Assembly: GCA_013426185.1 (NCBI GenBank) | Contig: CP058602.1 | Location: 628,549-692,548, forward strand | From: Candidatus Woesebacteria bacterium | GTDB lineage: Bacteria > Patescibacteriota > Microgenomatia > UBA8517 | Reading direction: 5' to 3' | Length of the DNA: 64,000 bases | In this document: in pieces, positions 1-64,000 of the stretch | Layout: each line of letters opens with the position of its first letter | How positions within the stretch are numbered: the first letter of the stretch is position 1 | The notes under the pieces: model-generated | What the model was told of the DNA's origin: nothing | Databases searched by the model: none | The model's input: only the letters and a program-made list of their open reading frames with translations | Made by a program: the position numbers and the translations under genes

Positions 1-2
1 TA

Positions 3-1496
3 AAGATCAAACCAGAAGATTTTGAATTAAAATACGATTTTGAAGAAACTGCTAAAACTGCTTATTTTAAGAAAGAAGAAAAACCGCTCGAGAATTTAAA
101 AAGTATTTATCAAAAGACTCTTGTTACTCCAATTTTTAACTATGATAAAGAAAAATTAGAAAAAATAATTGAAGAAATTGCTATCAAAACTGAAGAAAAA
201 GGACAAAAACCTCAAGCAACATTAGAAAACGGCAAGATTAAAATCATAAACGGCAGCGTTGGTGTAATCATAAAAAAGGAAGATTTAGAAAACCAAATAA
301 AAGAAAAGATAAAAAACTTTGATTTATCACCGATAACTTTAAAGACAGTTTCCGATGACTATGTTTTAGACGATATTGATTTGAAAAAATATGAGGAGAG
401 AGTAAATAAGTTACTCAATAAAAAAATAGTTGTTTCATTTGAAAATTTTCAACAAGAAATTCCAGATAAAGAAATTATCGGCTTAACCGACTATTTTGAT
501 GGATATCAAAAAGATAAAGTTAAAGAACTGTCAAGTGTAATATCAACCAAGATCGAAAGGCCTCCACAAAATCCGATATTTAATTTTGAGAATGGCGTTG
601 TTAAAGAATTTAAACCAGCAGAAGATGGAATAGTTCTAAATCAGGAAGATTTTACTGCTAATTTAATATCTTCTTTTGAAATCCTGGAAAATAGCGACCA
701 GAAGACAATTACCATTACTCCCCCTGTCAAAAGAACACCACCTGACTATAAAACCGAAGATGTCAATTCTTTGGGAATTAAAGAGCTTGTTGGCTTGGGC
801 AAGTCAAAATTTGTAGGGTCAATACCCTCAAGAATACACAACATAAAACTTGCGGCATCAAAATTTAACGGCATATTGGTTAAACCAGAAGAAATTTTAT
901 CTTTTAATCAAATTCTAGGCGAGGTGTCAAAAGAAACAGGATACCAACAAGCTTATATTATCAAAGAAGGACAAACAGTTTTGGGAGATGGTGGAGGGGT
1001 ATGTCAGGTCTCAACCACTCTATTTAGAGCAGTTCTTAACGCAGGACTTCCTATTGTTGAAAGACAAGCCCATGCCTATCGTGTCAGCTACTATGAGCAA
1101 GATTCTCCTCCTGGATTTGACGCTACGGTTTTTTCTCCTTCGCCAGATTTTAAATTTAAAAACGACACGCCGGGCCATTTATTAATCCAAACAAAATTTG
1201 ACGGAAATAATAAAACCTTAGTCTTTGAAATCTATGGCACTAAGGACAATAGAGAGGTTTATATTTCAAAGCCAGTAATTACAGGCATTACCCCACCCCC
1301 TGAAGATCTCTACATTGATGACCCAAGTCTTCCAAGCGGCAAAATCAAACAAATTGACTGGAAAGCCTGGGGGGCAAAAGTCTGGTTTGACTACAAAGTC
1401 ACCAAAGAAGGTCAAGAAATTTTTAGCAAGAGATTTTATTCAAACTACAGACCTTGGCAGGCCAAGTTTTTAAGAGGGATAGGACCAGCACAGTAA
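3..1496 (+). CDS. VanW domain-containing protein (5' partial, continues upstream of window)
   Basis: Frame is open from position 3 with no stop. Conserved VanW core motif GGGVCQVSTTLFRAVLNAGLPIVERQAHAYRVSYY. Confidence 0.7.
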   Translation, partial: KIKPEDFELKYDFEETAKTAYFKKEEKPLENLKSIYQKTLVTPIFNYDKEKLEKIIEEIAIKTEEKGQKPQATLENGKIKIINGSVGVIIKKEDLENQIKEKIKNFDLSPITLKTVSDDYVLDDIDLKKYEERVNKLLNKKIVVSFENFQQEIPDKEIIGLTDYFDGYQKDKVKELSSVISTKIERPPQNPIFNFENGVVKEFKPAEDGIVLNQEDFTANLISSFEILENSDQKTITITPPVKRTPPDYKTEDVNSLGIKELVGLGKSKFVGSIPSRIHNIKLAASKFNGILVKPEEILSFNQILGEVSKETGYQQAYIIKEGQTVLGDGGGVCQVSTTLFRAVLNAGLPIVERQAHAYRVSYYEQDSPPGFDATVFSPSPDFKFKNDTPGHLLIQTKFDGNNKTLVFEIYGTKDNREVYISKPVITGITPPPEDLYIDDPSLPSGKIKQIDWKAWGAKVWFDYKVTKEGQEIFSKRFYSNYRPWQAKFLRGIGPAQ

Positions 1497-1538
1497 TTTT
1501 TTGAGTTAAAACAATAGTTCAGATATAATTCCACAAAT

Positions 1539-2156
1539 ATGGACACTTTGGTTATTATCGCTAAAATTGAAAGATTGTTTGATCAATTTGGTTATCTTAT
1601 TGTCTTTTTTTCAAGCTTAATTGAAATCACTCCCTTTGGGTGGATAATTCCAGGCGGACTTGTCTTGGCAACCGCCGGCTTCTTTACCTACAATAAAGCT
1701 TACGCTCTTGCCAAAATCTTAGTAAGCGGCTGGTTGGGAGCCTGGTTTTCGCTTGTTGGGGCATACATACTAGGAAAAAGAACAGGAATGTGGTTGGTTA
1801 AAAAATTAAAACAAGAAAAAAACGCACAAAGAGCAAAAAGAATGCTTGATAAAAACGGACCAATAATTTTAACTTCATCAATGCTTGCAAATTTAACACG
1901 ATTCTGGTCGGCTTATGTTGCTGGGGTTGAGAAATACTCATTCTTGCGTTTCCTTATTTACTCGGGTGCGGCTTCATTCACATGGGTTGCTCTAATGGTT
2001 TTTATTGGGTTTTTGGGAGGCAGCGAAAGAGGACAAATAGAAAACCTCTTAAGAAAAACCGGGGCCATGTCATGGATAATTCTGGGAATAGTTGGCATTA
2101 TCATCTTTCTTTCAATCAAATCCGACAAGAAAGAAAATGAAAATAATTCAAATTGA
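1539..2156 (+). CDS. DedA/SNARE-associated family membrane protein
   Basis: Multiple predicted TM helices. N-terminal pattern resembles DedA family (…ITPFGWIIPGGLVLATAGFF…). Confidence 0.55.
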   Translation: MDTLVIIAKIERLFDQFGYLIVFFSSLIEITPFGWIIPGGLVLATAGFFTYNKAYALAKILVSGWLGAWFSLVGAYILGKRTGMWLVKKLKQEKNAQRAKRMLDKNGPIILTSSMLANLTRFWSAYVAGVEKYSFLRFLIYSGAASFTWVALMVFIGFLGGSERGQIENLLRKTGAMSWIILGIVGIIIFLSIKSDKKENENNSN

Positions 2157-3195
2157 AAAAGTAAATATAGATAAAATCTGCGACGTCCTAAAAAAGGGTG
2201 GTCTTGTTATTATGCCAACCGAAACTGTTTATGGCGCTTTTGTTGACGCAACGAACCCCAAAGCGGTAGAAAAGCTCAATCAATATAAAAAAAGGCCTTT
2301 TGGCAAGCCTTATTCGGTTGCAGTCTCGGATCAAAAGATGGCAGAAAGATATGTTTTTCTTAACGAAACTGCCAAGAATCTTTATCAAAATTTTCTGCCT
2401 GGTCCACTAACCATTATTTCAAAAGGCAAAGGTAAAGCAGCAAAAGGAGTTGAATCAGAAACAGGAACTTTAGGAATTAGGATCCCAGATTACAAATTAG
2501 TAATAGAGGTCATCAAAAAATACGGCAAGCCACTTACTGCCACATCCGCCAACCAAAGTTACAAGAAAACGCCTTATAGAGTAAGTGACATTCTAGAGAA
2601 TATAAGCGAAAAACAAAAAGGGTTGATTGATATTATCATCGACGCCGGAACTCTGCCCCCCAACAAGCCATCAACTGTAATTGATACAACAGGAGATGAC
2701 GCTTTGATCTTAAGAAAAGGAGACGTTGAAATTAAAGACAAAAAAGAATTCCTTTCAAAAAGCGAGAAAGAAACAGAAGAACTGACAAAAGAAATCTGGT
2801 TAAAATTTAAAAAATTCAAAGGGCAAAGAGCGATTATCTTTGCTTTGGAAGGAGAAATGGGAGCAGGAAAAACAATATTTACCAAAGGTTTAGCAAAAGC
2901 TTTGGGGGTAAAAGAGGAAATTGTCTCTCCAACTTATGACCTATTAATTGAATATCAAACCCAAGAAAAGGTCTCTCTGGTTCACATCGACACTTGGCGG
3001 ATGATAGAGCCAAGCGAAATAGAAGAAGTAAAACTCAAAGACAAAATTTCAGACCACTCGGTAATTGCCATTGAATGGGCAGATAAAGTTGAACAGATAA
3101 TACGTAAATACAACGAAGAAGCAATTGTAATTTGGGTTAAGATAGAATATGCCAACAAAGAAAATCAAAGAAAAATTTTCTGGGGCATACTATAA
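2137..3195 (+). CDS. Fused L-threonylcarbamoyladenylate synthase (TsaC/YrdC/Sua5 domain) and TsaE (P-loop ATPase) - t6A biosynthesis
   Basis: N-terminal YrdC-like region (MKIIQIEK…IMPTETVYGAFVDATNPKAVEKL). C-terminal TsaE/YjeE-like Walker A (ALEGEMGAGKTIFTKGLAKALG…SPTYDLL). ATG at 2137 preferred over the TTG at 2092 that overlaps the previous gene. Confidence 0.7.
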   Translation: MKIIQIEKVNIDKICDVLKKGGLVIMPTETVYGAFVDATNPKAVEKLNQYKKRPFGKPYSVAVSDQKMAERYVFLNETAKNLYQNFLPGPLTIISKGKGKAAKGVESETGTLGIRIPDYKLVIEVIKKYGKPLTATSANQSYKKTPYRVSDILENISEKQKGLIDIIIDAGTLPPNKPSTVIDTTGDDALILRKGDVEIKDKKEFLSKSEKETEELTKEIWLKFKKFKGQRAIIFALEGEMGAGKTIFTKGLAKALGVKEEIVSPTYDLLIEYQTQEKVSLVHIDTWRMIEPSEIEEVKLKDKISDHSVIAIEWADKVEQIIRKYNEEAIVIWVKIEYANKENQRKIFWGIL

Positions 3196-4269
3196 ATGAA
3201 AAATTATATTCTCTCAATTGACACATCTTGCGATGAAACTGCAGCCGCTATAACTCTTGATACCAAGGTTATCGCGAGCAAAGTCTGGTCCCAAGCTTCT
3301 CTTCATGCCAAGTTTGGTGGGGTCTACCCTTCCCTTGCCAAAAGAAAACATGAGGAAAGGATTGATTTTGTTATTAAGCAAACGCTTAAAAAAGCAAAAT
3401 TAGAAATAAAAGATATTTCAGCTATCGCCGTTACTGTAGGGCCAGGTCTTGCTCCCGCGCTTGAGGTTGGTATTCAAAAAGCAAAAGAATTGTCTCTTAC
3501 ATTTAAAAAACCACTTTTTGCTGTCAATCATGTTGAAGCACATCTTCTCTCACCCTTAATTGGAAAAAGCTTTGAGGAAATTAAACAATACTTTCCCGCT
3601 TTGGGATTAGTCGTCTCAGGGGGAAATACACAATTAATATTTACCAAAAAACCGGGAAAATATAAGATAATCGCTGAAACAATCGATGACGCTTTAGGTG
3701 AAGCACTTGACAAAGGAGCGCGTGCTCTGGGTTTGGGCTACCCCGGTGGGCCCGTTCTTGAAAAAATAGCTGAAGAATTCAAAGCCAATAAAAATCTCAA
3801 AAATCCCCTACCCCTTCCTTTTGCTGGGCAAGAAAAACTTAGGAAATTTAGTTATTCGGGCTTAAAAACTGCTCTTGTTAGACTAATTGAAAAAATAAAA
3901 AAAGAAAAAGGCAGGCTTAAAAAGGAAGATATCATAAGCCTTGCTTATTTTTACCAGGAAAGAGCTTTCAATCATATTGAAAGGATAGTTTTGTTTATTC
4001 TTAAAAACCAAAAAGAAAAACCAAAAAGCTTTCTTGTAGGTGGCGGGGTTGCCGCCAACAACAATCTTCGAAAAAAACTGCGCAAAATAGCAAAAAGCAA
4101 CAACTTAAAATTAATTTTTCCACCTCAAAAAAAATACTGCGGTGACAATGCAGCAATGATAGGGGTTGCTCTTGCGATTAATCTCAAAGAAAGAAGTGCT
4201 AAAAATGTAAATCCTCAAAAAATAGACAGAATACCAAGGCTTAAATTGACTGAAAGCAAAATATATTAA
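3196..4269 (+). CDS. tsaD: tRNA N6-adenosine threonylcarbamoyltransferase TsaD (Kae1/YgjD family)
   Basis: N-terminus MKNYILSIDTSCDETAAAI plus HxxH metal-binding region (VNHVEAHLL) and GGVAAN motif. Confidence 0.85.
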   Translation: MKNYILSIDTSCDETAAAITLDTKVIASKVWSQASLHAKFGGVYPSLAKRKHEERIDFVIKQTLKKAKLEIKDISAIAVTVGPGLAPALEVGIQKAKELSLTFKKPLFAVNHVEAHLLSPLIGKSFEEIKQYFPALGLVVSGGNTQLIFTKKPGKYKIIAETIDDALGEALDKGARALGLGYPGGPVLEKIAEEFKANKNLKNPLPLPFAGQEKLRKFSYSGLKTALVRLIEKIKKEKGRLKKEDIISLAYFYQERAFNHIERIVLFILKNQKEKPKSFLVGGGVAANNNLRKKLRKIAKSNNLKLIFPPQKKYCGDNAAMIGVALAINLKERSAKNVNPQKIDRIPRLKLTESKIY

Positions 4270-4300
4270 CTTTAAACCAAAAAGACGGTATAATTGCCGT

Positions 4301-6454
4301 ATGGACAAAGTCTGGGACCACAAAGCTTGGGAAGAAAAGATTTACAAATCTTGGGAAACCTCTGGTGTTTTTACCCCAAAACCCCAAAAAAATAAAAAAC
4401 AATTCTCCATTATTATGCCGCCGCCTAACGCCAATGCCGATCTTCATATAGGTCATGCGCGCTTTATTGCCATCCAAGATATCTTGGTACGCTATCACAG
4501 GATGAAAGGAGAAACAACACTCTGGCTGCCTGGCGCTGATCATGCTGGAATTGAAACACAGTTTGTTTTTGAGAAAAAACTCAAAGAAGAAGGAAAAAGC
4601 CGACTCGACTTTAAACAAGAAGAGCTTTACCAAATGATATGGGATTACGTTCAGAAAAATAAGGTGAATATGGAAAGTCAAATCAGGTCGCTTGGCGCCT
4701 CTTGCGACTGGTCAAGAGAAAAGTTTACTCTTGACCCCAAAATAGTAAAAATTGTCTATAAAACATTTAAAAAACTTTACGATGATGGCCTTGTTTACCG
4801 GGGTAATAGAATTGTTAACTTCTGCCCTCGCTGTGGAACAGCTTACTCTCAACTTGAAATAGACACCAAAGAACAAGAAGATGAACTTTACTACATCGAC
4901 TATGGAACTATTACCATCGCCACAACTCGTCCTGAAACTATATTTGCTGATGCTGCTGTTGCTGTTAATCCCAAAGACAAACGCTACCAAAATTTAGTCG
5001 GCAAAAAAGCTATTATTCCTATAATTGAAAAGGAAATCCCCATTATTGCCGATTCACTTGTAGATCCTGATTTTGGCACAGGTGCATTAAAGATAACTCC
5101 AGGCCATGATGCCACAGATTTTGAAATTGGACAAAAGCATAATCTTGAAACCATCCTTGTTATTAATTACGAAGGCAAGATGATCAACACCCCTGAAAAA
5201 TATATAGGGCTAAAAGCAGAAGTAGCTCGAGATCAAGTAGTTAGTGACTTGAAAGAAAAAGGTAAAATCAAAAAAATAGAAAAAATAAAACACATAATAG
5301 CCATTTGCTATAAAGATAAAGGGTTAATAGAACCTTTACCTTACGAACAATGGTTTATCAAAACCAAAAGTCTTGCTGAAATGGCGCTCAAAGCAATCAA
5401 GGAGAAAAAAGTTTCTTTTACAAGCAAAAAATATGAAAAAATAGCTATACATTGGCTTAAAAACTTAAAAGACTGGAATATTTCAAGACAGATCGTCTGG
5501 GGAATAAGAATTCCTGCTTGGTATTGCAACGATTGCCATAATTGGACTATCACAGATGGTAAAAAACCTGAAAAATGCTCTTTTTGCAAAAGCAAAAATA
5601 TTATTCAAGACAAAGATACTTTTGACACTTGGTTTTCCTCAGGTCAATGGCCATACGCAACTCTTTTGGCAAGTGGTAATATTGATAATCTTGAAACACC
5701 CCTTAATTCAAAATCAAAGGAATACTCCGACTTTAATTTCTTTTATCCAACATCTCTTATGGAAACAGGCTACGATATTATTCCCTTCTGGGTTATTAGG
5801 ATGATAATGCTTGGGCTTTATGCCACTGGTGAAGTGCCATTCAAAGAAGTCTTAATCCATGGTTTGGTAAGAGATAAACAAGGCCAGAAAATTTCAAAAT
5901 CAAAAGGCAATGTTATCAACCCACTTGAGATGTCAACCAAATATGGGACAGACGCCTTAAGAATGGCAATGGTTTGGGGAGCCAAAGTAGAAAATGATAT
6001 TTCTTTATCTGAAGAAAATATTAGAGGACAAAGAAACTTCGCTAATAAAGTGTGGAATATTGCCCGTTTTATAACTCTTGTCTCAGAAAACAAAAAATGG
6101 CCAAAAAACATACCAGACATAAAAAATAAAGACGACCTGCGGCTTTGGAAAAAACTAAATGAAACAATAAAGAAAACGACCAAATATCTAGATAATTACC
6201 AGCTAAATTTGGCTGCTGAAGAAATTTACCAATTCATCTGGCACACTTTGGCTGACATTTATATTGAAAAAATAAAAATTAGAGAAGGAGAAAAGACAAG
6301 AGTTAGAAAAGATGCTTTGCCTATTTTGCAAAAGTCGTTTGAGATTTCTCTTAGACTTCTCCACCCTTTTATGCCATTTATTACAGAAACCATCTGGCAA
6401 GAATTGAAAATTTCCAAACAAAAGATAATAATCTCCGAATGGCCAAAACTATAA
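4301..6454 (+). CDS. valS: Class I aminoacyl-tRNA synthetase, most likely valine-tRNA ligase (short form)
   Basis: HIGH motif in ValRS-like context (PPPNANADLHIGHA). KMSKS-type motif (KISKSKGN). Zn-finger-like Cys pairs. At 717 aa it lacks the C-terminal coiled coil. Confidence 0.65.
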   Translation: MDKVWDHKAWEEKIYKSWETSGVFTPKPQKNKKQFSIIMPPPNANADLHIGHARFIAIQDILVRYHRMKGETTLWLPGADHAGIETQFVFEKKLKEEGKSRLDFKQEELYQMIWDYVQKNKVNMESQIRSLGASCDWSREKFTLDPKIVKIVYKTFKKLYDDGLVYRGNRIVNFCPRCGTAYSQLEIDTKEQEDELYYIDYGTITIATTRPETIFADAAVAVNPKDKRYQNLVGKKAIIPIIEKEIPIIADSLVDPDFGTGALKITPGHDATDFEIGQKHNLETILVINYEGKMINTPEKYIGLKAEVARDQVVSDLKEKGKIKKIEKIKHIIAICYKDKGLIEPLPYEQWFIKTKSLAEMALKAIKEKKVSFTSKKYEKIAIHWLKNLKDWNISRQIVWGIRIPAWYCNDCHNWTITDGKKPEKCSFCKSKNIIQDKDTFDTWFSSGQWPYATLLASGNIDNLETPLNSKSKEYSDFNFFYPTSLMETGYDIIPFWVIRMIMLGLYATGEVPFKEVLIHGLVRDKQGQKISKSKGNVINPLEMSTKYGTDALRMAMVWGAKVENDISLSEENIRGQRNFANKVWNIARFITLVSENKKWPKNIPDIKNKDDLRLWKKLNETIKKTTKYLDNYQLNLAAEEIYQFIWHTLADIYIEKIKIREGEKTRVRKDALPILQKSFEISLRLLHPFMPFITETIWQELKISKQKIIISEWPKL

Positions 6455-7014
6455 GCTAGAATCTTTCGGCAGCCTTTCCTTATACTTGCTTGTGAGGATT
6501 GATCTAAGTCAAAAATTTAACTCAAAAATTAAAACTCAAAAGTTAAAAATATAATTCAAAACTTAAAAATCAAAAGTCAAAAATTAGATTACGGATTACA
6601 GAATACAGATTAGATAACAAAATTCCAAATTACAAATTACAAACTACAAACAAATTCCAAGCTCCAATAAACAAACAAATTACAAAAATTAAATTCTAAT
6701 TTCTAATTTCTAAATTCTAAACCCTGAACCAGAATAAATTCGATTCAGGGCAGGCAAATTCCAAATTACAAACAAATAAATTCCAACTTTTAACTTTTAA
6801 CTTTGAACTTTTAACTATTTATTAATTTTGCTTTCTACTTACTACGTTCTACTTTCTACTTGCATTCCTTGCATAATACATAATACAAAATACTAAATAC
6901 CAGCTTTTGACTGGCTCCGATGTCCGATGTCCGACATCCGACGGCCGATGTCTGATGTCCGACGTCTGATGTCCGAATTCTTTTAACTTTTAACTTTTAC
7001 TCTTTTACCCAATA
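6455..7014. repeat. Dispersed AT-rich repeat family, copy R1 (inverted relative to R2/R3); includes a 7-bp tandem tract (tccgatg-like x9, 6916..6978) and the hairpin ccctgaacc…gattcaggg
   Basis: Reverse complement of 6640..6900 matches 33800..34080 at most positions by eye. The hairpin at 6721..6749 is matched by 33962..33990. The heptad tract is matched in reverse complement at 52210..52260. Confidence 0.7.
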
Positions 7015-7989
7015 TTATTCTCCAACATTAAATTTGGCAGAAGGCGTAGAAGTAGGGGTGTTTGTTGAATTCAGAAATTCGAAGCTCGAGGTCAATCCAG
7101 GCACTAAATTCTCAAAACCAGCTTCTCCTCTTGAATAATCTAAAATAAGGACTTTTTTATTAGTATCTGGATCTTTAAAAACAAAAAACACCGGGCCTCC
7201 TTCAACTTTTGGATTGTAAGATATCAAATCACGAGAACCAATTTTTTCATCAACAAACGAATTTTTGATATCTGCATAAGTTATTACAGGATTAAATTTA
7301 CTCGCCTCTTCTACCAAGATCTCTATTAAATCTTCGGAGCTTAAGACAGGCAAGACTTTTAGTTCAAGCATGGTTTTATTATCTTCTCCTGCCAAGCTAA
7401 AAACTAACAAGTCGCTCTTATTGGTTGGTATTAGATCGGGAGGATATTTTACAATGAAAGAATCACCTCGATAACTAGCCCAATTAGTAGTTAATTTTTC
7501 AAAAGAAATGGGTGTGGGAACAATAACAGCTTCGTCAGACTGATTGGTCTGAAGGGATGGAGTAACAGCCTTCTTTAAATTCAACCTACCACTTTTCCAA
7601 CCACTAATTAAATAAAGACCTAGTCCGAGAACAGAGGTTGCAAACAGAAGTAATGCTAGGGTAAATATAATTTTCTGGTTTTTATCTCTATCTAAAGTAT
7701 TGTTATCTCCTGAAACGTTGGCTTGCTGAGAAACATAATTAACCGCAACAAATGACTCTCCAACTTTATTTTCGGATTGTAAATTTTCAACCGGAACAGG
7801 TGTTGGTTGCTGACCTTGCGGAGAAGCTGCGGTTGTTTTTACTTCAACTGGCTGAGTCGTTTGATTAGAGGAAACAAAAGGCTCATTTTGATTGTTTTCT
7901 TTACCAAGAGACTCAGGGATAGAATTATTTGCACCACCAGAAGAGCTTGCTAAATTCTGATTTTCATCCATATTTATATTAAAACACAA
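7015..7989 (-). CDS. Hypothetical membrane-anchored protein (N-terminal S/N/Q-rich low-complexity region, one TM, C-terminal ectodomain)
   Basis: 324-aa ORF. Hydrophobic segment IIFTLALLLFATSVLGLGLYLI. No recognisable catalytic motif. Confidence 0.5.
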   Translation of the reverse strand: MCFNINMDENQNLASSSGGANNSIPESLGKENNQNEPFVSSNQTTQPVEVKTTAASPQGQQPTPVPVENLQSENKVGESFVAVNYVSQQANVSGDNNTLDRDKNQKIIFTLALLLFATSVLGLGLYLISGWKSGRLNLKKAVTPSLQTNQSDEAVIVPTPISFEKLTTNWASYRGDSFIVKYPPDLIPTNKSDLLVFSLAGEDNKTMLELKVLPVLSSEDLIEILVEEASKFNPVITYADIKNSFVDEKIGSRDLISYNPKVEGGPVFFVFKDPDTNKKVLILDYSRGEAGFENLVPGLTSSFEFLNSTNTPTSTPSAKFNVGE

Positions 7990-8036
7990 AAATAAAACAA
8001 ATTACAAGCACTAATTTTTGGAGCTATTTTTAAAAA

Positions 8037-8708
8037 CTATGAATTATTGTTATTTTCTTCCTCCGCCTCAGAAGAATCTTCTTCTTTTTGAGGCTCGGCT
8101 TCTTCAGCCGCAGCTTCTTCAACAGGAGCAGCTTCTTGCACTATTTCCTCCTTAACAGGCTCTACCTTAACCACTACCTCATCAGGACTCGCCTTAACTT
8201 CTAACTTAAAAGTATCAAAAGCCAAATCCTTAACCAAGATTGCCTGATCTACCTCCTGAAGAGAAGATAAATCAACTTCCATTTTTTCTGGCAAGTCGGT
8301 TGGCAAAGCTTCTACCTCAATTTCATCAATATAAACAACCACTGTTCCCAACCCTTGTTTTTCAACTGGCGATTCACCAATTCCAACCACAGGTATTGAA
8401 GCCGTAACTTTTTCCTTAAGATCAACTTGAAGAAAATCAATATGAATTATATCTTCTGTTACAGGATCTTTTTGGATATTGTGAATTAAAACAGGTCTTT
8501 TTTCTTTCCCCAATTCCAAGTTGACTATTTGAGTTTCCCCTGCTTCTTTAAAAACCTTATCAAAATCTGATTTCTGAACACTCACTGCTTCAGACTTTAC
8601 TTTTCTTCCATAAATATTCGCAGGGATAAGCCCTTCTCGACGAAGCTTTTTTACCTTCTTACCCAAGACATCCCTTTTTTCTACTTTAAGTGATAGAGTA
8701 TTTTTCAT
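8037..8708 (-). CDS. rplY: 50S ribosomal protein L25 / general stress protein Ctc, with acidic C-terminal tail
   Basis: N-terminus MKNTLSLKVEKRDVLGKKVKKLRREGLIPANIYG typical of L25/Ctc. Confidence 0.8.
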   Translation of the reverse strand: MKNTLSLKVEKRDVLGKKVKKLRREGLIPANIYGRKVKSEAVSVQKSDFDKVFKEAGETQIVNLELGKEKRPVLIHNIQKDPVTEDIIHIDFLQVDLKEKVTASIPVVGIGESPVEKQGLGTVVVYIDEIEVEALPTDLPEKMEVDLSSLQEVDQAILVKDLAFDTFKLEVKASPDEVVVKVEPVKEEIVQEAAPVEEAAAEEAEPQKEEDSSEAEEENNNNS

Positions 8709-8709
8709 A

Positions 8710-11679
8710 TTACCAATAAAAGCGACTTACAAAATCTTCGCTTAAGTTCTGCACATTATAAGTGAAACTCCCCCTCTTAGTCAAATGGAAAAGACGATCT
8801 GTGCCAACCACAAAATTAGAGGGAAAATTAACCTCAAATGAAAACGAAAAACTATCTATACCTGCTTGCTTACGCAAATAGAATCTATATTCGCCATTTT
8901 TTGACAGATCAACGGCTTTGCCACCGCTCCACTCAAAAACAACTTTTTTGCTTTCTAATGGCCCTAATTCCAAAAGAAAACCCACTTCCTTTCTTCCACC
9001 CACGAATTCTTCTTTAAAATCAACAGTATCTAAATTGTTCTGATCTCCAAGTGCCACCTTATTAACCTCAACACCAATTGGTAAAAGGAGTCTTACATAA
9101 GCTTTATATTTACCCTTGTCCCCCATAAAAGTCTGGGCTTTGTTGGTAAAACTAATCTCAAGACTTCGCTTTATTGTCTCTTGATTAACATCAACATTGA
9201 GCTTCAGATCACGATCAATAAAATAGTTAGCTTTATTAACTCCCAAATTTGCTTCTATCAAAGAAGCCCAATCAGAAAGACAATTCTCGAGAGAACAGAC
9301 GGGTTCTCTTATCGCCCCGCCCCACCCAAGATTATCTATTTTCTCCTGAAGGCGAGCTTCATGAAGAAAGACTTGAATATGCCGCTTGTTTAAGTTTTGA
9401 TAAGAAGTTTCTAAAATTTGAACCATTTGCCTTTTATCAGCAGACTTAAAATCATTAAAAATAGTTCTTGAAAGAGCTAGAAGAAAATTACCCTTCTGTT
9501 TTGAACCTGGAAAGAAATTTTTTTCAGCTTCATATTGTACAACTTCATAGAAATTTTTAGGATCTATTCTCTTATCAAAATCAGCTACATAAACTGACTC
9601 AAAAGCACCAACCAAATCTCGAGCAAAATTCAAGTCAATTGCAACCACCCCATCAACCTGAATGTTCATAGATTTATCCAAAAACCATTCAGCTCTTTGA
9701 GCGGATTTAGAAAAATCAGGATCCCAATTTGAATCACGCAGATACCAAGCCGGTTGATTAAGATATTCTTTTAATTGCCAAGGTGGTTCAACATATCCTT
9801 TTAACTGTCCATCAGCGTCATAAACATCATAGACTTCAAATTTGGTCATAGCCCCCTTATTAAAACCAACGATGGCAAAGGAACCAATAAAACCACCTGT
9901 AGGTCTTAGCTCCATATTATTCTGAAGAAGAAGCAAATAAATCTTCTCTCTATCTTCTCCCAAAACTTTACCAATAAGAGAAAAAGCAACTTTTGCTGCT
10001 TGGATTTCTTCCCTGCGATGCGGCAGGTCAATCTTATCAATATATGGCGAAAGATAAGTAAAAGGCCAACTGTCTTTAATATCCCTTAACTGCGCTTCTA
10101 AAAATGATGCCTTTTGATAGATAGAATCAAAAGTCAAAGTTAAATCCTGGGAATAACTATTCAAAGGAATTTCTTGTCCATTAAAAGATTTTTCAACCAG
10201 AGATAGTGTTTTTTGAGTACCGTCGATTGCAAGCAGTGCTATTTCAGAAGTTTGTGAAGAAATATTTGCCAGTTTTGCAGGAACTACAAACAATCTCCCA
10301 ATAAAAGGCGTGTCAGAATAAAAATAGAATTGAGACAAAGAAAAATCAGCCAGTTTCCTTTCAAAAGAAAAAGCGTATTTAGCATAAGAAAAAGAACCAT
10401 TCTTTAAAAGTCTTTGGCCAAAATAAACAGACGCCATACTCAAAAAAAGTGATATTGTAGGAACCAAAAGCAAAGTTAAGATTGCTGAAAGAGAAAAAAT
10501 TATATATTTTTGCATGAAGGAAAGATTAAACTCTTTCTTTTTAAAAAGTGGCGCCTTATCTGGCAATTTTAATTTAGATAAAGCCCTGTTCTCTATTTTC
10601 TCGGAAAGAATCTCTTTTATTTTCTCACCCAATCTTGTTTTTCTTTGACTAAAAAATGTTCTTATTTTTCCAAAATTCAGGATAGGAAAATGAAAATCTA
10701 AAAATTTTCTCGGCCTAAAATTTTTAAATATCTTCAAACTAACCACGTCTTTCTTTTTATCTAAAACTTGATTCTTTAAATAGACAGAAGAATCTCCACT
10801 AAGATAAAGTTCCTCAAGATAAAAAATATCTTTATTATTCTTAAACCAATTAATTGTTTGTTTCAAAAATTTAAAATCGACAGTCTCATCAATCAATATT
10901 TCCTTATCAAAAACGCCGTTGACTTTTTTTAACCCCTTTGAAGAAAAAGAGTATTCAAAATTTTGAAATTCATTTTGCACTTCACCTATCCACTCTTTCA
11001 AGGCCATAGGCCGACCTGAAACAACAATTCGAAAATAATTTAAATCATTAGAAGACAAAAGAGAAACAATCTTACGAGAAACACTACCCGCCCTTGATGG
11101 CCTGACTTCGCAAGAAGGCGCAATGGGTATCTCTAAAGTTTTACTTTCAACCAAACTTTTTAGAATCATTAGCAGTTCATCCCTTTTGTTTAAAATTATT
11201 CTCGGTCCAATAAGATTACCCAAGTAAATTACTAAATTTTCAAAAGAAGAACCTTGTTTGATATTTTGCTCATAGACGCGAGTCAGACTCTTCCCTAGAC
11301 TATCAAAAACAAAATAAGGCAAAAGAAAAAATCTTTTTTCTTTTACTTTAATAGAAGAAAGTAGACTTTTAATTCTTAAATCTTCTTTTAAAATAACGTC
11401 TTTTTCTTTTTCTTGATAAAGGTTGTCAAAAAAGGCAGAAACAAAAATTGAATAATCAAAAACTTCATCCCTTTTCTCAAGATAATCAAAAGATAAAAAA
11501 CGACTGTTTTTTAAATATGGAGCATTGTTAAACCACAATTCCCTTTTAACGCAAAACACTGTTACACGAAAGAAATTAGCCAGCAATTTCTCGACTAAAG
11601 AAATAGATAAACCATTGTATTCTGAAACGAGCGCCACCCTTTTTTTATCTATCTTTCCAGCCTCAAAATCTTTTTCCAT
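8710..11679 (-). CDS. Large hypothetical protein with central TM segment and ~560-aa C-terminal ectodomain (possibly DUF4012-like)
   Basis: 989-aa ORF. Single strong hydrophobic block near residue 400 (IIFSLSAILTLLLVPTISLFLSMASVYF). No catalytic motif recognised. The family guess is inference only. Confidence 0.55.
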   Translation of the reverse strand: MEKDFEAGKIDKKRVALVSEYNGLSISLVEKLLANFFRVTVFCVKRELWFNNAPYLKNSRFLSFDYLEKRDEVFDYSIFVSAFFDNLYQEKEKDVILKEDLRIKSLLSSIKVKEKRFFLLPYFVFDSLGKSLTRVYEQNIKQGSSFENLVIYLGNLIGPRIILNKRDELLMILKSLVESKTLEIPIAPSCEVRPSRAGSVSRKIVSLLSSNDLNYFRIVVSGRPMALKEWIGEVQNEFQNFEYSFSSKGLKKVNGVFDKEILIDETVDFKFLKQTINWFKNNKDIFYLEELYLSGDSSVYLKNQVLDKKKDVVSLKIFKNFRPRKFLDFHFPILNFGKIRTFFSQRKTRLGEKIKEILSEKIENRALSKLKLPDKAPLFKKKEFNLSFMQKYIIFSLSAILTLLLVPTISLFLSMASVYFGQRLLKNGSFSYAKYAFSFERKLADFSLSQFYFYSDTPFIGRLFVVPAKLANISSQTSEIALLAIDGTQKTLSLVEKSFNGQEIPLNSYSQDLTLTFDSIYQKASFLEAQLRDIKDSWPFTYLSPYIDKIDLPHRREEIQAAKVAFSLIGKVLGEDREKIYLLLLQNNMELRPTGGFIGSFAIVGFNKGAMTKFEVYDVYDADGQLKGYVEPPWQLKEYLNQPAWYLRDSNWDPDFSKSAQRAEWFLDKSMNIQVDGVVAIDLNFARDLVGAFESVYVADFDKRIDPKNFYEVVQYEAEKNFFPGSKQKGNFLLALSRTIFNDFKSADKRQMVQILETSYQNLNKRHIQVFLHEARLQEKIDNLGWGGAIREPVCSLENCLSDWASLIEANLGVNKANYFIDRDLKLNVDVNQETIKRSLEISFTNKAQTFMGDKGKYKAYVRLLLPIGVEVNKVALGDQNNLDTVDFKEEFVGGRKEVGFLLELGPLESKKVVFEWSGGKAVDLSKNGEYRFYLRKQAGIDSFSFSFEVNFPSNFVVGTDRLFHLTKRGSFTYNVQNLSEDFVSRFYW

Positions 11680-11778
11680 AAAAATAAAAAAATAAAAATC
11701 AATTTATAAATATCATTTAATTCATTAAAGCATTTTTATCAAACTCTAGAAAAATTTTTTTGGTTGCTGCTAAGAAAA

Positions 11779-12222
11779 TTAATTTTCAGGTGATAGAGTA
11801 GTCGGACGTGAAACTCTGTCAAGTTTTTCATTGACAAGTTTGTCCGCCAAAAAATTTTTTTCTCTAAAAATATGAGTGTAGGAAATAGGAAAATAAAAAT
11901 TTTTCTCAAGATTTTTAATACGATCAAAAAATTCTTTCAACTTTAAATTTTTAACTTTATAAATTCTATTCAATTGTCTTACAACTAGTTCCGAGTCCAT
12001 TTCAAAAAAGATATTGCTTTTGGTAAAGTTGTTCTCTATCAACCATTCAAGAGCTTTTAAAACAGCTGTATATTCTGCTACATTATTAGTAGTATTGCCC
12101 AAAAAAAATGCTTCCTTAAAAACAACCTCTCCGTTTCTTTTAACAACAAACGCACAAGCTGCAGGACCTGGGTTTCCTCTTGCCCCTCCATCTGTATTAA
12201 TGATGATTTTTTCCTTTTCCAT
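11779..12222 (-). CDS. rnhA: Ribonuclease HI
   Basis: RNase H fold motifs INTDGGARGNPGPAACAFVV and TNNVAEYTAVLKALE. Confidence 0.8.
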   Translation of the reverse strand: MEKEKIIINTDGGARGNPGPAACAFVVKRNGEVVFKEAFFLGNTTNNVAEYTAVLKALEWLIENNFTKSNIFFEMDSELVVRQLNRIYKVKNLKLKEFFDRIKNLEKNFYFPISYTHIFREKNFLADKLVNEKLDRVSRPTTLSPEN

Positions 12223-13525
12223 TTTTCTCTTGAAAGATTCCGCTAACTAAAAAAACTAGTGCTAACCTATTTTGAGTCAAAGTCAGCCAGTAATGATCTG
12301 CCACTCCACTAATAATAACAAAGGTTAAAGCCAAAAAAAACCAAGGTTTAAGAATTAAGCTTGCAACATGCGCTATCTTAAGCAGGGTTAAATAAAAAAA
12401 GAGAAAACCAAAAAACCCAAGTTCTGACAAAACTAACAGATAGATATTATGGACTGGCTGCAATCGATAATTAATTGCTTTAATGTCAAAAGTATAGCTT
12501 GTCTTAAGAATAAAGTTGTTTAACCCTACGCCAAAGGCTGGATGTTTTATAAACACATCTTTTGTAGAGGTAATCAAAGAAAACCTTTCTCTGATGTTTT
12601 TGTCTAAAAAAGGAATCTCTTTCCAATAATCAGAAATAAAAAGACTAAAAAGAGAAATTAAAAAAACTAGAGTAACAAGCCAAAAACAAAACTCTCTTAA
12701 CTTTTTTCTTTTACTTAACCAGAAAACAAACAGACAAAATAAGAGAGCAAAAAAGGAACCTCGAGAAAAAGACAATAAAAAGACAAAAAAACTAAAAGAC
12801 AAAACACTCCTCTTTAAAAAAACCTCAAAAGAACTGTTAGGAATAAAACTTAAAAATAAAATTAGAAAAAGGCCAAAGAAACCCGCCAAAGAATTGGGGT
12901 GAGAAAATGTGGAATAAGGCCTTAAAAAATCTCTCCCCATTAAAGAAACAAGTGCTATTCCTGGTGTATTCTTGTTAAAACTCCTCTCGCCCAACCAGTA
13001 AAACAAAGATCCAAAAGTTGACCCTTTAATAAATTGAAAAAGAGCCAAAAAACCAAAAAGGATTAAAGAAAAAGAAGCTGGCTTAAAAAACCAATCAGAA
13101 AATCTTCTTTTTTGATAAAAAGTTAAATAATAAAAAAGCCAAAGCAAAAGAAAAATTTTAGACCACAAAAAAAGAGTATTAATTTTATAATCTGAAAAAA
13201 AGAGGTTTACCAAAAACAAAGATATTAAACCAAAAAACCAAAAATTAGAAATTAAAAGAAATATCTTTTTCAATTCTTTCTTATCAAAAAGCAAGATTTT
13301 AAAAAACCAAGACAAAAAAAGAGCAAGGATTAAAACTTCACTTAAAGAAATAGACAAAGAAAGATAATCCACCCGAATTCCAAAAACCAAAGACCATGAA
13401 GGCCAAAAATGTTTAATTAACTGGCTTGGAGACAAAAAAACTAAAAACCAAAGGATAATCCTCTCTAACTGATTTAAAAAATCCTCACTTCTTTTCTTCA
13501 AAAGATTTTCCTTTATAAGAAGCAT
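12197..13525 (-). CDS. Polytopic membrane protein, O-antigen ligase / Wzy-like
   Basis: About 10-12 hydrophobic helices with a central larger loop. Assignment by topology pattern only. Confidence 0.45.
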   Translation of the reverse strand: MLLIKENLLKKRSEDFLNQLERIILWFLVFLSPSQLIKHFWPSWSLVFGIRVDYLSLSISLSEVLILALFLSWFFKILLFDKKELKKIFLLISNFWFFGLISLFLVNLFFSDYKINTLFLWSKIFLLLWLFYYLTFYQKRRFSDWFFKPASFSLILFGFLALFQFIKGSTFGSLFYWLGERSFNKNTPGIALVSLMGRDFLRPYSTFSHPNSLAGFFGLFLILFLSFIPNSSFEVFLKRSVLSFSFFVFLLSFSRGSFFALLFCLFVFWLSKRKKLREFCFWLVTLVFLISLFSLFISDYWKEIPFLDKNIRERFSLITSTKDVFIKHPAFGVGLNNFILKTSYTFDIKAINYRLQPVHNIYLLVLSELGFFGFLFFYLTLLKIAHVASLILKPWFFLALTFVIISGVADHYWLTLTQNRLALVFLVSGIFQEKNGKGKNHH

Positions 13526-13988
13526 CAGGAGTGATTACCAAACAACGTTCTTTACCTTCACCTACAGACTCGCTTTTTACACCTTGAATATTACCAATAG
13601 TCAGATGAATAATTTTCCTCTGATCAGCTGAAAGATTATAAAGGTACTGAGGAGCACCCGTTTCTTTTGCCTTCTTGGCTGTTTTCTCTGCTAGGTCCTT
13701 TAAATATTCCTCTTGTCTTTCAAGCCAATCCCCCACATTAACTTTAACTTGATGCCACTCCCCTGTTTTTTGTTTTAAAGAAAGCTGTAAAAAAGTCTTG
13801 ATGGCATTAATATTTTCACCCTGCCTACCAATAAGAAGCCCCGCTTCACTTTCAGTTTTTAAATCGACTAAATAGAAATCCTCTTCCTGATTCACTCTAA
13901 ACTCAATAGTTAAACCAAGAAGAGAAAAGAGATTTTTAACTAAATCTTCAAGAATTGTTTTTGGATCACTTTTTTCCTGACTTGTCAT
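13485..13988 (-). CDS. jag: Jag/KH-R3H domain RNA-binding protein (SpoIIIJ-associated)
   Basis: Position immediately downstream of yidC. R3H-like segment ADQRKIIHLTIGNIQGVKSESVGEGKERCLVI. Confidence 0.65.
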   Translation of the reverse strand: MTSQEKSDPKTILEDLVKNLFSLLGLTIEFRVNQEEDFYLVDLKTESEAGLLIGRQGENINAIKTFLQLSLKQKTGEWHQVKVNVGDWLERQEEYLKDLAEKTAKKAKETGAPQYLYNLSADQRKIIHLTIGNIQGVKSESVGEGKERCLVITPDASYKGKSFEEKK

Positions 13989-14790
13989 TAGAAGTTGATT
14001 TTAGCAAAGAAAAACGAGAAAGCAAAGAGCCAATCTTGGAGGAGTCATATTGTTGATAAAATTGAATTAAAGAAAAAACCACCCAATAAAGAGCAAGACC
14101 TGAAGGAAATTTCATTCCAAAAAAGAGAGTCATCAAAGGAAAAGTATAAAGCATTGACTGTTGTATTGATGCCTGCAAGTCATCTGAAACTTCTTTTGTC
14201 TTTTTTGCTTTCCTCTTATAAACTTCAGTTGAACTCATCATTAACTTTGAGGACCAAAACTGAACCAAAGCTGCCAAAATAACCACTGGGCCAGGAATAG
14301 GAAAGGGAACGCTGTTTAATTTAAAAACATCGGGTTCTGTGACATCAAGATAAAGAAATTTAGTGTTAACAACTTCCTCTTGAGAAAACTTTAAAGGGGG
14401 GTAAAGAAGGTCATTAAATTTTTGAGTCAAATTCTCGCTTGAATAAATAGTCCTTGTAAAAACATTAAAAAAGGCAATAAAAATTACTATTTGTAGAAGA
14501 TAAGGTAAGCATCCTGCGCCCGGATTTATCTTGTTCTGGCGATAAAGTTCAGCTTGAGCCTGAGCTAGTTTAACCTTATCATCTTTAAATTTAGCTTTAA
14601 TCTTCTCAAGCTGCGGCGCTATCTTTTTCATCTTTTTCATTGACTCAAGATAGGGTTTGGTTAGGGGGTTTAAAACAAATCTTAAAAAGACGCTAAAAAC
14701 AATAATTGCCAAGCCTAAATTATTTCCAAGCAGACGGTAAAATAAAATAAGTCCATTGGCAAGTGGTTGAACAAAAATGGTGGTAAACAT
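13966..14790 (-). CDS. yidC: Membrane protein insertase YidC (short form)
   Basis: YidC/Oxa1 core motifs (…KMKKIAPQLEKIKAKFKDDKVKLAQAQAELYRQNKINPGAGCLPYLLQIVIFIAFF…). Synteny rpmH-rnpA-yidD-yidC-jag. Confidence 0.85.
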   Translation of the reverse strand: MFTTIFVQPLANGLILFYRLLGNNLGLAIIVFSVFLRFVLNPLTKPYLESMKKMKKIAPQLEKIKAKFKDDKVKLAQAQAELYRQNKINPGAGCLPYLLQIVIFIAFFNVFTRTIYSSENLTQKFNDLLYPPLKFSQEEVVNTKFLYLDVTEPDVFKLNSVPFPIPGPVVILAALVQFWSSKLMMSSTEVYKRKAKKTKEVSDDLQASIQQSMLYTFPLMTLFFGMKFPSGLALYWVVFSLIQFYQQYDSSKIGSLLSRFSLLKSTSNDKSGKK

Positions 14791-14791
14791 T

Positions 14792-15016
14792 TTACTTTAA
14801 TAAATCAAGATAAGGCTTTTTAGAAAAAGGATGACAACTCAAAAATCTCTTTAGAGAAAGGTAAAAACCTTTAAAAGTTCCATATTTTTGAAAAGCGGCA
14901 ATTGAATAATCACTACAAGTTGGATAAAAGCGACAACCACCACCAAAAAGACGAACTAACAAAGGCGAGACAAATATCTGATATGCTCTAATTATTTTAA
15001 TAAAAAATTTTTTCAT
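14792..15016 (-). CDS. yidD: Membrane protein insertion efficiency factor YidD
   Basis: Conserved [10 protein letters not shown] motif. Synteny. Confidence 0.8.
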
Positions 15017-15357
15017 TTCAAAAGACCCTTCGTTTTTAAGTTTTCCTTTACTTCTAGAAAAAGAGTGTCTTTGCTACAAGAAAGGCAATTTTTATAGGCA
15101 ATAAAAAGGATATCATATCCTGGCTTAAATTCGGAGATTAAAATCCTTATTGAATCTCTTAACAACCTCTTAATTCTGTTTCTATCAACCGCTCTTTTGG
15201 AAACCCTGGTAGAAACTATAAAACCAAAGCGTGAGGGTTTGTTGTCTTTCCTAAAAAAATAAATAATCAAGAAAAAGGGTGTTCTTAAAAGAATTCCTTT
15301 TTCTTTTACAAGATTAAAATCCTCCTTGGTAACAAGCCTATTTTCCCTCGGCAACAT
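15013..15357 (-). CDS. rnpA: Ribonuclease P protein component
   Basis: RnpA signature region [20 protein letters not shown]. Synteny next to rpmH. Confidence 0.8.
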
Positions 15358-15358
15358 A

Positions 15359-15499
15359 CTAGGGAATTAGTTTTTTCCTTCCTTTCAAAGATCTTCTTTT
15401 CAAGACTAGTCGCCCCTTCTTTGATTTTGTTCTTGATCTAAAACCAAACTTTTTTACTCTCTTTTTCTTGTGTGGAAAAAAAGTTCTTTTTGTTGACAT
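15359..15499 (-). CDS. rpmH: 50S ribosomal protein L34 (not in supplied ORF track; 46 aa)
   Basis: Manual translation of the minus strand gives [46 protein letters not shown], typical of L34. Its TAG stop abuts the rnpA ATG. Confidence 0.8.
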
Positions 15500-15556
15500 A
15501 TCAAGATTATATCACAAAGTTTTTTAGATTGTGCAAGAAATTGGGGGTTGACTAAT

Positions 15557-15565
15557 TGTGGATAA
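15557..15565 (-). promoter_or_regulatory. Consensus DnaA box (TTATCCACA) in rpmH-dnaA intergenic region
   Basis: Plus strand reads tgtggataa, the reverse complement of TTATCCACA, 43 nt upstream of the dnaA ATG. Confidence 0.55.
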
Positions 15566-15607
15566 ATCGCTAAATAATCTTAAGTAAACCCCTGCCTCCT
15601 CTAAATC

Positions 15608-17002
15608 ATGATAAATGAAAGTCAAAAAGAACAAATCTGGCAAGATTGCCTCGGCGATATTAAAGTATCTGTTTCGCCAGCCATATTTTCTACCTGGTTT
15701 TCCCAAACGTATATAACCAAATTGAATCAGAAAGAGGATAGAGTTGTTGTAGAAATTGGTTGTCCATCCTCGTTTGTTAAAAATACTATTGAAAATAGAT
15801 ATTATGGATTAATTCAAGACACCCTAAATAAAATCATAGGACAAAAATGTGATGTTCTTTTTGAAATTAAAGCAAAAAAAGAAAACAAAAGTCAGGAAAT
15901 AGCTTTAACGCCATTATTTCAAGAAAAAAAAGAAAGGGAAGAAAAAAAGGATGAAACCTTCCTTGAGGAACTAAAAAAATCAAGACTTAGACCTTTTTAT
16001 ACTTTTGAAAATTTTGCTGTATCATCTTCTAACCAAATGGCTTGGGCTGCTTGCGAGGCAGTGGCAAAAAACATAGGCAGTGCTTACAATCCACTTTTTC
16101 TGTGGGGCGGAGTAGGTGTTGGAAAAACCCACTTGATGAATGCAGTTGGTTATTATGCTAAGAAAAACGACATTAATAAAAACGTTTATTTTTGCACAGG
16201 AGAAGACTTTACCAACGACATTGTTGAAGGAATAAGAAATAAAACCACGCAAAAATTTAGAAACAAGTATAGAAAGCTAGATATTCTTTTGATTGATGAT
16301 ATACAGTTTATCGCTGGTAAAGATGCTGTTCAGGAAGAATTCTTTCACACATTTAATGCTATTGTTGCAGCAGGAGGTCAAATTATTTTAACTTCTGATA
16401 AACCACCATCTGAAATATCAAAACTAGAGGAGAGGCTAAGAAGCCGTTTTGAAGCGGGTTTAATTGTAGATATTGCTCCGCCTGATTTTGAATTAAGGTG
16501 CGCTATCACCCAAATCAAAGCTAAAGAAAAAAACATCAATTTGGAAATGAATATAGTTCAAACAATAGCCGCCAATCTTGATTCGGCAAGAAAGATAGAA
16601 GGTTTTCTCATAAGGCTAAGAAGTGCCGTTGAAATTAATAAATATCCTGAAATTACAGAAGAAATAGTAGAAAATCTTTTGGGTAAAAGAGATCAAGAAA
16701 TTGAAAAGAGAAAAAAAGTAAGTAGTGAAGATGTAATTGAAGCAGTTTGCAAACAATACACTCTCAAGAAAAAACAAATACTTGGCGATTCGAGAGTTAA
16801 AAATTTTGCTTTACCACGACAGATTTTAATGTATCTGTTAAGAACAGAGCTTAATCTTCCACTTCAGGAGGTGGGTAGAATTATTGGAGGAAGAGATCAC
16901 ACGACTGTAATGCATGCTGTGGAAAAAATAACCAAGCTTGCCTCGGAAAGTGTGGATATCAGAGAGGATATAACGGGGATAAAAAAAACACTTTGGGGAT
17001 AA
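15608..17002 (+). CDS. dnaA: Chromosomal replication initiator protein DnaA
   Basis: AAA+ Walker A (GGVGVGKTHL), Walker B (LLIDDIQF). C-terminal DnaA box-binding HTH (…LPLQEVGRIIGGRDHTTVMHA…). Confidence 0.9.
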   Translation: MINESQKEQIWQDCLGDIKVSVSPAIFSTWFSQTYITKLNQKEDRVVVEIGCPSSFVKNTIENRYYGLIQDTLNKIIGQKCDVLFEIKAKKENKSQEIALTPLFQEKKEREEKKDETFLEELKKSRLRPFYTFENFAVSSSNQMAWAACEAVAKNIGSAYNPLFLWGGVGVGKTHLMNAVGYYAKKNDINKNVYFCTGEDFTNDIVEGIRNKTTQKFRNKYRKLDILLIDDIQFIAGKDAVQEEFFHTFNAIVAAGGQIILTSDKPPSEISKLEERLRSRFEAGLIVDIAPPDFELRCAITQIKAKEKNINLEMNIVQTIAANLDSARKIEGFLIRLRSAVEINKYPEITEEIVENLLGKRDQEIEKRKKVSSEDVIEAVCKQYTLKKKQILGDSRVKNFALPRQILMYLLRTELNLPLQEVGRIIGGRDHTTVMHAVEKITKLASESVDIREDITGIKKTLWG

Positions 17003-17204
17003 TTTAAAATTTTTTCCACTTATACACATTTTTAAAAGCTTTATCCACAAAAATATCCACAAAAAACAAGCTTTAAAATCAACAATCTAATCAGACTTAA
17101 ACAAACCCAACTTTCCACTTTTCAACAACCCCTACTACTATGACTACTTATAGAAAAAGAAAAAACACTGGTTTTTTCAAAAGCAATGTTTTATACTTCT
17201 TTTA
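17003..17204 (+). promoter_or_regulatory. Candidate oriC: AT-rich dnaA-dnaN intergenic region with clustered DnaA boxes
   Basis: TTATCCACA at 17042..17050. ATATCCACA at 17054..17062. TTATaCACA at 17021..17029. Flanking A/T-rich stretches. Confidence 0.55.
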
Positions 17205-18299
17205 ATGAAACTTCAGGTTGTGCAAGAAGACTTTAAGAAAGCTGTTATTATTGCTTCTCGCTTTTCGAGCGCAAGGCCACAAATTCCAGTTTTGTCTAAT
17301 TTACTACTTTCAACAAGTAATAATAATTTAACTATCTCTGCTACCAATTTGGAAATATCTATTAATTTTAAAATAGGAGCAAAGGTGGAAGAAAAAGGTG
17401 ATATTACAGTTCCTGCAAAGTCTTTGGCTGAGATAGTGAGTAATTTAAATCCGGGTGTAATTAAATTAAAATCAGAAAAGGAACAACTAACTCTTGAAGC
17501 TGAAAATTTTAAATCAAAACTTTTGGGAATAAATGCTTCTGAATTTCCCAAAGTTCCAAAAGAGATGACAGGTAGTATGATCGAGATTCCGTTTGGTTCT
17601 TTAGTCCAATCTTTGTCTAAAGTTGTCTTTGCCTCCTCATATGATGAAACAAGGCCTGTTTTGACGGGAATACTTTTAATGCTTGATGAAGGTAAATTAA
17701 GTTTGGTGGCAACTGATGGTTACCGACTTTCTGTTTCTCAAATAGAAGGAAAATATCAAAGCGATGTTAAGAAATTAATAGTTCCAAAATTTATTTTTAA
17801 CGAGATTCCAAGAATTGCAACAGGCGAGAATATAATTTTTTCTTTTGATACTAAAAACAGTCTGGTTCTTTTTAAAACTAAAGAGGCGATTTTATCATCT
17901 CGTGTTATTGAAGGTGTGTATCCTGATTTTCAAAAAATAATCCCCAAAAGTTTTAAAACAAAAGTTTTGATTGATAAAGATGATTTTTTGCGCTTGATTA
18001 AGCTTTCGTCTGTCTTTGCTCGAGATTCTGGTAATGTAATTAAAATTTCAATTAAAAATAATTTGTTGGATGTTTTTGCTGAAAGCCAATATTCTGGTTC
18101 ACAAAAAAGCTCGGCTGAAGCAAAAGTTGAGGGTGATGATGTAGAAATTGCTTTCAATTACAAATTTTTAGAAGATTTCTTGAATTCAGTATCAGGCGAG
18201 ACTGTTTCTCTTGAGTTGAATGACTCAAGTTCTCCTGTTGTTTTTAAAGATACTTCTGATAAAAATTATCTTCACTTAATAATGCCGGTTAAAATTTAA
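17205..18299 (+). CDS. dnaN: DNA polymerase III beta sliding clamp
   Basis: N-terminus MKLQVVQEDFKKAVIIASRFS… and three-domain length typical of DnaN. Position after dnaA. Confidence 0.85.
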   Translation: MKLQVVQEDFKKAVIIASRFSSARPQIPVLSNLLLSTSNNNLTISATNLEISINFKIGAKVEEKGDITVPAKSLAEIVSNLNPGVIKLKSEKEQLTLEAENFKSKLLGINASEFPKVPKEMTGSMIEIPFGSLVQSLSKVVFASSYDETRPVLTGILLMLDEGKLSLVATDGYRLSVSQIEGKYQSDVKKLIVPKFIFNEIPRIATGENIIFSFDTKNSLVLFKTKEAILSSRVIEGVYPDFQKIIPKSFKTKVLIDKDDFLRLIKLSSVFARDSGNVIKISIKNNLLDVFAESQYSGSQKSSAEAKVEGDDVEIAFNYKFLEDFLNSVSGETVSLELNDSSSPVVFKDTSDKNYLHLIMPVKI

Positions 18300-19327
18300 A
18301 ATTGATTTTTTGAAGACGCGTCAAGGTAAAGTAGTGCTTTAACTTCTTTTGTATCTTTAGTCTTGGCCCATCCAGTTAATATAAAGACTGGTGGTAAAGT
18401 ATTGTTTCTTGAGTTATTTTCTAATAGGTATGCTAGTTCTATTTTTTCTACTCTGATTGATTGTATAAAGTCGTTTTCGATATCTGGTATGTTGATATTA
18501 CCTTCGTCTAGACTTATGAGAACCGACTGATTTATGTTTTCTAGAATTTCTTTGTAATCCTTAATTTTTACTTTACCGATGTTGCTAATACTTACGTCGT
18601 TTATTAGGTTAATTTCCGAGTTTAGAATGTTTCCATCCTTAAGCACTTGAACATAATATAAAAATTGTATGGGGGCGGGGTTAAGGATGATAATGTTGTT
18701 GATTTTTTGAGAAAAATTTACTTGGTATATTTGAAAATTATCTTCTTTTGCTTCGGTAAAGGTTTCTTTCTCTTTTTCTAGTTTTAACAAGGTTGTGCTT
18801 GTGTAATATATTTTGTCTTCAGGGATATTTATTTTTTCTTTTAAAAAGTTTTTGGCAATTGCAACGACATCTTCGTTTTTAAGTTGCTTGTTGGGAGCTG
18901 TTTTTATCTCTTCTTCAGGATTGTGATTAGGTGAATACTTAATTTTTCTGTTTTTAAGGTTTATTGTTAAATCATAATTATCACCGTTCCATATGAGTAT
19001 TTTTCCTTCCTCTATGTCGTCAAATTCTTTGGGGCTTTTCGTAAAACCAAGGCTGGAGGCAATTTTTTGGGCATCATCTTTTGAAAGAGGGTTTTGTTTT
19101 TTTACAAGGTATGGCACTTCTTTTGGAAAGGAAAAATCTTTTTCATTAATATTAAATGTTATAGTAAAGTTTGCTTTTTTGGAATCACTTGGATAACTGA
19201 TTTTAGGAGAAATATATTCTTTTTTTGTTTTTTCTTTGTTTTTTCCATTTAGTATAACAATAGCAAAAACAACAAGAGATATTACTAGTAATGCGAATAT
19301 AATAATTTTTGTTTTTTTTGTTTTCAT
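18296..19327 (-). CDS. Hypothetical exported/membrane-anchored protein (first gene of minus-strand T4SS-like cluster, or its last)
   Basis: N-terminal signal anchor KIIIFALLVISLVVFAIVIL. No recognisable motif. Tightly packed with 19337..22318. Confidence 0.5.
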   Translation of the reverse strand: MKTKKTKIIIFALLVISLVVFAIVILNGKNKEKTKKEYISPKISYPSDSKKANFTITFNINEKDFSFPKEVPYLVKKQNPLSKDDAQKIASSLGFTKSPKEFDDIEEGKILIWNGDNYDLTINLKNRKIKYSPNHNPEEEIKTAPNKQLKNEDVVAIAKNFLKEKINIPEDKIYYTSTTLLKLEKEKETFTEAKEDNFQIYQVNFSQKINNIIILNPAPIQFLYYVQVLKDGNILNSEINLINDVSISNIGKVKIKDYKEILENINQSVLISLDEGNINIPDIENDFIQSIRVEKIELAYLLENNSRNNTLPPVFILTGWAKTKDTKEVKALLYLDASSKNQF

Positions 19328-19336
19328 TTTTGGTCC

Positions 19337-22318
19337 TTAAGGTATATTACCACAGTTATTGCTGCACCCGTAAGGTACGTGCTTGGGTATATATGGAACG
19401 TCCATTTTTATATTTTGTCTAAATTCATAATGCAAATGGGGTCCTGTACCATCAGAACCGCTTAGACCTATTATTTGTCCCTTGATTACTTTTTGCCCTG
19501 TTGATACTGATGATGCTGATAGGTGAGCATATCTTGTGATAATTGTTTTGCCGTTACAGGTTGACTCAACGTCTATATAAAGAGGTCTATAGGCGTTACT
19601 AGTTCTTACAACAGTTGCTGTACCCGAGTGCGTGGATATTATAGAATGACCGGTGGTAGCGGCTATGTCTATTGCCTCAACCAGTAAGTGACTAAATATT
19701 CCGCGTGGCCCTTGTGTTATCCTAAGACTCGTCTCCCCGCCCTCTGGCATTATTGGCCAACCACTAGGACATTCTTCTGGAGGATTACCTATTTTGATGG
19801 ATGCAGATCCGGCGCTTGAGACGCTTTCTCCCTCGGCATTTGTAGCAGAAACAGTTATTGTATCTATAGTAAGCGTGTCCTCAAACTGAGGCGAGGTAAA
19901 AGTTTTTTTATAGGTGAAGGTGTAAGGTGATGCTGAGTCTATTGTGCCTATATTGCTACCATTTGGTATTGCTGGATTTGGGTTTGGACAGCTTGGTATG
20001 TTATTCTTTTTTGTTACGTTACAGGTTTCGCTTATTGATATATTTGTTAGAGAACCTTTTTTTGCCTTTATTGTTATTTCGTATGTTATCTCAAGAGGGA
20101 GTTGGTTGTTTTCAAAAGAAAGTTCACTGCTTTTTCCTTTTTCTGGATATTTTTCTGAATAAGCTAGTTTTGCAACTTCTATATATTCGTTTACAACAGC
20201 TCCTGGCCCTAAAGATGCCATTTTTGTTGAAGGAGGATAAACATAAGCTCCAGAATTGATAATAAAAAGAATTATGGCAACAAGAATTGGTATGCCAATA
20301 AAGACAATAAGCATAGGAATAACAAGAGAAGCTAAAACTATATTAGTCAAAGCAAAAAATAGACCTCCCAGAAAAGCACCTATTGATGCAGCTCTTGAGA
20401 CGCTTATTACACCTACTCCGGCAACAAGGTAAAGAGGAGCACCTGTTAAAGCAAATGCTCCTACAAGAATTCCTGCTAGAATGAAAGTAAGTTTGTCTTG
20501 ATTTTTCTTAAGCCAAACTTTTATGAGACTCGCTAGATCCTTAAGCGATAATAGAGCTGTTACTGCTGATATTACTTGTCCAATAGCGGGGATAACGTTT
20601 GCGGCAAGAGCGGCCCCTAGTTTGGTGGCAGCGGCCTTGGCGGCGATTTTGGTGGCGACCTTCGAGCCTAGTTTTGCAGTCATTCCGCTGATAGCTGTGT
20701 TTAATTTGGCAACAGCGGGAATTTTATTTATGAGCTTGTCGAAGGCAAAGTTGAGTATAGGAGAAGACAAAATGTTTGGTGACGAGAAACTGCCAAAATT
20801 TAAAGAAATTGCAATAGGCAGAGATTGTCCTTGTGTGGAAATACCTATGGTGGCAAGTTGTGTGTCTAGCCAGCCGGTGCTAACAGTTACTACTTGCCCT
20901 TGGGGGGGTGGCAATTTTTTACCGGTGATAAAGCTAAAAGCTCGTGTAGCAGAGGAAACTTTGCCCGCTACTTTTTTAATTTCAGTCTCAAGACGAGCTT
21001 TTTCTGGTTTACTTAGCTGATTGTATGTTTTTTCATCTAAAATAGCATTTTTAATTTGCTTTTCCAAAGTTTGAAAGGAGACAACTTGTTCTAAAAATTC
21101 AGTTAAATTTACATTTATTCCTCCTTCTGGTATTTTCCCTTCCGGCGCAGCTTCAAGTTTTCTTATTTGAGGAGGAATAAAAAAGGGCGACCAGTCTTGG
21201 CCGAATGCTTGATTAACAAAATTAGTGGCAATAGTAGAGTCTTTTTCTAGAGAGTATAGGGCTTCAAGAGATATTCTACTAATTTCCTCTCTTGCTTTTG
21301 CGTCAGGTATTATTTTTGCTAGTTCTTCATTTTTTGGATTAGCAAAGAAAGCTAGTGTTTCAAAAGGCGAAGAATCAATAGTTATTTTTGGGTCTTTAGG
21401 ATCAATGTTTAATAATTTTAGGGTGAAAGTTTTTGCGACGATTTCAGCAGATTCTGTTTCTAAAGGATTTTCAGGATTTAATTTTGATGTTTCTATAATC
21501 CTTTCTTTTAGTTGGTCGGCAAAATTTTGTGGATCTTGGTGAGCTAATTTAACTATTTCCAGTTGTTCTTTGCTTAGTTTTATTGTTGGTTCAGGGAGAG
21601 GAGAGTAGAGATTTGTTTCTAGTGATTTTGTCTCTGTTTTTTTAATTTCAACTTCCTCTCTTTTTAATATTGACCCTACTCTTTTTAGTAGAGTTTTGCT
21701 TGAATTGGTTTTTGCTATTGTTGTTTCTGGTGTTTTTTGGAAAGGTAATATGTTAGGATTAAGAGTTTCTTTCTGAACTGCTGTTGTTTCTTTAGACAGG
21801 ATGCTTTCAGTAGGTTTAATTGAATTTGGCTGTGATGTTGATTGTTCTTGGGTTTTTGCTTGAGGGATTTTGGGTGTAGTTGTTTCTAAAATGTTAGTAG
21901 TATCTGTATCTTCTTTTACAGAAGTTTTTTCCGAAGATTTTGGTTGTTCTTTTCCTTGTGCTTTTGTAGATGAATCTTTAGCCTGGGGTATTACTGGTAG
22001 TGCTTCTTTTTTTTGTCCTGAGGCTTTTTCGTACAATGTAACTAAGTCTTCTATATTGACAGGTACTGTTGAATAGACTTCTTCTCCGCGATCTAAGGCA
22101 ATTTTCCATCCCCTTACAATTTGTATCGCGTCTTGAATACTTTCGGCTTGGGTTGCTTCTAGAAGTTTTTGTTCAAAAGTTTCTTTGTTTTGTCCAGAAT
22201 AAAAAACTGCGGGAGCAACTTTTTGATCTTCTGGATAAAATTGGTCTGGAAAGAAAGCAACACATCCGTTGTACAAGAAATCAACAACTTCTTTGCTTAG
22301 TTCGTATTTTTCTGTCAT
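19337..22318 (-). CDS. Large multidomain protein with central TM block and C-terminal M23 (LytM-type) peptidoglycan endopeptidase domain
   Basis: C-terminal M23 motifs (…LVEAIDIAATTGHSIISTHSG… and GSDGTGPHLHYEF). 3-4 hydrophobic helices near residues 560-660. T/S/P/K-rich linker region. Confidence 0.7.
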   Translation of the reverse strand: MTEKYELSKEVVDFLYNGCVAFFPDQFYPEDQKVAPAVFYSGQNKETFEQKLLEATQAESIQDAIQIVRGWKIALDRGEEVYSTVPVNIEDLVTLYEKASGQKKEALPVIPQAKDSSTKAQGKEQPKSSEKTSVKEDTDTTNILETTTPKIPQAKTQEQSTSQPNSIKPTESILSKETTAVQKETLNPNILPFQKTPETTIAKTNSSKTLLKRVGSILKREEVEIKKTETKSLETNLYSPLPEPTIKLSKEQLEIVKLAHQDPQNFADQLKERIIETSKLNPENPLETESAEIVAKTFTLKLLNIDPKDPKITIDSSPFETLAFFANPKNEELAKIIPDAKAREEISRISLEALYSLEKDSTIATNFVNQAFGQDWSPFFIPPQIRKLEAAPEGKIPEGGINVNLTEFLEQVVSFQTLEKQIKNAILDEKTYNQLSKPEKARLETEIKKVAGKVSSATRAFSFITGKKLPPPQGQVVTVSTGWLDTQLATIGISTQGQSLPIAISLNFGSFSSPNILSSPILNFAFDKLINKIPAVAKLNTAISGMTAKLGSKVATKIAAKAAATKLGAALAANVIPAIGQVISAVTALLSLKDLASLIKVWLKKNQDKLTFILAGILVGAFALTGAPLYLVAGVGVISVSRAASIGAFLGGLFFALTNIVLASLVIPMLIVFIGIPILVAIILFIINSGAYVYPPSTKMASLGPGAVVNEYIEVAKLAYSEKYPEKGKSSELSFENNQLPLEITYEITIKAKKGSLTNISISETCNVTKKNNIPSCPNPNPAIPNGSNIGTIDSASPYTFTYKKTFTSPQFEDTLTIDTITVSATNAEGESVSSAGSASIKIGNPPEECPSGWPIMPEGGETSLRITQGPRGIFSHLLVEAIDIAATTGHSIISTHSGTATVVRTSNAYRPLYIDVESTCNGKTIITRYAHLSASSVSTGQKVIKGQIIGLSGSDGTGPHLHYEFRQNIKMDVPYIPKHVPYGCSNNCGNIP

Positions 22319-22320
22319 CT

Positions 22321-24300
22321 TTATTGAATAATATCAGTTTTAATAGATATTTTTGGTTGCTCTTGTTGTGTCTGATTAAGTGCCACGTCACTTTTATTTG
22401 ATAATTCTATTGGGTTACTGGTTATAAGTTGATGTTCCTCAGGTGAAGCAACTACTCTAATAGGAGCATGGTGCGGGCCGGCGAAGAAGATTCCCTCTCC
22501 AACATTGGCTGAAAGCAAGAGCTGCTTTTCTCCTTGTGAGAGATAAAAAACTTCACCCACGCGGTCTATAGCAGTTGGCGATTGTTTTAATAGGACTCTT
22601 AGGGCGCTGTTTGTTACAATGGCTTTACCAATATCTTGAGAAAGGAAATCTTCTACATCTTGAGTAATAGTTGTTAATCCTAGGAAGTATTTTCTTGCTC
22701 TTTTAACAACGCTCCATAAAAACTGGGCTGAATCTTCATATCTCATCATATGCCAGGCTTCGTCAACAATTAGAATTCTTCTTTTGAGGTTTCTTTGTAC
22801 ACGAGTCCAAATAAAATCAAGAATCATAAACATAGCAATAGGGCGAAGAGCCTCTTGCATATCTTTAACTGAAAAAACTGTAAAGGGATTATTGATGTCT
22901 ATATTTGTTTGTTTGTCGAAAATGCCCACAAAACTTCCTTTGACAAATCTTTCTATTCTTGAAGCAAGATCAAGCGCATCTTGAGTTTCCATACCAATTA
23001 ATGTTTTATAAAGATCTTCCATAAGGGGGGGTTCTTTTTTTTGGGTACTAGGATCTTGGGTTATACCCTTTGCGTGGTATGTTGCCACTATGGCGCGGTC
23101 AAGAAGGGCTTCTTTGATAGGGTCAAGCTTCCCCATAATAACTTTAAAGAATGAATGCAGAGTGAGAATTTTTAAGCCTAGTTGATTTTCTCCCTCTGTG
23201 TAAACTTGAGAGAGATCAAAAGGATTAATCTTTGAGGGAGAGTTGAAAGAAAAGGAAATATATTCTCCTCCTACCGCCTCGCAAAGAGGTTTGTATTCTG
23301 CTTCAGGATCAAGAATGATTACTTCGGTTCCAAGCATTAAACTTCTAACAGACTCTAGTTTTACAAAGTATGATTTTCCTGCTCCAGAAGTTGCAAAAAT
23401 TGTCATATTTGAATTTTCAAGAGAAAATCGGTCAAAGATAATAAATGAGCCGTTTTGTGAATTAATGCCATATAAAACACCTTCATCTGATGAAAGTTCA
23501 GCTGATGTTAAAGGAAAGGTAGTAGCAAGAGAGGTTGAATCCATGTTGCGGGTTATTGCTAGTTTGTTAAAGCCGAAGGGAACTGTGGTTAAAAAGCCAT
23601 TTTCCATATCAAGTGTTGCTTTTTTGGCGATAATCATCAACGAGCCAAGGGTTGACTCTACCTGTTTTGTAATATGATCTAATTCTTCTATGGTCGCAGC
23701 TGGTATGGTTATGTAAAATGCAAACTCAAAAAATCTTTCAGCACCTTTTACTAATTGTTCTTGGAGGGTAAGAGCGTCCTCAAGTTTTGCCTGGGTGTTG
23801 GGATCAATTACCTTACCTCTTTCGATATCGGTTGCAATTTCAGCTTCCATTTCAGTAATTTTTCTTCGCAAATCGTCAAGAACACTTTTCCCTTCGATAG
23901 GATAGATATAGAAGGAAATATCAAGAGAATTATTAAAGTTAATTATGGGTTCAAGCCAACCTGGGCTGACAAAGCGTGGATAACCTGAAACAAAGATAGT
24001 TCGAAAATAAGTGTCGTTGATTTTAATATAATCAAAGTCGGTTTCAATAATTTTGGGAGCGATAGCATCAATCAATTCGACCTTTTTGGTAAAAATATCA
24101 ATACTGGGATTACTTATTTCCGGCTTTTCCTCAGTTGATTTTACCGTTGAATCCAAATTTAAATCTTTTACACTATTTTCTTTATTCTCGACTGGTTGAA
24201 GATTGTTTGGTCCATAAGTAGGCTCTGGCGTTTGATAGAGAACTTCTTGATTATCTTTTTTTGTTTCTTCTTTGTTTTTTTTCTTTAAGATGTTAAACAT
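22321..24300 (-). CDS. VirB4/TrbE/CagE-family type IV secretion ATPase (ATPase body)
   Basis: Walker A FATSGAGKSYFVK. Walker B RILIVDEAWHMM. Conserved TQ motif (LTTITQD). Start taken as the internal MFNILKK methionine rather than the 24366 start that overlaps the upstream ORF. Confidence 0.75.
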   Translation of the reverse strand: MFNILKKKNKEETKKDNQEVLYQTPEPTYGPNNLQPVENKENSVKDLNLDSTVKSTEEKPEISNPSIDIFTKKVELIDAIAPKIIETDFDYIKINDTYFRTIFVSGYPRFVSPGWLEPIINFNNSLDISFYIYPIEGKSVLDDLRRKITEMEAEIATDIERGKVIDPNTQAKLEDALTLQEQLVKGAERFFEFAFYITIPAATIEELDHITKQVESTLGSLMIIAKKATLDMENGFLTTVPFGFNKLAITRNMDSTSLATTFPLTSAELSSDEGVLYGINSQNGSFIIFDRFSLENSNMTIFATSGAGKSYFVKLESVRSLMLGTEVIILDPEAEYKPLCEAVGGEYISFSFNSPSKINPFDLSQVYTEGENQLGLKILTLHSFFKVIMGKLDPIKEALLDRAIVATYHAKGITQDPSTQKKEPPLMEDLYKTLIGMETQDALDLASRIERFVKGSFVGIFDKQTNIDINNPFTVFSVKDMQEALRPIAMFMILDFIWTRVQRNLKRRILIVDEAWHMMRYEDSAQFLWSVVKRARKYFLGLTTITQDVEDFLSQDIGKAIVTNSALRVLLKQSPTAIDRVGEVFYLSQGEKQLLLSANVGEGIFFAGPHHAPIRVVASPEEHQLITSNPIELSNKSDVALNQTQQEQPKISIKTDIIQ

Positions 24301-25003
24301 TTTGATTTTCCTCCTCCTTTTTAGGAACCGGCGGCTTTGAATTAAAAATATTATAGTAGAGATCAATTAATTGGGCTGTAGTTAGCTGTCTTAATGTTAT
24401 ACCCAATCTCCTTGCCTGTCTTATTAAATGATCTCTTTTTGGGTAAAGTGAGATTTTGGCTTTTTTTAAAGCGTAAGATTTTGGGAATGGAAGTTTTTGC
24501 CCTCTTTTTATAATTGTCGAGGCCGATTTGGCTATTCCCATTTCAAGTGGGCTAAAAGGAACAACTATGTAAAAGCTTTTCCCCAATACATTTCTTTTTT
24601 TAATAATTTCATTTACAAAGCTTTTGTAACGACTCATTAAAGAAGCAAGTTTTGGATTTTTAATCTTTTGTTCTGCTGACTCAAGATATTCTATGTATTT
24701 TGAAATATCTTTAATTTGCGAGCGAACAATTATCTGAATTGGGAAAGAAAGCGAGTTTAGAAGCGCAGCATAAGCAAAAATGACTGCTTGTTGTTCTTTT
24801 TCTGAAAGCAAAGAAAAATTAAGAGAAGTTGACTCAAGCACTATTGCAGCTCCGCCATCTTTAAAAAGAACAATATTATCGACAATATCGGCAATGGGTA
24901 GAAAATCTTGAGTAGTAGAAATAATAGGAGTATCGGGCATACTAAGGTAGGGTATTTTTAGAGGTATTTTTTTAATTTTGTCTTTCATATTAGTTAATTG
25001 CAT
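24293..25003 (-). CDS. Protein resembling the N-terminal (CagE_TrbE_VirB-type) domain of VirB4; possible split VirB4
   Basis: Segment …FLPIADIVDNIVLFKDGGAAIVLESTSLNFSLLSEKEQQAVIFAYAALLNSL… resembles the VirB4 N-domain pattern. It lies immediately upstream of, and overlaps, the ATPase ORF in a different frame. Confidence 0.4.
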   Translation of the reverse strand: MQLTNMKDKIKKIPLKIPYLSMPDTPIISTTQDFLPIADIVDNIVLFKDGGAAIVLESTSLNFSLLSEKEQQAVIFAYAALLNSLSFPIQIIVRSQIKDISKYIEYLESAEQKIKNPKLASLMSRYKSFVNEIIKKRNVLGKSFYIVVPFSPLEMGIAKSASTIIKRGQKLPFPKSYALKKAKISLYPKRDHLIRQARRLGITLRQLTTAQLIDLYYNIFNSKPPVPKKEEENQNV

Positions 25004-26042
25004 TTGGTGTTGTTTGCGTTGATTTGGCTCTGATTAATATAGGTGGAATGATTTCTCCTTTTGCTTCAAAAGTGGCAGGTTCAAATTCATAACCTTCTTT
25101 CTCAGTAATAATATCGTATTGTCCGTTGGCAAGCGCGGTGACGATCATAAAGTGGCCGAGTTTATTTGACCTTATAGCACGAACAGGTCGGCCGGCAATA
25201 TCTCTTATTTCAAGTATTGCTCCTTCGATAATTTTTCCATTTTGATCTAACACTTGTCCTGTTATCGTGTTCGGAATGGTTGGTGGAAGTGGAGGTGCTG
25301 CTTCGGCTGAAAACTGAACTTGCTGTGATGCTTTTGGTGGCTCTTTTAGTATAGGAGTAACCTGTTGAAGGGATAAGGAAGGCTGTGCGTTTGGTTGTGT
25401 TTCAGCTATTTTTTCTTCGACAACGATTTTGGGTCTGAACGATTTTGGTTGGGTAGTGGGTGCAACTACTGTCTGAGGTCTAACGGGCGCTTGATTAATA
25501 ACTACTGGAGTGGGAGTAGGAGTAGCAACTTGAGCCTGGTTTGCGGATTGACCTTCTTTGATGACCACATTTCCTTGTCTGAAAAGGCTCAATATTCTTG
25601 AGAGAAAATTTTCCTCACCGCTTTCTAATTTATTAAGAGCTCCCTCGTTTTCAGTTGGCACTTTTTTAAGGTATTCTTCAACTTTTTGTTCAGCTTGTGT
25701 TTGTGGAGCTTGAGCTTGAGCCATCTCTTCGTCTTGAAAGAATTTGTAGCCAGCTTGGTTTTTTTGCCAAAGGTAAATGGTAGGGGAATATACAGAGCGA
25801 AAGAAGGCAATTATCCAACGGCTCAACGGCCTTTCTTCAAAAGGTAAAAATGCAAGAGCTGCTCCAAGCGAAACAGAAAACAAAATTAATGGCCATTTGA
25901 TAAAAGGATGAAGGCCAGTTGAATAGATTAAAAGACCCACTAAAGCTCCACCCCCAAGCTGGAAGAATTGTTTTAAAGTCATATCTCCTACCAATCTGAA
26001 CTGGTAGGAACTTATCTGTTGTGGTATCGGATGAGTCTCCAT
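24990..26042 (-). CDS. VirB3/PrgI-like two-TM membrane protein with Pro/Gln/Thr-rich linker and C-terminal beta-sandwich (carboxypeptidase-regulatory-like) domain
   Basis: Two N-terminal hydrophobic helices (GGGALVGLLIYSTGL…, WPLILFSVSLGAALAFL). Position upstream of VirB4. C-terminal GQVLDQNGKIIEGAILEIRD…GHFMIVTALANGQYDIITEKEGY pattern. Confidence 0.4.
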   Translation of the reverse strand: METHPIPQQISSYQFRLVGDMTLKQFFQLGGGALVGLLIYSTGLHPFIKWPLILFSVSLGAALAFLPFEERPLSRWIIAFFRSVYSPTIYLWQKNQAGYKFFQDEEMAQAQAPQTQAEQKVEEYLKKVPTENEGALNKLESGEENFLSRILSLFRQGNVVIKEGQSANQAQVATPTPTPVVINQAPVRPQTVVAPTTQPKSFRPKIVVEEKIAETQPNAQPSLSLQQVTPILKEPPKASQQVQFSAEAAPPLPPTIPNTITGQVLDQNGKIIEGAILEIRDIAGRPVRAIRSNKLGHFMIVTALANGQYDIITEKEGYEFEPATFEAKGEIIPPILIRAKSTQTTPNAIN

Positions 26043-26084
26043 TTTCAGGTAAAAGGCAAGAGGTAAAAGGTAAAAGTAAAGATT

Positions 26085-26459
26085 TTATATCTTTTCTCTT
26101 GCCCTTTTTCTTGATCCATATAATAATTTTTTGTTCTCAACAATTAGATTTGATACCTCGTTAAAATCATCTTTTCCTATATATTTTAATTCCAGAGATA
26201 TATCAATTAAGACTTCAAGCTCAGTCAAAGAGCCTATTGAGATCGTAAGGAACCTTGAATATTCTTTAGGTTTTTCTTTTATATAACCTTCTACAATATT
26301 GGCAACGACTGATATTGCTGCCCTTCTTATTTGAGGAACAAGGCAGTAAAATTCTTCTTTGGGATAGGAATTTGTGAGGCGGTATATCATTAGAACTAAT
26401 TGTTTTGCTTTTTGATAGGAAATTAATTTCTGATAACTTGTCTTTTGTTGTTTTTCCAT
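26085..26459 (-). CDS. Four-helix-bundle protein (23S rRNA intervening-sequence protein family)
   Basis: Signature YQKAKQLVLMIYRLTNSYPKEEFYCLVPQIRRAAISVVANIVEGY. Flanked on both sides by inverted gtaaaag/ttaaaag-type repeats. Confidence 0.75.
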   Translation of the reverse strand: MEKQQKTSYQKLISYQKAKQLVLMIYRLTNSYPKEEFYCLVPQIRRAAISVVANIVEGYIKEKPKEYSRFLTISIGSLTELEVLIDISLELKYIGKDDFNEVSNLIVENKKLLYGSRKRAREKI

Positions 26460-26544
26460 AGTATTCCTTTTAACTTTTAACTTTTACCTACATATAACTT
26501 TACCCCGTGAAGAGTCTTGTGCAACCCCTCAAAGGTTTTCACAG

Positions 26545-28449
26545 GTGGATAAAAATGATATAATAATCCAAATGACAGAAGGAGAACAACAAATACCAAG
26601 GGCTGAATCTGCACCTAAAGGGTTGGTTCCCGAAAAGTACCTTGCTTTTAAAGGGTCACTGTTTTTCGGGACTGAGGATGAATTGAATAGTTTTAAAGAG
26701 GGATTAAAAGATTTATCAGATCCGGAGCGAGAGATTGGGGAAAGAGTTTTGAAGTTGCATAGGATAATGGCAGGTTTATCCACATCTTCGCTACAAGGTG
26801 AATTAGAAGAGATTTATAAGACAGCTAAAGATAACAATTTACCTGATGATAATGAGTTGTTTGTTTTTGCCGCTTCGGTTCTTTCAACCGAGATAGGACA
26901 GAGAATGACATCTTCCGGTCAGGGTCGTGTTGTAGGTGGAGAGGAAAGAGATCCTGCGTTGAATGATTTGCTAGAAATAAATAGACAACTTCTTAAAGCA
27001 ACGACAGGGCAGTTGGAATTACAAAAACAACAAATGGAGTTATTGAGGCGCTCTGGTTTTTCTGGCTTTGTTTCTGCAATGCAAGCAAGAGCGGGTATAA
27101 ATGTCCAGCAGTTTGATACAGAACCTCCGGTTTGGTATGACAGACTTTCTGATGAGTGGAAAAGAGTTGTTAGAACAAATCTGGGCATTTTGATGGGGGC
27201 TTATCTAAAGTTCAGATCGCCTGGCCAGGGGGCGGAATTGATTATAAAGTCTGAAGATATTCGTATCGAGAGGGAGGCCTTGGCTTTTATGTGGGAGAAT
27301 CTACCTGGTTTTAGGATGACCATTGCTACTATTGTTTCTGAATTGTTTGAGGATAGCGAGGGTAAGATGGTGCTCACCAAAGATGGTAAAGACAAATTAG
27401 CAGACACTCCTGCTTATATATCTTCTTTATTGGCGAGATTAAAGAAATATTTTTCAGAAAATCCCGATAGTCTTATGTTGTATTCACAAACTCTTGGGCC
27501 TGAAGATATAAACCCTGATGTTGCCGCCCGATTTGCTGTTTCTGCTGCCTTTAATTTGCTTTATTTGGGTGGTGCTTTTGAATCTGGTGATTTGGGTAAA
27601 GGCCTAAAGGATTCTTATTCTTTTAATCCTTCTGTGAGGACTTTTTGTTTACCTCGAGATCAGGCAAGGTCAAAATACATTTCAGGTGAAGAAGATATAA
27701 TTGGAACAGATGAGGCATGGGGGGGTAAATTGGGAGAGTGGTTTGCCGAGAGAATTAGGCACAAACCCCAATTTAAGCAAGACTTTTTAAACAACAAGGG
27801 AATAACTAGGCTTATGCCTCAAAGATTAATGTATAGTTTGTTTGATTTAACTTACTTTAAAAATGGAGAAACCCTTTCTAAAGCATTATTGTCAATTTTG
27901 TCTCCTGAAAATAGAAGAGAGATTTCAGGTATGGTTGACTATACAGATCCCAACCTGGTTAATTTTAGAGACCTCAAGTATCCAGAGCTTTGGGGCGGAT
28001 ATTCTGATTTAATGGATTCTGCTTTTAAGGTCTATCAGGCAATAATTGGTAAGGCGGACAAGGAATTTGACCGGCAGGCTCTGGCCAACTCTCTTTCAAA
28101 GTTGAGAAAAGATCCTACTTTGAAGGGTATCTATACGGGAGAAAATGGTGAGTGGGTGGTATTAGCCGCTTTGACCTCTCTTCTTGGCGGTCCTAATTTG
28201 TATAGTTCTGAGATACTTTTAAGATTGCCGGATGAAAGTTATGATTATTCGGTTTGGGAATGGCTTGATGATGACAGAGTTTTAGCCGCCTTGCCGAGTG
28301 GGGCAAGAGAAAGGATTTTTAGAGCTTTAAACGCGAAAAATCTAGATTCTACTGTTGATGCATTTTCATCTTTATTTAGCGGCTCCTTTTTGGGTAGAAG
28401 AGAATCTTTAAGAAGGAGAATAAGAAAGGAACAGAAAAGGTGGCGTTAG
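26545..28449 (+). CDS. Hypothetical 634-aa protein on the strand opposite to, and embedded within, the T4SS-like cluster
   Basis: Long ORF with no TM and no recognised motif. C-terminus Arg-rich (RRRIRKEQKRWR). Confidence 0.5.
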   Translation: MDKNDIIIQMTEGEQQIPRAESAPKGLVPEKYLAFKGSLFFGTEDELNSFKEGLKDLSDPEREIGERVLKLHRIMAGLSTSSLQGELEEIYKTAKDNNLPDDNELFVFAASVLSTEIGQRMTSSGQGRVVGGEERDPALNDLLEINRQLLKATTGQLELQKQQMELLRRSGFSGFVSAMQARAGINVQQFDTEPPVWYDRLSDEWKRVVRTNLGILMGAYLKFRSPGQGAELIIKSEDIRIEREALAFMWENLPGFRMTIATIVSELFEDSEGKMVLTKDGKDKLADTPAYISSLLARLKKYFSENPDSLMLYSQTLGPEDINPDVAARFAVSAAFNLLYLGGAFESGDLGKGLKDSYSFNPSVRTFCLPRDQARSKYISGEEDIIGTDEAWGGKLGEWFAERIRHKPQFKQDFLNNKGITRLMPQRLMYSLFDLTYFKNGETLSKALLSILSPENRREISGMVDYTDPNLVNFRDLKYPELWGGYSDLMDSAFKVYQAIIGKADKEFDRQALANSLSKLRKDPTLKGIYTGENGEWVVLAALTSLLGGPNLYSSEILLRLPDESYDYSVWEWLDDDRVLAALPSGARERIFRALNAKNLDSTVDAFSSLFSGSFLGRRESLRRRIRKEQKRWR

Positions 28450-28468
28450 CCCATGTTTTTGATAGTAG

Positions 28469-30070
28469 TTATTTTACTTGGCCCATAGCGCGGAGCATGT
28501 CAAAGAATTTTTTACCTCTAGCTGTTCCTTCTGGAATCGCTTTTCCTTGTGGAATAGACTTGTATCTAATTTCGCTTTCTGTGGCTGTATATTGAAGTCC
28601 CATTTTACCAACTCCTACGGCCGGCGCCACAGCCTCGCCGATTGCAGTTCCATAAGCAAATGGCTTGCCTTCTATCATACTCTTTATTATATCAGCTACT
28701 TTGGGAATCATCATATAGATCGCGAAACTTGCAAGCATCCAGAGGAACCTCCCACTGTTTGTGCCCCAAGTTAAAGGCGGGTCCCAGTTTGTAGTTGATT
28801 CTAGAGCCCTGGGTGATATTTGAAAAGGTGCCGCGCGTGCCAGAAAATCACCAACGGTGGAGCCGCCTGTTGCCTGAACAGCAAAAAAGAAGGCGAGAAA
28901 GAACATTACTCCTACGGTTGGATAAACAGCAAGATTGGCAATAAAATTTTTAGCCCACTGCCCAAATCCTCCTCCTATCGGACTAACTATTCCAATCAAG
29001 ATTTGTAAAGGAGCAGCAACAATTGAAAGGATTATTGATACATAGGTTTTTATCATCAGCCACAGAATTTTGAAAGAATTAAAGATAGTTGCTATTAGAA
29101 CTACAAAGAAAAAGAGGATGAGAAGGAAACCGCCAAAGAATCCTGCCGAGAAGATTGTGGCTATAGTGCCAAGCAAAAACATTAACACATAGTGCCAAGA
29201 AAGAACTAAAACATTTCTATCACTTGTTAGATCCTTAAATAGATCTATGGCCGAATAGCCTGAATCTACTAGCCCAGAAGCCTTTATGATTGAAGAGGTT
29301 ATCCCTATGACAACATACATCAAATCTATTAAGAAACCTGCAATTGCGTAGGAAAAGGTTATTAAGACAAGACCGATCACTACTTTAGGAAGAGCTGACT
29401 GAACGGTTATAACGGCTTGGGGAGATATTTTAACCCTGAACATTATCATCAAAGCAAAAGCAATGATAATTATAATCAGAAGGCCGTAAGATATATTTCT
29501 TGTTGCTTGCCACAGCCTTTGTACAGCTGCTCCGCCTGAAGTATAGCCAAAGCCTTGAGCTTTAGCTTCAGGCAAGCTGGTTAGTTTTGAAATTTTTCTT
29601 AAGAGATATCCGGTCCCTGAGAGTTCGTTATTGTAAAGGAAGGAATAGAGAGAAAAGTTGTGGTCCCTTGCTAGTTGGGTTCCTGTTTCGTTATCGGTTA
29701 TTAGCCTTATGGGAAAAGAGAAGAAGTTGTACATTCTTTCTATCACTTCCTTTAGGACTTGGACAGCCCCTGTAATACAACTTCCTAGGTCAGCGGAGAA
29801 GACGCAGATCCAGGGTTCTGGTCGCCCTAAGGTAAGAGCGGTCATCATGTGAGCTGGTATGGAATAAAATATCCAATTGACTTGTGCTGCTGTATATCTT
29901 TCTCCGAAAATCTCGGTTGGGTTTGAGACATCAAACGTTTTTACGTACCATTCGGGGTAGTCTTGGTGAAACCATAAATTATCAGCAGCGAAAGCTTGAG
30001 AGGATGAAGCGGGAAGAATGAAAATGGCAATTAAAATCGAGATGATTATTTTTTTAATAGTTTTTTTCAT
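28469..30070 (-). CDS. Signal-peptide-bearing polytopic membrane protein, VirB6/TrbL-like by architecture
   Basis: Signal sequence IIISILIAIFILPASSSQAFA, then an ~170-aa N-terminal domain, then at least 6 TM helices. Architecture and T4SS context only. Confidence 0.4.
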   Translation of the reverse strand: MKKTIKKIIISILIAIFILPASSSQAFAADNLWFHQDYPEWYVKTFDVSNPTEIFGERYTAAQVNWIFYSIPAHMMTALTLGRPEPWICVFSADLGSCITGAVQVLKEVIERMYNFFSFPIRLITDNETGTQLARDHNFSLYSFLYNNELSGTGYLLRKISKLTSLPEAKAQGFGYTSGGAAVQRLWQATRNISYGLLIIIIIAFALMIMFRVKISPQAVITVQSALPKVVIGLVLITFSYAIAGFLIDLMYVVIGITSSIIKASGLVDSGYSAIDLFKDLTSDRNVLVLSWHYVLMFLLGTIATIFSAGFFGGFLLILFFFVVLIATIFNSFKILWLMIKTYVSIILSIVAAPLQILIGIVSPIGGGFGQWAKNFIANLAVYPTVGVMFFLAFFFAVQATGGSTVGDFLARAAPFQISPRALESTTNWDPPLTWGTNSGRFLWMLASFAIYMMIPKVADIIKSMIEGKPFAYGTAIGEAVAPAVGVGKMGLQYTATESEIRYKSIPQGKAIPEGTARGKKFFDMLRAMGQVK

Positions 30071-30136
30071 TTTTTAAAAAGTGTCCTACCTTTTATTTTA
30101 GAGCGATTTTGGTCTTAAAGGCAATAGGCAGTTGGT

Positions 30137-30652
30137 TCAGGGATTTTTATTTTCGCAAAAACTTAGACCATAATTTTTTCCTGCATATTCTGGATTAGCA
30201 TAACTTGGTGTTGTGATATTTACTTTAAGGTAGCAAGCTTCTTGTTGACTAATTTTCAATTTATCAAGCAATGCTTTTTCGGCTTCAGTTCTAATTTCAT
30301 CAAACGGAGAACTGAGTATAGATATAAGAAATGAATTATCAACAGGAATATACATTATTTGGTAATCCTTTTTATCGATAAATTTAGCAAAACCATCCTT
30401 TTTAATTTCAGTTGCTTCTCTATAAAAATTGTTGACCTCTATCCCTGAAATTTTTATTTTTGGCGACTCTTGATCAATTTTTGTTTCCAAATCTTTTGGC
30501 AAAAAGGGGGAAGTTGTGGGTTGTATGGTTTTTTGGGGCTCGGTAATTTCGCTTTTGGGATAGGGAATAAAAATTCCTATTAAAGCAAAAACAGCTACAG
30601 CGAGAAAAGAAAAGATCAGAATTTTGTTTTTGTCAATTTTTTTTATGGGCAT
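30137..30652 (-). CDS. Small bitopic membrane protein (N-terminal TM anchor plus ~140-aa external domain), candidate VirB8-like component
   Basis: Anchor ILIFSFLAVAVFALIGIFIPY. Size and topology fit VirB8-type proteins. No sequence motif confirmed. Confidence 0.35.
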   Translation of the reverse strand: MPIKKIDKNKILIFSFLAVAVFALIGIFIPYPKSEITEPQKTIQPTTSPFLPKDLETKIDQESPKIKISGIEVNNFYREATEIKKDGFAKFIDKKDYQIMYIPVDNSFLISILSSPFDEIRTEAEKALLDKLKISQQEACYLKVNITTPSYANPEYAGKNYGLSFCENKNP

Positions 30653-32985
30653 TTTGATATATCAAGGCCACAAGCTTTAGCTGCGTTTATCCATGGGCAC
30701 CAAGGGCTGTATCCTCTACTTTTCAAGTCTTTTGTCAAAGCAACAGCCTTTTGTATATTATTGGTAGGATCAAAAAACATATTAGCGCATTCAATTACTC
30801 TGTCCTTGTCCTTAATTGTACACATTGGTCGATTTTTATCAAAGGGTGTTCCACCGTCACAGTGTGCCAAAAGGTTTATTTGAAAAAGTCCGATACTGTA
30901 GTCAAAACTACTACCGCTTAAACATCCACAATTGATGGCGTCTGGGTTGCCACCACTTTCAGTGTTGCAAATACAAGACGCGGCTGCAGCATCACCTGGG
31001 TCAAAAAACTGGCTAAGATATGATTGACTACAGTATCCTCCTCCAGGAACAGCCCCACTTGGAGAGCCGCTGTTTCCTGCAGGTGAAGAAGTACAAAGAC
31101 CGGTTGGGTCTGTTCCGCCACCACTTTGTAATTCTTGCCCGACAGAGGCAATGGATTTTTCGCTACAGGCTGATGGTATCCCTCCTATTTCAATACCTCC
31201 TATGAAAGGAATCCAGCCTGGGAGTCTTATTCCTTTTGTGCAAGCGACAATTTGGTCGTGACGATCTTGTCTTGCTCTTGGCGTTACTTCATTGGCTCTG
31301 CCTGTTAGCTGAGTTGCTGGCCTTTGCGAGTTAAGAGTGTTGATTTTGATTTTGTTTTTCCACTGAATTTCTTGAGGCAAGAGCTTGTTTAGTGGACCTG
31401 AAAACGTTGTTATTCTTTTTAGATCTGCTTCCTCTTTGTGGCTTAAAGGGTCGTCTTCGGCTCTATAGAGCGTGCCGTTTAAGTACCAGCTTAGGTATTC
31501 ATTTGCGCGGTCGGCTTCGGGAATCTTCTGGCCTGTGGTTAGACCAGCTGGTGCTCCCCCAAACTCTTTAGGCCTTAGAGCAGTCTGGATGCCCAGTAGG
31601 AAATAGTCATATATGCCTCCGAGGTGGGGAAAATAAAGCTGGGGGTTTTGGGTAGAAAGGTTGGCTCCGTCGCCATTAATATTATATTCTACATTTGAGG
31701 ACGCGGGGATGTCTTTTATTTTTTCATAAGGAGAGTTGGGGCTTGTTTTTGGCATTATTCTCCTGAAAATGGACGAGTTGCCAGCAGTTGTTTTGCTCCA
31801 AATTTCATCTACAAGAGGGGTGAAAGTTTCAACCTGAGCTGATAGTTCTGCTGTATTTGTGCATTCTCCTCTGAGGGAACAAAAACCGGAAGAGCAGTCC
31901 CATACTGCTGGACAATCAAAAGAAGCTGTATATGTTATTTTGGCAGCAGGTGCGCCTGTTGACTTTTGAGCTCTTTTGTCTATTTGTTCCCCAAACAATT
32001 GATCTCCGGGGTTATAGCGCGATTCTAGAATAGTGCACCCTGATTGCTGCCTTACAGCATTAATATCGCCAGCTTTGATGCTTTGAGCTTGTCTGTTGTC
32101 TAGATTTTCTTTTGGGGCGAATGTGGATTGTAACAGTGTTGTTAGTTCTACCCCTTCCTCAAGGTGGGGAAAATAAAGGACGCCCTCTCTTGTGGTAGTG
32201 TTTTTGGTCCTCGGGTCGTCTGATTTTTGTTTCCATTCTGTTCTTAAGTTTTTTATCTCAAAATTGGTTGAGGGCATGGAGCTAAAGTCAGACAATCTTA
32301 TTTTGCCGATTCTATCTTCGGTGGAGGAATAGGGTATGTATGGAAAAAGCGCGGCCCAGAAATCTGGCTGGAGGGGGTTGTTAAAGCAGAACAGAATCTT
32401 GAAACCAATTATTGGTATAGTTACCTCTGCGCAGGTTTTACCTCTCCATTCCTGGTATGCTGCATAATAGTCTTTCAGATTTGAATATCGAGAGGGGTCT
32501 GGTGGCAAACGGTCTTTCCATTCTGCTAGTCTTTTCTCGTTTTCTCCAAGAGACGATGTTTTTCCCCGAGGAACAAGTTCCGTGTTGCCTGCTATTGGCA
32601 GTTCGGAATTAAAAGCATTGACCGAAATCTCGACCTCCTTTGGAACGTTGCAATGGCAGGTAGTGTTTGAATTCCCTGAAGCGGCTTGAGGGGGGTCGCA
32701 TCGGCAATGGGAACTGTTAACATTGGTTGTAAAGGTTTGCCTTATGACGAAATCTTTTCCACAAAGCAGAGATTGCTCTTCATCCTTGATGGGTACTTGG
32801 CAGGGGCTTGCTTGATAAGGCCTTAAAGAGTGCCACTCTGGTTTTTTGGTTTGATCGCAGGGAACGTAGGGTTCGGGAATTGGGGCAGGGTTGGTAGCGT
32901 AGACTTTTTGGGTAGAAGATAGAAAAGCTAATAGGAAAAAGAGAGAAAAAACAAAACTAAGTCTTTTTTTGAATAAACCTGGCAT
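30643..32985 (-). CDS. Secreted cysteine-rich 780-aa protein with C-terminal GH23/SLT-type lytic transglycosylase domain (VirB1-like function)
   Basis: Signal peptide LSFVFSLFFLLAFLSSTQKVYA. Many Cys. C-terminal CICNTESGGNPDAIN…SIGLFQIN matches the SLT catalytic ES…GLMQI signature. Confidence 0.6.
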   Translation of the reverse strand: MPGLFKKRLSFVFSLFFLLAFLSSTQKVYATNPAPIPEPYVPCDQTKKPEWHSLRPYQASPCQVPIKDEEQSLLCGKDFVIRQTFTTNVNSSHCRCDPPQAASGNSNTTCHCNVPKEVEISVNAFNSELPIAGNTELVPRGKTSSLGENEKRLAEWKDRLPPDPSRYSNLKDYYAAYQEWRGKTCAEVTIPIIGFKILFCFNNPLQPDFWAALFPYIPYSSTEDRIGKIRLSDFSSMPSTNFEIKNLRTEWKQKSDDPRTKNTTTREGVLYFPHLEEGVELTTLLQSTFAPKENLDNRQAQSIKAGDINAVRQQSGCTILESRYNPGDQLFGEQIDKRAQKSTGAPAAKITYTASFDCPAVWDCSSGFCSLRGECTNTAELSAQVETFTPLVDEIWSKTTAGNSSIFRRIMPKTSPNSPYEKIKDIPASSNVEYNINGDGANLSTQNPQLYFPHLGGIYDYFLLGIQTALRPKEFGGAPAGLTTGQKIPEADRANEYLSWYLNGTLYRAEDDPLSHKEEADLKRITTFSGPLNKLLPQEIQWKNKIKINTLNSQRPATQLTGRANEVTPRARQDRHDQIVACTKGIRLPGWIPFIGGIEIGGIPSACSEKSIASVGQELQSGGGTDPTGLCTSSPAGNSGSPSGAVPGGGYCSQSYLSQFFDPGDAAAASCICNTESGGNPDAINCGCLSGSSFDYSIGLFQINLLAHCDGGTPFDKNRPMCTIKDKDRVIECANMFFDPTNNIQKAVALTKDLKSRGYSPWCPWINAAKACGLDISKCP

Positions 32986-33027
32986 TTGTTATGATTTTAA
33001 AGCTAAAACGTGAGGAAGTAAAGCTTG

Positions 33028-33330
33028 TTATTCCTGATAGATGATTTTGAATTGGGTAACGTCTACTCCTGTGAATTGATAAATTAACTTAAGTATTAAA
33101 AAAGACATTGCAAGAAGTACGATGCCAAAGATGGCGTAAGTTATGGTTTTTTTTGCTGCTTCTGCTTGCTGAGGGTTGCCTCCTGCAGTTATATAGTTAA
33201 ATCCGCCAACAATAAGCATTATAAAGAGGACTATTCCTGCAAATTCAAGCGCTACTTTTACTATGTTTCCAAAATAAGTTTCAATGTCTGATAGCTTTGC
33301 TGGTGGTTCTGCTGTTGTTGTTGATTCCAT
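33028..33330 (-). CDS. Pilin-like small membrane protein, paralogue 1 of 8 (VirB2/TrbC-like two-helix architecture)
   Basis: Shared motif ITAGGNPQQAEAAKKTITYAIFGIVLL between two hydrophobic helices. Confidence 0.55.
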   Translation of the reverse strand: MESTTTAEPPAKLSDIETYFGNIVKVALEFAGIVLFIMLIVGGFNYITAGGNPQQAEAAKKTITYAIFGIVLLAMSFLILKLIYQFTGVDVTQFKIIYQE

Positions 33331-33377
33331 CAGAGACGATTATAGCAAAAGCAGTAAAAAAAAAGAAGCTTGAGACT

Positions 33378-33773
33378 TTATTGATTAACAGTAGGAATCT
33401 GAAGGTTAAAAATGTTAACACCAAAGAAGGTTCCAATTAAGCCAGCTATTGCCCAAGCGGCAAAGACAATAACCAAGCCAACCAAGGCAGCAGTAATTTG
33501 AGCTCTAGCTTGTTCTGTTTGACCTTTATCGCCACCCGAGATAATCCAACGTATTCCGCCGATTACCAAAATAAAGAAGAAAACAATTGCTGCAATAACC
33601 AAAGCCAGTTTTAGAAGACCCGCAATAATACCTCCTATGGTTAGGTTAGCGACAGTTCCAGCTAACTGGTCGTTTGTTGGTTTTAAGTTTATTGTATTTC
33701 CTTGAGCCAAGACTTCTAGAGCTAAGCTTTTCATATTTCCCATATTATCTAATTTTTGTATTGTTTTTGTCAA
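33378..33773 (-). CDS. Pilin-like small membrane protein, paralogue 2
   Basis: Motif IISGGDKGQTEQARAQITAALVGLVIV. Two hydrophobic helices. Confidence 0.55.
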   Translation of the reverse strand: MTKTIQKLDNMGNMKSLALEVLAQGNTINLKPTNDQLAGTVANLTIGGIIAGLLKLALVIAAIVFFFILVIGGIRWIISGGDKGQTEQARAQITAALVGLVIVFAAWAIAGLIGTFFGVNIFNLQIPTVNQ

Positions 33774-33775
33774 GA

Positions 33776-34146
33776 GGGGAATTGGTCGAAGCTAATCGGA
33801 AGACTGTATTTAGTATTTTGTATTATGTATTATGGGAAATCCAAGTAGTAAGTAGAACGTAGTAAGTAGAAAGCAAAATTAATAAATAGTTAAAAGTTCA
33901 AAGTGCAAAATTCAAAGTTGGAATTTATTTGTTTGGAATTTGTAATTTGGAATTTGCCTGCCCTGAACCGAATTTATTCTGGTTCAGGGTTTAGAATTTA
34001 GATATTAGAATTTAGGATTTGGACCTTGTAATTTGGAGCTTGGAATTTGTTTGTAATTTGTATATTGGAATTTGTGATTTAATTCTATAATCTATAATCC
34101 AAAATCTATAATCTAATCATCAAGTTTTGATTTTGAGTTAATCCGT
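33776..34146. repeat. Dispersed AT-rich repeat family, copy R2 (inverted copy of R1; same orientation as R3)
   Basis: Matches the reverse complement of 6640..6900 over ~280 bp. Contains the perfect 9-bp-stem hairpin ccctgaacc(n13)ggttcaggg at 33962..33990. Confidence 0.7.
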
Positions 34147-34148
34147 CT

Positions 34149-34472
34149 CTATTCAAGAAAATTTATCCTTAATTCTAGAAGTTTAATTCCAAAGAAGTTC
34201 TCAAGTATATAAATTATAGCGAAAAGAGAAAGAAGAATGACTAGTCCAATGACAGCGTTGGTTATTTTGCTTTTTGCTGATTCGATGGCTGCTTTATCTC
34301 CTCCTGAAATAATCCATTGAATAGCGCCCACAATAATTATGGCTACGAAGATAATGGCGCCAACAATAAAACTTAGACTGATTAAATTTGGCAAGAGCTT
34401 GTTAAAAAACTCAGTTCCTGAAAGGTTTCTGACACCTTCTCCTAGAGCTGGATTTTTAATACCTTGGTCCAT
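34149..34472 (-). CDS. Pilin-like small membrane protein, paralogue 3
   Basis: Motif IISGGDKAAIESAKSKITNAVIGLVIL. Confidence 0.55.
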   Translation of the reverse strand: MDQGIKNPALGEGVRNLSGTEFFNKLLPNLISLSFIVGAIIFVAIIIVGAIQWIISGGDKAAIESAKSKITNAVIGLVILLSLFAIIYILENFFGIKLLELRINFLE

Positions 34473-34475
34473 AAG

Positions 34476-34856
34476 TTATTTCCAAATGTTTTCAACAAAC
34501 TGAGCTGGATTGAGAATTAGGCTAATACCCAAGATTTTTCCCACCAGTTCGATCAGAAAGATGGAAGCGACAACAACGACAAGACCTATAAGAGCGTTAA
34601 ATATTCTTTTTCTGGCTGATTCAAGAGCTCCTTTGTCTCCACCTGATGAGATCATTGCAATTGCACCTGAAACGAAAACAAAAATAAACCAGAGCCCAGC
34701 GACAATAGTTAAAACACCTATAACTCCTGAAATGAAGGAGTTAAAAATGGTTGGGGCAGTTTCAGGGTTGCTTTGTTCAAGACCCAGCCTGCCAAAGCCC
34801 TTAAAGCCCTCATTTGGCGAAAGCGGTATGTCTGCAGCAATTAGTTTTGAGATCAT
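34476..34856 (-). CDS. Pilin-like small membrane protein, paralogue 4
   Basis: Motif ISSGGDKGALESARKRIFNALIGLVVV. Confidence 0.55.
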   Translation of the reverse strand: MISKLIAADIPLSPNEGFKGFGRLGLEQSNPETAPTIFNSFISGVIGVLTIVAGLWFIFVFVSGAIAMISSGGDKGALESARKRIFNALIGLVVVVASIFLIELVGKILGISLILNPAQFVENIWK

Positions 34857-35188
34857 AGGCTTGGAATTTTAGGTCTAAGCAAGAAAAAGTAATCGTTGAA
34901 AACCAATTTTCCAAAAATAGCTGCCAAAACAAAAGAGCCAGCTGCAACAGCAAGGCCTAAAAGTGTTTGCCAAATTTTTGCCCAAGCACTTGCTACTTTT
35001 TTAGGATCATCGCTTGCTGAAATGAAAGCATAACCGGCTAGAATTAAATTAATCAAAGCATAAATGCCGGCAATGATTATTAAAGTTCTGAGAATTAAGT
35101 CCAAAAGCTTGCCTATAGCTCCACTTTCAACCGAGCCAAACTTGCTGATTGCTTCAGGTGAATTTATTGGTCCAAAGACTTGTAACAT
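34853..35188 (-). CDS. Pilin-like small membrane protein, paralogue 5
   Basis: Motif ISASDDPKKVASAWAKIWQTLLGLAVA. Confidence 0.5.
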   Translation of the reverse strand: MLQVFGPINSPEAISKFGSVESGAIGKLLDLILRTLIIIAGIYALINLILAGYAFISASDDPKKVASAWAKIWQTLLGLAVAAGSFVLAAIFGKLVFNDYFFLLRPKIPSL

Positions 35189-35192
35189 AAGA

Positions 35193-35513
35193 CTAAATTG
35201 TCGGCTGGGTAATAAAATTGTTACCAGTTATTATTTCAATAATTCTTATTACCCAGTACGCTCCAAATATTATTATAAACCCTATTATAGCAGTTGTGAC
35301 AGCTTTTTTCCCTTTTTCAATTTTTTGAGGATCGGAGGAGCCCGCGCCTGAAATTAGAGAGATTCCGGCGAAGATAAAAAGAAACAAGATTATTATGCCA
35401 CTAACAGCAAAAGATGCGTTTAAGATTAGTGTTATGAGGTCTCCTATTCCTTTGGTGTTGCCAAAAGGAGAACCAAAAGTACTTCCTATGTCAATTGCTA
35501 AGCTTTTCATCAT
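35193..35513 (-). CDS. Pilin-like small membrane protein, paralogue 6
   Basis: Motif ISGAGSSDPQKIEKGKKAVTTAIIGFIII. Confidence 0.5.
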   Translation of the reverse strand: MMKSLAIDIGSTFGSPFGNTKGIGDLITLILNASFAVSGIIILFLFIFAGISLISGAGSSDPQKIEKGKKAVTTAIIGFIIIFGAYWVIRIIEIITGNNFITQPTI

Positions 35514-35830
35514 TATTGGAACGTTTGTCTTATTTTATCAAGTCCTAAAACAGCAGCTACTATCTGCACAATCCAGTAGGATGCAAAAATTATAACAAAA
35601 CCAATTAGAGCTTGGGTAATTTTGCTTTGTGCTTCCTGCGCTTTTTTAGGATCGCCTGCTGAAGTTAAATACTGAAACCCGCCAAGAATCAGGTAGATGA
35701 GAAGAAGAATTCCGGCGACAGCAAAAATGTATTTTAAAGATTCACCAACTATTGTACCCACATTTCCACCCGCAAACTTGAGTCCGATACTGCCTTCTAA
35801 TTGTTGATAATTAACTTGAGCTAGGTTCAT
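35513..35830 (-). CDS. Pilin-like small membrane protein, paralogue 7
   Basis: Motif LTSAGDPKKAQEAQSKITQALIGFVIIF. Confidence 0.55.
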   Translation of the reverse strand: MNLAQVNYQQLEGSIGLKFAGGNVGTIVGESLKYIFAVAGILLLIYLILGGFQYLTSAGDPKKAQEAQSKITQALIGFVIIFASYWIVQIVAAVLGLDKIRQTFQ

Positions 35831-35835
35831 AGTTT

Positions 35836-36375
35836 TTACGATAAACCTGGAATCTTAAGTATACTAACTCCAATTACTCTTAAAATAAAAACAGAAAAAA
35901 TCAAAAGGATTAATCCCATTATAGCCGAACTTAGAAGTTCTTTTCCTGCCTGAAGCCTTTTAGGGTCTCCTTGCGATGTCATAATTTGAAATGAGGCGAT
36001 AATAATTAAGATAAAAGCTATTCCTCCTGCAATACCAATCGCCCATTTAAGTATAAATTCTATCATTCCCTGCTGCTCAATTGGGATACAACCAATGGCG
36101 GTATCAATACAGTCGCCTTTTAGGGCAGAGATACCAGCAGCAGGATTGGCAACCCCTCTTGGTAGGGGTACTATGGTCGAATTGGGGTCGTCTTGACAAT
36201 AGCCATTTACACAGATCAAGCCAGTTTGACAGGAGTCGGGCGGGCCTCCAGCTAAGTTGCAGCATCTCTCCCCAATTAGACCGCATTGAATTGGAGATTG
36301 TGCTGAAACTTTTCCTTGCGCCAGGGACAACAAAAGAAATAAGCTGGCAAGGAAGGTAATTATATTTTTTCTCAT
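35836..36375 (-). CDS. Pilin-like protein, paralogue 8, with added N-terminal signal peptide and 8-Cys-rich ectodomain (candidate minor or tip pilin)
   Basis: Signal peptide, then CGLIGERCCNLAGGPPDSCQTGLICVNGYCQ, then the family motif MTSQGDPKRLQAGKELLSSAIMGLILLIF. Confidence 0.55.
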   Translation of the reverse strand: MRKNIITFLASLFLLLSLAQGKVSAQSPIQCGLIGERCCNLAGGPPDSCQTGLICVNGYCQDDPNSTIVPLPRGVANPAAGISALKGDCIDTAIGCIPIEQQGMIEFILKWAIGIAGGIAFILIIIASFQIMTSQGDPKRLQAGKELLSSAIMGLILLIFSVFILRVIGVSILKIPGLS

Positions 36376-36438
36376 CTTCTTATTTTAACAAATTGCAAAA
36401 CATTAAAACAGTTGTAGTTGGTATAATGATCTAAGATT

Positions 36439-38118
36439 ATGACGATGTCAAAAGCCCGCTTGTTGATTTTGCTAAGAAAAGTCTTTTTTCTTTTGTTTTT
36501 GGTCTCATTTTTTTATCTTTTTAAAAATGTTGTTTTTGCTCAAACCTGTCCCACTACTGATTATGATTGCCAGATAAGAGAAATTCAAAAAGAAATTGAT
36601 CTTTTAAAACCCGCTCATGAGAAAAATAAAGCTGAGCTTGATGGTCTTAAAAAGCAACTTGCCAATCTTGATAAAAGAATTAAAAATCTTTCTTTGAAAT
36701 TGAAGGAAAATGAAGCTGAGATAGAAAAAAGGGAAGAGGATTTAGCTTATGCCAAAGAAATTTTCAATCAGAAAGCAAACAGCCATTATCGCTTTTTAAG
36801 GCTTTATGATCCGATTATTCCCTTTCTTTCAGCCCCTTTAGCCTCAGAGGCTTTTAAGGAAATTAATTTCAGGCAGAGAGCGATTGATGATGACAGGCGG
36901 ACGATGGAAAAATATGCTCAAGATCTTTTGGAACTTAAAAGTGATAGAGAAACTTTGGAGAAGAATAAGACTAGCCTTGCTTCTTTGAAAAAACAGGTTG
37001 ATGAAAGAGCTACTTTTTTGGCAGGTGAGGTTGAAAAAACAGAAAAATATTTGGCTTCTTTGTCGGCAAAACAGGAGGCAATACTTGCAGCAAAAAGCGG
37101 CAGTTTTATTGCCAGTGTTGGAGATAGTGAACTTGCGGATGATTATTATGCTTCAATCAAAGGTTTTCGTGAAGCGGCACCTCCTGGTTCCTATGCTGTT
37201 TTTGCTTTTGGCGCTTATACCCATCGCAAAGGCATGAGCCAATATGGAGCAAGAGGAAGGGCTAATTCAGGGGCAAACTACAAAGATATTCTAAGGGCTT
37301 ATTATGGCAAGGAACCGGTTAAAAAAGATACCGGTGGAACGATTAATGTTTCAGGAGTGGGAACGGTTGATTTTGAAGGATATTATCTTTTGGGAATTGC
37401 TGAAATGCCATCTACCTGGCATCCCGAAGCCTTGAAAGCTCAGGCGGTAGCAGCAAGAACTTATGCCTATCGTTATAAAGTTGAGGGAAGATCTATTTGT
37501 ACAACTGAATCTTGTCAGGTTTTTAGGAAGTCAAAAGCTGATAATTCTCCTGAGGCTTGGAGAAAAGCGGTTGAAGAAACAAGAGGGGAGGTTTTGGAAG
37601 ATGTAATTACTTTTTATTCCTCAACTGCAGGTGGGTATTTGACGACAATGGGTTGGGATACAACAGATGGCTCGGGTGGCGGAAATTTTCTTGATAAATC
37701 CTATGAGAAAATTGGTGGCTCGCCTTGGGTTTATAAGGCATGGTACACCAAAGACTATAGCCCCCAAAGTGATAAGTGTGGAAGAAGTAATCCTTGGTTA
37801 ACAAGCGAGGAATTAGCAGACATTATCAATGCCGCGCGTTATCGTGATGAAAGAGTTACCCCTGTTACAACCGCTTGTTGGGGTGGCAATCCTTATTCTT
37901 ATGAAGAATTAAGGCGAAAAGCCAATGGTCCATCAAGGGTAAATTCGGTTAGTGTAATTCAAGGTAATGGTTCAACCAGTAAGGTAATTTTTCAGACAGA
38001 TATTGGCCAAATTGAATTGTCAGCTGATGAATTCAAAACCGCCTTTAATCTTCGCGCTCCCGGTTATCTTAAAATTCCCCAGAAAGGGTACACCTTCTTT
38101 AACATTGAAAAGAAGTAG
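36439..38118 (+). CDS. SpoIID/LytB-domain protein with N-terminal signal anchor and coiled-coil region
   Basis: SpoIID signatures YTHRKGMSQYGARGRANSGANYKDILRAYYG and ALKAQAVAARTYAY. N-terminal heptad-rich region. Confidence 0.75.
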   Translation: MTMSKARLLILLRKVFFLLFLVSFFYLFKNVVFAQTCPTTDYDCQIREIQKEIDLLKPAHEKNKAELDGLKKQLANLDKRIKNLSLKLKENEAEIEKREEDLAYAKEIFNQKANSHYRFLRLYDPIIPFLSAPLASEAFKEINFRQRAIDDDRRTMEKYAQDLLELKSDRETLEKNKTSLASLKKQVDERATFLAGEVEKTEKYLASLSAKQEAILAAKSGSFIASVGDSELADDYYASIKGFREAAPPGSYAVFAFGAYTHRKGMSQYGARGRANSGANYKDILRAYYGKEPVKKDTGGTINVSGVGTVDFEGYYLLGIAEMPSTWHPEALKAQAVAARTYAYRYKVEGRSICTTESCQVFRKSKADNSPEAWRKAVEETRGEVLEDVITFYSSTAGGYLTTMGWDTTDGSGGGNFLDKSYEKIGGSPWVYKAWYTKDYSPQSDKCGRSNPWLTSEELADIINAARYRDERVTPVTTACWGGNPYSYEELRRKANGPSRVNSVSVIQGNGSTSKVIFQTDIGQIELSADEFKTAFNLRAPGYLKIPQKGYTFFNIEKK

Positions 38119-38148
38119 TTTTGTGTATAAAAGTGGTATAATTGGCAT

Positions 38149-38841
38149 ATGGCAGATATTTATGTCTCTAAGCCTTTTGTCAAAAAGGAAGAAAAACAGG
38201 AAGAAGATGCTTTTCTTGATAAAAAGGAAAATTTGACTAAGAAAAAAAGACCAATTCCTTTCAAAGAAAGAAAGAGTTTAGATTTTAACCCCGTTACCTC
38301 GTTTTCTTTTCTGCCTAAGGGGGTTGATTTTGAGACGAAAAACAAAGGCGAAAAGGTGGTCTTGCTTTTAAGAAGGCATCCGATTACCAATTTACGCTGG
38401 ATATTTTTGGCTATTTTAATGTCTCTTGCTCCTCTTCTACTTGCCAGTTTTCCAATTATTGATTTTCTACCTTCTAATTTTAGGTTTGTTGCAATACTTG
38501 GTTGGTATATGATTACTCTTGCTTTTGTTTTTGAAAGTTTTTTGAGCTGGTTTTTTAATGTCAATATAGTCACCGATGAAAGAATTGTGGATATTGATTT
38601 TGTAAACCTAATTTATAAGGAGATATCGGATGCTGATATTGATAAAATTCAGGATGTAACAGTTAAAGTTGGCGGTGTGGCACAAACAATGTTTAATTAT
38701 GGAGATGTTTATATCCAAACAGCTTCAGAAAAGCCAAGGTTTGAATTTTTGTCGGTTCCCAAGCCTGAAGACGTGGCTAAAATTTTACAAGAGCTAAGAA
38801 TAGAAGAAAAACAGGAAGAACTAGAAGGGAGGGTAAGCTAA
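38149..38841 (+). CDS. Bacterial PH-domain (bPH_2/YdbT-like) membrane protein
   Basis: Two TM helices followed by …VTDERIVDIDFVNLIYKEISDADIDKIQDVTVKVGGVAQTMFNYGDVYIQTA…, typical of bPH_2. Confidence 0.6.
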   Translation: MADIYVSKPFVKKEEKQEEDAFLDKKENLTKKKRPIPFKERKSLDFNPVTSFSFLPKGVDFETKNKGEKVVLLLRRHPITNLRWIFLAILMSLAPLLLASFPIIDFLPSNFRFVAILGWYMITLAFVFESFLSWFFNVNIVTDERIVDIDFVNLIYKEISDADIDKIQDVTVKVGGVAQTMFNYGDVYIQTASEKPRFEFLSVPKPEDVAKILQELRIEEKQEELEGRVS

Positions 38842-39062
38842 TGAATATTAATCCTTTTTCTTTTGAAGTTTGGTCAATTGTTAAATGGTTTTTTGTTTTT
38901 GCCTTTTTTCTTTATATTATTTTTTCCCTTGTTGTAATTAGGCAGGTTAGTTTAATGAATAAAACTTTGGATGTTCATTTTGAAAAGCCATTTACTCTTT
39001 TTGCCTACTTACATTTTTTCTTTGCGGTAGGGGTTTTTATTTTTGCCTTTTTAGTGCTTTGA
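38841..39062 (+). CDS. Small hydrophobic protein (two TM)
   Basis: 73-aa ORF whose start overlaps the upstream stop. Wholly hydrophobic. Confidence 0.3.
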   Translation: MNINPFSFEVWSIVKWFFVFAFFLYIIFSLVVIRQVSLMNKTLDVHFEKPFTLFAYLHFFFAVGVFIFAFLVL

Positions 39063-39065
39063 TAA

Positions 39066-40967
39066 ATGGATCTAAAAAGTACCTCCTTTAAGGTTTTAGG
39101 AAGACCAAGAAGTGGCGGATGGGCAAGTGTTTATGAAAGCGATTCGGGCTTGATTTCTGATCCAAAAGGCCGTCTTTTTATAGTTGTTTCTTCAAACTTA
39201 TCAGAAGATGTAGACGACATAATATCTTTTGGGAGAGACATACTAGTTGATCTTTATAAAGAATATTATAATCACGCATTAAGCAGCAATTTTTATGGCT
39301 TAAAAAATGCTGTTGAAAAAACTTACGCAAAATATAAGGATAGGTTTTCAGGTCTTGAGATGGGAGCGGCAAGCCTTTCTCGCGATGTTTTGAATTGCGC
39401 AGTTGTCGGAGGCGCTCAGGCGGGTGTCTTTCGCAACAAATTTTTGGTAAAGATTTTGGTTAGTTCATCACCTCAAGTGGTTTCAGCCTCAGGTTACCCG
39501 CGCGAAGATGATCTTTTTATCTTGGGAACAAGTGCTTTTTTCGAATGTTTTGAAAATTCCGATTTTGATTCTTTCTTAGAAAAAGAGAAAAGAGGAGAAG
39601 ACGGTTTATCGTTATTAAGGGAAAAAGCTTCTTCGTTTTCAAATAGTTCAAGGCTTGCTGGTTCTTTTGTTTATTTTAGCTTGCAGTCCTTGAAAATTGA
39701 GGAGCCAATCAGGCTTGAGAAAAGAAAGACGATTTTTCAGATGGAAAGGTTTGTCAAAAGAGAGCTGTTTTTACCTCTTGAGAGAGTGATAAATAAAATT
39801 TTGACCAAAAGAGGAGATTCCAGTTTTCCAAGAAGAAAAATATATGTCCGTTCTACTTTTCAGGGGTTAGAAGACGCTCAGTCAAGAAAAAAAGGTTTTT
39901 CTTTGGCACTTTTTTTGATTATTTTTCTTTCCCTTTCAGTTTTAATCGGCTCCAAGCTTAAGGATGTAAAAGAAAAAAGAGCTTTTTATCAAGCTAAATT
40001 AGTTGATGCTTCATCTAAAGTGGAAGAGGCAAAAAAGATAGCTTCTTTAGATCCTGAAAAATCAAGGGAATTATTTTTCAAGGCAAAGGATGAGGTTTCT
40101 TTACTTAAAAACGAAGGAATAAAGGATAAAAAACTACAAGAATTAGATGAAGATATTAGAAAATCAGAGGAGAGTGTTTTGAAAGAATATCACTTGGAGC
40201 CAGAGCTTTTCTTGGACCTTACACTTTTAACCCAAGGTTTTAAAATTTCTCTTTTGAAAGCTGATGCCAATAATATTCTGGTTTTGGATAGAAATGGCAA
40301 AAGATTGGTAAAGATTTCTTTTGAGAATAAGAAAACAGGAGTTGTTTCAGGCCCCGATGATTTTGATAATTATCAGGATGTAGGTCTTTATAGCGGGGAT
40401 ATTTTTGTTTTGACTTCAAAGGCTATTTTTAATGTTAAAGACAACAAAAAAGAGCTTTCCCGCAATGATTTTGGGGATGATGCTTTAATTAATTTTTATG
40501 CTGGCAACGCCTATATTTTAGATAAAAATCCTTCAAGAATTTACAGACTTGCGCCTGACAAAGAAGGCTTTTCGCTGCCACAAATTTGGATGGGAGAGGG
40601 AATAAAAGTTGATTTTACGAGTGCCAAATATTGGTTTATAGATGGTTTTGTCTGGGTTTTAATAGACAATAACCAAATTTTGAAATTTAGCCGTGGTGTG
40701 CCGGAAAGGGTTTATTTAAAAGGTGTTTATCCTGCTCTTGAGGTCATTGATTCTATTTATTCAAACGATGAGTTGAAATTTGTTTATCTTTTGGATTCAA
40801 GAAATGGGAGGGTAGTGGTTGTTGACAAAAATGGCAATTATGTTTGCCAGTATGTGGCAGATAAAATAAAAAGTTCTAATTTTTTGGTGGTTTCAGAAAG
40901 CCAAAAGAAAGCGGTTTTTTCTCTGTCTGATGGTAAGCTTTATTCTTTTGACCTAAAGCATCTTTAA
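39066..40967 (+). CDS. Hypothetical 633-aa protein: N-terminal cytoplasmic domain with faint PP2C-like pattern, one TM, C-terminal external domain
   Basis: TM FSLALFLIIFLSLSVLIGS near residue 280. N-domain segments GRLFIVVSS…, LNCAVVGGAQAGVFRN… and DDLFILGTSAFF give a weak PPM-like pattern only. Confidence 0.5.
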   Translation: MDLKSTSFKVLGRPRSGGWASVYESDSGLISDPKGRLFIVVSSNLSEDVDDIISFGRDILVDLYKEYYNHALSSNFYGLKNAVEKTYAKYKDRFSGLEMGAASLSRDVLNCAVVGGAQAGVFRNKFLVKILVSSSPQVVSASGYPREDDLFILGTSAFFECFENSDFDSFLEKEKRGEDGLSLLREKASSFSNSSRLAGSFVYFSLQSLKIEEPIRLEKRKTIFQMERFVKRELFLPLERVINKILTKRGDSSFPRRKIYVRSTFQGLEDAQSRKKGFSLALFLIIFLSLSVLIGSKLKDVKEKRAFYQAKLVDASSKVEEAKKIASLDPEKSRELFFKAKDEVSLLKNEGIKDKKLQELDEDIRKSEESVLKEYHLEPELFLDLTLLTQGFKISLLKADANNILVLDRNGKRLVKISFENKKTGVVSGPDDFDNYQDVGLYSGDIFVLTSKAIFNVKDNKKELSRNDFGDDALINFYAGNAYILDKNPSRIYRLAPDKEGFSLPQIWMGEGIKVDFTSAKYWFIDGFVWVLIDNNQILKFSRGVPERVYLKGVYPALEVIDSIYSNDELKFVYLLDSRNGRVVVVDKNGNYVCQYVADKIKSSNFLVVSESQKKAVFSLSDGKLYSFDLKHL

Positions 40968-40980
40968 AACTTAAGTTTTT

Positions 40981-41344
40981 TGGTGGAGACGGAGGGATTT
41001 GAACCCTCATCCGAGAAAAAATACCTAAAAACTTCTACAGGTTTAGTCAGTATTGTTTTTTCCTCTGGGATTTACTTACTGACAAGAATTCCCAAAGTGA
41101 GGTTTTAATTTTTGAGCTTTAGCCTGAAAACCAACAAACTAAAGCCGATCTTGACTGGTTTACACCATCAAAAAGCGGTCAAGAAGCACTTTTTGAGATG
41201 CCAACTTAGGCAAACGCGTAAGCGTAGCCGGTTGGAGCGCTAACTTTTACGTTGTCGCTTGTTTTTTTAACCAATTTTTACAAGTTTGGTTAAACTTGAC
41301 CTGCAGTTTTTAAAGTACTTTTTCCGTCGAGACCTGTCGTCCCC
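40981..41344 (-). ncRNA. ssrA: tmRNA (SsrA)
   Basis: Minus-strand 5' end GGGGACGACAGGTCTCGACGG… pairs with 3' end …GGGTTCAAATCCCTCCGTCTCCACCA, forming an acceptor stem with a G3:U70 wobble. Internal tag ORF reads …SDNVKVSAPTGYAYAFA*. Lies immediately downstream of smpB. Confidence 0.8.
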
Positions 41345-41770
41345 TTATTTATTAAAATCTTTAAGCTCTCTTTCCGCTTCTTTTTCGATATCTTGCCTTT
41401 TTAAGGCTTCTTTCTTTTCAAATTGCTTTTTGGGTTTTGCCAGAGATATCTCAACCTTGATATGACGGCCCTTATTATATATTTTTGTGGGTATCAAAGT
41501 CAATTTTTTGGCCTTTATTTTATTTTCCAAAGAAATAATTTCTCTTTTATGTAGAAGAAGTTTTCTTGATCTTGTCGGATTATCACTTTCACTAAAAATA
41601 TTAGCGTTTATAAGATATGCTTCGCCGTTTATGATTTTGACAAAAGCATTGTTAAGATCAGCTCCTCTTTCTCTTAGGGCTTTAATTTCAACTCCAATAA
41701 GAGCAATCCCCGCCTCAAATCTTTCAAGCAGGGTATAATTAAAAGAAGCCTTTTTATTAATGATTTTCAC
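41345..41770 (-). CDS. smpB: SsrA-binding protein SmpB
   Basis: KKASFNYTLLERFEAGIALIGVEIKALRERGADLNNAFV matches the SmpB N-terminal signature. Confidence 0.85.
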   Translation of the reverse strand: MKIINKKASFNYTLLERFEAGIALIGVEIKALRERGADLNNAFVKIINGEAYLINANIFSESDNPTRSRKLLLHKREIISLENKIKAKKLTLIPTKIYNKGRHIKVEISLAKPKKQFEKKEALKRQDIEKEAERELKDFNK

Positions 41771-41789
41771 CGGTTTTATTTTACACTAA

Positions 41790-42473
41790 ATGCTTTTTGA
41801 TTTTTTGTTTCCTAAAAGGTGCGTTTCCTGTCAGAAAAAAGTGGGCTATATTTGCAAATCTTGTCTTCGTTTGGTTAATAAAGCTTCTCCTTTTTGCCCT
41901 GTTTGTCTTGAGCCTTCAATTGATGGAGTAACTCATTTTAAATGCCTTAAAAAACTCTCGCTTGACGGAATAGTAGCAATTTGGCTTTACCGTGGAGTTA
42001 TTAGAAAGGCGATTTTGGCTTTAAAATATAAATTTATTTCTGATTTGGCGCGGGATTTGGTTTCTCTTTCTCTTTTGAGTCTTAAAGATAATTATTCAAT
42101 TTCTTCTTTGAAAAATGTAATTTTGGTGCCGATTCCGCTTAATAAGAAAAGATCTAATTGGCGCGGTTTTAATCAGACGGAGTTTTTGGGGAGGATGATA
42201 GCCTCCTCTTTTGGCTGGAAATTTTCTTCCAATTTGCTTTTGAGGAAGAAATTCACCAAACCTCAAGCTGGCCTTGGCAAGAAAGAAAGAAGGAAGAATG
42301 TTAAGGATGCTTTTGCTATTAACCCGCAATTTGCCAAGATCAAAAATGACAATCTAGAGGTGGTTATTCTTGATGATGTCTTTACCACAGGTTCAACTCT
42401 TAAGGAAGCTTGCAAAGTCTTAAAAAGAAATGGGTTTAAGACGGTTTGGGGACTTGTCTTGGCAAAGTCTTAG
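41790..42473 (+). CDS. comFC: ComF-family protein (double zinc ribbon plus phosphoribosyltransferase domain)
   Basis: CVSCQKK…CKSC…CPVC Zn-ribbon pairs. PRTase motif VVILDDVFTTGSTL. Confidence 0.7.
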   Translation: MLFDFLFPKRCVSCQKKVGYICKSCLRLVNKASPFCPVCLEPSIDGVTHFKCLKKLSLDGIVAIWLYRGVIRKAILALKYKFISDLARDLVSLSLLSLKDNYSISSLKNVILVPIPLNKKRSNWRGFNQTEFLGRMIASSFGWKFSSNLLLRKKFTKPQAGLGKKERRKNVKDAFAINPQFAKIKNDNLEVVILDDVFTTGSTLKEACKVLKRNGFKTVWGLVLAKS

Positions 42474-42484
42474 CTTTAGAAGAT

Positions 42485-42685
42485 TTAATCCTTTTCCCAA
42501 AGCTTTCCTCCCACAATTGCTCCTTGTTTTTGAGCCTTGCCCATTGCTTCCTGAAGCTCGCTTAAGGTAATTTCTCTTCCTTCTTCTTTTGCTTTCTTTA
42601 ATGCTTGGCAGATGGGACAATCGTCAAAATAGTCTTCAGAGGAGGAGATTAGAGTGAAAGCTGGCTCTTTTTTCTTTTTCTTCAC
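42485..42685 (-). CDS. Small hypothetical protein (66 aa, CPIC motif)
   Basis: ORF only. Lys-rich N-terminus. Weak support. Confidence 0.25.
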   Translation of the reverse strand: MKKKKKEPAFTLISSSEDYFDDCPICQALKKAKEEGREITLSELQEAMGKAQKQGAIVGGKLWEKD

Positions 42686-42735
42686 AAGGACATTTTATTT
42701 TGGTGTTCTTTGTTTTACAAGAGTCTTTTTATTCC

Positions 42736-43239
42736 CTAAATTTTTCTTGAGTCGTATGCCCAGTGTAAAAGCGCTTGCCTTTGTTTTCTTCGGCAATTTA
42801 AGTTGCCGGGCATACAATTTTTCTTAATTTGTGCGATATGCCTTTTCATAGCTTGCCATCTTCTGATTTGCCTTAAATCGTCTTCGTGTCTTCTGCCCAT
42901 AAAATAGCGGCAATACCATTGGAACCAGCCTCTTGGGTCGTCAGGATGAATCCAACCTTTTTTGCGCCAGACGGATAACGGCTGGCTTGCGTTTACGCCA
43001 AAAAAGTTTAGTTTTGGATCGTGCCTTTTAGGACATAATTTTGCTTTTAAAAACCAGTCTTTGGGAAATTCGTTCTTACAATCTGTCATATATTTTCCTC
43101 CAAAAACTCCAAGCTCAAGCATTTCTTTTGGAGAAAGTTCAGGCTTAAAATCAGGATGAAAGTTTTCTCCCATAGGCTCGGTTAAATAGTAAACGTAATT
43201 TTTTTGCATTTTGTCATTGACTACTATTTTTTTCTTCAT
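42736..43239 (-). CDS. Conserved-looking hypothetical protein (167 aa; Trp/Cys/His-rich)
   Basis: Long ORF with coding-like composition (…GWIHPDDPRGWFQWYCRYFMGRRHEDD…). Function unknown. Confidence 0.45.
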   Translation of the reverse strand: MKKKIVVNDKMQKNYVYYLTEPMGENFHPDFKPELSPKEMLELGVFGGKYMTDCKNEFPKDWFLKAKLCPKRHDPKLNFFGVNASQPLSVWRKKGWIHPDDPRGWFQWYCRYFMGRRHEDDLRQIRRWQAMKRHIAQIKKNCMPGNLNCRRKQRQALLHWAYDSRKI

Positions 43240-43246
43240 ATTTTTG

Positions 43247-44419
43247 TTAATAGGCTTTTTTATTTTTTTCTAAGAAAATGAATAGAAGCGCAGAAATCAC
43301 CGCCGTTGTTCCTCCAAAAATAAATGGCAGTCTGACGTCAATATAAGTCCAAAGTAGTCCGGCAATAAGGGAAGCAAAAAAAGTACAAACTCCGGTTGCC
43401 ATCTGATAAACACCAAGAGAGGTGGCCATTCTTTCTTTATCACCTATTAAGCTCACGTAAGCTTTACTCACGCCTTCAGTCAGAGCCATATAGAAGCCGT
43501 AGAACATAAAGAGGAGCCAGATCAAAATCTGAGATTGATTGATGCCAAAAAGAAAGTAAATAACAGCAAAGAGAAACCAGCCAAAAATAAGTAATTTCTT
43601 GGGACCAACTTTATCGCTTAAGACGCCAGCAGGTGTGGAAAAAATTGCGTAGGAAAGGTTAAAAAAAGCGTAGGCAAAGACAGCCAGACTGGTAGTTAAA
43701 CCAAGATTTTTTGCTCTTAAGATTAGAAAGGTATCTGAGCTGTTGCCAATAGCAAAGATGATGCTAGTAAAAAGAAAGATCTTGAATGAAGGGTTTAGGT
43801 TTCTAAGAGAAAATTTTGGTAAGACTGTTTTTCCTGTTTCTATTCTTTTTTCTTTAACGAAAAATACAAGAAGTAAAACGGCAATTAAGCCAGGGAAAAA
43901 GGCAATATAGAAAATTTGCCTGAGATTATTATCAAGAAATTTAATTAAAATTATGGCGGTCAAAGGGCCTATTACTGCTCCTAAAGTGTCTAATGCCCGA
44001 TGGAAACCAAAAGCCCTGCCTCTTTTTGTTTTATCGCTGTTTTCAGCAATTAAGGCATCTCTTGCTGAGGTTCTAATGCCTTTTCCAAAGCGATCCATAA
44101 AACGGCCTAATAAGACAAGAGGCCAGTTTTGGGCAAAACCAATAATTAGTTTGGAAAAGGTGGAAAGGGAATAGCCTCCGGTGATAAAAATCTTTCTTTT
44201 CTTAAGTTTATCAGAAAACCAGCCGGAAAAAGCTTTCAAGAGACTGGCAGTTGATTCTGCTATTCCCTCAATTAAACCAACTACTGAGGCTGGCGCTTGT
44301 AATACCGAGGTTAAGAAAATTGGCACGATGGGGTAAATCATCTCAGAGGCTATATCATTAAAAAAACTGACAAGTCCCAGAATAAAAACATTTCTTGAGA
44401 CGCCGAGTTTATTTTTCAT
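43247..44419 (-). CDS. MFS transporter
   Basis: 12 hydrophobic helices. Motif-A-like segments GRFMDRFGKG and FGWFLFAV typical of the major facilitator superfamily. Confidence 0.7.
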   Translation of the reverse strand: MKNKLGVSRNVFILGLVSFFNDIASEMIYPIVPIFLTSVLQAPASVVGLIEGIAESTASLLKAFSGWFSDKLKKRKIFITGGYSLSTFSKLIIGFAQNWPLVLLGRFMDRFGKGIRTSARDALIAENSDKTKRGRAFGFHRALDTLGAVIGPLTAIILIKFLDNNLRQIFYIAFFPGLIAVLLLVFFVKEKRIETGKTVLPKFSLRNLNPSFKIFLFTSIIFAIGNSSDTFLILRAKNLGLTTSLAVFAYAFFNLSYAIFSTPAGVLSDKVGPKKLLIFGWFLFAVIYFLFGINQSQILIWLLFMFYGFYMALTEGVSKAYVSLIGDKERMATSLGVYQMATGVCTFFASLIAGLLWTYIDVRLPFIFGGTTAVISALLFIFLEKNKKAY

Positions 44420-44605
44420 AGAGATTTCCCTTTCGTGGGCTTTTTAGTTGTTAAAACCCTTGCACACCAAAGTATAATCCTGAAAAAATTACTCCGCAAT
44501 TAAAAATACTAATCTTTCTTCCTATATAACTTTTATTGAAGTTTGTTGTGTTAAATTGTAAAGCTGTGTCTTTAGCGTATGGAAAAATGGTTCAGATAAG
44601 AACTT

Positions 44606-44627
44606 AAAAAGCCTGTACTTTAGGCTT
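44606..44627 (-). terminator. Rho-independent terminator-like hairpin on minus strand (AAGCCUAAAGUACAGGCUU + UUUUU)
   Basis: 6-bp GC-containing stem, 7-nt loop, followed by a T-run when read on the minus strand. It lies between the island's left end and the MFS gene, consistent with an original terminator of the tRNA-Arg/tRNA-Ser transcription unit. Confidence 0.35.
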
Positions 44628-44741
44628 GGAATTTATTATCTGTTCTGGGGTTATTTGAACGGCTTAAAATTTAATTTAGAATCTTTGCGGTGTCTGTTCG
44701 AAAAAATTCGAACCGATTTCGCCCAAAACCGATAAAACTCG

Positions 44742-44787
44742 CGGGGCGGGCGGCATTCCCCCCCAGACCCCCCTTCCGCCCGCCCCG
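44742..44787. repeat. GC-rich perfect 12-bp-stem hairpin (cggggcgggcgg…ccgcccgccccg) with C-rich 22-nt loop
   Basis: Direct reading. The composition is very atypical for this AT-rich window. Confidence 0.6.
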
Positions 44788-44971
44788 TGGAAGGCGACCT
44801 TTTCGGATTGAAAAACTGCCAAAGAACCTGAAAAAATATCGGCTCGAACTTTATTTTGGCCAAAAGCGGGCTTTTTCTCATCTTTGCCTTGTAAAAATTT
44901 ACTTGCTTTTATTATATTTGTTAGTATAATAATGAAAGAAGAAAATATCAACAATTTTATGATATCAAAAT

Positions 44972-45184
44972 ATGGAAAATAATCAAGGCAATAAATTAGG
45001 AAAGAAAATCAAAAAGTTAAGAACTGATCTTGGTTTGTCTCAAGACGAGCTCGCCCGAAAAGCCGATATACCTTATACCACTTTAACCAAGATTGAAACA
45101 GGGGTTATTAAAAAGCCTTCTGTGTATGTGGTGGCGAAGATTGCAAAGGCGTTGAATACAAAATTGGATGATTTAATAAATTAA
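44972..45184 (+). CDS. XRE-family HTH transcriptional regulator (candidate R-M controller C-protein)
   Basis: HTH KKLRTDLGLSQDELARKADIPYTTLTKIETG. 70 aa. Immediately upstream of the endonuclease and methyltransferase genes. Confidence 0.65.
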   Translation: MENNQGNKLGKKIKKLRTDLGLSQDELARKADIPYTTLTKIETGVIKKPSVYVVAKIAKALNTKLDDLIN

Positions 45185-45196
45185 GGATAAAAAACT

Positions 45197-45979
45197 ATGA
45201 ACTATTGGCTAAAATTAAGTATTGAATACGCTAACCAAAGAAGTTATTTGGATGATTTATTTCAAGTATATCCAACTATACCCGAGGGTATCAGAGATAT
45301 AGATGAAAATATTTGGGAAGAAGTAGAACAAGCTTTTAAAAACAAAGACAATACTGGACTGTTAAAGAGCCTTCTTAAGTTCGACCTTTTCCCAATAAAA
45401 GATTCTTATGTAGCTTATCTAAAGAGGGATCCGTCTGCAATCGAAAGAAACCCAGCCACAGTAAACCGACTTTGCGGAAGACTTTATGAAATGGGTCTCG
45501 ACAATATTTTTAAGCGTTGTTCAGAACCTAAAGAAACGAACAGACAAATAGGCCCTTTATTTAGGCGATGGCTTAACAAAAAATCTTTAGGTATTCAACC
45601 CGTTAAATTAGAAGAATTTTTAAAAACAAAAGAAAATGCCATATTAGATGGAAGTGATGCGGAGATAAAAAGTTTTGCTCAAGAGCATTTAAATTACAAC
45701 AGAAACAAAGGGCTAGATTTTATTGCTAGATTTAATGGTAAATACATTATTGGTGAAGCCAAATTTTTAACAGATTTTGGTGGTCATCAAAATGCTCAAT
45801 TCAATGATGCAATAGAAACACTGAAGTTGAAAGGTGTCAAGGCTATTACTATAGCCATATTAGATGGAGTTTTATATATCAAGGGGAATAATAAAATGTA
45901 TCGTGAAATAACGACAACTTTCAAAGACTACAATATCATGAGCAGTTTGGTTTTAAGAGATTTTTTATACCAAGTTTAA
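45197..45979 (+). CDS. Putative type II restriction endonuclease (PD-(D/E)xK-like)
   Basis: LDFIARFNGKYIIGEAKF gives a D…ExK arrangement. Position between the C-protein and the methyltransferase. Confidence 0.4.
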   Translation: MNYWLKLSIEYANQRSYLDDLFQVYPTIPEGIRDIDENIWEEVEQAFKNKDNTGLLKSLLKFDLFPIKDSYVAYLKRDPSAIERNPATVNRLCGRLYEMGLDNIFKRCSEPKETNRQIGPLFRRWLNKKSLGIQPVKLEEFLKTKENAILDGSDAEIKSFAQEHLNYNRNKGLDFIARFNGKYIIGEAKFLTDFGGHQNAQFNDAIETLKLKGVKAITIAILDGVLYIKGNNKMYREITTTFKDYNIMSSLVLRDFLYQV

Positions 45980-46065
45980 TTTATTTAGGACTATGATACT
46001 GACTTATAAAAATAAAAAAAAAAGAAATAGATATAATTAATCACACCAAGAAAGCCAAACTTGTT

Positions 46066-47121
46066 TATGTTTCTGAACAAAAGGGATTCAGAAACAAGCT
46101 AATTCAGGGTAATAATCTTGAAGTATTAAAAACTCTTTTAGAAGATTACAACTTTAAAGGGAAAATAGATCTTGTTTACATAGATCCTCCATTTGCTACA
46201 AACGGAGATTTTAAGATAAGTGATGATAGAGCTAATACCGTGAGTAAAAGCTCCTCTGATGAGGTCGCATATAGCGATACCCTAACTGGTAGCGATTATC
46301 TGGAATTTTTAAGAGAGCGTTTGATCCTATTGAGAGAATTGATGTCTGAAAAAGCGTCTATATATCTTCATATTGATTATAAGATTGGGCACTATGTGAA
46401 GGTTATAATGGACGAAGTTTTTGGGGTTGAAAATTTCCGTAATGATATAACACGTATCAAATGTAATCCTAAAAATTTTCAAAGAAAGGCTTATGGCAAT
46501 ATAAAGGATTTAATACTTTTTTATTCTAAAACAAAAAACCCAACTTGGAATGATCCGAGAGTTCCTTTTACTGAAGAAGACATCCGAAGATTGTTTACAA
46601 AAGTTGATAAAGATGGAAGAAGATATACAACTGTACCATTACATGCTCCAGGTGAAACATTAAACGGTAAAACTGGACAAGAGTGGAGAGGAATAAGACC
46701 TCCAAAGGGAAGACATTGGAGGAGCGACCCCGAAGTTTTAGATGAGCTAGATAAGAAAGGTTTAATAGAATGGTCAGAGAGTGGAGTACCGAGAAAGAAG
46801 ATTTATGCTGATGAACAAAAGGGTAAAAAAATGCAGGATATTTGGGAATTTAAGGACCCTCAATATCCTTTGTATCCTACGGAAAAAAACTTAGATTTAT
46901 TAAAGACTATTATAAAGGCTTCTTCAAATGAAGGCGATCTTGTACTTGATTGTTTTTGTGGATCTGGAACAACATTAGTTGCCGCACAAGAATTAAATAG
47001 AAATTGGATTGGTATTGACCAATCAGAGCATGCAATAAAAGTAACAAAAAAAAGACTATCTAAAATACCAAGAGATTTATTCTCTGGTGATGTAGAATAT
47101 GAATTTTTAATTCAAAAATAG
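46066..47121 (+). CDS. DNA methyltransferase (N6-adenine/N4-cytosine, beta-class)
   Basis: Motif IV DPPF (IDLVYIDPPFATNGDF) precedes motif I FxGxG (VLDCFCGSGTTLVAA). Start moved upstream to the ATG at 46066 from the track's GTG at 46240. Confidence 0.8.
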   Translation, partial: YVSEQKGFRNKLIQGNNLEVLKTLLEDYNFKGKIDLVYIDPPFATNGDFKISDDRANTVSKSSSDEVAYSDTLTGSDYLEFLRERLILLRELMSEKASIYLHIDYKIGHYVKVIMDEVFGVENFRNDITRIKCNPKNFQRKAYGNIKDLILFYSKTKNPTWNDPRVPFTEEDIRRLFTKVDKDGRRYTTVPLHAPGETLNGKTGQEWRGIRPPKGRHWRSDPEVLDELDKKGLIEWSESGVPRKKIYADEQKGKKMQDIWEFKDPQYPLYPTEKNLDLLKTIIKASSNEGDLVLDCFCGSGTTLVAAQELNRNWIGIDQSEHAIKVTKKRLSKIPRDLFSGDVEYEFLIQK

Positions 47122-47125
47122 CCAG

Positions 47126-48877
47126 ATGAGAATTACAGAATTAACAATAAAAAATTACCGGAGTTTTGACCCAGCAGGACAGACAATAAAATTCCCCTCG
47201 GTTCATTGTGCTTTAGTTGGAAAAAATAATGCAGGTAAGAGCAATATCTTTAGTGCATTAAACCTAGTTTTAGGAGCTAAAAATCCTGCTTACATAAAAT
47301 TTGAGGAAGATGACTACTTCGATATAAATTTACCAATCGAAATAAAAGTTGTTATTTCTGACATAACAGAGGATGATAAAAATATTTTGTTTACACTTCC
47401 TAATTTAACAAGGCAACAAAAAGGTGCTTTAAATTCAAAAATATCCAATGGCGAAGCAGATATAACTTTTTTGTTGCGAAAAAACTATGAATATATTCCA
47501 CTAGATGAAGACGAAGAACAAGCAGGTGAATCTCAAGATACTTTTGAAATAAAACTTTGGGGATTCAATGTTTATAGAAAAAAAGAAGATATTCGAAAAT
47601 TTTTAATACGCACGTTGTTAGTTCCAGCTGTAAGAGATTACAAAAATGAACTTTCTGCCTCTAAATGGACCCAATACGGGCAATTAATGAAAAGTGTTTT
47701 AGAAGACTCCCCTAAATATGCAGAGATAAAATCTGATCTTCAAAATTTAAATGAGAAAATTCAAGAAATATTTAAGAGCGAGAAAGAGAAACTTTTAAAA
47801 AGCGCGCGTATTGTTTCTTATGTTGATGATATTTCCTTTCAGTTAACAAAGGAAAACCATCCTTCAGAATTATTAAGAAATCTTGAGATTTTTATTAAAG
47901 AAGGTGGTAAATTATTTAATATCGATTATGTTGGTACAGGCACTCAAAGTGCTATTATTATTGGTATCCTTGAACTAGCATTAAAAAATAAATCGACAAA
48001 AAATAGGGTATTTTGCATTGAAGAACCAGAAGCCTTCATCCACCCTCATGGAATTAGGTATTTAGGAAGTCTTATTAAGAATATTTCTAGTGAGCAGAAT
48101 ACACAAGTTATTATTTCAACTCACTCTCTATCACTTACTGCTAATTTCGAACCAAAGGAGATAATTAAGGTTGATAAGGAAAACGGAAAAACTGTAATTA
48201 GACAAGATCCCTCTTTTGATGTTGTTCCTTTTAGACGATTTATTCATCAGGATAATGCAGAATTGTTCTTTAGCGATAGAGTAATTTTGGTAGAAGGACC
48301 AACAGAAAAGCATCTTTTCGATAATTTAGACAAAATCACAAAACAAAATCCCGCAAATCCAGATAGTGAGGATTGTAATTTTGACAGGATAAATATCGGT
48401 ATAATTAGGATGGATTCTGTTGATAGTATTGTAAATTACATAAAGATACTTTCTGCTTTTGGTATTGAATATTGCGCAATTGTTGATAAAGATTTTGTTT
48501 TAGATCCATCAAAACAGAATAAACTTAAGGAGTTATGTAGAGAGATCGGAGTTAATTATCAAAACAATGACATACCCCAACTGATAAATAATTTAAAATC
48601 AAAAAATATTCTAGTTAATACAAAAGGAGAAATCGAAGATTTATTTCCTGACCAAGATATTGCAAATATTACTGGAAGAAATATATCAGATATACAGGGA
48701 ATAAAGAGTAAATATCCAAATAAGACAAGCAAAGCATTTAAAGAATTGTTTGGTACTGGTAAAGCAGAATACGCAATCCAGATTGCAGGCTATTATGTAC
48801 AAAATAATACCTCTCATCCTTTAGAGGATATTATTAGAAAACTTTACAAAAAGGATATTTCTAATATAAATTTATAA
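47126..48877 (+). CDS. OLD-family ATP-dependent endonuclease (N-terminal ABC-type ATPase plus C-terminal Toprim; GajA-like)
   Basis: Walker A ALVGKNNAGKSNIF. Walker B / H-loop VFCIEEPEAFIHPHG. Toprim-like ILVEGPTEKHLFDNL … AIVDKDF. Confidence 0.7.
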   Translation: MRITELTIKNYRSFDPAGQTIKFPSVHCALVGKNNAGKSNIFSALNLVLGAKNPAYIKFEEDDYFDINLPIEIKVVISDITEDDKNILFTLPNLTRQQKGALNSKISNGEADITFLLRKNYEYIPLDEDEEQAGESQDTFEIKLWGFNVYRKKEDIRKFLIRTLLVPAVRDYKNELSASKWTQYGQLMKSVLEDSPKYAEIKSDLQNLNEKIQEIFKSEKEKLLKSARIVSYVDDISFQLTKENHPSELLRNLEIFIKEGGKLFNIDYVGTGTQSAIIIGILELALKNKSTKNRVFCIEEPEAFIHPHGIRYLGSLIKNISSEQNTQVIISTHSLSLTANFEPKEIIKVDKENGKTVIRQDPSFDVVPFRRFIHQDNAELFFSDRVILVEGPTEKHLFDNLDKITKQNPANPDSEDCNFDRINIGIIRMDSVDSIVNYIKILSAFGIEYCAIVDKDFVLDPSKQNKLKELCREIGVNYQNNDIPQLINNLKSKNILVNTKGEIEDLFPDQDIANITGRNISDIQGIKSKYPNKTSKAFKELFGTGKAEYAIQIAGYYVQNNTSHPLEDIIRKLYKKDISNINL

Positions 48878-50334
48878 AAGAATTTGCCGCCAAAGAAAAA
48901 CTTGAAATCGTCGCCTCGCTTTGCGAGGCAAAAACTGCCAAAGAACCTGGCCGAACTGTGTTCGGCGAAATGTTAGATAGAATTGAAAAGGGCGCAGCCC
49001 AAGGAATTTTGGCTTGGCATCCTGATAGACTGGCAAGAAATTCCATTGATGGCGGAAGGATTATCTATCTGCTGGACACAGGAAAACTTAAGGATTTAAA
49101 ATTTCCTACTTTTTGGTTTGATAATACACCACAAGGCAAGTTTATGTTGAATATTGCCTTTGGGCAAAGCAAATATTACATAGATAATCTTTCAGAAAAC
49201 ATTAAACGAGGACACAGGGCAAAACTACGAAAAGGTATTTGGCCAAGCTTTGCCCCTCTTGGATATCTCAACAACCATAAGACAAAAGGGATAGATATTG
49301 ATCAAGAGAAAGCACCGCTTATCAGAAAAGCGTTTGAATTATACGCCACTGGAGAATATACGCTAAAAGCAATTGCAAAAATTTTAAAAGACGCAGGACT
49401 TAGAAGCTACAAGGGCAAGGTGCTTTCTGTTTCCTGTGTCCAGCGAATGCTTAAAAATACGTTTTACTATGGTGTTTTTAGGTTCAATGGCGAAATGTAT
49501 GATGGAAGCCACGAGCCAATTATTTCCAAGAAACTTTTTGATACTATTCAACAGGTAATGAATAACAGAGGCAAGAAAAAGCGAAAAAGAAAACATAACT
49601 TTGCTTTTTCTGGGCTTATGCGTTGCGGAAATTGCGGTTGCATGATTACTGCTGAAATTCAAAAGGGATATATTTATTATCGTTGCACCAAGAAAAAGCA
49701 AAGATGCAATGAAAAGTATTTGCGCGAAGAAAAACTTGTTGAACAGCTAAAAGCAATAATTCAAAAAGTTTCCTTGCCAGATGAATGGGCAGAGAAAATG
49801 TTGGAAGAAATTGAGAAAGAGAAGGAACAGGCCAAACAAGAAACAAAATCACTTGTTCAAAATCTATTAAAACAAAAAGTGGCAATTGAAAGGAAGATGG
49901 ACAGACTGCTTGATCTTTATATTGAAGGCAAGGGTATTGAACCGGAAGAATATCAAGCTAAAAAACAGAAACTTCTTAATGAAAAACTGAAAATTCAACA
50001 GAAGATTAAAGATTTTGAACAAACAGGAAATAATTGGCTCGAACCAATGAAAGAAATGATTTTAGCCAGTAGCCAAGCCAAAATTCTATCGTCGCAGAGC
50101 GACAATTCTCAAATTCGAGCATTTCTAAAAAATATCGGCTCGAACTTTATTTTAAAAGGTAAAAAATTCCAATTTGAAGGGAAAATCGGCTGGCGTGCCC
50201 TTTTAAATTCCCCCCAGAATACCAATTGGCGGAGGGTACAGGATTCGAACCTGTGCCCGCCTGTAAGGCGGAGCGGTTTTCGAGACCGCCGCTTTAGTCC
50301 ACTCAGCCAACCCTCCACTCTTGGCTCCTTTTAA
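48865..50334 (+). pseudogene. Large serine recombinase lacking the N-terminal catalytic-serine segment (likely inactivated integrase of the island); 3' end runs into tRNA-Ser
   Basis: Resolvase-domain remainder …GILAWHPDRLARN…, recombinase domain, Zn ribbon CGNCGCMITAEIQKGYIYYRC, and coiled coil. The reading frame opens only at 48865, so roughly 40 aa including the catalytic serine region are missing. The ORF reads through the tRNA gene. Confidence 0.5.
50227..50316 (-). tRNA. tRNA-Ser (anticodon CGA), with CCA encoded
   Basis: Manual fold: acceptor GGAGGGT/ACCCTCC, anticodon stem GCGGT/ACCGC, loop CUCGAAA, long variable arm CCGCC…GGCGG, T-arm ACAGG-TTCGAAT-CCTGT. Confidence 0.8.
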
Positions 50335-50338
50335 TTAG

Positions 50339-50411
50339 TGCACCTGGGAGGAATTGAACCTCCAACCTTTTGGTCCGCAACCAAACGTTCTATCCGTTGA
50401 ACTACAGGTGC
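50339..50411 (-). tRNA. tRNA, anticodon read as GCG (Arg) by manual folding
   Basis: Acceptor GCACCTG/CAGGTGC, D-arm GTTCAACGGATAGAAC, anticodon stem TTTGG/CCAAA, loop UUGCGGA, T-arm GGAGG-TTCAATT-CCTCC. Confidence 0.65.
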
Positions 50412-50466
50412 GAATGAAACAAGAACTACAAACTAGTTTTCCCGCCAGTTTACAATAATTCTTTTT

Positions 50467-50982
50467 TTATCTATTTTGCATTTTGGTCGAGAACCAGCCA
50501 GCCAGTTTTTCAAGTGAGGAAGGAGGAATAGGTTGTTTAACAACATAATTTTTCAAAACAGATTCTATTTTCTCTTTGTCTTTTTTCTCTGTCACAAGCT
50601 CCATTTTCCCCGGTATAAAGTTAGTTCCCAAAATAAGCTTGTTGTAATCTTTTTCTTCTTCTATCCAAAAACTAATAATATTTTCCCAGGGAATGATGTT
50701 GTCTTTTATTCTCACTCCAAAGTTGGTTATTTTGTACTCAACTTTCTCAGGTTCTACATTGTGCAAGATAAAATAAAGGAAAGACAAAGCTATTAAAAGT
50801 ACAACAGGCACCCACCCTTCCGCTATAAAAATAATAAGGCTGATAACTGCCAAAACCGCGCCTGAATTAAGATAAAATTCTTTGCTTTTCTTTTCAAAGG
50901 GCCTAAGGTAAGCTTGCCAAGAGAAAAACACTTGTTCTTGAACAAGCTTTGGTTCTTTTTTTTCTGGGACAGGCATTTTCAT
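50467..50982 (-). CDS. Hypothetical membrane protein (two TM plus C-terminal soluble domain)
   Basis: 171-aa ORF. Hydrophobic helices AVLAVISLIIFIAEGWVPVVLLIALSFLYFIL. Confidence 0.45.
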   Translation of the reverse strand: MKMPVPEKKEPKLVQEQVFFSWQAYLRPFEKKSKEFYLNSGAVLAVISLIIFIAEGWVPVVLLIALSFLYFILHNVEPEKVEYKITNFGVRIKDNIIPWENIISFWIEEEKDYNKLILGTNFIPGKMELVTEKKDKEKIESVLKNYVVKQPIPPSSLEKLAGWFSTKMQNR

Positions 50983-51011
50983 CTAACAAAATTATATCAG
51001 ATTTATCCAAA

Positions 51012-51040
51012 TTTACCTAAGGAGACTCTTCTGCTATAAT
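51012..51040 (+). promoter_or_regulatory. Candidate sigma70 promoter for tRNA-Ser(GCT)
   Basis: TATAAT at 51035..51040, 10 nt upstream of the tRNA 5' end. Weak -35-like tttacc 17 bp upstream. Confidence 0.3.
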
Positions 51041-51049
51041 TGCTTTATT

Positions 51050-51135
51050 GGAGGTGTCGCCTAGTGGTCGATGGCAGAGGTTTGCTAAACCTCGACCCCA
51101 AAAGGGTCACGTGGGTTCGAATCCCACCACCTCCG
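51050..51135 (+). tRNA. tRNA-Ser (anticodon GCT)
   Basis: Acceptor GGAGGTG/CACCTCC, anticodon stem GAGGT/ACCTC, loop UUGCUAA, long variable arm, T-arm GTGGG-TTCGAAT-CCCAC. Confidence 0.8.
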
Positions 51136-51139
51136 CTTT

Positions 51140-51571
51140 ATGAATAACAATCTGATGCTTGTTGGGGGAGCTGTTGTCTTTAAAAGGGCAAATAATGGCC
51201 GTGTGGATTGGTTCTTGGTTGAGGAAAATAGCAAGGGTTGGGAAATTCCCAAAGCTGTTGTGAGAAAAGGTGAATCGTCTGTCAGGGCGGTTTTGCGGAC
51301 AATGGGGGAGCAAGCTGGTATGAGTTGCCGAGTTTTAGAAGAGGTGGGTAGGATTGAGGATAATCTTGAGGTTAATGGTAAAAAGACTTCCCGAAGGATT
51401 ATTTATTATTTGGTCTTGGGTAGAACTGGTGGTGAGGCTTTGGGTTTTGACAGCTCTGCTTGGCTTAATCTTAATTCGGCTTTAAAAAGAGTGTCTTGGG
51501 AGAAAGAGAAAATGATTTTAAAAAAGGCTAAGCTTGAGTTTGAAAAGTGGCTTTCAAGACAAAAGAAATAG
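51140..51571 (+). CDS. NUDIX-like hydrolase (degenerate Nudix box)
   Basis: 143-aa ORF. Segment KGESSVRAVLRTMGEQAG partially fits the GX5EX7REUXEEXGU Nudix signature. Confidence 0.4.
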   Translation: MNNNLMLVGGAVVFKRANNGRVDWFLVEENSKGWEIPKAVVRKGESSVRAVLRTMGEQAGMSCRVLEEVGRIEDNLEVNGKKTSRRIIYYLVLGRTGGEALGFDSSAWLNLNSALKRVSWEKEKMILKKAKLEFEKWLSRQKK

Positions 51572-51580
51572 CTTTTAGTG

Positions 51581-51668
51581 GGGTGGGATCGCATAGTGGA
51601 CTAGTGCGCACGCTTGGAGAGCGTGTGTCGCCGCAAGGTGACCGAGGGTTCGAATCCCTCTCCCACCG
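51581..51668 (+). tRNA. tRNA-Ser (anticodon GGA)
   Basis: Acceptor GGTGGGA/TCCCACC, anticodon stem CACGC/GCGTG, loop UUGGAGA, long variable arm, T-arm GAGGG-TTCGAAT-CCCTC. Confidence 0.8.
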
Positions 51669-51686
51669 CTTAATTTCCCTTACCTT

Positions 51687-51806
51687 GGTGGGTTGGCCGA
51701 GTGGTTTATTTCGAACGAAGTGAGAAACAAGCTTTGTTTTTTAAGCGGAGCGAGAAAAACAAAGCTTATGGCGCAGGTCTTGTCCGCCATTGGCGGATCA
51801 AGTTTT
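51687..51806 (+). pseudogene. Partial/disrupted copy of tRNA-Ser(TGA): 5' part, then a 60-nt insert containing a 12-bp hairpin, then D/anticodon-stem remnant
   Basis: ggtgggttggccgagtggttta and …atggcgcaggtcttg… are identical to the intact gene at 51912. The insert carries aagctttgtttt / aaaacaaagctt inverted repeats. No T-arm follows. Confidence 0.5.
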
Positions 51807-51843
51807 AGGAGGGATTGATATCTGTTGTTTTGGCTTTTACATT

Positions 51844-51868
51844 GGTGGGTTGGCCGAGTGGTTTACTG
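51844..51868 (+). pseudogene. Second partial copy of the tRNA-Ser(TGA) 5' end (acceptor plus D-arm only)
   Basis: ggtgggttggccgagtggtttac matches the first 22 nt of the intact tRNA, followed by unrelated sequence. Confidence 0.5.
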
Positions 51869-51911
51869 CGAAGCAGCAAAACACGAGGCTAATCTGAATA
51901 GCTTTTTCTTT

Positions 51912-51995
51912 GGTGGGTTGGCCGAGTGGTTTATGGCGCAGGTCTTGAAAACCTGTGGGAGCAATCCCTCAGAGGTTCGAATCCTCTACCCACCG
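51912..51995 (+). tRNA. tRNA-Ser (anticodon TGA)
   Basis: Acceptor GGTGGGT/ACCCACC, anticodon stem CAGGT/ACCTG, loop CUUGAAA, long variable arm, T-arm AGAGG-TTCGAAT-CCTCT. Confidence 0.8.
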
Positions 51996-52005
51996 CCTCT
52001 CTCTT

Positions 52006-52077
52006 GCCCCCGTAGTTTAATGGATAAAACGAGGGCTTCCGGAGCCTTCGATGGAAGTTCAATTCTTCCCGGGGGCA
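52006..52077 (+). tRNA. tRNA-Arg (anticodon CCG)
   Basis: Acceptor GCCCCCG/CGGGGGC with discriminator A, anticodon stem AGGGC/GCCTT (one G-U pair), loop UUCCGGA, T-arm GGAAG-TTCAATT-CTTCC. Confidence 0.7.
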
Positions 52078-52094
52078 CAGTGAAGCTGGGAGGC

Positions 52095-52657
52095 TAGTCT
52101 TCGCCTATGGCAGAGTTGGTCAAAGCTAGTCGAAGCTAGTATTTTGTATTATGTATTATGCAGGGAATAAAGGTAGGAAGTAGAAAGTAGTAAGTAGAAA
52201 GCAACGGATTTCAGATATCGGCTATCGGACGTCGGCTATCGGATGTCGGACATCGGAGCCAGTCAAAAGCTAGTTAAAGTTGGTATCAAGCATCACGAAG
52301 CAGGTGTCGAGTATGGTAATAGGTAAAAGGCAAGGGGTAAAAGTTAAAAGAATTCGGATTTCAGCTATCAGCCGTCAGCTGCCGGAGTTGATTGCTATCT
52401 TAATTCCTTAAATCATAAATCAAAATTCTATAATCAAGGTTTTGAATTTTGACTTTTAAGTTTTGAGTTATATTTTTTGACTTTTAAGTTTTAAGTTTTA
52501 ATTTAATTTGTGATTTGAGAAATTGGATAATTGTAGAATTGTTTAGAATTTAGGATTTAGAAATTAGAATTTAATTTTTGTGATTTGTGATTTGTAATTT
52601 GTTTGTAGTTTGGAATTTGTGATTTGTATATTGTAATTTGTAATTTGTCTTACATCT
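52095..52657. repeat. Dispersed AT-rich repeat family, copy R3 (same orientation as R2), ending at the dnaG start codon
   Basis: Shares agtattttgtattatgtattatg…gtagaaagtagtaagtagaaagc and the …tagaatttaggatttagaaattagaattt…tttgtaatttg… tail with R1 (reverse complement) and R2. Contains the reverse complement of the tccgatg heptad tract. Confidence 0.65.
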
Positions 52658-54454
52658 ATGGATCAGGTAGAAGAGATTAAGCAAAAGACAGACATTGTTA
52701 ATATTATCTCAGAAAGGCTTGAACTTAAAAAAGCAGGCAGGAATTACAAGGCTTTATGCCCCTTTCATCAGGAGAAAACTCCTTCTTTTATGGTTTCACC
52801 CGAGCTTCAGATTTACAAGTGCTTTGGTTGTGGCGAATCAGGAGATGTCTTTTCTTTTCTTGAAAAATATGAGGGAATGAGTTTCTTTGAGACGCTTCAA
52901 TACCTGGCTGATAAATTGGGAATTAAACTTAAAAGGGTAAATCTGGGAAGAGAGGACAAAAGAGAGCGAATCTTGTCTTTAAATGAATTGGCAGCTAAGT
53001 TTTATAATTACGTTCTTTTGGAGCATAAACTGGGGAAAAAGGCCCTGTCTTATCTGACTGAGAAAAGAGGGCTTAAGCTTGAAACTGTTAAAAAGTTTAA
53101 TTTAGGTTTTTCTCCCAAGAATAGTCAGGCTTTGGTCAACTTTTTGATTAAAAAGAAAGGTTTTACAAAAGAGGAGTTAATCGAATCTGGAACTTTTTTC
53201 CCTCGTGCGGGCGCTTTGCAGGATCGTTTTTATGGCCGTGTGATTTTTCCTCTTTATGATCATCGAGGCAGAACCGTGGGCTTTGGGGGTAGAATTTTGC
53301 CACCTGAATTTGGTGGAGAAGAAAATAAAGATCAAGCTAAATATATAAATTCTCCTGAGACTTTGGTTTATAAAAAATCGCACACCTTGTTTGGCTTAAA
53401 TCTTGTTAAAGAGGAAATTAAAAGAGAAAAGGAAGTGGTGATAGTCGAAGGAGAACTAGATATGATTTCCTCTTATCAAGCAGGAGTTAGAAATATAGTG
53501 GCTGTTAAAGGTTCTGCTTTGACACAAGAGCAGGCCTCTTTGCTTTTAAGGTTTGCTGAAAAGTTTATCTTTGCCTATGACACAGATAACGCTGGAATTA
53601 ACGCTATTAAAAGGGGAGCCGTTGTTACCCAAAAGTTAGGAGCTCAAATAAAAGTGGCGCGTCTTGGGAGTTATAAAGACCCAGATGATATGGCAAGAGC
53701 TAATCCTGAAGGTTTGAAGAGAGTGGTTCAAGAAGCAGTTCCTGTTTGGGACTTTTTGATTGATTTGTCTTTTGAAAAAAATGACGCAAAAACTGGAGAG
53801 GGTAAAGCCAAGATTAGTCAAGAGCTAGTGCCTATTTTATCAAGTATCGAAGACAAGATTGTTCAGGCACATTATGTTGAAGTTTTGGCTGAAAGACTTT
53901 CGGTTCCTTCAACGGCTGTTTTTGAAGAGGTTTCAAAAAAGCAAGGCGAGGCTGTTTTGGAACAAAAAGTAGTTACAGAAAAATTTGCTCCTAAGAAAAG
54001 TAGACGTGAGCTTTTGGAAGAAAGATTATTGGCTCTTCTTTTTCAAAGTGATGTGGAAGGTATTTTAGATGAGTCATTAGATTTATTTTTGCAAAGTCGA
54101 GTTCATAAAAAGTTAGTGGAGGAGTTAAGGAAATTCCTTAGCGAGAGTAAAAAATTTGATCCTGCTTTGTTTTTAAAGGCTCTTCCTTCTGAAATTGCAG
54201 GTCATTTTTCAGAATTAATGCTTTATGAAGCTGGTTTTGATTTTGAGGATAAAGAGCGTTTAGAAAAAGAAATTGCTTCAATTAAGAAAGATCTTAAACA
54301 AGAGATGATTAAAGAAAAATTGATTGATATTCAAGAAAAGATGAAGCAAGCTGAGGCAAAGAGGGATGTTGAGGCTTTAAATTTGCTTCGTAAGGAATTT
54401 GCCCAAAAAACAAGTGAGCTTTCGGCTTTGAATAAAGAGAATGGCGTTGTATAA
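52658..54454 (+). CDS. dnaG: DNA primase
   Basis: CHC2 zinc finger (CPFHQEKTPSF…CFGCGESGD). Toprim region (VVIVEGELDMISS … FAYDTDNAG). Followed by rpoD. Confidence 0.85.
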   Translation: MDQVEEIKQKTDIVNIISERLELKKAGRNYKALCPFHQEKTPSFMVSPELQIYKCFGCGESGDVFSFLEKYEGMSFFETLQYLADKLGIKLKRVNLGREDKRERILSLNELAAKFYNYVLLEHKLGKKALSYLTEKRGLKLETVKKFNLGFSPKNSQALVNFLIKKKGFTKEELIESGTFFPRAGALQDRFYGRVIFPLYDHRGRTVGFGGRILPPEFGGEENKDQAKYINSPETLVYKKSHTLFGLNLVKEEIKREKEVVIVEGELDMISSYQAGVRNIVAVKGSALTQEQASLLLRFAEKFIFAYDTDNAGINAIKRGAVVTQKLGAQIKVARLGSYKDPDDMARANPEGLKRVVQEAVPVWDFLIDLSFEKNDAKTGEGKAKISQELVPILSSIEDKIVQAHYVEVLAERLSVPSTAVFEEVSKKQGEAVLEQKVVTEKFAPKKSRRELLEERLLALLFQSDVEGILDESLDLFLQSRVHKKLVEELRKFLSESKKFDPALFLKALPSEIAGHFSELMLYEAGFDFEDKERLEKEIASIKKDLKQEMIKEKLIDIQEKMKQAEAKRDVEALNLLRKEFAQKTSELSALNKENGVV

Positions 54455-54469
54455 TCAAGTGCAAATAAT

Positions 54470-55549
54470 ATGGAGAAAAAGGTAGCCTCAGAGCTTATTA
54501 AAAAAGGCAGGAGTCAAGGGTTTTTAACTCAAGACGAAATTCTTGAGGCATTTCCTGATGCTGAAAACCACATTGAGGAGTTAGATGAGCTTTATGAGAA
54601 GTTAATAGCTGAAAATATTGATGTTTTTGAGTCAGTTGCCCTTGAGGAGACGGATAGCGAAGAGAAAGCAAGAGAAAAACTTGAGCGCGAGATAGAGCTT
54701 CTGACGAAACTTGAAGGTCTTGAATCAACAGATCCTGTCAGACAATATCTAAGAGAGATTGGTAGAGTGCCGCTTCTTTTTGCTGAAGATGAAATAGAGC
54801 TTGCCAAAGCTTATGAGAAAGGTGATAAAAAGGCAAAAGATCTTTTAACCGAATCAAACCTCCGCTTGGTTGTTTCAATCGCCAAAAAATATATTGGCCG
54901 TGGGCTTTCTTTGCTTGACTTAATTCAGGAGGGAAATCAAGGATTAATTAGGGCGGTTGAGAAGTATGACTGGCGGCGTGGTTACAAGTTTTCAACTTAT
55001 GCTACCTGGTGGATAAGGCAAGCGATAACAAGAGCAATTGCTGATCAGGCAAGAACTATCAGAATACCGGTCCATATGGTTGAAACCATTAATAAAATTT
55101 ATCGTGTTTCAAGAAAACTGATGCAAGAGTTGGGTCGTGATCCTACTCCTGAGGAAATAGGAGAAGAGCTTGATATGCCACCCGAGCGGGTAAGAGAAAT
55201 TTTTAAGATTGCCCAGGATACGACTTCTCTTGAAGCGCCAGTTGGAGAGGATAAGGATAGTATTTTAGGGGATTTTATTCCTGATGAGCAATCTTTATCA
55301 CCAGTTGACCAAGCTTCAAAGCAGCTTTTGAAAGACCATCTTGATGAGGTTTTTTCCACTCTCTCTGATCGCGAGGCAAAAGTTTTGAAATTAAGATTTG
55401 GGCTTGAGGGAACAAAACCGTTGACGCTTGAGGAAGTCGGTAAGGTTTTTGGGGTTACTCGCGAAAGAATTAGACAAATTGAAGCAAAAGCTTTGCGAAA
55501 GCTAAAACATCCAAGCCGCAGAAAGAAGCTTCAAGATTATCTTGATTAG
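54470..55549 (+). CDS. rpoD: RNA polymerase sigma factor RpoD (sigma-70)
   Basis: Region 2 ([56 protein letters not shown]) and region 4 ([25 protein letters not shown]). Confidence 0.9.
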
Positions 55550-55570
55550 TTTCAGTATTTGCAACGGTGA

Positions 55571-56131
55571 CTATTGGTTGGTATTAAATTGGGCCGGGTT
55601 GAATTTATTTAGGTCAATGAAATTAATATCAGCTGGCGGTTCAAATTTGTCGTTCGAAATAGCTGCTGGCAAACAAGTGTATTTAATGTCAGGACTATCA
55701 ACTCCGCTTTCTTCCCATGCATCTTTTGTCTCCCCCGTTTGATCTTTTTCTTCATAACAGATCTTGGCTCCTTGCTTTAATTTGTCAGCTGAATTCCAAC
55801 TCCAGACACAATTATCTTTAACGATCACCTCAGCTGTGTCGCCATTTGCTGATGACATTTTTCCTCTCCACATCTTGCCTTTTAAGTATCCTTCAAACTC
55901 GTTTTCGCCGATTTTGTAGGTGCATTTCATCGGTATTCCTTTTTCAACAGCTAATTTCAAACTTCCGACTACTGCTTCTTCTGTTTTTTGACTTACATTT
56001 TCAGCCACTTTTTCAACAGGACTGGTGATATTTTTATTAATTCCTTTTTGTTTTGAAATTAGAAAGGCAAAGATAAGAAGAACGACTATTATAGTTGCAA
56101 TAGGTAAAATTTTCTTTTTAATTTTACTCAC
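55571..56131 (-). CDS. Hypothetical exported protein (N-terminal signal anchor)
   Basis: 186-aa ORF. Anchor ILPIATIIVVLLIFAFLI. No motif. Confidence 0.45.
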   Translation of the reverse strand: MSKIKKKILPIATIIVVLLIFAFLISKQKGINKNITSPVEKVAENVSQKTEEAVVGSLKLAVEKGIPMKCTYKIGENEFEGYLKGKMWRGKMSSANGDTAEVIVKDNCVWSWNSADKLKQGAKICYEEKDQTGETKDAWEESGVDSPDIKYTCLPAAISNDKFEPPADINFIDLNKFNPAQFNTNQ

Positions 56132-56185
56132 CTCCTTTTGGTGAGTTAATAATAACAGATTGCGATTTCTTTTTTCTAGGGGAAG

Positions 56186-56470
56186 TTAGCTTGATTTTTT
56201 GAGATTCACAAAAGTTCCAAGAGATCCGCCTAGGGAATAGGAGATAAGAACAGGCAGATTGTTTTCAAGATGATTTATGAGCTGATAGAGAATGAAGAAG
56301 TAGAGGATATTTTCTATAAAGACGACTACTGAAGCACTAAAATTCCTTCCCCTTGCGATAAAAGAGGTTCTTGCTGTTGCCAGAAACATTTCTATAAATC
56401 CAACAAAAAGATAAATTACAGCTTGTATGACTGTGTTTAGCATAGCGTTTATTCCTCCCCAAAGGGTCAA
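56186..56470 (-). CDS. Small hypothetical membrane protein
   Basis: 94-aa ORF with three hydrophobic helices. Confidence 0.35.
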   Translation of the reverse strand: MTLWGGINAMLNTVIQAVIYLFVGFIEMFLATARTSFIARGRNFSASVVVFIENILYFFILYQLINHLENNLPVLISYSLGGSLGTFVNLKKSS

Positions 56471-56585
56471 AATCAGAGTTAGTAAGATATTCTTTTTCCA
56501 TAGGCTTTGAAAACGGAACGAAAGACTTGTTCCGCTAGCTTATTTTATCTTAAAGACGCTCTTCTATCAAGTCTAAAAAATGATA

Positions 56586-56710
56586 TAATATTAAAAGTTA
56601 AAAGTTAAAAGTTGAAATTTGTAATTTGTAACTTGGAGTCTGTTTGTATATTGGGATTTGTGGTTTGGAATTTGTTTAGAATTTAGGATTTAGAAACTAG
56701 AACTTTAAAA
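56586..56710. repeat. Dispersed AT-rich repeat family, short copy R4 upstream of tRNA-Asn
   Basis: aaagttaaaagttaaaagttgaaatttgtaatttg…gaatttaggatttagaaactagaac shares the aaagttaaaag, tttgtaatttg and tagaatttaggatttagaaa modules with R1-R3. Confidence 0.5.
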
Positions 56711-56718
56711 CAAGATAA

Positions 56719-56794
56719 TCCCCGGTAGCTCAGCTGGTAGAGCGCGCGGCTGTTAACCGCTAGGTCGAAGGTTCGAGTCCTTCCCGGGGAGCCA
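56719..56794 (+). tRNA. tRNA-Asn (anticodon GTT), CCA encoded
   Basis: Acceptor TCCCCGG/CCGGGGA, D-arm GCTCAGCTGGTAGAGC, anticodon loop CUGUUAA, T-arm CGAAG-GTTCGAGT-CCTTC. Confidence 0.75.
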
Positions 56795-56941
56795 TCCTTC
56801 GCCAAGGCTACGGAGTGGCATGCTCTAGTGTTACGAAGCTTTGGCACAATACACCTACCCAAGGAGCATTCTATAGGGGGTAGCGGATGAGATGATTATC
56901 GAACATTAAATATGAGCAAAACTAGTTGGAGTAGTATATAA

Positions 56942-57262
56942 TTATCGCTGGGGTTTATCTCTGTGAGATTCTAATTCTATCGCGAAAACTCCTAATTTTT
57001 CTTTAAATGGCGGATATAAACTTCTTAACACTCTAAGGATTTCTTCCTTTGGCATACCTGGAACAATCTTTTCGGCTTCCTCATGTTCTAACATCTCAGA
57101 AAAGGTGGAATATCTTCTCACTTCCTTGATTCCAATTTCATACTCATTATTTAAGAAGAGTCTCATCCCTGGCTTCAATTCCTGGATGTTCCTATAGCCA
57201 ACCCTAACTTCAACTGTCTTTTTGCCTTCCAGAATCTCCTTCAGAAATTGCCTTTTATCCAA
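56942..57262 (-). CDS. ASCH (PUA-like) domain protein
   Basis: 106 aa. Pattern …ILEGKKTVEVRVGYRNIQELKPGMRLFL… typical of ASCH. Confidence 0.5.
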   Translation of the reverse strand: MDKRQFLKEILEGKKTVEVRVGYRNIQELKPGMRLFLNNEYEIGIKEVRRYSTFSEMLEHEEAEKIVPGMPKEEILRVLRSLYPPFKEKLGVFAIELESHRDKPQR

Positions 57263-57303
57263 AGTGTTTTGGGTCTTGTGTCCATTACTCTTTTTACCTC
57301 ACA

Positions 57304-57909
57304 CTAGAAATTAAGTGCAATAAACGCAAGTAGTCTATTTTTTACCTCGTCAACAGGAATATCAGAAGTGTCGATAGAAAGTGATCTTACTGCATAAGAG
57401 TCAATTACGGTTGATAATTGGTGTCGCTGTTCCGAATAAGTTAGAAATCGAGTTTTGTAATGATCAGGTGTTTCTAATCTACCCTTATTACTTCTCTGAG
57501 ATATTCTTTGCAAAGCAATGTCTTCTCTAACATCTAAATATAAAGCCAAATCTATTCTTACTTCATTATTAGATGCCCAAGAAACTAAACTTTCTGCTTC
57601 ACTTTTTTGTCTTGGTAGACCATCTAACACAAATCCAGTATCTTTCATCTTGAGAATGTGAGGTGCAACTATGCTTACTACAAAATCAGCTGACCACGGA
57701 TTGGTGCGTGCAAACTGAGACTGAATTTGCCTTGCTAATTCGCTATCTGTTTGTAACTCTATTCTTGTTATTTCACCGAGAGAAATATAATTTGGTCTTG
57801 GGGTAATATTATTTACCAAAGTAGATTTCCCAGAGCCAGGAAGACCCATCAAAATTATGTTTAATTGAGATATTTTTGATTCTGCCTCCCTTAACATTAA
57901 TCTTTCCAT
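57304..57909 (-). CDS. Adenylate-kinase-like P-loop nucleoside/nucleotide kinase
   Basis: Walker A ILMGLPGSGKSTL. ADK-like LDGLPRQKSEAESL. No LID insertion. Confidence 0.55.
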   Translation of the reverse strand: MERLMLREAESKISQLNIILMGLPGSGKSTLVNNITPRPNYISLGEITRIELQTDSELARQIQSQFARTNPWSADFVVSIVAPHILKMKDTGFVLDGLPRQKSEAESLVSWASNNEVRIDLALYLDVREDIALQRISQRSNKGRLETPDHYKTRFLTYSEQRHQLSTVIDSYAVRSLSIDTSDIPVDEVKNRLLAFIALNF

Positions 57910-57982
57910 ATTATCAAAAGTGGACTCGGTTGGTTTCGCACCAACTTTTTCCTGATGAACAGGCTGTTTTAACTACATATAA

Positions 57983-58831
57983 CTACGAGCCCAGACTATC
58001 CTCGCTCCTTTTAGGAAAGATTATTGGAAGCGGGTCTGTTTCAAATCTGTGCCCTGAATAAACTTGCGCTCGTTCCAACATAGTAGGCGTGTAGACCATA
58101 ATTGAATTCGGCATAAGATATCTAATAGTGTTACCGACAAGGGCTTCGCTGGAAGCTATAACCTCAGATCTTTCTTTTATTTGCTTGCTTGTCCAGCCAA
58201 ACAATTTATAGAATTTTTTTCCCCTCTCAATTATACGATCTAAGGTAGTCTGAGGAACCGGGAGAGGTTGAATCTTAATTCCTCTGTATCCGATTGTGTC
58301 AAATAAGAAAGGAAACAATTCGCTTAATAATTCAAAAGACATTCCTTTAGGAACATATTTTTTTAGATTTTCAATATTTTTCTTCAGATCATTGATCTTC
58401 TTTAAACTTTTTTCTGGCTGTTCTAAAGCAACATCAAAAAAAATAGCCCGAGGTGGTTTACAGGTAAATCCTAACTGTCTTGACTTTTGTATAATTTCAC
58501 TTAATTTTATTATTCCCCAGCGTGAAGTATTCCCAACATCGTCGGTTCTAAACCCGTAAGCACCCAGACCCTTCTTGTATGAAGGACAAAATAAAGCATA
58601 AAATTCGAGGGGTTTCTCTTTACTGGAATTTAAGAGTATTTGACAAAGCTTCCTAGTTACTAGTTTGGGTCTCCAACCCACAACTTCATATTCTTGCAAA
58701 TAACTGAACCAGTCGAGTATATTCTTATTATAACCAACCTCTTTTATAACGATTTTCAGATCATCGAACTTTTCTTTCGATATTCTTTTATCTTCAAGAT
58801 ATTTGTTGAGTAATTTATTTATCGAAGTCAT
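57983..58831 (-). CDS. Hypothetical protein (282 aa) co-oriented with CYTH and folE
   Basis: Long ORF with coding-like composition. No motif recognised. Confidence 0.45.
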   Translation of the reverse strand: MTSINKLLNKYLEDKRISKEKFDDLKIVIKEVGYNKNILDWFSYLQEYEVVGWRPKLVTRKLCQILLNSSKEKPLEFYALFCPSYKKGLGAYGFRTDDVGNTSRWGIIKLSEIIQKSRQLGFTCKPPRAIFFDVALEQPEKSLKKINDLKKNIENLKKYVPKGMSFELLSELFPFLFDTIGYRGIKIQPLPVPQTTLDRIIERGKKFYKLFGWTSKQIKERSEVIASSEALVGNTIRYLMPNSIMVYTPTMLERAQVYSGHRFETDPLPIIFPKRSEDSLGS

Positions 58832-59396
58832 CGAATCTCATATGGGGTTTAAAAGTCAACCCTCTCTCCTTGCGCCATTCTTGAAATAAGGTATCTGCTG
58901 GTTTTGTTAAACCTTGTTGGGTGCTAAATCCTAATTCTTGAGCTACTCGTTCTATATCTTTTTTTTCGCCCTCAATTTCAATTATATCTGCAAATGGATA
59001 TTCATCTAGAGTAACATGAACGCCATCTATTTCCCATGTTGTTTGAAAACGCTCATAACTAGTTGTTGGAAGAAATTCCATTGCTTCTAAAATCTTTTCT
59101 ATTTGTCCGTTAGGATCATGAAACTTTATCTCATATTCGATTTCTCTTTTTGCTCCATTTTCGGGTGGGAGTGGTTTTTTATAGGTTAAGGTTTTCTCCC
59201 CTGAATCACCGAAGGTTCTCACTCGGATTCTGCCATCAGTTTTTTGCATAGTCCCCGCAGGGTTGTCAAACATAACATTGCTTTGGTATTGGCGAGGCTT
59301 GCTTGCGCTTGCTTTTTGATCTAAAACCTTAATCAATTTTTCCTTATCTTTAACCCAAAACTTGTATTCTAACTCTATATTGCGTTTATTGCTCAT
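58815..59396 (-). CDS. CYTH-domain protein (triphosphate tunnel metalloenzyme: class IV adenylyl cyclase / triphosphatase family)
   Basis: N-terminal EYKFWV (ExExK-type) and the alternating acidic/basic beta-strand pattern of CYTH. Confidence 0.55.
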   Translation of the reverse strand: MSNKRNIELEYKFWVKDKEKLIKVLDQKASASKPRQYQSNVMFDNPAGTMQKTDGRIRVRTFGDSGEKTLTYKKPLPPENGAKREIEYEIKFHDPNGQIEKILEAMEFLPTTSYERFQTTWEIDGVHVTLDEYPFADIIEIEGEKKDIERVAQELGFSTQQGLTKPADTLFQEWRKERGLTFKPHMRFDDFDK

Positions 59397-60010
59397 AGTG
59401 GATGATTAAAATTAGTTGCTAATGACAAAAATTCGTCTCTGGTTCTCTCGTAATCCTTGAAATCTCCTTTAACTGCCGATGTTTTGTTGATTGCTTCACA
59501 GTGAACGCCTCTCATTTTCATACAAAGATGAACACCCGATACCACTATCGCTAATCCTTGTGGTTGAAGCTTTTTATAAAACAAGTCTACCGCTTCTTGA
59601 GTGAAGTCCTCTTGGTTCATCGGTCTTTTTGCAATATGACGCAGTATACGAACAATCTTGGAAAAACCAATTTGCTCTCCGTTCTTGGGAATATAAGCAA
59701 ATGCTATATCGTAAATCACTGGTAACATGTGATGGGAACATAATGAATAAACTCTGACTGGGCTTTGCACTATCATCCCTTTGTATTTTACTTTTCTGTC
59801 GCTATGTTTCGGAAATAGGACGCTGAAATATTCTTCTAACTCTTTATTTGATTCTTCGCGAAGTGAGGAAGTAAATTCAGCCAAAACTTCCACCATCCTT
59901 CTGGGTGTGCCTTCGTAGTTGGGATCTTTAAGGTCTAAGCCAAGGTTCGTCAGAAGGTCTTTGGCTGCGATCTCCGCTTTAGTTAAGTCTATTGTTCTTT
60001 TCATTATCAT
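59393..60010 (-). CDS. folE: GTP cyclohydrolase I
   Basis: CSHHMLP (the family's CEHH-type zinc motif) and the …GTPRRMVEVL… N-terminal region. Confidence 0.75.
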   Translation of the reverse strand: MIMKRTIDLTKAEIAAKDLLTNLGLDLKDPNYEGTPRRMVEVLAEFTSSLREESNKELEEYFSVLFPKHSDRKVKYKGMIVQSPVRVYSLCSHHMLPVIYDIAFAYIPKNGEQIGFSKIVRILRHIAKRPMNQEDFTQEAVDLFYKKLQPQGLAIVVSGVHLCMKMRGVHCEAINKTSAVKGDFKDYERTRDEFLSLATNFNHPL

Positions 60011-60220
60011 TATTAAAAAATAAAGACCTGACTTAACAGGTTCTAAGGCAAAATTATATCGTTATTATTTGTATTTTTCAACTATAGTGGGTAATTAATC
60101 TTTATTACTCGTTTCGATGAGTTTGTTTACTTAACAGAAAAAATTATTGTAAGACATAGACTAGGTTTCAGACTGCAGCTAAAAGCTGCTGGGTAGATTT
60201 AAGTATTGTTTTTGGGAATT

Positions 60221-60466
60221 TCAGAGAGATAAAAATCTGTTCACTTCTTTGTTCGTAAATTCTGGATATTCTAGCTCACTTGCCCAATCTATTTGTCGGA
60301 AATCATACCATTGTTCGAGCCAGAGTTGACTATCAGCATAATTAATGATGGTATCGAAGGGTTTTAGCAAGGTATATCGGACTATTTTGCCATCTAAGGT
60401 TGGGTTCTGAAGTAAAAGCTTCAAAAGTAGCCGTCTTTCGTGAGCTTTGGGGTTTTCAAATTTCAA
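60221..60466 (-). CDS. Small hypothetical protein (81 aa)
   Basis: ORF only. Confidence 0.25.
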   Translation of the reverse strand: MKFENPKAHERRLLLKLLLQNPTLDGKIVRYTLLKPFDTIINYADSQLWLEQWYDFRQIDWASELEYPEFTNKEVNRFLSL

Positions 60467-60532
60467 ACAGATCCTTTAACTTTATTAGGTTATAGCCTTA
60501 ATCATAATGTTTTGCTACAATTTTTTTGTCTT

Positions 60533-61693
60533 ATGAAGGAAAAACAGATACAATCATTTTTTATACTTCTTTTGTTTTTAATTAGCTTTTTCTTTTGGAA
60601 ACCTCATTTTGCGTTGGCGCAAGAAGAAGTAGACCAAAGAGAAACTGAAAGAAAGGAAATTCCTAATTTTGACATCAAAGAAGAAACTTTGGAAGGGAGG
60701 GTAGTTACTATTCTTGAGCAGAAACAAATTATTCCTATAGGAGCAGATAACACCCAGCTTTATCAAAAATTGGAAATATTGATTACTAAAGGCTCTTTGA
60801 AAGACAAAAAGATTACTGTTGAAAACGGCAATTTTCCGAGTAGCAACTTGCAGGAGTACAAAGTTGGAGACAAAGTGATGATAAGTTACAGCAAGGATTT
60901 TGAAGATAAAGACGTTTTTTATATTACAGATTATGTCAGACACGGTGCTTTGCTTTTCTTGTTTTTTGTTTTTGTAGCCTTGGTGGTTTTTATTGGTCGT
61001 TGGCAGGGAATTTCTTCTTTAGTTGGTATGGGAATTTCTTTTCTAGTTATTTTTAAGTTTGTTCTCCCCAAAATCTATGCGGGAGGCAATCCTGTACAAA
61101 TTGCTATTTTAGGTTCTTTGATAATTATACCCACCACTTTTCTTTTATCTCATGGGATAAATAAAAAAACAGTAATTGCTATTATAGGAACAATTATCTC
61201 TCTTGTTATTACAGGCATTTTAGCCGGTATTTTTGTTGATTTTGCTAAACTTACGGGTTTTGCTTCAGAAGAAGCAGGTTTTCTGCAGGTTTATAAACCA
61301 GGCTTGATTAATATTAAAGGACTTCTTTTGGCGGGAATTATAATTGGTGTTTTGGGTGTTTTAGACGATATAACCATTTCTCAATCAGCGATAGTTGAAA
61401 AGTTAAAAGAAACCAACCCCAAACTGAAAGCAGGCGAGGTTTATAAAAAAGCAATGGCAATAGGAAAAGACCACATCGCTTCAATGGTTAACACCCTTGT
61501 TTTGGTTTATACGGGCGCTGCCTTGCCTCTACTTCTTATTTTTATTGACAACCCTCATCCTTTTTCTGAGGTGATCAATTATGAAATTATTGCTGATGAA
61601 GTGGTTAGAACTTTGGTGGGAAGTATTGGCTTGATACTAGCTGTTCCGATTACGACTTTTATTGCATCACTTGCTTTTGAAAAGAAAAGCTGA
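60533..61693 (+). CDS. YibE/F-family polytopic membrane protein
   Basis: Signal/TM N-terminus, external domain, then multiple TM helices with GLLLAGIIIGVLGVLDDITISQ, typical of YibE/F. ATG at 60533 preferred over the track start. Confidence 0.6.
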   Translation: MKEKQIQSFFILLLFLISFFFWKPHFALAQEEVDQRETERKEIPNFDIKEETLEGRVVTILEQKQIIPIGADNTQLYQKLEILITKGSLKDKKITVENGNFPSSNLQEYKVGDKVMISYSKDFEDKDVFYITDYVRHGALLFLFFVFVALVVFIGRWQGISSLVGMGISFLVIFKFVLPKIYAGGNPVQIAILGSLIIIPTTFLLSHGINKKTVIAIIGTIISLVITGILAGIFVDFAKLTGFASEEAGFLQVYKPGLINIKGLLLAGIIIGVLGVLDDITISQSAIVEKLKETNPKLKAGEVYKKAMAIGKDHIASMVNTLVLVYTGAALPLLLIFIDNPHPFSEVINYEIIADEVVRTLVGSIGLILAVPITTFIASLAFEKKS

Positions 61694-62310
61694 ATTTGTT
61701 TGTGAAAGTTCAAAGGCTTGGTTTATTAAGTGGAATCACATAGTCAAACAGAGCCTTGCCTTCTAGCTTAGGGTTGTTGTTGTTGGAATTAACATAAAAG
61801 CATTCTATATTAATTCATCTCCTTAAGTTGTGGTGTAAAAAAAGTACATCGGATTCTTGGGAAGTGATTTCACCACCTTAATACCAAGATTGCCTACTTG
61901 TTTTTTCTAGGTCTCCTACAACTTTGGGTGTGTTGTAGCCACTACATCTTTTTTGTATTTCCAATGATTTATTGACGACGGAACAGGAGAAAGGTTGATC
62001 TTTTATTGGTGTTTTTTCTTTAAAAGTTGCCGATCCGGGGAAACTACAACCACCCCAAATTGTTAGGTGGGGGCACTTTAGATCTGTTTTTCTATCTTTA
62101 TCCATACTCGAAAGAATTCTAGCAATTTGTCTAAAAAAGGCAAGATAAATCTTTTTGATACATAAACAACTGTTTGTTTTAAAGCTTTGTCGTACCTATA
62201 TCCTTAATTGTTGAGGCTGGGACCAATATCAAAATGTTGATAAGAAATTGTGCCTCTTAATTTTTCCACTAAAATTAGTCTAGAATAGACTATTGCTGCT
62301 GTCAATTTTT

Positions 62311-62436
62311 ATGGATAAAGAAGAAGAAAAGGAAACACAGAACTGCCCTAATTGTGGTTTTCCCATTGGGGTAGTAGCAGGCAGCAAGGAGGCAATTTGT
62401 AAAAATTGTGGCTTTAAAGATCCTTGTTGCGAATAG
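62311..62436 (+). CDS. Small zinc-ribbon protein (41 aa, CPNCG…CKNCG)
   Basis: Manual translation gives MDKEEEKETQNCPNCGFPIGVVAGSKEAICKNCGFKDPCCE. Not in supplied track. Confidence 0.3.
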   Translation: MDKEEEKETQNCPNCGFPIGVVAGSKEAICKNCGFKDPCCE

Positions 62437-63225
62437 CTAAGGGCAGTTCTTTGCTTTTCTGAATCCTGCAAATATTGCTTCTTTTTCGCTGCAAAACCAC
62501 TTTTCGCCTTTTGATTCATTAATGACAGTTTTGTGATAAGAGCCGCATTCTGTGAGGTGATAGATCTTTTCGCCTGAGGCTGAAATGTTGCCTTTAATTA
62601 AGCATCCTTTTTCTGCTTGGCTGGATAACACTTTCTGTCCAAAATATTGGCAGCTACTCCAAAGACCTTTATTTTCCTCTCTTGCTTTTCTTTGGGCTTC
62701 AAGAAATCTTTCCTGGTATTTTACATCGGGAGGATAGGTGCTTACTTGTGCGTAGCCTTCTTGAACCAAGACTTCATTAACTAAAATATCATTCACCCAA
62801 ACATATCTTAGAAGTCTGCCGTATTTGTCGGTTTCTGAAATATCCTTTTCGAGCCATACTTCTTTTCCCAAAACCAATTCTTTGTTTTTCTCTTGCGCTT
62901 CTTTGGCAAAGCATTCAACTGGTTTTGAAGGGTGAACCAGTTCTGGTGTGTCTATTCCGATATAGCGAACTTTTTGCCCGTTTTCAAGCTCAATCGTATC
63001 CCCGTCAATCACTTTTACTACTTTTATTTTTGACTCTTTGGTTTTTGTTTCCTCTTTAGTTTCAGGAATATTTGTTTTGAAATCTTTTATTATTTTGATA
63101 TTTGTGGTTTTTTGAGGCCTAAAAGTTGCAAGAAGAAATGCGAGAAAAGCTGCTAAGACAAAAAAGCTTGTGCTTTTTATTAGTTTAATCTTTTGGTTAT
63201 CAGGATCTATTTTTCTCTCGTCCAC
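62437..63225 (-). CDS. Thermonuclease (staphylococcal nuclease homologue) with N-terminal TM anchor and C-terminal Cys-rich extension
   Basis: SNase motif KVIDGDTIELENGQKVRYIGIDTPE. C-terminal Cys pairs. Confidence 0.7.
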   Translation of the reverse strand: MDERKIDPDNQKIKLIKSTSFFVLAAFLAFLLATFRPQKTTNIKIIKDFKTNIPETKEETKTKESKIKVVKVIDGDTIELENGQKVRYIGIDTPELVHPSKPVECFAKEAQEKNKELVLGKEVWLEKDISETDKYGRLLRYVWVNDILVNEVLVQEGYAQVSTYPPDVKYQERFLEAQRKAREENKGLWSSCQYFGQKVLSSQAEKGCLIKGNISASGEKIYHLTECGSYHKTVINESKGEKWFCSEKEAIFAGFRKAKNCP

Positions 63226-63971
63226 TTTTTGAGTGTTTCGGGAACAAAATCTGACAGATCGTCGGCGTTATAGTTAAACCCAACTTTTTTGTAAAGTTCA
63301 TCCGCTGCCCTTTTGACGATGAAAGAAGCAACAGAAGCAGCAAGAAGAGGTTCGTTTTTAGCAAGAAGAGCAGTGACAAGGCCTGCTAGAACATCTCCTG
63401 TTCCTCCTTTGGTTAATCCAGCATTACCGCCTTTGACAACAACTACTTCTTTGGGAGACGAGACCAATGTTTCAGCTCCTTTTAGGACTATGTAAATTTT
63501 GTATTTTTGGGAAAGAGATTTTAAAAGTTCTGCTTTTTCTCTGCCTGGCATTGTGTCAATGCCTTTTGATTCATCTTTAAAAACAAGCTTAAATTCGCGC
63601 TTGTTGGGGGTGATAATGGCATTTTGAGGAATGTCTTTTGCTTCTATTGTCTGCAGGCTTCCGGCGTCAATTACCCATTTTTTCTGTGGAAATTTTTTGA
63701 TTAGATTCTTGGTTATTTTCTTTGTCTTTTCTGCTTCTATGCCGCATTTTCCATCCTCTAAGCACTCTTTCCTTTGCTTTTCATTTCTATAGCGCATAAA
63801 ACCTGATCCGATTAAAATAGCGTCTGATTTTTTAATGTATTCTTCTACTTCTTCCCAAGGTACCCAGATAAAAGATGAAAGTTGAGCTTTGATGATAGAT
63901 GCTACTTCTCTTAGTGGTTTTTCAGGAGAGGAAAAGAAGACCATATCAACAATTCTTGAAGCAGTCTTCAA
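63207..63971 (-). CDS. nnrD: ADP-dependent NAD(P)H-hydrate dehydratase (YjeF C-terminal domain / carbohydrate kinase family)
   Basis: GGNAGLTKGGTGDVLAGLVTALLA motif. The ORF may continue beyond the window end. Confidence 0.65.
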   Translation of the reverse strand: MKTASRIVDMVFFSSPEKPLREVASIIKAQLSSFIWVPWEEVEEYIKKSDAILIGSGFMRYRNEKQRKECLEDGKCGIEAEKTKKITKNLIKKFPQKKWVIDAGSLQTIEAKDIPQNAIITPNKREFKLVFKDESKGIDTMPGREKAELLKSLSQKYKIYIVLKGAETLVSSPKEVVVVKGGNAGLTKGGTGDVLAGLVTALLAKNEPLLAASVASFIVKRAADELYKKVGFNYNADDLSDFVPETLKKWTREK

Positions 63972-64000
63972 GGCTAGAATAGGCGCGCCATGAAAAAGGG

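What the first reader, a model, noticed from the sequence alone, without database searches (positions are those of the whole stretch)
33028..36375. Eight tandem paralogous two-helix pilin-like genes sharing a [ST][AG]G[GD][DP]-x6-A[KR]-xxI-xxA[LI][IV]G[LF][VI] core
Each ORF is 100-180 aa. Each has an N-terminal hydrophobic helix, a short loop carrying the conserved GGD/AGD…AK motif, and a second helix (…A.IGLVI…). The 5'-most gene, 35836..36375, additionally carries a cleavable signal peptide and an 8-cysteine knottin-like ectodomain, as expected for a tip or adhesin variant. The array is interrupted between paralogues 2 and 3 by repeat copy R2. Such a deep tandem family suggests antigenic or functional diversification of a filament subunit.
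Basis: seen in the sequence. Interest (0 to 1): 0.75.

Follow-up and report, generated by a model that had tools for sequence, protein, structure and literature searches.

The report
Eight-gene T4SS pilin cassette, Woesebacteria
The eight small tandem genes are the VirB2-like pilin set (Pfam T4SS_pilin) of the chromosomal type IV secretion system of an ultrasmall Candidatus Woesebacteria bacterium. This kind of array has already been described for Patescibacteria; the new point here is that its eight members are kept in the same order across many species.

Summary
Eight minus-strand ORFs (100-179 aa) at 33028-36375 are true paralogues. All eight hit Pfam PF18895 T4SS_pilin, six above the curated cut-off. 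Each is a two-helix hairpin with a short, net-positive loop. They lie in a Patescibacteria T4SS locus (VirB4, PrgI/VirB3, SLT_3, M23, SpoIID) next to dnaA/dnaN in Ca. Woesebacteria Ch104c.

Arrays of 2-11 such pilins in Patescibacteria are published (PMC12102498), so this is a new member of a known kind.

What this analysis adds:
- The paralogues share no recombination tracts.
- The eight genes are 1:1 orthologous and collinear in about 20 other species, so the duplications are old and the copies probably non-redundant. This argues against a paralogue-shuffling antigenic-variation cassette.
- The first gene has a conserved pilin core, but its signal-peptide-led, Cys-rich ectodomain varies greatly (115-631 aa, 2-36 Cys). 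That fits an adhesin or tip subunit.
- Between strains, variation falls in the N- and C-terminal tails. pil3, pil5 and pil7 also carry divergent alleles in an otherwise near-identical background.
- The family includes single polypeptides with many pilin units.

The most likely function is a heteromeric pilus-like conduit. This is inferred, not shown.

The parts
35836..36375 (-). pil1: Sec signal peptide, 6-Cys ectodomain, C89-C96 hairpin and pilin hairpin core (179 aa). First gene of the array.
   Evidence: PF18895 30.5 bits. AF2: helix 2-18, small beta domain 30-62, hairpin 89-98, helices 102-133 and 138-167. Orthologue alignment shows a conserved IDTAIGCIP core and a variable N-terminal part.
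35513..35830 (-). pil2: pilin (105 aa)
35193..35513 (-). pil3: pilin (106 aa). Its start overlaps the pil2 stop by 1 nt.
   Evidence: PF18895 35.1 bits. Divergent alleles between strains, dS 0.28-0.43.
34853..35188 (-). pil4: pilin (111 aa). Most conserved orthogroup but weakest Pfam match.
   Evidence: PF18895 17.4 bits, CagC E=0.008. 82-86% identical in L007/L008 and 61% in L009. The 4-nt overlap with pil5 is conserved.
34476..34856 (-). pil5: pilin (126 aa)
   Evidence: PF18895 26.1 bits against a cut-off of 26.6. Paralogy to pil7 and pil6, E about 1e-15.
34149..34472 (-). pil6: pilin (107 aa)
   Evidence: PF18895 30.4 bits.
33786..34134 (.). Dispersed intergenic repeat inserted between pil6 and pil7. 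Lineage-specific.
   Evidence: Copies at 6506-7005 and 52137-52640. Absent from the 21-52 nt pil6|pil7 spacer in L007-L009. Other assemblies' contigs break here.
33378..33734 (-). pil7: pilin. Probable ATG start at 33734 (118 aa); the mechanical ORF runs to the TTG at 33773.
   Evidence: PF18895 38.9 bits. The TTG is the -35 hexamer of a TTGACA-18-GATAAT match at 33773..33744. The N-terminus MKSLA is shared with pil3, a 14-nt identical word.
33028..33330 (-). pil8: pilin (100 aa), last of the array
   Evidence: PF18895 43.1 bits.
30643..32985 (-). Secreted 780-aa protein with a C-terminal lysozyme-like SLT_3 domain (VirB1-like role)
   Evidence: PF18896 26.4 bits against a cut-off of 27. Signal-peptide-like N-terminus. 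Syntenic in L001 and L007-L009.
30137..30652 (-). 171-aa bitopic membrane protein. Conserved neighbour, function unassigned.
   Evidence: One TM segment at 11-29 and no Pfam hit. Present in L001 and L007.
28469..30070 (-). 533-aa polytopic membrane protein. Candidate VirB6/PrgH-like platform (inferred).
   Evidence: Signal peptide plus about 6 hydrophobic segments between residues 193 and 398. No Pfam hit even at E<=10. Syntenic in L001 and L007-L009.
24990..26042 (-). PrgI (VirB3-like) protein with a CarboxypepD_reg domain
   Evidence: PF12666 27.3 bits against a cut-off of 27.
22321..24366 (-). VirB4-type T4SS ATPase
   Evidence: P-loop_TraG 6e-32, CagE_TrbE_VirB 3.8e-5.
19337..22318 (-). 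993-aa membrane protein with a C-terminal M23 peptidase domain
   Evidence: PF01551 6e-18. Two TM segments.
36439..38118 (+). SpoIID-domain protein, divergently transcribed. Conserved neighbour of the array.
   Evidence: PF08486 1.6e-19. Adjacent to pil1 in L001-L009.

Best explanation
The eight ORFs are the VirB2-like pilin cassette (Pfam T4SS_pilin family) of the chromosomal, origin-proximal type IV secretion system of a Candidatus Woesebacteria (Microgenomatia, Patescibacteria) bacterium. That system is related to the conjugation machinery of monoderm bacteria.

What is shown:
- Each protein is a helical hairpin: a variable hydrophilic N-terminal tail, helix 1, a tight net-positive S-G-G-D-P/K turn, helix 2 with an A-x-x-G motif, and a variable C-terminal tail.
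- The eight are ancient paralogues.
- Each is kept as a separate orthogroup, in the same gene order, across the lineage.
- Each is under purifying selection.

What is inferred:
- The hairpins sit in the cytoplasmic membrane with both termini outside and the loop inside. pil1's Sec signal and disulfide-rich ectodomain require this topology.
- The VirB4 ATPase extracts them on a VirB6-like platform. The 533-aa polytopic protein downstream is the candidate platform.
- They assemble into one pilus-like tube. The loops line its lumen and the variable tails cover its surface.
- The eight members play non-redundant roles, like a major pilin plus minor, adaptor and tip subunits.
- pil1, a conserved core carrying a hypervariable Cys-rich ectodomain, is the host-binding or tip subunit.
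- By analogy with Southlakia, the structure connects this epibiont to its host cell for uptake or delivery of molecules rather than for conjugation. No coupling protein or relaxase is found nearby.
For: Identity:
- PF18895 hits all eight, six above the cut-off.
- All eight show sub-threshold similarity to the Mycoplasma ICE pilin-like family NF045849, E 1.5e-9 to 8e-3.
- NCBI names the orthologues 'pilin'.
- VirB4, PrgI/VirB3, SLT_3 and M23 genes lie in the same minus-strand run downstream of the array (between them a 634-aa ORF lies on + at 26545-28449), with SpoIID divergent upstream.
- dnaA and dnaN are next to the locus, as reported for the T4SS of Microgenomatia (PMC12102498).

Structure and topology:
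- Two hydrophobic helices and a net-positive loop in all eight; N-tails are neutral or acidic.
- AF2 gives hairpins.

Non-redundancy:
- Against L007, L008 and L009 the positional orthologue is 41-88% identical, compared with 19-51% (mostly 25-45%) off-diagonal.
- Of 25 species representatives, 16 show an unambiguous pil1 to pil8 order. Four more have eight collinear genes with position 6 ambiguous between pil6 and pil7. One has nine. Four are truncated but collinear.
- omega is 0.04-0.5.
- No exact DNA word longer than 14 nt is shared between paralogues.
- In Southlakia the series of T4SS pilins is essential (PMC10633639).

Surface exposure of the tails:
- Strain and species substitutions cluster in the N- and C-terminal tails, while helix 1, loop and helix 2 are nearly invariant.

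pil1 as adhesin:
- Orthologues range from 115 to 631 aa with 2-36 Cys, sometimes in 2-3 copies, on a core 45-79% identical.

Co-assembly:
- Single ORFs with 2-13 or more pilin units exist. Two were verified as uninterrupted ORFs, L036:950-4393 and L037. This only works if both termini lie on the same side of the membrane.

Analogy:
- PrgF_B2 of pCF10 is a two-helix protein with a DDPR loop that lines a modelled pilus lumen. It is essential for conjugation (bioRxiv 10.64898/2025.12.18.695078).
Against: - No filament has been seen for any Patescibacteria T4SS. Assembly, stoichiometry and the role of each paralogue are all inferred.
- There is no significant sequence link to solved pilins, to PF04956 TrbC/VirB2 (best E 0.052) or to PrgF (hhalign probability 1.8%).
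- Seven of the eight lack the cleavable leader typical of VirB2/TraA propilins.
- The VirB6 assignment for the 533-aa protein rests on topology and position only.
- Conserved order and orthology would also fit eight alternative homopolymers that are each kept for a different purpose.
- The strain-level allelic mosaics could be partly assembly chimeras.
Confidence: 0.65

Rival explanations
1. Alternative pili for antigenic or host-range variation. Each paralogue would form its own homopolymeric filament, and cells would switch between them or express a mixture to evade phage or host defences or to match different host strains. This is what PMC12102498 proposes, by analogy with the VirB2 paralogues of Bartonella and Anaplasma.
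For: - The paralogues are very divergent, 21-39% identity.
- Variation concentrates in the predicted surface tails.
- pil3, pil5 and pil7 have divergent alleles (79-90% nt identity, dS 0.28-0.74) in contigs that are otherwise about 100% identical.
- A promoter-like site lies before pil7.
- The literature makes this suggestion.
Against: - There are no recombination tracts or shared cassette borders between paralogues.
- All eight are full-length genes, tightly packed and partly overlapping, as in an operon.
- Orthology is strictly positional and the octet is retained across about 20 species under purifying selection. This is not expected for redundant, interchangeable variants.
- Natural fusions of several units in one chain argue for co-assembly.
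- The pilin series is essential in Southlakia.
Confidence: 0.2
2. Membrane-resident T4SS components rather than an extruded filament. The hairpins would stay in the cytoplasmic membrane as a hetero-oligomeric ring, channel lining or stalk around the VirB6/VirB3/VirB4 complex. No extracellular pilus would form.
For: - No pilus has been observed.
- Seven of the eight lack a cleavable leader.
- Multi-unit polypeptides with up to 13 or more hairpins would be polytopic membrane proteins and are hard to picture being extracted into a helical filament.
- The fold match to pilins is not discriminating.
Against: - The family similarity is to pilin families (PF18895, TrbC, CagC, NF045849), not to channel subunits.
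- The variable exposed tails and a hypervariable disulfide-rich ectodomain on pil1 point to a surface that meets the outside world.
- The locus holds three cell-wall hydrolase genes (SLT_3, M23, SpoIID). That fits a structure crossing the wall.
- PrgF_B2 labelling data support extrusion in a related monoderm system.
Confidence: 0.13
3. Unrelated small membrane proteins, such as holins or generic two-TM proteins, whose similarity is only compositional.
For: A single weak hit of pil2 to Phage_holin_3_6 (E=0.13), plus scattered weak hits to other TM families.
Against: - PF18895 hits reach E 4e-11.
- Pairwise E-values reach 7e-21.
- The profile finds 27,272 representative clusters at E<=1e-10.
- The genes are embedded in a T4SS locus, and neither the Pfam scans of the larger window ORFs nor the flanks of the related loci gave a phage hit; several ORFs have no Pfam match and no PHROGs scan was run.
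Confidence: 0.01

Closest known systems
VirB2-like pilin arrays of Patescibacteria T4SS (Quinonero-Coronel et al. 2025, PMC12102498; six-pilin essential array of Ca. Southlakia epibionticum, Wang et al. 2023, PMC10633639)
   Same: - Same Pfam family (PF18895).
- Same genomic setting: a chromosomal VirB4/PrgI locus near dnaA, with no relaxase or T4CP found in the window.
- Same phenomenon: 2-11 tandem, highly divergent pilin genes, reported as especially frequent in Microgenomatia.
- The within-array identity of 21-39% matches their reported mean of 25%.
   Different: This particular eight-gene array is not singled out in those papers. They interpret arrays as variable and possibly antigenic. 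Here the eight positions are 1:1 orthologous and collinear across about 20 Woesebacteria-type species. The first member carries a hypervariable Cys-rich ectodomain.
PrgF_B2 of Enterococcus plasmid pCF10 (VirB2-like pilin of Gram-positive T4SS; bioRxiv 10.64898/2025.12.18.695078)
   Same: - Two-helix membrane hairpin with a short charged loop. PrgF has S-N-D-D-P-R; here it is S-G-G-D-P-K.
- Monoderm MPF_FATA-type machinery with PrgI, VirB4 and a cell-wall hydrolase.
- Predicted to polymerise on a VirB6-like pentamer.
   Different: - No significant sequence relationship: hhalign E 0.028 and probability 1.8%, and PrgF does not hit PF18895.
- PrgF is a single-copy 75-aa protein without tails.
- It is used for conjugation with a relaxase and a coupling protein.
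Conjugative pilins VirB2/TraA/TrwL of diderm T4SS (PF04956) and archaeal conjugation pilins (PDB 8dfu, 8dft)
   Same: - The loop is expected to line the lumen, with the termini on the surface.
- Weak TrbC and CagC profile hits.
   Different: - Below the Pfam threshold for PF04956.
- No long cleaved leader in seven of the eight, and no evidence of cyclisation.
- Eight different subunits instead of one major pilin plus a VirB5 tip protein.
- Monoderm envelope without VirB7/9/10.
Major/minor pilin sets of type IV pili and type II secretion (for example PilA with FimU-PilVWX, or GspG with GspHIJK). A functional analogy only.
   Same: Several divergent paralogous subunits are encoded together and kept as separate orthogroups, with specialised priming, tip and adhesin members.
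   Different: An unrelated protein family and assembly machine. Those systems use class III signal peptides, the PilD peptidase and a PilB ATPase.
Mbov_0395 family pilin-like conjugal transfer protein of Mycoplasma ICEs (NCBIfam NF045849)
   Same: All eight proteins align over nearly the whole 80-residue model, E 1.5e-9 to 8e-3. It is another monoderm (MPF_FATA) system.
   Different: All scores (15.9-37.4 bits) fall below the curated cut-off of 40. That family is a single-copy ICE gene used for conjugation.

Membership tests
Pfam PF18895 T4SS_pilin | Profile score at or above the gathering threshold (26.6 bits) | tested here: met
   Six of eight pass: 43.1, 39.0, 38.9, 35.1, 30.5 and 30.4 bits. 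pil5 scores 26.1 and pil4 17.4. Both join the family through paralogy (BLASTP E down to 2.5e-15 for pil5 against pil7 and 3e-12 for pil2 against pil4) and through positional orthology.
Pfam PF18895 T4SS_pilin | Two membrane helices joined by a short charged loop | tested here: met
   Hydropathy and loop charge. AF2 helices 24-55/61-94 in pil2 and 102-133/138-167 in pil1.
Pfam PF18895 T4SS_pilin | Encoded with T4SS core genes (VirB4, VirB3/PrgI) | tested here: met
   VirB4 at 22321-24366 and PrgI at 24990-26042, both on the minus strand downstream of the array, in a run broken only by a 634-aa ORF on + at 26545-28449.
VirB2/TrbC pilins sensu stricto (PF04956) | Profile score at or above the gathering threshold (27.9 bits) | tested here: not met
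   Best scores are 14.2 bits (E 0.052, pil2) and 12.9 bits (pil3).
VirB2/TrbC pilins sensu stricto (PF04956) | Propilin with a long N-terminal leader cleaved by signal peptidase | tested here: not met
   Only pil1 has an N-terminal hydrophobic signal segment. The other seven start with 22-43 aa hydrophilic tails. Cleavage itself cannot be tested here.
VirB2/TrbC pilins sensu stricto (PF04956) | Fold matches solved conjugative pilins specifically | tested here: inconclusive
   [not shown]
VirB2/TrbC pilins sensu stricto (PF04956) | Polymerises, with phospholipid, into an extracellular pilus | not testable with these tools
   Needs microscopy and biochemistry. Single-chain structure prediction only was available.
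PrgF_B2-type Gram-positive VirB2-like pilins | Detectable sequence or profile homology to PrgF of pCF10 | tested here: not met
   hhalign of A4 against PrgF: E 0.028, probability 1.8%, although the D-P loop aligns in register. PrgF has no PF18895 hit.
NCBIfam NF045849 Mbov_0395 pilin-like conjugal transfer protein | Score at or above the curated cut-off (40 bits) | tested here: not met
   Scores are 15.9-37.4 bits, all below the cut-off. All eight still hit with E 1.5e-9 to 8e-3 over nearly the full model.
Antigenic-variation pilin cassettes (gene conversion between paralogous or silent copies) | Shared conserved tracts or recent exchange between copies; partial or silent copies | tested here: not met
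   The longest exact DNA word shared between any two paralogues is 14 nt. All copies are full-length with start codons. Orthology across species is 1:1 by position.
Holins | Holin family profile match and phage-lysis gene context | tested here: not met
   Only one hit, pil2 to Phage_holin_3_6 at E 0.13. The flanking genes with a Pfam match are T4SS or housekeeping genes; several neighbours (171, 236, 343, 533, 634 aa) have no match.

The most novel reading that the evidence does not exclude
The eight pilins are obligate, non-interchangeable subunits of one heteromeric T4SS filament or conduit with a defined assembly order. A hypervariable disulfide-rich pil1 would form the host-recognition tip. 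The multi-unit 'polypilin' polypeptides found elsewhere in the family would be covalent versions of the same hetero-assembly. That would make it the first T4SS pilus built from many distinct VirB2-like subunits. It would also explain why pilin arrays are essential and conserved in epibiotic Patescibacteria.
Probability: 0.3. Interest if true: 0.6.

Novelty: new member of a known kind. Interest (0 to 1): 0.33.

Why it matters
Patescibacteria depend on host bacteria. In the one tractable species, the T4SS and its pilin series are essential, yet nobody knows what the structure looks like or what it moves.

If the array is a fixed, collinear set of eight orthogroups rather than a pool of variable copies, the question changes from 'antigenic variation' to 'heteromeric machine'. 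A hypervariable ectodomain on the first member also marks pil1 as the likely host-specificity determinant. Both ideas can be tested directly by cryo-ET, proteomics and multimer modelling.

The identification itself is ordinary. The family is in Pfam and such arrays are published.

Tried and rejected
- **Recombination between paralogues.** I searched for long shared DNA words. The maximum is 14 nt, so this is rejected.
- **Profile search of PDB sequences with a 32-sequence pilin alignment.** Only designed helical proteins with GDP-type loops and a viral glycoprotein TM segment came up. No pilin was found.
- **Foldseek of the pil1 model against the PDB.** Nothing at E<=1e-3. Knottin and Aeropyrum-pilin hits appear only at E 0.7-1.5.
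- **Direct homology to PrgF_B2 of pCF10.** Not significant.
- **Pfam at E<=10 for the 533-, 171-, 236-, 343- and 634-aa neighbours, to find VirB6, VirB8 or T4CP.** Nothing usable.
- **VirD4 and relaxase.** No such hit among the roughly 50 larger ORFs I scanned with Pfam, which is not every ORF of the 64-kb window.
It matches none of the eight.
- **Assigning units of multi-unit proteins to the window's orthogroups, to test whether fusion order follows array order.** Assignments were mostly ambiguous because those proteins come from distant lineages.
- **Holin or generic-TM reading.** Rejected.

Full report
**1. The observation**

I number them in transcription order:

| Name | Coordinates | Length | Notes |
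|---|---|---|---|
| pil1 | 36375..35836 | 179 aa | |
| pil2 | 35830..35513 | 105 aa | |
| pil3 | 35513..35193 | 106 aa | |
| pil4 | 35188..34853 | 111 aa | |
| pil5 | 34856..34476 | 126 aa | overlaps pil4 by 4 nt |
| pil6 | 34472..34149 | 107 aa | followed by a 375-nt gap |
| pil7 | 33773..33378 | 131 aa (TTG) | probably 118 aa from the ATG at 33734 |
| pil8 | 33330..33028 | 100 aa | |

The eight are homologous, not just similar in composition.
- BLASTP all-against-all gives 21-39% identity, with E-values down to 7e-21 in a tiny database.
- All eight hit Pfam PF18895 'T4SS_pilin'. Six are above the 26.6-bit gathering score; pil5 scores 26.1 and pil4 17.4.
- Each has two strong hydrophobic segments.
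- The loop between them is net positive: K+R 2-4 against D+E 1-2. The N-terminal tails are neutral or acidic.

- Used literally, it matches none of the eight.
- Its first five positions match only pil2.
- The only invariant column is the Gly of an A-x-x-G in helix 2.

pil1 has a signal-peptide-like N-terminus and eight Cys.

The gap between pil6 and pil7 holds a roughly 350-nt dispersed repeat. It recurs at 6506-7005 (about 90% identical, inverted) and at 52137-52640.

A TTGACA-18-GATAAT match lies at 33773..33744, so the 'TTG start' of pil7 is more likely a -35 box. The real start is probably the ATG at 33734. Its first 14 nt (MKSLA) are identical to the start of pil3.

**2. Context and source**

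Downstream on the same strand lie the following genes:
- a secreted 780-aa protein with a lysozyme-like SLT_3 domain;
- a 171-aa bitopic protein;
- a 533-aa protein with a signal peptide and about six TM segments;
- a PrgI (VirB3-like) protein;
- a VirB4 ATPase (P-loop_TraG 6e-32);
- a 993-aa M23 peptidase.

Upstream, divergently transcribed, is a SpoIID-domain protein.

dnaA (15608-17002), dnaN and yidC sit immediately beyond the locus, and the cumulative GC skew has its minimum there. No VirD4-type coupling protein or relaxase turned up among the roughly 50 larger ORFs scanned with Pfam, which is not every ORF in the 64-kb window.

pil2 is 100% identical to CH104c_0693 of a Candidatus Woesebacteria MAG on an 819-kb contig. 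The closest complete genome found is Ca. Woesebacteria Ch104a, CP055308.1.

**3. What is already known**

- Quinonero-Coronel et al. 2025 (PMC12102498) searched 3,035 Patescibacteria genomes with PF18895 and PF04956. They report 441 VirB2 arrays of 2-11 pilin genes in 383 assemblies. [quoted passage not shown] The authors suggest antigenic variation or adaptation to different host strains. They also report the T4SS near dnaA.
- Wang et al. [quoted passage not shown] They also found no relaxase or coupling protein.
- A 2025 review calls this a cluster of six structurally conserved, sequence-divergent VirB2-like pilins (PMC12857230).
- A 2025 preprint shows that Gram-positive T4SSs also have a VirB2-like pilin, PrgF_B2. 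Its charged loop (D37, D38, R40) lines a modelled pilus lumen.

So the family, the array phenomenon and the general interpretation are all in the literature.

**4. What the analysis here adds**

(a) There is no exchange between paralogues. The longest exact DNA word shared by any two copies is 14 nt.

(b) The octet is ancient and collinear.
- In L007, L008 (CP055308.1) and L009 there are eight pilin genes of matching sizes in the same place.
- The positional orthologue is 41-88% identical, against 19-51% (mostly 25-45%) for any other pair.
- I scanned one genome per GTDB species with a pil4 alignment and found 25 loci.
- After classifying their ORFs with an HMM and BLASTP: 16 have an unambiguous pil1 to pil8 order. 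Four more have eight collinear genes with position 6 scoring about equally to pil6 and pil7. One has nine, with pil1 duplicated. Four are truncated contigs whose genes are still collinear.
- Unrelated genes are sometimes inserted without loss of any pilin. Examples are UppS-like, 23S-rRNA-IVP and membrane proteins.
- The repeat insertion in this window is specific to its own lineage. The pil6|pil7 spacer is only 21-52 nt in L007-L009.
- pil4, the weakest Pfam match, is the most conserved orthogroup.

(c) pil1 is a conserved core with a hypervariable head.
- Its C-terminal 95 residues are 45-79% identical across the lineage. These cover C-x6-C, IDTAIGCIP, helix 1, SQGDPKRLQAGKELL and helix 2.
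- The N-terminal part ranges from almost nothing to more than 500 residues, with 2-36 Cys and different Cys patterns. It is sometimes present in two or three copies.
- The AF2 model (pLDDT 75) shows a signal helix, a small beta domain at 30-62, a hairpin at 89-98 and the two long helices.
- Foldseek hits to spider knottins are weak: E 0.7-1.8.

(d) Variation sits on the predicted outside of the filament. Between strains and species, substitutions cluster in the N- and C-terminal tails. Helix 1, the loop and helix 2 are nearly invariant.

(e) There are strain-level allelic mosaics.
- Contigs from other samples that carry an identical pil1 are 99-100% identical to the window over most of the shared flanks, apart from short dips at 28.0-28.5 kb and 36.75-37 kb and a variable region right of about 41 kb.
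- They drop to 79-90% nt identity in pil3, pil5 and pil7. In one contig the drop spans pil3 to pil6.
- There dS is 0.28-0.74 and omega 0.05-0.3.
- This looks like imported or long-maintained alleles under purifying selection. Assembly chimerism between co-existing strains cannot be excluded. pil1 identity was the selection criterion for these contigs, so it carries no information.

(f) Family size and polypilins.
- A profile of pil2 orthologues plus the paralogues finds 93,307 representative clusters at E<=1e-3 and 27,272 at E<=1e-10, among 1.84 billion.
- 139 of the 150 best are single polypeptides with 2-13 or more pilin units. The ranking favours multi-unit proteins.
- I verified one 1,147-aa, 11-unit protein as an uninterrupted ORF (L036:950-4393). 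I also verified a pil1-core-plus-two-units ORF in L037.
- Concatenation is only topologically possible if both termini of each hairpin lie on the same side of the membrane. It also implies that unlike units work side by side.

**5. Comparison with known pilins**

- Sequence links to classical VirB2 families are sub-threshold: TrbC E 0.052, CagC E 0.008.
- All eight show consistent sub-threshold similarity to the Mycoplasma ICE pilin-like family NF045849, E 1.5e-9 to 8e-3. That is another monoderm system, which fits the reported MPF_FATA ancestry of the Patescibacteria VirB4.
- A profile search of PDB sequences finds no pilin.
- PrgF of pCF10, fetched as L035:19545-19772, aligns with its DDP loop in register but without significance.

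**6. Mechanism**

Shown:
- family membership;
- the hairpin architecture;
- the T4SS context;
- ancient, collinear and selectively maintained paralogy;
- a variable exterior and a conserved core;
- a hypervariable pil1 ectodomain.

Inferred:
- The topology is N-out, loop-in, C-out. pil1's signal peptide and disulfide domain require it, and the loop charge is consistent with it.
- VirB4 extracts the pilins on a VirB6-like platform, for which the 533-aa protein is the candidate.
- They assemble into one pilus-like tube whose lumen is lined by the S-G-G-D-P/K...A-K/R loop.
- The eight subunits have non-redundant roles, with pil1 as the host-binding or tip subunit.
- The structure serves the epibiotic lifestyle rather than conjugation.

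Rivals:
- Alternative homopolymeric pili for variation, confidence about 0.2.
- Membrane-resident components that are never extruded, about 0.13.
- Unrelated TM proteins or holins, about 0.01.

**7. Verdict**

Both the family and the array phenomenon are published, so this is a new member of a known kind.

The modest added value is threefold. There is evidence for a fixed octet of orthogroups with a hypervariable first member. There is no sign of shuffling between paralogues. And multi-unit polypilins exist in the family.

Noticed in passing
L036:950-4393 (ENA ERZ24794666 NODE_123331); L037:2-940 (GCA_016187065.1 JACPKJ010000037.1); proteins P0174-P0323: The T4SS_pilin family contains many single polypeptides made of 2-13 or more concatenated pilin hairpin units. 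One is a verified uninterrupted 1,147-aa ORF with 11 units. 139 of the 150 best profile hits are multi-unit, although the ranking is biased towards them.
   Followed up: partly
window 33786-34134, 6506-7005 (inverted), 52137-52640: A dispersed intergenic repeat of about 350-500 nt, built of 7-nt microrepeats (AAATTCC/AAATTAC, CTTTTAA, CTACTTA, GATGTCC) around a hairpin with a 9-bp stem (CCCTGAACC...GGTTCAGGG). Contigs from other assemblies end inside it. It is absent from the same spacer in related species. No Rfam family matches it.
   Followed up: partly
window 33500-35500 compared with L001, L002, L005, L006: In contigs otherwise about 100% identical to the window, pil3, pil5 and pil7 fall to 79-90% nt identity (dS 0.28-0.74, omega 0.05-0.3). 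In L006 the drop spans pil3-pil6. This is either a real inter-strain recombination mosaic or an assembly chimera.
   Followed up: partly
window 13966-18299 and 18296-36375: yidC, dnaA and dnaN and the cumulative GC-skew minimum lie directly next to the T4SS locus. Almost all ORFs of the locus (the 634-aa ORF at 26545-28449 is on +) are on the minus strand, so they would be head-on to replication if oriC is at dnaA.
   Followed up: no
window 45197-50334: A Tsp45I-type restriction enzyme, an N4/N6 methyltransferase, an OLD-family AAA_15/TOPRIM nuclease and a large serine recombinase lie next to a cluster of Ser/Arg tRNA genes. Related contigs differ to the right of about 41-42 kb, so this looks like a strain-variable defence island.
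   Followed up: no
window 26085-26459; L019:8182-8559; L030:8363-8719: A '23S rRNA intervening sequence protein' (four-helix bundle, bAvd-like) gene sits inside the T4SS locus. Homologues also occur in insertions that split the pilin array in other species, there together with a UppS-like gene.
   Followed up: no
L002:12722-14555: In one metagenome contig the array continues after pil6 and part of the repeat into a 477-aa membrane protein and a Gly-rich 143-aa protein, instead of pil7, pil8 and SLT_3. This may be a rearrangement or a misassembly at the repeat.
   Followed up: no
window 28469-30070: A 533-aa protein with a signal peptide, a roughly 170-aa extracytoplasmic domain and about six TM segments. 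It has no Pfam hit even at E<=10 but is syntenic in all related loci. It is a candidate for the divergent VirB6/PrgH that the literature reports as 'scarce' in Microgenomatia.
   Followed up: partly

What the first reader, a model, noticed from the sequence alone, without database searches (positions are those of the whole stretch)
44690..50226. Defence island (C-protein / REase / MTase plus a stand-alone OLD/GajA-like nuclease) integrated at tRNA-Ser(CGA) with a decapitated serine integrase
All five genes are on the plus strand between a degenerate partial tRNA copy at the left end and the intact tRNA-Ser at the right end. The large serine recombinase lacks its catalytic N-terminus because its frame opens only at 48865. 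It reads into the tRNA, so the island is probably immobilised. A minus-strand terminator hairpin at 44606..44627, left of the island, fits an original tRNA-operon terminator that the insertion displaced by 5.5 kb. The OLD-family protein is alone, with no GajB-like helicase partner, which makes it a class 1 OLD. Its true role here (defence, or helper of the R-M system) is open.
Basis: partly seen in the sequence, partly recalled or inferred. Interest (0 to 1): 0.7.

Follow-up and report, generated by a model that had tools for sequence, protein, structure and literature searches.

The report
Decapitated serine-integrase restriction island at tRNA-Ser
A 5.5-kb mobile island carrying a restriction-modification system and an OLD nuclease is inserted at the 3' end of a serine tRNA gene in a Woesebacteria genome; it belongs to a widespread family of serine-integrase elements that home to tRNA genes, for which I found no description, and this copy has lost the start of its integrase gene, so it cannot move on its own.

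Summary
A sister-strain contig (L085) has the empty site. The island is 5,542 bp, bounded by a 4-nt core (GCGG) at 44687-44690 and 50229-50232.

Genes:
- HTH regulator.
- Tsp45I-family REase.
- N6/N4 MTase, frameshifted by one extra A (A10 versus A9 in eight other copies).
- Class-1-like OLD nuclease.
- A large serine recombinase (LSR) lacking residues 1-28, including the catalytic Ser10.

A 99%-identical intact copy exists in an Ignavibacterium-like contig.

The island belongs to a large cross-phylum family of small LSR elements that mostly carry R-M cargo. In 61 of 73 assessable loci the recombinase gene abuts an antisense tRNA gene. The element-side arm of attP carries the T-loop motif ATTCGAACC 15 nt from the core. 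In the tRNA the same motif lies 10 nt from the core, which is the known LSR attP/attB 5-bp register shift.

The decapitation is a deletion between a short repeat placed after the cargo and recombinase codons 28-40. It recurs in three other loci with different cargo.

Unexplained: a 47-nt fusion of two recombinase segments that co-evolves with each element's own recombinase, and a second, inverted attP copy in intact elements.

The parts
44609..44627 (-). Hairpin plus T-run: the native terminator of the tRNA-Arg/tRNA-Ser unit, displaced 5.5 kb by the island.
   Evidence: Terminator scan. In the empty site of L085 the same hairpin lies about 75 nt from the tRNA 3' end.
44687..44690 (+). attL core GCGG (crossover region).
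   Evidence: 4-nt overlap of the two flank alignments to empty-site locus L085. GCGG is invariant at all attL, attR and attP junctions of the family.
44691..44810 (+). P' arm of attP. It contains the T-loop mimic ATTCGAACC at 44706-44714 (15 nt from the core), the GC-rich hairpin 44742-44787, and a spacer. Together these form the 'bHX' module. Intact elements carry it twice, as about 124-nt inverted repeats.
   Evidence: Module map over 84 loci. attP reconstruction. 5-bp register shift relative to the tRNA arm (PMC3783163).
44811..44857 (+). 'AB' 47-mer: an exact, out-of-frame fusion of recombinase nt 48930-48949 and 50127-50153.
   Evidence: Repeat finder and blastn. Conserved in at least 35 elements and co-varying with each element's own recombinase.
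44858..44877 (+). 20-nt repeat ggccaaaagcgggctttttc. Intact elements also have it just upstream of the recombinase ATG.
44889..44971 (+). Cargo-operon promoter region, with the inverted repeat ATATCA-N9-TGATAT between the -10 box and the ATG (candidate operator).
   Evidence: Promoter scan and sequence reading. The region is conserved with the HTH gene across elements. Function is inferred.
44972..45184 (+). HTH_3 (XRE-type) regulator. It is the backbone first gene of the cargo operon and a candidate generic controller (C) protein.
   Evidence: Pfam HTH_3 4e-16. PADLOC HTH_VI, capH and Control_protein. Present ahead of different cargo in other elements.
45197..45979 (+). Type II restriction endonuclease, Tsp45I family.
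   Evidence: Pfam PF06300 9e-127 over the full length. PADLOC REase_II 4e-132. One nt differs from the L165 copy.
45993..47121 (+). N6/N4 DNA methyltransferase, frameshifted by an extra A in the run at 46014-46023 (A10 here, A9 elsewhere).
   Evidence: Removing one A restores a 375-aa ORF that differs by 1 aa from the L165 copy.
47126..48877 (+). OLD-family ATPase-Toprim nuclease, stand-alone (class 1 type by context and similarity).
   Evidence: Pfam AAA_15 plus OLD-like_TOPRIM. PADLOC Old 1e-54, better than GajA 7.5e-44. Best PDB match is 6P74 TsOLD. 95% identical to the OLD of L003, which has a different R-M module.
48877..48912 (+). Junction repeat 'a' (recombinase codons 28-40): the deletion endpoint where the cargo is fused to the headless recombinase.
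   Evidence: In intact siblings a copy of this sequence follows the OLD stop codon, and a second copy lies inside the recombinase gene. The same fusion point occurs in L016, L030 and L034.
48877..50334 (+). Large serine recombinase lacking residues 1-28 (catalytic Ser10 absent). The ORF runs antisense through the tRNA.
   Evidence: Pfam Resolvase (from model position 23), Recombinase and Zn_ribbon_recom. 100% identical over 450 aa to the full-length P0001. 99.6% nt identity to the intact L165 gene.
50155..50228 (+). P arm of attP/attR (the 3' tail of the recombinase ORF). Intact elements carry a second, inverted copy of about 70 nt upstream of the recombinase gene.
50229..50232 (+). attR core GCGG.
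50227..50316 (-). tRNA-Ser(CGA), the integration target. Its encoded CCA end is supplied by the island (native 3' end ..CCTCCG|CAAAG; with the island ..CCTCCG|CCAATTGG).
   Evidence: ARAGORN. Rfam tRNA at 50230-50316. Empty-site comparison.

Best explanation
The region is an integrated copy of a small mobile element. The element's only mobility gene is a large serine recombinase (LSR) that uses the 3' end of tRNA genes as attB. In this clade the target is tRNA-Ser of any anticodon.

How integration works:
- The excised element carries attP, laid out as P arm - GCGG - P' arm. The P arm is the last ~70 nt of the recombinase ORF.
- The LSR recombines attP with attB, which is the downstream flank - GCGG - tRNA acceptor/T arm.
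- No tRNA sequence is duplicated and the tRNA body stays intact. The element supplies a new 3' trailer that includes an encoded CCA.
- The P' arm carries the T-loop motif ATTCGAACC 5 bp further from the core than the tRNA does. This is the register difference by which serine integrases tell attP half-sites from attB half-sites.

Cargo: a slot headed by a conserved HTH regulator. Here it holds a Tsp45I-type R-M pair followed by a stand-alone OLD nuclease.

How this copy was disabled:
- It derives from the 'flipped' isomer, in which the cargo is co-directional with the recombinase gene.
- A deletion occurred between a short repeat that follows the cargo ('a') and recombinase codons 28-40.
- The deletion removed the internal attP copy, the recombinase promoter/leader and codons 1-27. 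The recombinase therefore lacks Ser10 and cannot excise or integrate the island.
- The MTase carries a +1 frameshift in an A-run.

What is shown and what is inferred:
- Shown: the insertion, its boundaries, the gene identities, the truncation, the family architecture and the tRNA association.
- Inferred: the recombination chemistry, the deletion pathway and its timing, regulation by the HTH protein, and the defence role of OLD.
For: - Empty site in L085 with a 4-nt overlap.
- Gene families.
- Full-length homologues and the missing 28 residues.
- The intact element with the same cargo, 98.9-99.6% identical, in L165-L170.
- Module map of 84 species-level loci showing three arrangements: canonical in 36 loci, flipped in L003 and L011, and flipped plus decapitated in the window, L016, L030 and L034.
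- In L165 and L003 the sequence after the OLD stop codon is a copy of recombinase codons 28-40. The window continues from it straight into the recombinase gene.
- 61 of 73 assessable loci have an antisense tRNA abutting the recombinase 3' end. Close relatives target Ser. More distant ones target Gln, Leu, Trp, Arg, Val and others.
- attR, attL and attP alignments show an invariant GCGG and a 10-nt versus 15-nt spacing of ATTCGAACC. This matches the 5-bp shift of the zinc-ribbon-domain motif described for the LI integrase (PMC3783163).
- L001 sits in a non-tRNA pseudo-site that keeps ATTCGAAT at the 10-nt spacing.
- Cargo in other elements is mostly type II R-M.
Against: - No experiment or read-level evidence of excision or integration exists. 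Mobility is inferred from comparative genomics alone.
- No recombination directionality factor was identified.
- The host-side (B) arms show no consensus, so how the second half-site is recognised is unknown.
- The homology at the deletion junction may be only 16-19 nt if the progenitor had the GC-rich insert seen in L165. The pathway is therefore plausible, not proven.
- The deletion could predate integration.
- The MTase frameshift could be a homopolymer sequencing error.
- Many family members come from MAGs, whose taxonomic labels can be wrong.
Confidence: 0.85

Rival explanations
1. The element was already headless when it integrated. A non-autonomous derivative (cargo fused to recombinase codon 28, with a single attP) was integrated in trans by an intact family member. 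On this view the decapitation did not occur in situ.
For: - attL and attR are perfect family-type sites.
- Sister strains carry other family members at the same attB (L089), so helper recombinases circulate in this population.
- Tandem arrays exist (L007, L068).
Against: - No second recombinase gene lies in the 64-kb window.
- Headless copies in other loci decay (L034 has an in-frame stop), which suggests dead ends rather than propagating lineages.
- The window recombinase remnant is still 99.6% identical to an intact gene, which fits either scenario.
Confidence: 0.3
2. The truncation and/or the MTase frameshift are assembly or sequencing artefacts, and the real locus carries an intact element.
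For: - Intact elements contain ~124-190-nt inverted repeats and short direct repeats that break many assemblies. Many contigs end inside the repeat module.
- A single extra base in an A10 run is a typical homopolymer error.
Against: - The window comes from an 818,817-bp contig and is contiguous across the junction.
- The same fusion at codon 28 occurs in three other independent assemblies with different cargo.
- A 400-nt deletion is not a typical collapse at a 16-36-nt repeat.
Confidence: 0.1
3. The short recombinase-derived repeats (a, A, B) are functional. They either form a built-in switch that flips or deletes the recombinase 5' end (programmed self-inactivation and domestication), or encode an antisense leader that controls recombinase expression. 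On this view the decapitation is an outcome the element is built to produce, not an accident.
For: - The breakpoint recurs at the same nucleotide in four loci.
- The AB copy shares 100 of 129 lineage-specific substitutions with its own recombinase.
- AB holds a fixed antisense position about 340 nt upstream of codon 28 in 36 loci.
Against: - There is no known mechanism.
- There is no Rfam match, and the fold energy is not exceptional (z = -0.98).
- Only about 5% of assessable copies are headless.
- Concerted evolution of short repeats can arise from gene conversion or templated repair without any function.
Confidence: 0.2
4. OLD is a functional partner of the R-M module rather than an independent class 1 defence gene. 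For example, it could be an exonuclease that degrades DNA cut by the REase, in hosts that lack RecBCD-type nucleases.
For: [quoted passage not shown]
- L007 has a 947-aa SMC_N ATPase in the same position.
- The class 1 enzyme TsOLD is a 5'-3' exonuclease on linear dsDNA (PMC10568477).
Against: - Many family members carry R-M without OLD.
- In L006 the OLD gene is split by an IS element while the R-M genes next to it remain full-length ORFs.
- There are no biochemical data.
Confidence: 0.3
5. The five genes are ancestral to the locus, not an insertion.
For: Base composition does not distinguish the island from its flanks.
Against: - Precise empty site in L085 and L086.
- A 99% identical element in an unrelated genomic context.
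Confidence: 0.01

Closest known systems
Large serine integrases of the A118/LI type (Listeria phage A118; PDB 4KIS)
   Same: - Same domain order: resolvase catalytic domain, recombinase domain, zinc ribbon with coiled-coil.
- att sites without long repeats and with a very short core.
- A shared 9-bp distal motif placed 5 bp closer to the core in attB than in attP (PMC3783163).
   Different: - Sequence similarity is remote: PDB E 9e-7, and phage LSRs are below 30% identical.
- The target is a tRNA gene 3' end, not a protein-coding gene.
- The attP core lies inside the recombinase's own ORF.
- Intact elements carry a second, inverted attP.
- The element is 2.5-7 kb with no phage or conjugation genes.
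tRNA-gene genomic islands of the Islander type (tyrosine integrases)
   Same: - Site-specific insertion at the 3' side of a tRNA gene.
- The tRNA stays functional.
- Defence cargo.
- The site is a hot spot in sister strains.
   Different: - The recombinase is serine-type. [quoted passage not shown]
- No displaced tRNA fragment or long direct repeat exists. Only GCGG is shared.
Tsp45I-type type II restriction-modification systems with a controller protein
   Same: A full-length REase match to PF06300, an adjacent N6/N4 MTase, and an upstream small HTH gene.
   Different: - The MTase is frameshifted here.
- The HTH gene belongs to the element backbone and precedes unrelated R-M modules in other elements.
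- The recognition sequence was not tested.
Class 1 OLD nucleases (P2 Old, Thermus scotoductus OLD 6P74)
   Same: - A single polypeptide with an ABC ATPase and a Toprim domain.
- No helicase, RT or split partner.
- The best PADLOC and PDB matches are Old and TsOLD.
   Different: - Class 1 is described as single genes not close to other defence genes (PMC10568477). Here OLD is the last gene of an R-M operon on a mobile element, and it recurs with three different R-M modules.
Gabija (GajA/GajB)
   Same: GajA profiles match the OLD protein (best 7.5e-44).
   Different: - No GajB-like helicase lies anywhere in the island. All ORFs are accounted for.
- The Old profile scores higher than the GajA profiles.
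- No GajA structure matches at E <= 1e-3.
Mobile R-M units linked to integrases (Furuta, Abe and Kobayashi 2010, PMC2853133)
   Same: R-M gene complexes travel as small units next to mobility genes.
   Different: That survey is listed from a search only and was not read. The specific LSR/tRNA architecture, the dual attP and the recombinase-derived repeats were not found in any paper I could search.

Membership tests
Large serine recombinase (serine integrase) integrative element | N-terminal resolvase catalytic domain with the serine nucleophile. | tested here: not met
   The window copy starts at residue 29. The Resolvase HMM match begins at model position 23, and Ser10 of MKYFIYARKS is absent. 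The feature is met in the 99.6%-identical sibling in L165.
Large serine recombinase (serine integrase) integrative element | Recombinase domain plus zinc-ribbon domain C-terminal to the catalytic domain. | tested here: met
   PF07508 2.6e-19 and PF13408 6.6e-10. Remote match to the A118 integrase C-terminal domain.
Large serine recombinase (serine integrase) integrative element | attL and attR share only a very short core with attB. There is no long target duplication. | tested here: met
   The empty-site comparison gives a 4-nt shared core, GCGG. The core is invariant across the family's junctions.
Large serine recombinase (serine integrase) integrative element | A distal half-site motif lying 5 bp closer to the core in attB than in attP. 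| tested here: met
   ATTCGAACC lies 10 nt after GCGG in the tRNA arms and 15 nt after GCGG in the P' arm. The criterion comes from PMC3783163. Only one half-site pair shows it. The B and P arms on the other side were not resolved.
Large serine recombinase (serine integrase) integrative element | Catalysis of attP x attB recombination, and a directionality factor for excision. | not testable with these tools
Type II restriction-modification system (Tsp45I type) | Restriction endonuclease of a recognised type II family. | tested here: met
   PF06300 over residues 2-259 of 260, E 9e-127. PADLOC REase_II.
Type II restriction-modification system (Tsp45I type) | An intact cognate methyltransferase gene. 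| tested here: not met
   A +1 frameshift in the A10 run at 46014-46023. Eight other copies have A9 and a 375-aa ORF. It may be a sequencing error.
Type II restriction-modification system (Tsp45I type) | A controller protein that binds an operator upstream of its own gene. | tested here: inconclusive
   The HTH protein matches PADLOC Control_protein at 8.8e-9, but matches HTH_VI and capH better. An inverted repeat, ATATCA-N9-TGATAT, lies between the -10 box and the ATG. The gene is backbone.
Class 1 OLD nuclease | ABC ATPase plus Toprim domains in one polypeptide. | tested here: met
   AAA_15 at residues 1-336 and OLD-like_TOPRIM at 381-456.
Class 1 OLD nuclease | No adjacent UvrD-like helicase (class 2), no RT or ncRNA (class 3), and not split like AriA/AriB. 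| tested here: met
   All island ORFs are assigned to other families. There is no Rfam retron or other RNA family in 44300-50500.
Class 1 OLD nuclease | A single gene not close to other defence genes (PMC10568477). | tested here: not met
   OLD starts 5 nt after the MTase stop codon in the R-M operon. The same linkage is seen in L003, L006 and L165.
Gabija | A GajA nuclease paired with a GajB helicase. | tested here: not met
   No helicase gene lies in or next to the island.
Islander-type tDNA island (tyrosine integrase) | A tyrosine integrase, and a displaced tRNA fragment forming a direct repeat with the regenerated tRNA end. | tested here: not met
   The recombinase is serine-type. blastn with word size 7 finds no tRNA match at the left end. 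Only GCGG is shared.

The most novel reading that the evidence does not exclude
The island is a dead copy of a family of minimal 'R-M shuttles' that has not been described and spans several phyla.

Features of the family under this reading:
- Its serine integrase reads the acceptor/T-arm of tRNA genes as attB. Sub-clades have retargeted to Ser, Gln, Leu, Trp, Arg, Val and other tRNAs.
- It keeps two inverted attP copies around the integrase gene.
- It carries three short integrase-derived repeats that co-evolve with the integrase.

The repeats would act in one of two ways. They could be an antisense control of the integrase. Or they could be a built-in route to flipping and self-decapitation that locks the cargo into the host.

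Nearly identical copies in a CPR bacterium (Woesebacteria), an Ignavibacterium-like genome and Schleiferia thermophila would then record very recent transfer between phyla in hot-spring communities.
Probability: 0.3. Interest if true: 0.8.

Novelty: new variant of a known kind. Interest (0 to 1): 0.62.

Why it matters
- **tRNA targeting by a serine integrase.** tRNA-gene integration has been treated as the province of tyrosine integrases. [quoted passage not shown] The large LSR survey I read never mentions tRNA in its main text (PMC10083194). A whole LSR clade that targets tRNA 3' ends, with sub-clades retargeted to different tRNAs, would change that picture.
- **Possible tools.** tRNA targets are conserved in every organism. 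These enzymes could therefore be broad-host-range landing-pad integrases, and the reconstructed att sites given here can be tested directly.
- **How restriction systems spread.** The family is a compact vehicle mostly dedicated to R-M systems. It shows how such systems could move between distant phyla, including genome-reduced CPR bacteria.
- **What class 1 OLD proteins do.** The recurrent R-M plus OLD linkage gives a concrete setting to test what stand-alone OLD proteins do. The OLD review flags this as an open question (PMC10568477).
- **This copy.** For the window itself the message is modest. It is a recently acquired, now immobilised defence island whose MTase may also be broken.

Tried and rejected
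- **tRNA copy at the left end.** blastn with word size 7 of 44560-44970 against the whole window found none. The 'partial tRNA copy' reading was replaced by the shifted T-loop mimic in the attP arm.
- **AB 47-mer as a local deletion scar or filler DNA.** Rejected, because the identical junction is conserved in at least 35 elements.
- **A minimal 'integrase-only' transposon with the P arms as terminal inverted repeats.** Not supported. Every locus with enough upstream sequence also has the AB/cargo module.
- **'Both attP copies are used for integration' (from L049).** Cannot be claimed. The L049 arrangement can equally arise by inversion across the 70-nt P-arm repeats after integration.
- **Structured RNA at the left end.** No Rfam family matches, and the fold z-score is -0.98.
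- **The 20-nt repeat after AB as a terminator.** On reading the sequence, the only possible stem would enclose a 2-nt loop, so I do not treat it as a terminator. It was not tested separately.
- **Plasmid or phage carrier.** No megablast match to the island in PLSDB or INPHARED.
- **Literature.** Searches for this family (serine recombinase with tRNA, Patescibacteria/CPR, or R-M) returned nothing specific.
- **First PADLOC call.** It failed because of wrong MTase coordinates and was repeated.

Full report
**1. What is in the window**

Five plus-strand genes lie between 44972 and 50334:
- a 70-aa HTH_3 protein;
- a 260-aa Tsp45I-family restriction endonuclease (Pfam E 9e-127; PADLOC REase_II 4e-132);
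- an N6/N4 methyltransferase (PADLOC MTase_II 2e-178);
- a 583-aa OLD protein (AAA_15 plus OLD-like TOPRIM);
- a large serine recombinase (LSR) with Resolvase, Recombinase and Zn-ribbon domains.

The LSR frame opens at 48865 and runs antisense through tRNA-Ser(CGA) at 50227-50316. The Resolvase model is matched only from position 23. Full-length homologues, one of them 100% identical over the 450 residues compared, begin MKYFIYARKSTDSEERQVLSIEAQLAEL. The window copy starts at the next residue, so it lacks the Y-x-R-x-S catalytic motif with Ser10. GC content does not distinguish the region from its flanks. The host is a Candidatus Woesebacteria MAG with an 818,817-bp contig.

**2. It is an insertion, with exact boundaries**

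A metagenome scan with the neighbouring MFS transporter found sister-strain contigs. In L085, window 43256-44690 and 50229-50427 are adjacent, overlapping by 4 nt.
- attB is ..TTAATTTAGAATCTTT-GCGG-AGGGTACAGGATTCGAACC..
- attL is ..AGAATCTTT-GCGG-TGTCTGTTCGAAAAAATTCGAACC..
- attR is ..CCCCCCAGAATACCAATTG-GCGG-AGGGTACAGG..

The island is therefore 5,542 bp, with cores at 44687-44690 and 50229-50232. Three further points follow.
- The hairpin plus T-run at 44609-44627 lies about 75 nt from the tRNA end in the empty site.
- The native tRNA has no encoded CCA (..CCTCCG|CAAAG). With the island it reads ..CCTCCG|CCAATTGG.
- L086 is also empty at this junction. L089 carries a different family member at the same attL, with 114-nt inverted repeats. 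The site is a hot spot.

**3. The left end is not a tRNA fragment**

blastn with word size 7 finds no tRNA similarity there. It finds two exact matches to the recombinase gene, and they lie side by side. 44811-44830 equals 48930-48949, and 44831-44857 equals 50127-50153. This 'AB' 47-mer is part of the element, not a local scar (section 7).

**4. The family**

The recombinase has thousands of relatives. A scan of one genome per species returned 84 loci. They come from Patescibacteria and, by record title, from Schleiferia thermophila DSM 21410 (an isolate, 95% identical), Kiritimatiellia, Omnitrophota, Margulisiibacteriota, Elusimicrobiota, Gammaproteobacteria MAGs and others.

In 61 of 73 assessable loci an antisense tRNA gene abuts the recombinase 3' end.
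- Relatives at 70% identity or more: Ser 23, Gln 2.
- More distant relatives: Ser 9, Gln 9, Leu 7, Arg 3, Trp 3, Val 2, and Asn, Tyr and Lys 1 each.

All close relatives have the same P arm, the last ~70 nt of the ORF, joined through GCGG to different tRNA-Ser bodies.

**5. Architecture**

The canonical arrangement, seen in 36 loci, reads as follows:

host | P'-arm module 'bHX' (+) - rc(a) - cargo and HTH gene pointing left - rc(20-nt repeat) - rc(AB) - bHX (-) - GCGG - inverted ~70-nt copy of the P arm - leader - recombinase - P arm - GCGG | tRNA

- The recombinase gene is flanked by two inverted copies of attP, and the cargo by two inverted bHX modules of about 124 nt.
- In L003 and L011 the cargo segment is flipped, so that HTH, cargo and recombinase are co-directional.
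- The reconstructed attP (P arm - GCGG - P' arm) is exactly the internal copy seen upstream of intact recombinase genes.
- The P' arm carries ATTCGAACC 15 nt after the core. The tRNA arms carry it 10 nt after the core. Rutherford et al. showed for the LI integrase that the 9-bp zinc-ribbon-domain motif lies 5 bp closer to the centre in attB than in attP (PMC3783163).
- L001 sits in a non-tRNA pseudo-site that keeps ATTCGAAT at the 10-nt spacing.

**6. How this copy lost its head**

An intact element with the same cargo occurs in L165-L170, in the canonical arrangement. Its cargo is 98.9% and its recombinase 99.6% identical at the nucleotide level to the window. The host is probably an Ignavibacterium.

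There, as in L003, the OLD stop codon is followed by a copy of recombinase codons 28-40 ('a', with a 35-nt GC-hairpin insert), then bHX(-), the inverted P arm, the leader and the recombinase ATG. In the window the OLD stop codon is followed by the same sequence, which runs straight on into the recombinase gene.

The window is therefore the flipped isomer minus everything between 'a' and codons 28-40. That is about 400 nt, comprising the internal attP, the leader and codons 1-27.

The same fusion point, with different cargo ends, occurs in L016, L030 and L034. The L034 remnant already has an in-frame stop. I infer a recurrent short-repeat deletion that yields dead-end copies. Whether it happened before or after integration here cannot be told.

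**7. Unexplained features**

The AB fusion has the same junction in at least 35 elements whose recombinases differ by up to 45%.
- It follows its own recombinase. At 100 of the 129 positions where an element's recombinase departs from the family consensus, its AB copy carries the same base. Mean self-identity is 44.7 of 47, against 39.6 of 47 to the recombinases of other elements. The loci are phylogenetically related, so these counts are not independent events.
- In the canonical form AB lies antisense, about 340 nt upstream of codon 28.
- There is no Rfam match, and the fold is not exceptional.

Three candidate explanations remain untested: an antisense leader or small RNA, gene conversion or templated repair, and the relic of a dead recombinase copy. 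The order 20-nt repeat - cargo - a - A - B is a circular permutation of a recombinase unit. The purpose of the second attP is also unknown.

**8. Cargo**

The HTH gene heads the operon in nearly all elements, whatever follows it. It is 87-96% identical in L001, L003, L006 and L007. Other cargoes:
- TdeIII, CfrBI and NgoPII REases with N6/N4 or C5 MTases, and a Vsr;
- an Eco57I/MmeI-like type IIG enzyme;
- a 947-aa SMC_N ATPase;
- the same OLD (95% identical in L003; in L006 it is split by an IS3-like transposase).

The family is an R-M shuttle, and the HTH protein is at best a generic controller.

OLD scores best against the PADLOC 'Old' model (1e-54, versus 7.5e-44 for GajA) and against TsOLD 6P74, with no GajA structure matched. 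It is class 1 by exclusion. It departs from the description 'not proximal to other defence genes' (PMC10568477).

**9. The methyltransferase**

The ATG at 45993 lies 14 nt after the REase stop codon, as in the intact copies. The window has A10 at 46014-46023 where eight other contigs have A9. Removing one A restores a 375-aa ORF with one amino-acid difference. This could be a real inactivation, phase variation or a homopolymer error. If it is real, the intact REase (1 nt different from the L165 copy) would be expected to be silent, inactive or under counter-selection.

**10. Comparison with what is known**

- The closest solved relative of the recombinase is the A118/LI integrase C-terminal domain (E 9e-7).
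- Phage LSRs are below 30% identical.
- The island has no megablast match in plasmid or phage collections.
- A review of integrative mobilisable elements places serine-recombinase sites inside genes (PMC5704250).
- The main text of the LSR survey does not mention tRNA (PMC10083194).
- I found no description of this family. The searchable library is incomplete, so this is absence of evidence only.

**11. Verdict**

As a single locus it is an ordinary, recently acquired and now immobilised defence island. Its family is of greater interest than the locus. It is an LSR lineage specialised on tRNA 3' ends, with att-site logic that can be read from the sequences. It is dedicated mostly to R-M cargo and spread across phyla. 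Its internal repeats behave in a way I cannot explain.

Noticed in passing
window 50227-52078: Four tRNA-Ser genes (CGA, GCT, GGA, TGA) and two tRNA-Arg genes lie within 1.9 kb. Only Ser(CGA) is occupied, although close family members use all four Ser anticodon types in other genomes.
   Followed up: partly
L086 1771-3469; L097 6168-8886; L089 1-3649: Sister-strain contigs differ at this locus. L086 has about 1.7 kb of extra sequence between the MFS gene and the terminator. L097 has 2.7 kb of unrelated sequence at the tRNA site. L089 has another family member with 114-nt inverted repeats at the same attL.
   Followed up: partly
L006 4822-6963 (Schleiferia thermophila DSM 21410): The OLD gene of this element is split by an IS3-like (rve) transposase gene. 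The strain is a cultured isolate carrying a canonical intact element, which makes it usable for experiments.
   Followed up: partly
L001 3104-3160: An intact element, with a recombinase 100% identical to the window remnant, sits at a site where ARAGORN finds no tRNA. The junction is GCAG plus 10 nt plus ATTCGAAT, a pseudo-attB.
   Followed up: partly
L003 3885-3919; L165 11697-11731: A 35-nt GC-rich double-hairpin insert (GCTCGGC..GCCGAGC, AATCCGCC..GGCGGATT) interrupts the 'a' repeat in some elements. Similar GC-rich hairpins occur in the bHX module, and two small hairpins flank segment A inside the recombinase gene (window 48913-48929 and 48950-48966).
   Followed up: no
L007 577-4214; L068 4465-15050: Tandem or nested arrays of family members and remnants lie next to one tRNA gene, showing accretion at the site.
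   Followed up: no
L049 2564-4370: An alternative arrangement: tRNA-Trp on the same strand lies just upstream of the recombinase gene, and an intact P arm-GCGG-bHX-AB junction lies downstream. It could arise by integration through the second attP or by inversion across the P-arm repeats.
   Followed up: partly
window 50229-50334: Integration changes the recombinase C-terminus. Reading the reconstructed attP in L165 gives an excised-form ending of ..NWRCLFEKIRTDFAQNR. In the window's integrated form the ORF runs 34 codons (RVQDSNLCPP..GSF) beyond ..NWR, antisense through the tRNA. Homologues in other hosts have different tails.
   Followed up: partly
window 40981-41344: A tmRNA gene on the minus strand (tag peptide DNVKVSAPTGYAYAFA), unrelated to the finding.
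   Followed up: no
protein cluster of L165 recombinase: The 90%-identity recombinase cluster includes a record labelled Candidatus Pacearchaeota archaeon (HOS88349.1). This is either a mis-binned contig or a sign of transfer into DPANN archaea.
   Followed up: no
L088 8121-8988: In an 80%-identical relative of the host, remnants of a family element (inverted P arm, the 20-nt repeat, and recombinase codons 28-40) lie 13 nt upstream of the MFS gene homologue.
   Followed up: no

What the first reader, a model, noticed from the sequence alone, without database searches (positions are those of the whole stretch)
44811..50153. Circularly permuted att-like repeats: 20-bp A and 27-bp B are adjacent at 44811..44857 but flank the recombinase body at 48931..48950 and 50127..50153
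aaaaactgccaaagaacctg followed by aaaaaatatcggctcgaactttatttt is contiguous at the island's left end. At the right end exactly the same two sequences are separated by 1176 bp comprising almost the whole recombinase ORF. The sequence left of A at 44.7 kb (…aaaaaattcgaacc…attcccccccaga…) resembles the sequence right of B at 50.16-50.22 kb (…aaaaaattcc…attccccccaga…). That pattern is expected from a circular junction, a tandem duplication followed by deletion of an internal 1176-bp recombinase copy, or a mis-assembly of a repeated element.
Basis: seen in the sequence. Interest (0 to 1): 0.55.

Follow-up and report, generated by a model that had tools for sequence, protein, structure and literature searches.

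The report
Recombinase-gene fragments in mobile-element backbone
The two short repeats are real and are a conserved part of a widespread family of serine-recombinase mobile elements that insert next to tRNA genes; this window holds a rearranged, dead copy, and the repeats point to an undescribed way these elements may control or rearrange their own recombinase gene.

Summary
A (20 nt) lies at 44811-44830 and 48930-48949. B (27 nt) lies at 44831-44857 and 50127-50153. Chance expectation is zero. They are not att sites, a circle junction or a misassembly.

The exact A|B junction occurs in at least 120 independent metagenome contigs and in the isolate Schleiferia thermophila DSM 21410.

The island (about 44686-50232) is an integrative element run by a large serine recombinase (LSR). 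Its attP lies inside the 3' end of the LSR ORF, and it is inserted at the 3' end of tRNA-Ser(cga).

In the canonical layout, A|B sits about 300 bp upstream of the LSR start, in antisense orientation, beside a second, inverted attP copy. Inverted about 120-bp repeats flank the cargo.

The window copy has the cargo segment flipped. It has also lost about 0.4 kb between two copies of a third LSR-derived repeat (K), which removes LSR codons 1-28 including the catalytic serine region.

Within the LSR gene, K, A and B have the most conserved synonymous sites, and two covarying hairpins flank A. A sister LSR family carries antisense copies of different coding segments in its leader.

I infer, but have not shown, an RNA-level control of the recombinase. 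The same repeats also drive natural rearrangements.

The parts
44686..44690 (+). attL crossover region (TGCGG). To its left is host DNA, an intergenic stretch after the MFS transporter gene. To its right is the element.
   Evidence: Similarity to related elements starts here. L013 reads host-TGGCGG-tgtctgttcg. L212, whose host DNA is 96% identical, shares the same host flank up to this point.
44691..44810 (+). X, the P' arm of attP. It holds the last 14 codons of the native LSR tail (..CLFEKIRTDFAQNR, stop at 44733-44735) and a 12-bp G+C hairpin (44742-44753 pairing with 44777-44788).
   Evidence: frame translation; native homologue tails NWRCAFEKIRTDF..; hairpin predicted; 97% identical inverted copies of X in L013 and L014.
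44811..44830 (+). A, module copy. It equals LSR gene nt 138-157 (codons 46-52, KTAKEP).
44831..44857 (+). B, module copy. It equals LSR gene nt 1335-1361 (codons 445-453, KNIGSNFIL).
   Evidence: the A|B junction is found in at least 120 contigs.
44858..44877 (+). G (GGCCAAAAGCGGGCTTTTTC). In intact relatives a second copy sits 24 nt before the LSR ATG.
44889..44951 (.). Predicted divergent sigma70-like promoters. TTGTAA-18-TATATT lies on + (towards XRE and cargo). TTGATA-17-TATACT lies on - (44951->44923), reading through rc(G)-rc(B)-rc(A) into the G+C hairpin.
   Evidence: This is a consensus scan only.
44972..45184 (+). XRE-family HTH regulator, the first gene of the cargo segment.
   Evidence: Pfam HTH_3 E=4e-16; conserved next to A|B-G in relatives.
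45197..47121 (+). Cargo: a Tsp45I-like type II restriction enzyme (45197-45979) and an N6/N4 methyltransferase (45993-47121, frameshifted in an A10 run at 46014-46023).
47126..48877 (+). Cargo: OLD-family ATPase/TOPRIM nuclease (Old/GajA-like).
48877..48912 (+). K (LSR gene nt 85-120, KEFAAKEKLEIV). Here it is fused directly to the OLD stop codon. This is the scar of a roughly 0.4-kb deletion between the cargo-end copy K* and the gene copy K.
   Evidence: collinear comparison with L157; (L010).
48913..48929 (+). Hairpin c (GCCTCGC TTT GCGAGGC), directly before gene copy A.
   Evidence: 99.3% paired in 64 distinct genes, with compensatory double changes.
48930..48949 (+). A, gene copy.
48950..48966 (+). 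Hairpin d (GCCGAAC TGT GTTCGGC), directly after gene copy A.
   Evidence: 95.3% paired, with compensatory changes that also alter amino acids.
48877..50226 (+). 5'-truncated large serine recombinase. Codons 29-478 are 100% identical to P0001 over the 449-aa query. Codons 1-28, which hold the catalytic Ser motif YARKSTD, are missing, and so is the upstream region.
50127..50153 (+). B, gene copy.
50154..50226 (+). X', the P arm of attP. It encodes the LSR tail KGKKFQFEGKIGWRALLNSPQNTNW.
   Evidence: Intact relatives carry an inverted copy upstream of the LSR.
50227..50316 (-). tRNA-Ser(cga). Its 3' end (TGGCGG on the + strand, 50227-50232) is the attR crossover region, and the LSR frame reads on into the antisense tRNA.

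Best explanation
A and B are two of several short pieces of the recombinase gene that are duplicated in the backbone of a widespread family of integrative elements run by a large serine recombinase (LSR).

Shown: the element's attP (X'-TGGCGG-X) lies inside the 3' end of the LSR ORF, and its target is the 3' end of a tRNA gene, here tRNA-Ser(cga). Intact elements carry a second, inverted attP copy just upstream of the LSR. The cargo segment (XRE regulator plus defence genes) is bounded by inverted copies of X of about 120 bp. One cargo end carries A|B-G and the other carries K*, a copy of LSR nt 85-120. In the canonical state, A|B lies about 300 bp upstream of the LSR ATG in antisense orientation.

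The window holds a derivative with two changes. First, the cargo segment is in the flipped orientation, so A|B is in sense orientation 4.1 kb upstream. Second, recombination between the now direct repeats K* and K has deleted about 0.4 kb: the inverted attP, G, the ribosome-binding region and LSR codons 1-28. The recombinase is therefore dead and the element is stranded.

Inferred: K, A and B are kept identical to the gene because they act at the nucleic-acid level. The most likely mechanism is that the LSR mRNA leader (rc(B)-rc(A)), and in the excised form the trailer (rc(K*)), base-pair with the coding region. A is displayed there between two conserved hairpins. This pairing would hold recombinase expression down. 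As a by-product, the same repeats are substrates for homologous inversions and deletions.

The confidence of 0.7 applies to the structural account. I put the RNA-level function alone at about 0.4.
For: - Genuineness and spread: the exact A|B 24-mer occurs in at least 120 metagenome contigs. It also occurs in L001, L013 (Schleiferia thermophila DSM 21410), L014, L019 and L021. Variants of the junction are found with LSRs down to 55% identity.
- attP inside the ORF: native homologue tails read NWRC.FEKIRTDF.., which is X read in frame. Integrated tails read NWRRG.DSNPR, which is antisense tRNA. L184 shows LSR-B-X'-O-X intact.
- Canonical layout: L013, L014, L019, L021, L001. In 48 of 58 module/LSR pairs, the module is 263-348 bp upstream of a full-length LSR on the opposite strand.
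- Both cargo orientations exist. At attL: L013 versus L157 and the window. At intact attP: L184 versus L056.
- The window deletion: the window is collinear with L157 except for L157rc 4706-5095, and the breakpoint lies in the 17-nt repeat AAAGAATTTGCCGCCAA. L039 and L041 show the same class of deletion.
- Constraint: third-codon-position conservation is K 0.96, B 0.90 and A 0.88, against 0.65 for the rest of the gene. These segments rank among the top windows of the whole gene.
- The module tracks its own locus's gene variants, for example in L040, L062, L064, L078 and L022.
- Hairpins c and d covary.
- Antisense copies of CDS segments occur in the leader in 58/64 K-type loci (those whose LSR carries the K segment) and 8/8 outgroup loci. 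The same-strand controls are 5/64 and 1/8. The outgroup uses different CDS segments, again placed side by side.
- A predicted promoter reads into rc(B)-rc(A).
Against: - No transcript data exist, and the promoter and terminator are only consensus matches.
- The predicted leader RNA folds no better than shuffled sequence (z = -0.7).
- The K-c-A-d region gives only z = -1.6.
- Module-versus-gene mismatches show no clear G-U-compatible bias: about 10 versus 7 distinct changes.
- DNA-level and RNA-level functions cannot be separated by sequence alone, because every RNA helix proposed here is also a DNA inverted repeat.
- How A|B, K* and the inverted attP first arose is not explained.
- No empty target site was found in a relative.
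- Reads were not available, so the window's own K-K deletion junction has not been checked against raw data.
Confidence: 0.7

Rival explanations
1. Neutral scar. A|B and K* are leftovers of an older, degraded recombinase copy, arising from a tandem or nested element followed by deletions. They have no function and are kept similar to the gene only by occasional gene conversion or by hitch-hiking.
For: A|B is formally an internal deletion of the gene. The family is full of deletion and inversion products at these repeats: c-A|B in 15 contexts, body-B-G in L002 and L008, and K-K deletions. The origin of the module is unexplained.
Against: The junction and the exact 20-nt and 27-nt boundaries persist across LSRs of 55-100% identity. 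K, A and B have the strongest synonymous constraint in the gene, which means the gene copy is constrained and not only the scar. Tracts of 20-27 nt are short for efficient conversion (background knowledge). A sister family has analogous patches built from different CDS segments.
Confidence: 0.17
2. DNA-level switch. The repeats are selected as substrates for homologous inversion and deletion. These events reversibly or irreversibly reconfigure the element by flipping the cargo, swapping the LSR tail, or inactivating the LSR after integration.
For: All four left/right context combinations exist for B (A-B-G, body-B-X', A-B-X', body-B-G). Three of four exist for A. Both cargo orientations occur in closely related elements: the window versus L001 at 99.5% LSR nucleotide identity, and L157 versus L013/L014. 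The flipped isomer is linked to LSR truncation in 3 of 5 cases.
Against: The reciprocal product X-A-body was never seen (0 of about 113 gene contexts), and B-G-LSR was never seen. The rearrangements therefore look like one-way decay. The outgroup patches are only 13-17 nt, which is too short for efficient homologous recombination. There is no within-population evidence of switching.
Confidence: 0.13
3. Protein-binding sites. K, A, B and G are accessory or operator sites for the LSR or the XRE regulator, and they happen to lie both in the gene and in the intergenic backbone.
For: K and A are nearly invariant, and they share the 9-mer GCCAAAGAA. The module lies between divergent predicted promoters next to an attP copy, which resembles res between tnpA and tnpR in Tn3-type elements (background knowledge).
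Against: The module tracks locus-specific synonymous variants of the gene, which is not expected for sites read by a conserved protein. A, B and K share no common dyad or core. The outgroup patches shift position and sequence between members while staying complementary to their own CDS.
Confidence: 0.07
4. Assembly artefact or att/circle junction. On this view A-B is a chimeric join or the joined ends of the excised island.
For: A is exactly 20 nt, which equals k-1 for k=21 assemblers. The source is probably a metagenome-derived genome.
Against: The same junction, with the same flanks, is found in at least 120 independent contigs from many samples and assemblers and in an isolate genome. The real att junctions map elsewhere.
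Confidence: 0.03

Closest known systems
Large serine recombinase (serine integrase) integrative elements and prophages (phiC31, Bxb1, TP901-1 type; Tn4451 TnpX, SCCmec Ccr)
   Same: The domain set is the same: Resolvase, Recombinase and Zn-ribbon domains followed by a long C-terminal region. Integration leaves short att sites with only a few shared bases at the crossover (TGGCGG/GCGG).
   Different: attP lies inside the recombinase ORF, so integration replaces the C-terminal tail. The target is the 3' end of tRNA genes, which is unusual for serine integrases. A second, inverted attP lies upstream of the gene. Short gene-derived repeats (K, A, B) sit in the backbone. No recombination directionality factor was identified.
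SSV1-type 'suicidal' archaeal tyrosine integrases
   Same: The attachment site lies within the integrase's own gene, and integration into a tRNA gene changes the gene (PMC8371274).
   Different: Those are tyrosine recombinases from archaeal viruses and plasmids, and their gene is split into two far-apart parts. Here only the last approximately 15 codons are exchanged, and the enzyme is a serine recombinase in bacteria.
Inverted-repeat isomerisation systems (yeast 2-micron FLP/FRT circle; invertible G/C/P segments of Mu, P1 and e14)
   Same: Two inverted copies of the recombination region divide the element into two arcs, and both relative orientations are found.
   Different: No evidence shows that the LSR catalyses the flip. 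Serine integrases are not known to recombine attP with attP or attL. Homologous recombination across the 120-200-bp repeats is enough to explain it. Switching within one population has not been shown.
Antisense and fold-back control of transposase expression (IS10 RNA-OUT and fold-back inhibition; IS200 leader)
   Same: Sequence in the leader is complementary to the recombinase mRNA, and the expected effect is to keep recombinase expression very low (background knowledge).
   Different: Here the leader carries two side-by-side patches that match coding segments about 1 kb apart, rather than the ribosome-binding region, in the K-type family. No transcript data exist.
tRNA-linked defence islands
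   Same: The element sits at a tRNA 3' end. Its variable cargo consists of restriction-modification, OLD/Gabija-like and CBASS-like (SMODS+SLATT) genes between conserved ends.
   Different: Most described tRNA islands use tyrosine integrases (PMC4383910 abstract). This family uses an LSR and is found mainly in Patescibacteria MAGs, though also in several other phyla.

Membership tests
Large serine recombinase | N-terminal resolvase catalytic domain with the serine nucleophile | tested here: not met
   The window copy starts at codon 29, and the Pfam Resolvase match begins at profile position 26. Full-length relatives (P0001-P0003) carry MKYFIYARKSTD... The window gene is therefore a truncated member.
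Large serine recombinase | Recombinase domain (PF07508) and zinc-ribbon domain (PF13408) after the catalytic domain | tested here: met
   E = 2e-19 and 6e-10.
Large serine recombinase | Catalyses attP x attB recombination at a 2-bp crossover | not testable with these tools
   Only sequence comparison of attL, attR and attP was possible. These share GCGG/TGGCGG.
Integrative element at a tRNA gene | Element bounded by attL and attR, one of them in the tRNA 3' end, with attP reconstructable from the two ends | tested here: met
   Window junctions lie at 44686-44690 and 50227-50232. The joined form X'-TGGCGG-X is present in L001, L010, L013 and L184.
Integrative element at a tRNA gene | Empty target site in a related genome | tested here: inconclusive
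   The closest host relative found (L212, 96% nucleotide identity) also carries a different, degenerate element at the same attL.
Site-specific DNA inversion system (Hin/Gin/shufflon type) | Segment flanked by inverted recombination sites and found in both orientations | tested here: met
   Inverted X copies in L013 (4632-4750 and 9747-9865). Orientation 1 is seen in L013, L014, L019, L021 and L184. Orientation 2 is seen in L157, L056, L010 and the window. The two orientations come from different genomes, not from one population.
Site-specific DNA inversion system (Hin/Gin/shufflon type) | Dedicated invertase acting at those repeats | not testable with these tools
   There is no small invertase gene in the element, and an LSR role in inversion is unknown.
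Antisense / fold-back control of a recombinase gene | Leader sequence complementary to the recombinase mRNA | tested here: met
   58/64 K-type and 8/8 outgroup loci carry antisense copies of at least 13 nt, against same-strand controls of 5/64 and 1/8.
Antisense / fold-back control of a recombinase gene | A transcript that contains the complementary segment | not testable with these tools
   Only a consensus promoter was found (TTGATA-17-TATACT, 10/12 matches).
Assembly artefact | Junction confined to this one assembly | tested here: not met
   At least 120 independent contigs and an isolate genome carry it.
IS110-type bridge-RNA system | DEDD/RuvC-like recombinase with a structured non-coding RNA that pairs with donor and target | tested here: not met
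   The recombinase here is a serine recombinase. No Rfam family matched the region.

The most novel reading that the evidence does not exclude
The recombinase mRNA senses the element's topology. In the excised circle, the LSR transcript carries antisense copies of its own coding segments at both ends: rc(B)-rc(A) in the 5' leader and rc(K*) in the 3' trailer beyond attP. These converge on the K-hairpin-A-hairpin region of the coding sequence. Integration through the attP in the gene's 3' end removes the trailer and changes the protein tail. The mRNA fold would then differ between the free and integrated states, and so would recombinase output. A sister LSR family achieves the same effect with different coding segments.
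Probability: 0.25. Interest if true: 0.75.

Novelty: new variant of a known kind. Interest (0 to 1): 0.6.

Why it matters
Serine integrases are major genome-engineering tools, yet their natural regulation is known for only a few phages. This family is abundant in Patescibacteria and occurs in several other phyla. It carries defence systems and targets tRNA genes.

Its architecture has not, to my knowledge, been described: attP inside the ORF, a second inverted attP, and gene-derived antisense patches under strong synonymous constraint.

If the patches regulate the recombinase, that would be a new self-control principle for integrative elements. It would also make a long-standing question directly testable: how a serine integrase without a known directionality factor is kept quiet after integration. 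A cultured host, S. thermophila DSM 21410, is available for the test.

For annotation, this analysis explains a recurrent class of apparently broken recombinase genes and of contig breaks next to tRNA genes in metagenome-assembled genomes.

Tried and rejected
- Empty-site search. I used the neighbouring MFS transporter. The nearest relative also carries an element at the same site, so no empty site was found.
- Rfam scan of 40-53 kb at E<=1. It found only tRNAs and tmRNA, with nothing over X, A|B or the leader.
It is weak (12 nt, 2.7% of shuffles).
- G as a crossover site. There were 0 cases of B-G-LSR against 121 of B-G-other and 77 of hp/other-G-LSR. Rejected.
- Reciprocal inversion at A. 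The predicted X-A-body junction was never seen, so the c-A|B forms are better explained as deletions.
- A hairpin spanning the body|B boundary. Only 71% of positions pair and there is little covariation. Not supported.
- G-U-compatible bias in module-versus-gene mismatches, as a test of RNA pairing. There is no clear bias once shared changes are collapsed.
- Alignment-based folding of 49 leaders. It mainly returned the rc(G):G helix, which is also a DNA inverted repeat. Not decisive.
- Single-sequence folds. Not significantly better than shuffles.
- LSR-catalysed crossover at the A/B borders. Rejected because the A|body and body|B junctions share no dinucleotide and have no dyad symmetry.
- Four literature searches. 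None found a description of this family.

Full report
**1. The observation**

The two repeats are there. B (AAAAAATATCGGCTCGAACTTTATTTT) lies at 44831-44857 and 50127-50153. On the left they abut. On the right they are 1177 nt apart. Neither has another match in the window even with 2-3 mismatches, and shuffles give none. The claimed resemblance between the sequence left of A and the sequence right of B is weak: the best local alignment is 12 nt, and 2.7% of shuffles reach that score.

**2. What lies between the repeats**

The interval 44972-48877 encodes four genes:
- an XRE-type regulator;
- a Tsp45I-like restriction enzyme;
- its methyltransferase;
- an OLD-family ATPase/TOPRIM nuclease.

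From 48877 a large serine recombinase (LSR) frame runs without a start codon. It continues through A and B and on into the antisense strand of tRNA-Ser(cga) at 50227-50316. The frame is 100% identical, over the 449-aa query, to a 517-aa protein (P0001) that has 28 more residues at its N-terminus: MKYFIYARKSTDSEERQVLSIEAQLAEL. Those residues hold the catalytic serine motif. The window gene is therefore 5'-truncated, and the stop codon of the OLD gene abuts codon 29.

**3. The true attachment sites**

Homologue C-termini fall into two classes after ..NW.
- Most read RRG(R/W)DSNPR.., which is the antisense T-arm of a tRNA.
- A few read RC.FEKIRTDF..N*.

The second class is exactly the window sequence at 44691-44735 read in frame. 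So attP lies inside the 3' end of the LSR ORF. I call the last part of the ORF before the crossover X' (50154-50226). The crossover region O is TGGCGG. The part after it is X (44691-44810); it carries the native tail, the stop codon and a 12-bp G+C hairpin.

The window has host|TGCGG|X at 44686-44690 (attL) and X'|TGGCGG|tRNA at 50227-50232 (attR). The joined form X'-TGGCGG-X is present in L001, L010, L013 and L184. In the isolate Schleiferia thermophila DSM 21410 (L013), attL reads host-TGGCGG-X. A and B are therefore not att sites and not the circle junction.

**4. A|B is not an artefact**

It also occurs in L001, L013, L014, L019 and L021. Its usual context is X-A|B-G followed by the XRE promoter, where G is GGCCAAAAGCGGGC... 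Variant junctions at the same position are found with LSRs down to about 55% identity.

**5. Canonical architecture**

The canonical layout (L013, L014, L019, L021, L001) reads:

host - O - X - [rc(K*) - cargo on the minus strand - rc(XRE) - rc(G) - rc(B) - rc(A)] - rc(X) - rc(O) - rc(X') - small hairpin - G - LSR (…K-c-A-body-B-X') - O - tRNA.

K is LSR nt 85-120. K* is its copy at the cargo end, usually split by one or two small G+C hairpins. So:
- inverted copies of X, about 120 bp each, flank the cargo segment;
- inverted X' copies flank the LSR;
- an intact inverted attP sits upstream of the LSR.

In 48 of 58 module/LSR pairs, A|B lies 263-348 bp upstream of a full-length LSR on the opposite strand.

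**6. The window is a rearranged derivative**

The cargo segment occurs in both orientations. Orientation 1 is seen in L013 and L184. Orientation 2 is seen in L157, L056, L010 and the window.

L157 is an intact orientation-2 element and is collinear with the window. The window lacks L157rc 4706-5095. That stretch holds the K* insert, rc(X), rc(O), rc(X'), the hairpin, G, the ribosome-binding region and LSR codons 1-28. The breakpoint lies in the 17-nt direct repeat AAAGAATTTGCCGCCAA. L039 and L041 show the same class of deletion with other breakpoints.

Other natural variants fit recombination at the short repeats:
- LSR-B-G-XRE (L002, L008), a B-B deletion;
- K-c-A|B-G, an A-A deletion;
- A|B-X'.

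A close host relative (L212, 96% identical) has yet another degenerate arrangement at the same attL.

**7. Evidence that the repeats are more than scars**

- Synonymous constraint. In 64 distinct LSR genes, third-codon-position conservation is 0.96 for K, 0.90 for B and 0.88 for A. It is 0.65 for the rest of the gene. These segments rank at the top of the whole gene.
- Covariation of module and gene. The module copy carries the same locus-specific variants as the gene copy, for example in L040, L062, L064, L078 and L022.
- Flanking hairpins. In the gene, A is flanked by two 7-bp hairpins, c and d. They are paired in 99.3% and 95.3% of cells, against 0.2-0.5 for slid controls. Compensatory double changes in them even alter the encoded amino acids.
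- Family-wide antisense patches. Exact reverse-complement copies of internal CDS segments, at least 13 nt long, occur in the 350 nt upstream of the LSR in 58/64 K-type loci (those whose LSR carries the K segment) and 8/8 loci of a sister LSR family. Same-strand controls are 5/64 and 1/8. The sister family uses different segments (cds ~346-382 and ~1285-1300), again side by side, next to the start codon, and each member's patches track its own CDS.

**8. Mechanism (inferred)**

A predicted promoter, TTGATA-17-TATACT at 44951->44923, reads through rc(G)-rc(B)-rc(A) into the G+C hairpin and a U-rich stretch. In the canonical orientation this is the LSR-sense strand. The LSR leader, or a short terminated RNA, would then carry antisense B and antisense A. 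In the excised form the trailer after X is rc(K*) (L184).

I therefore favour pairing between leader/trailer and the coding region as a means of limiting recombinase expression. Nothing at the RNA level has been shown. Single-sequence folds are not significant, and a G-U bias test was inconclusive. A DNA-level role and a neutral-scar reading remain open.

**9. Comparison and novelty**

The element is an LSR-type integrative island carrying defence cargo at a tRNA gene. Having att within the recombinase gene recalls the SSV1-type archaeal tyrosine integrases (PMC8371274). The two-arc inverted-repeat layout recalls the 2-micron circle. The leader complementarity recalls IS10 fold-back and antisense control. 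Four literature searches found no description of this family.

I rate it a new variant of a known kind. The window copy itself is a dead relic. The interest lies in the family-wide design that it exposes.

Noticed in passing
window 45993-46030: The methyltransferase gene of the Tsp45I-like restriction-modification pair is frameshifted in a run of ten A (46014-46023). The 95%-identical gene in L008 has one A fewer and an open frame. This could be a phase-variable tract, decay, or a homopolymer sequencing error.
   Followed up: partly
window 49512-49527 and 50026-50041: A perfect 16-nt inverted repeat lies inside the recombinase gene (gene nt 720-735 and 1234-1249). It is 89% paired across 64 distinct genes, against 0.2-0.5 for slid controls. 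Both arms are among the most synonymous-site-conserved windows, which suggests a conserved long-range helix in the mRNA.
   Followed up: partly
L010 3885-3920; L013 4770-4805; L121, L189, L097, L212: The cargo-end copy K* is split after GCCGCCAA by one or two small G+C hairpins. Their sequences differ between elements but stay self-complementary, and one often ends in ..CGGATT, like the tip of X. They could be structural elements or footprints.
   Followed up: no
window 51669-51726 and 51826-51883: Two extra copies of the 5' half of a tRNA-Ser-like sequence (GGTGGGTTGGCCGAGTGGTTTA) lie between the called tRNA-Ser genes. Neither ARAGORN nor Rfam calls them. The cluster at 50.2-52.1 kb holds four tRNA-Ser and two tRNA-Arg genes in both orientations, that is, several potential targets for this element family.
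   Followed up: no
L212 1-1700 (JGI Ga0373637_0006081): A host 96% identical to the window carries a different degenerate element at the same attL. It has X cut to about 24 nt and joined to rc(K), an inositol-phosphatase-like cargo gene, and rc(G)-rc(B)-rc(A)-rc(c)-rc(K*). It also has an extra 1.7-kb gene between the MFS transporter gene and the site.
   Followed up: partly
L045 (minus strand, near 2675): A divergent element has a shifted junction, AAAACTGCCAAAG|TATCGGCTCGAAC. Twelve bases are missing at the A|B join, so the two halves persist even where the exact join does not.
   Followed up: no
L056 2560-4370; L002 3489-5400: Some elements are integrated through the upstream, inverted attP. 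The tRNA then lies upstream of the LSR on the same strand, which leaves the attP in the LSR 3' end intact. Either attP copy can therefore be used.
   Followed up: partly
window 44609-44627: A terminator-like hairpin readable on both strands lies in the host intergenic DNA just outside attL.
   Followed up: no
L008 7007-8864; L002 5406-7715: The cargo between the conserved ends varies widely: SMODS+SLATT (CBASS-like) after the same restriction-modification pair in L008, and flavodoxin-like and other genes in L002. The cargo segment behaves as an exchange hotspot.
   Followed up: no
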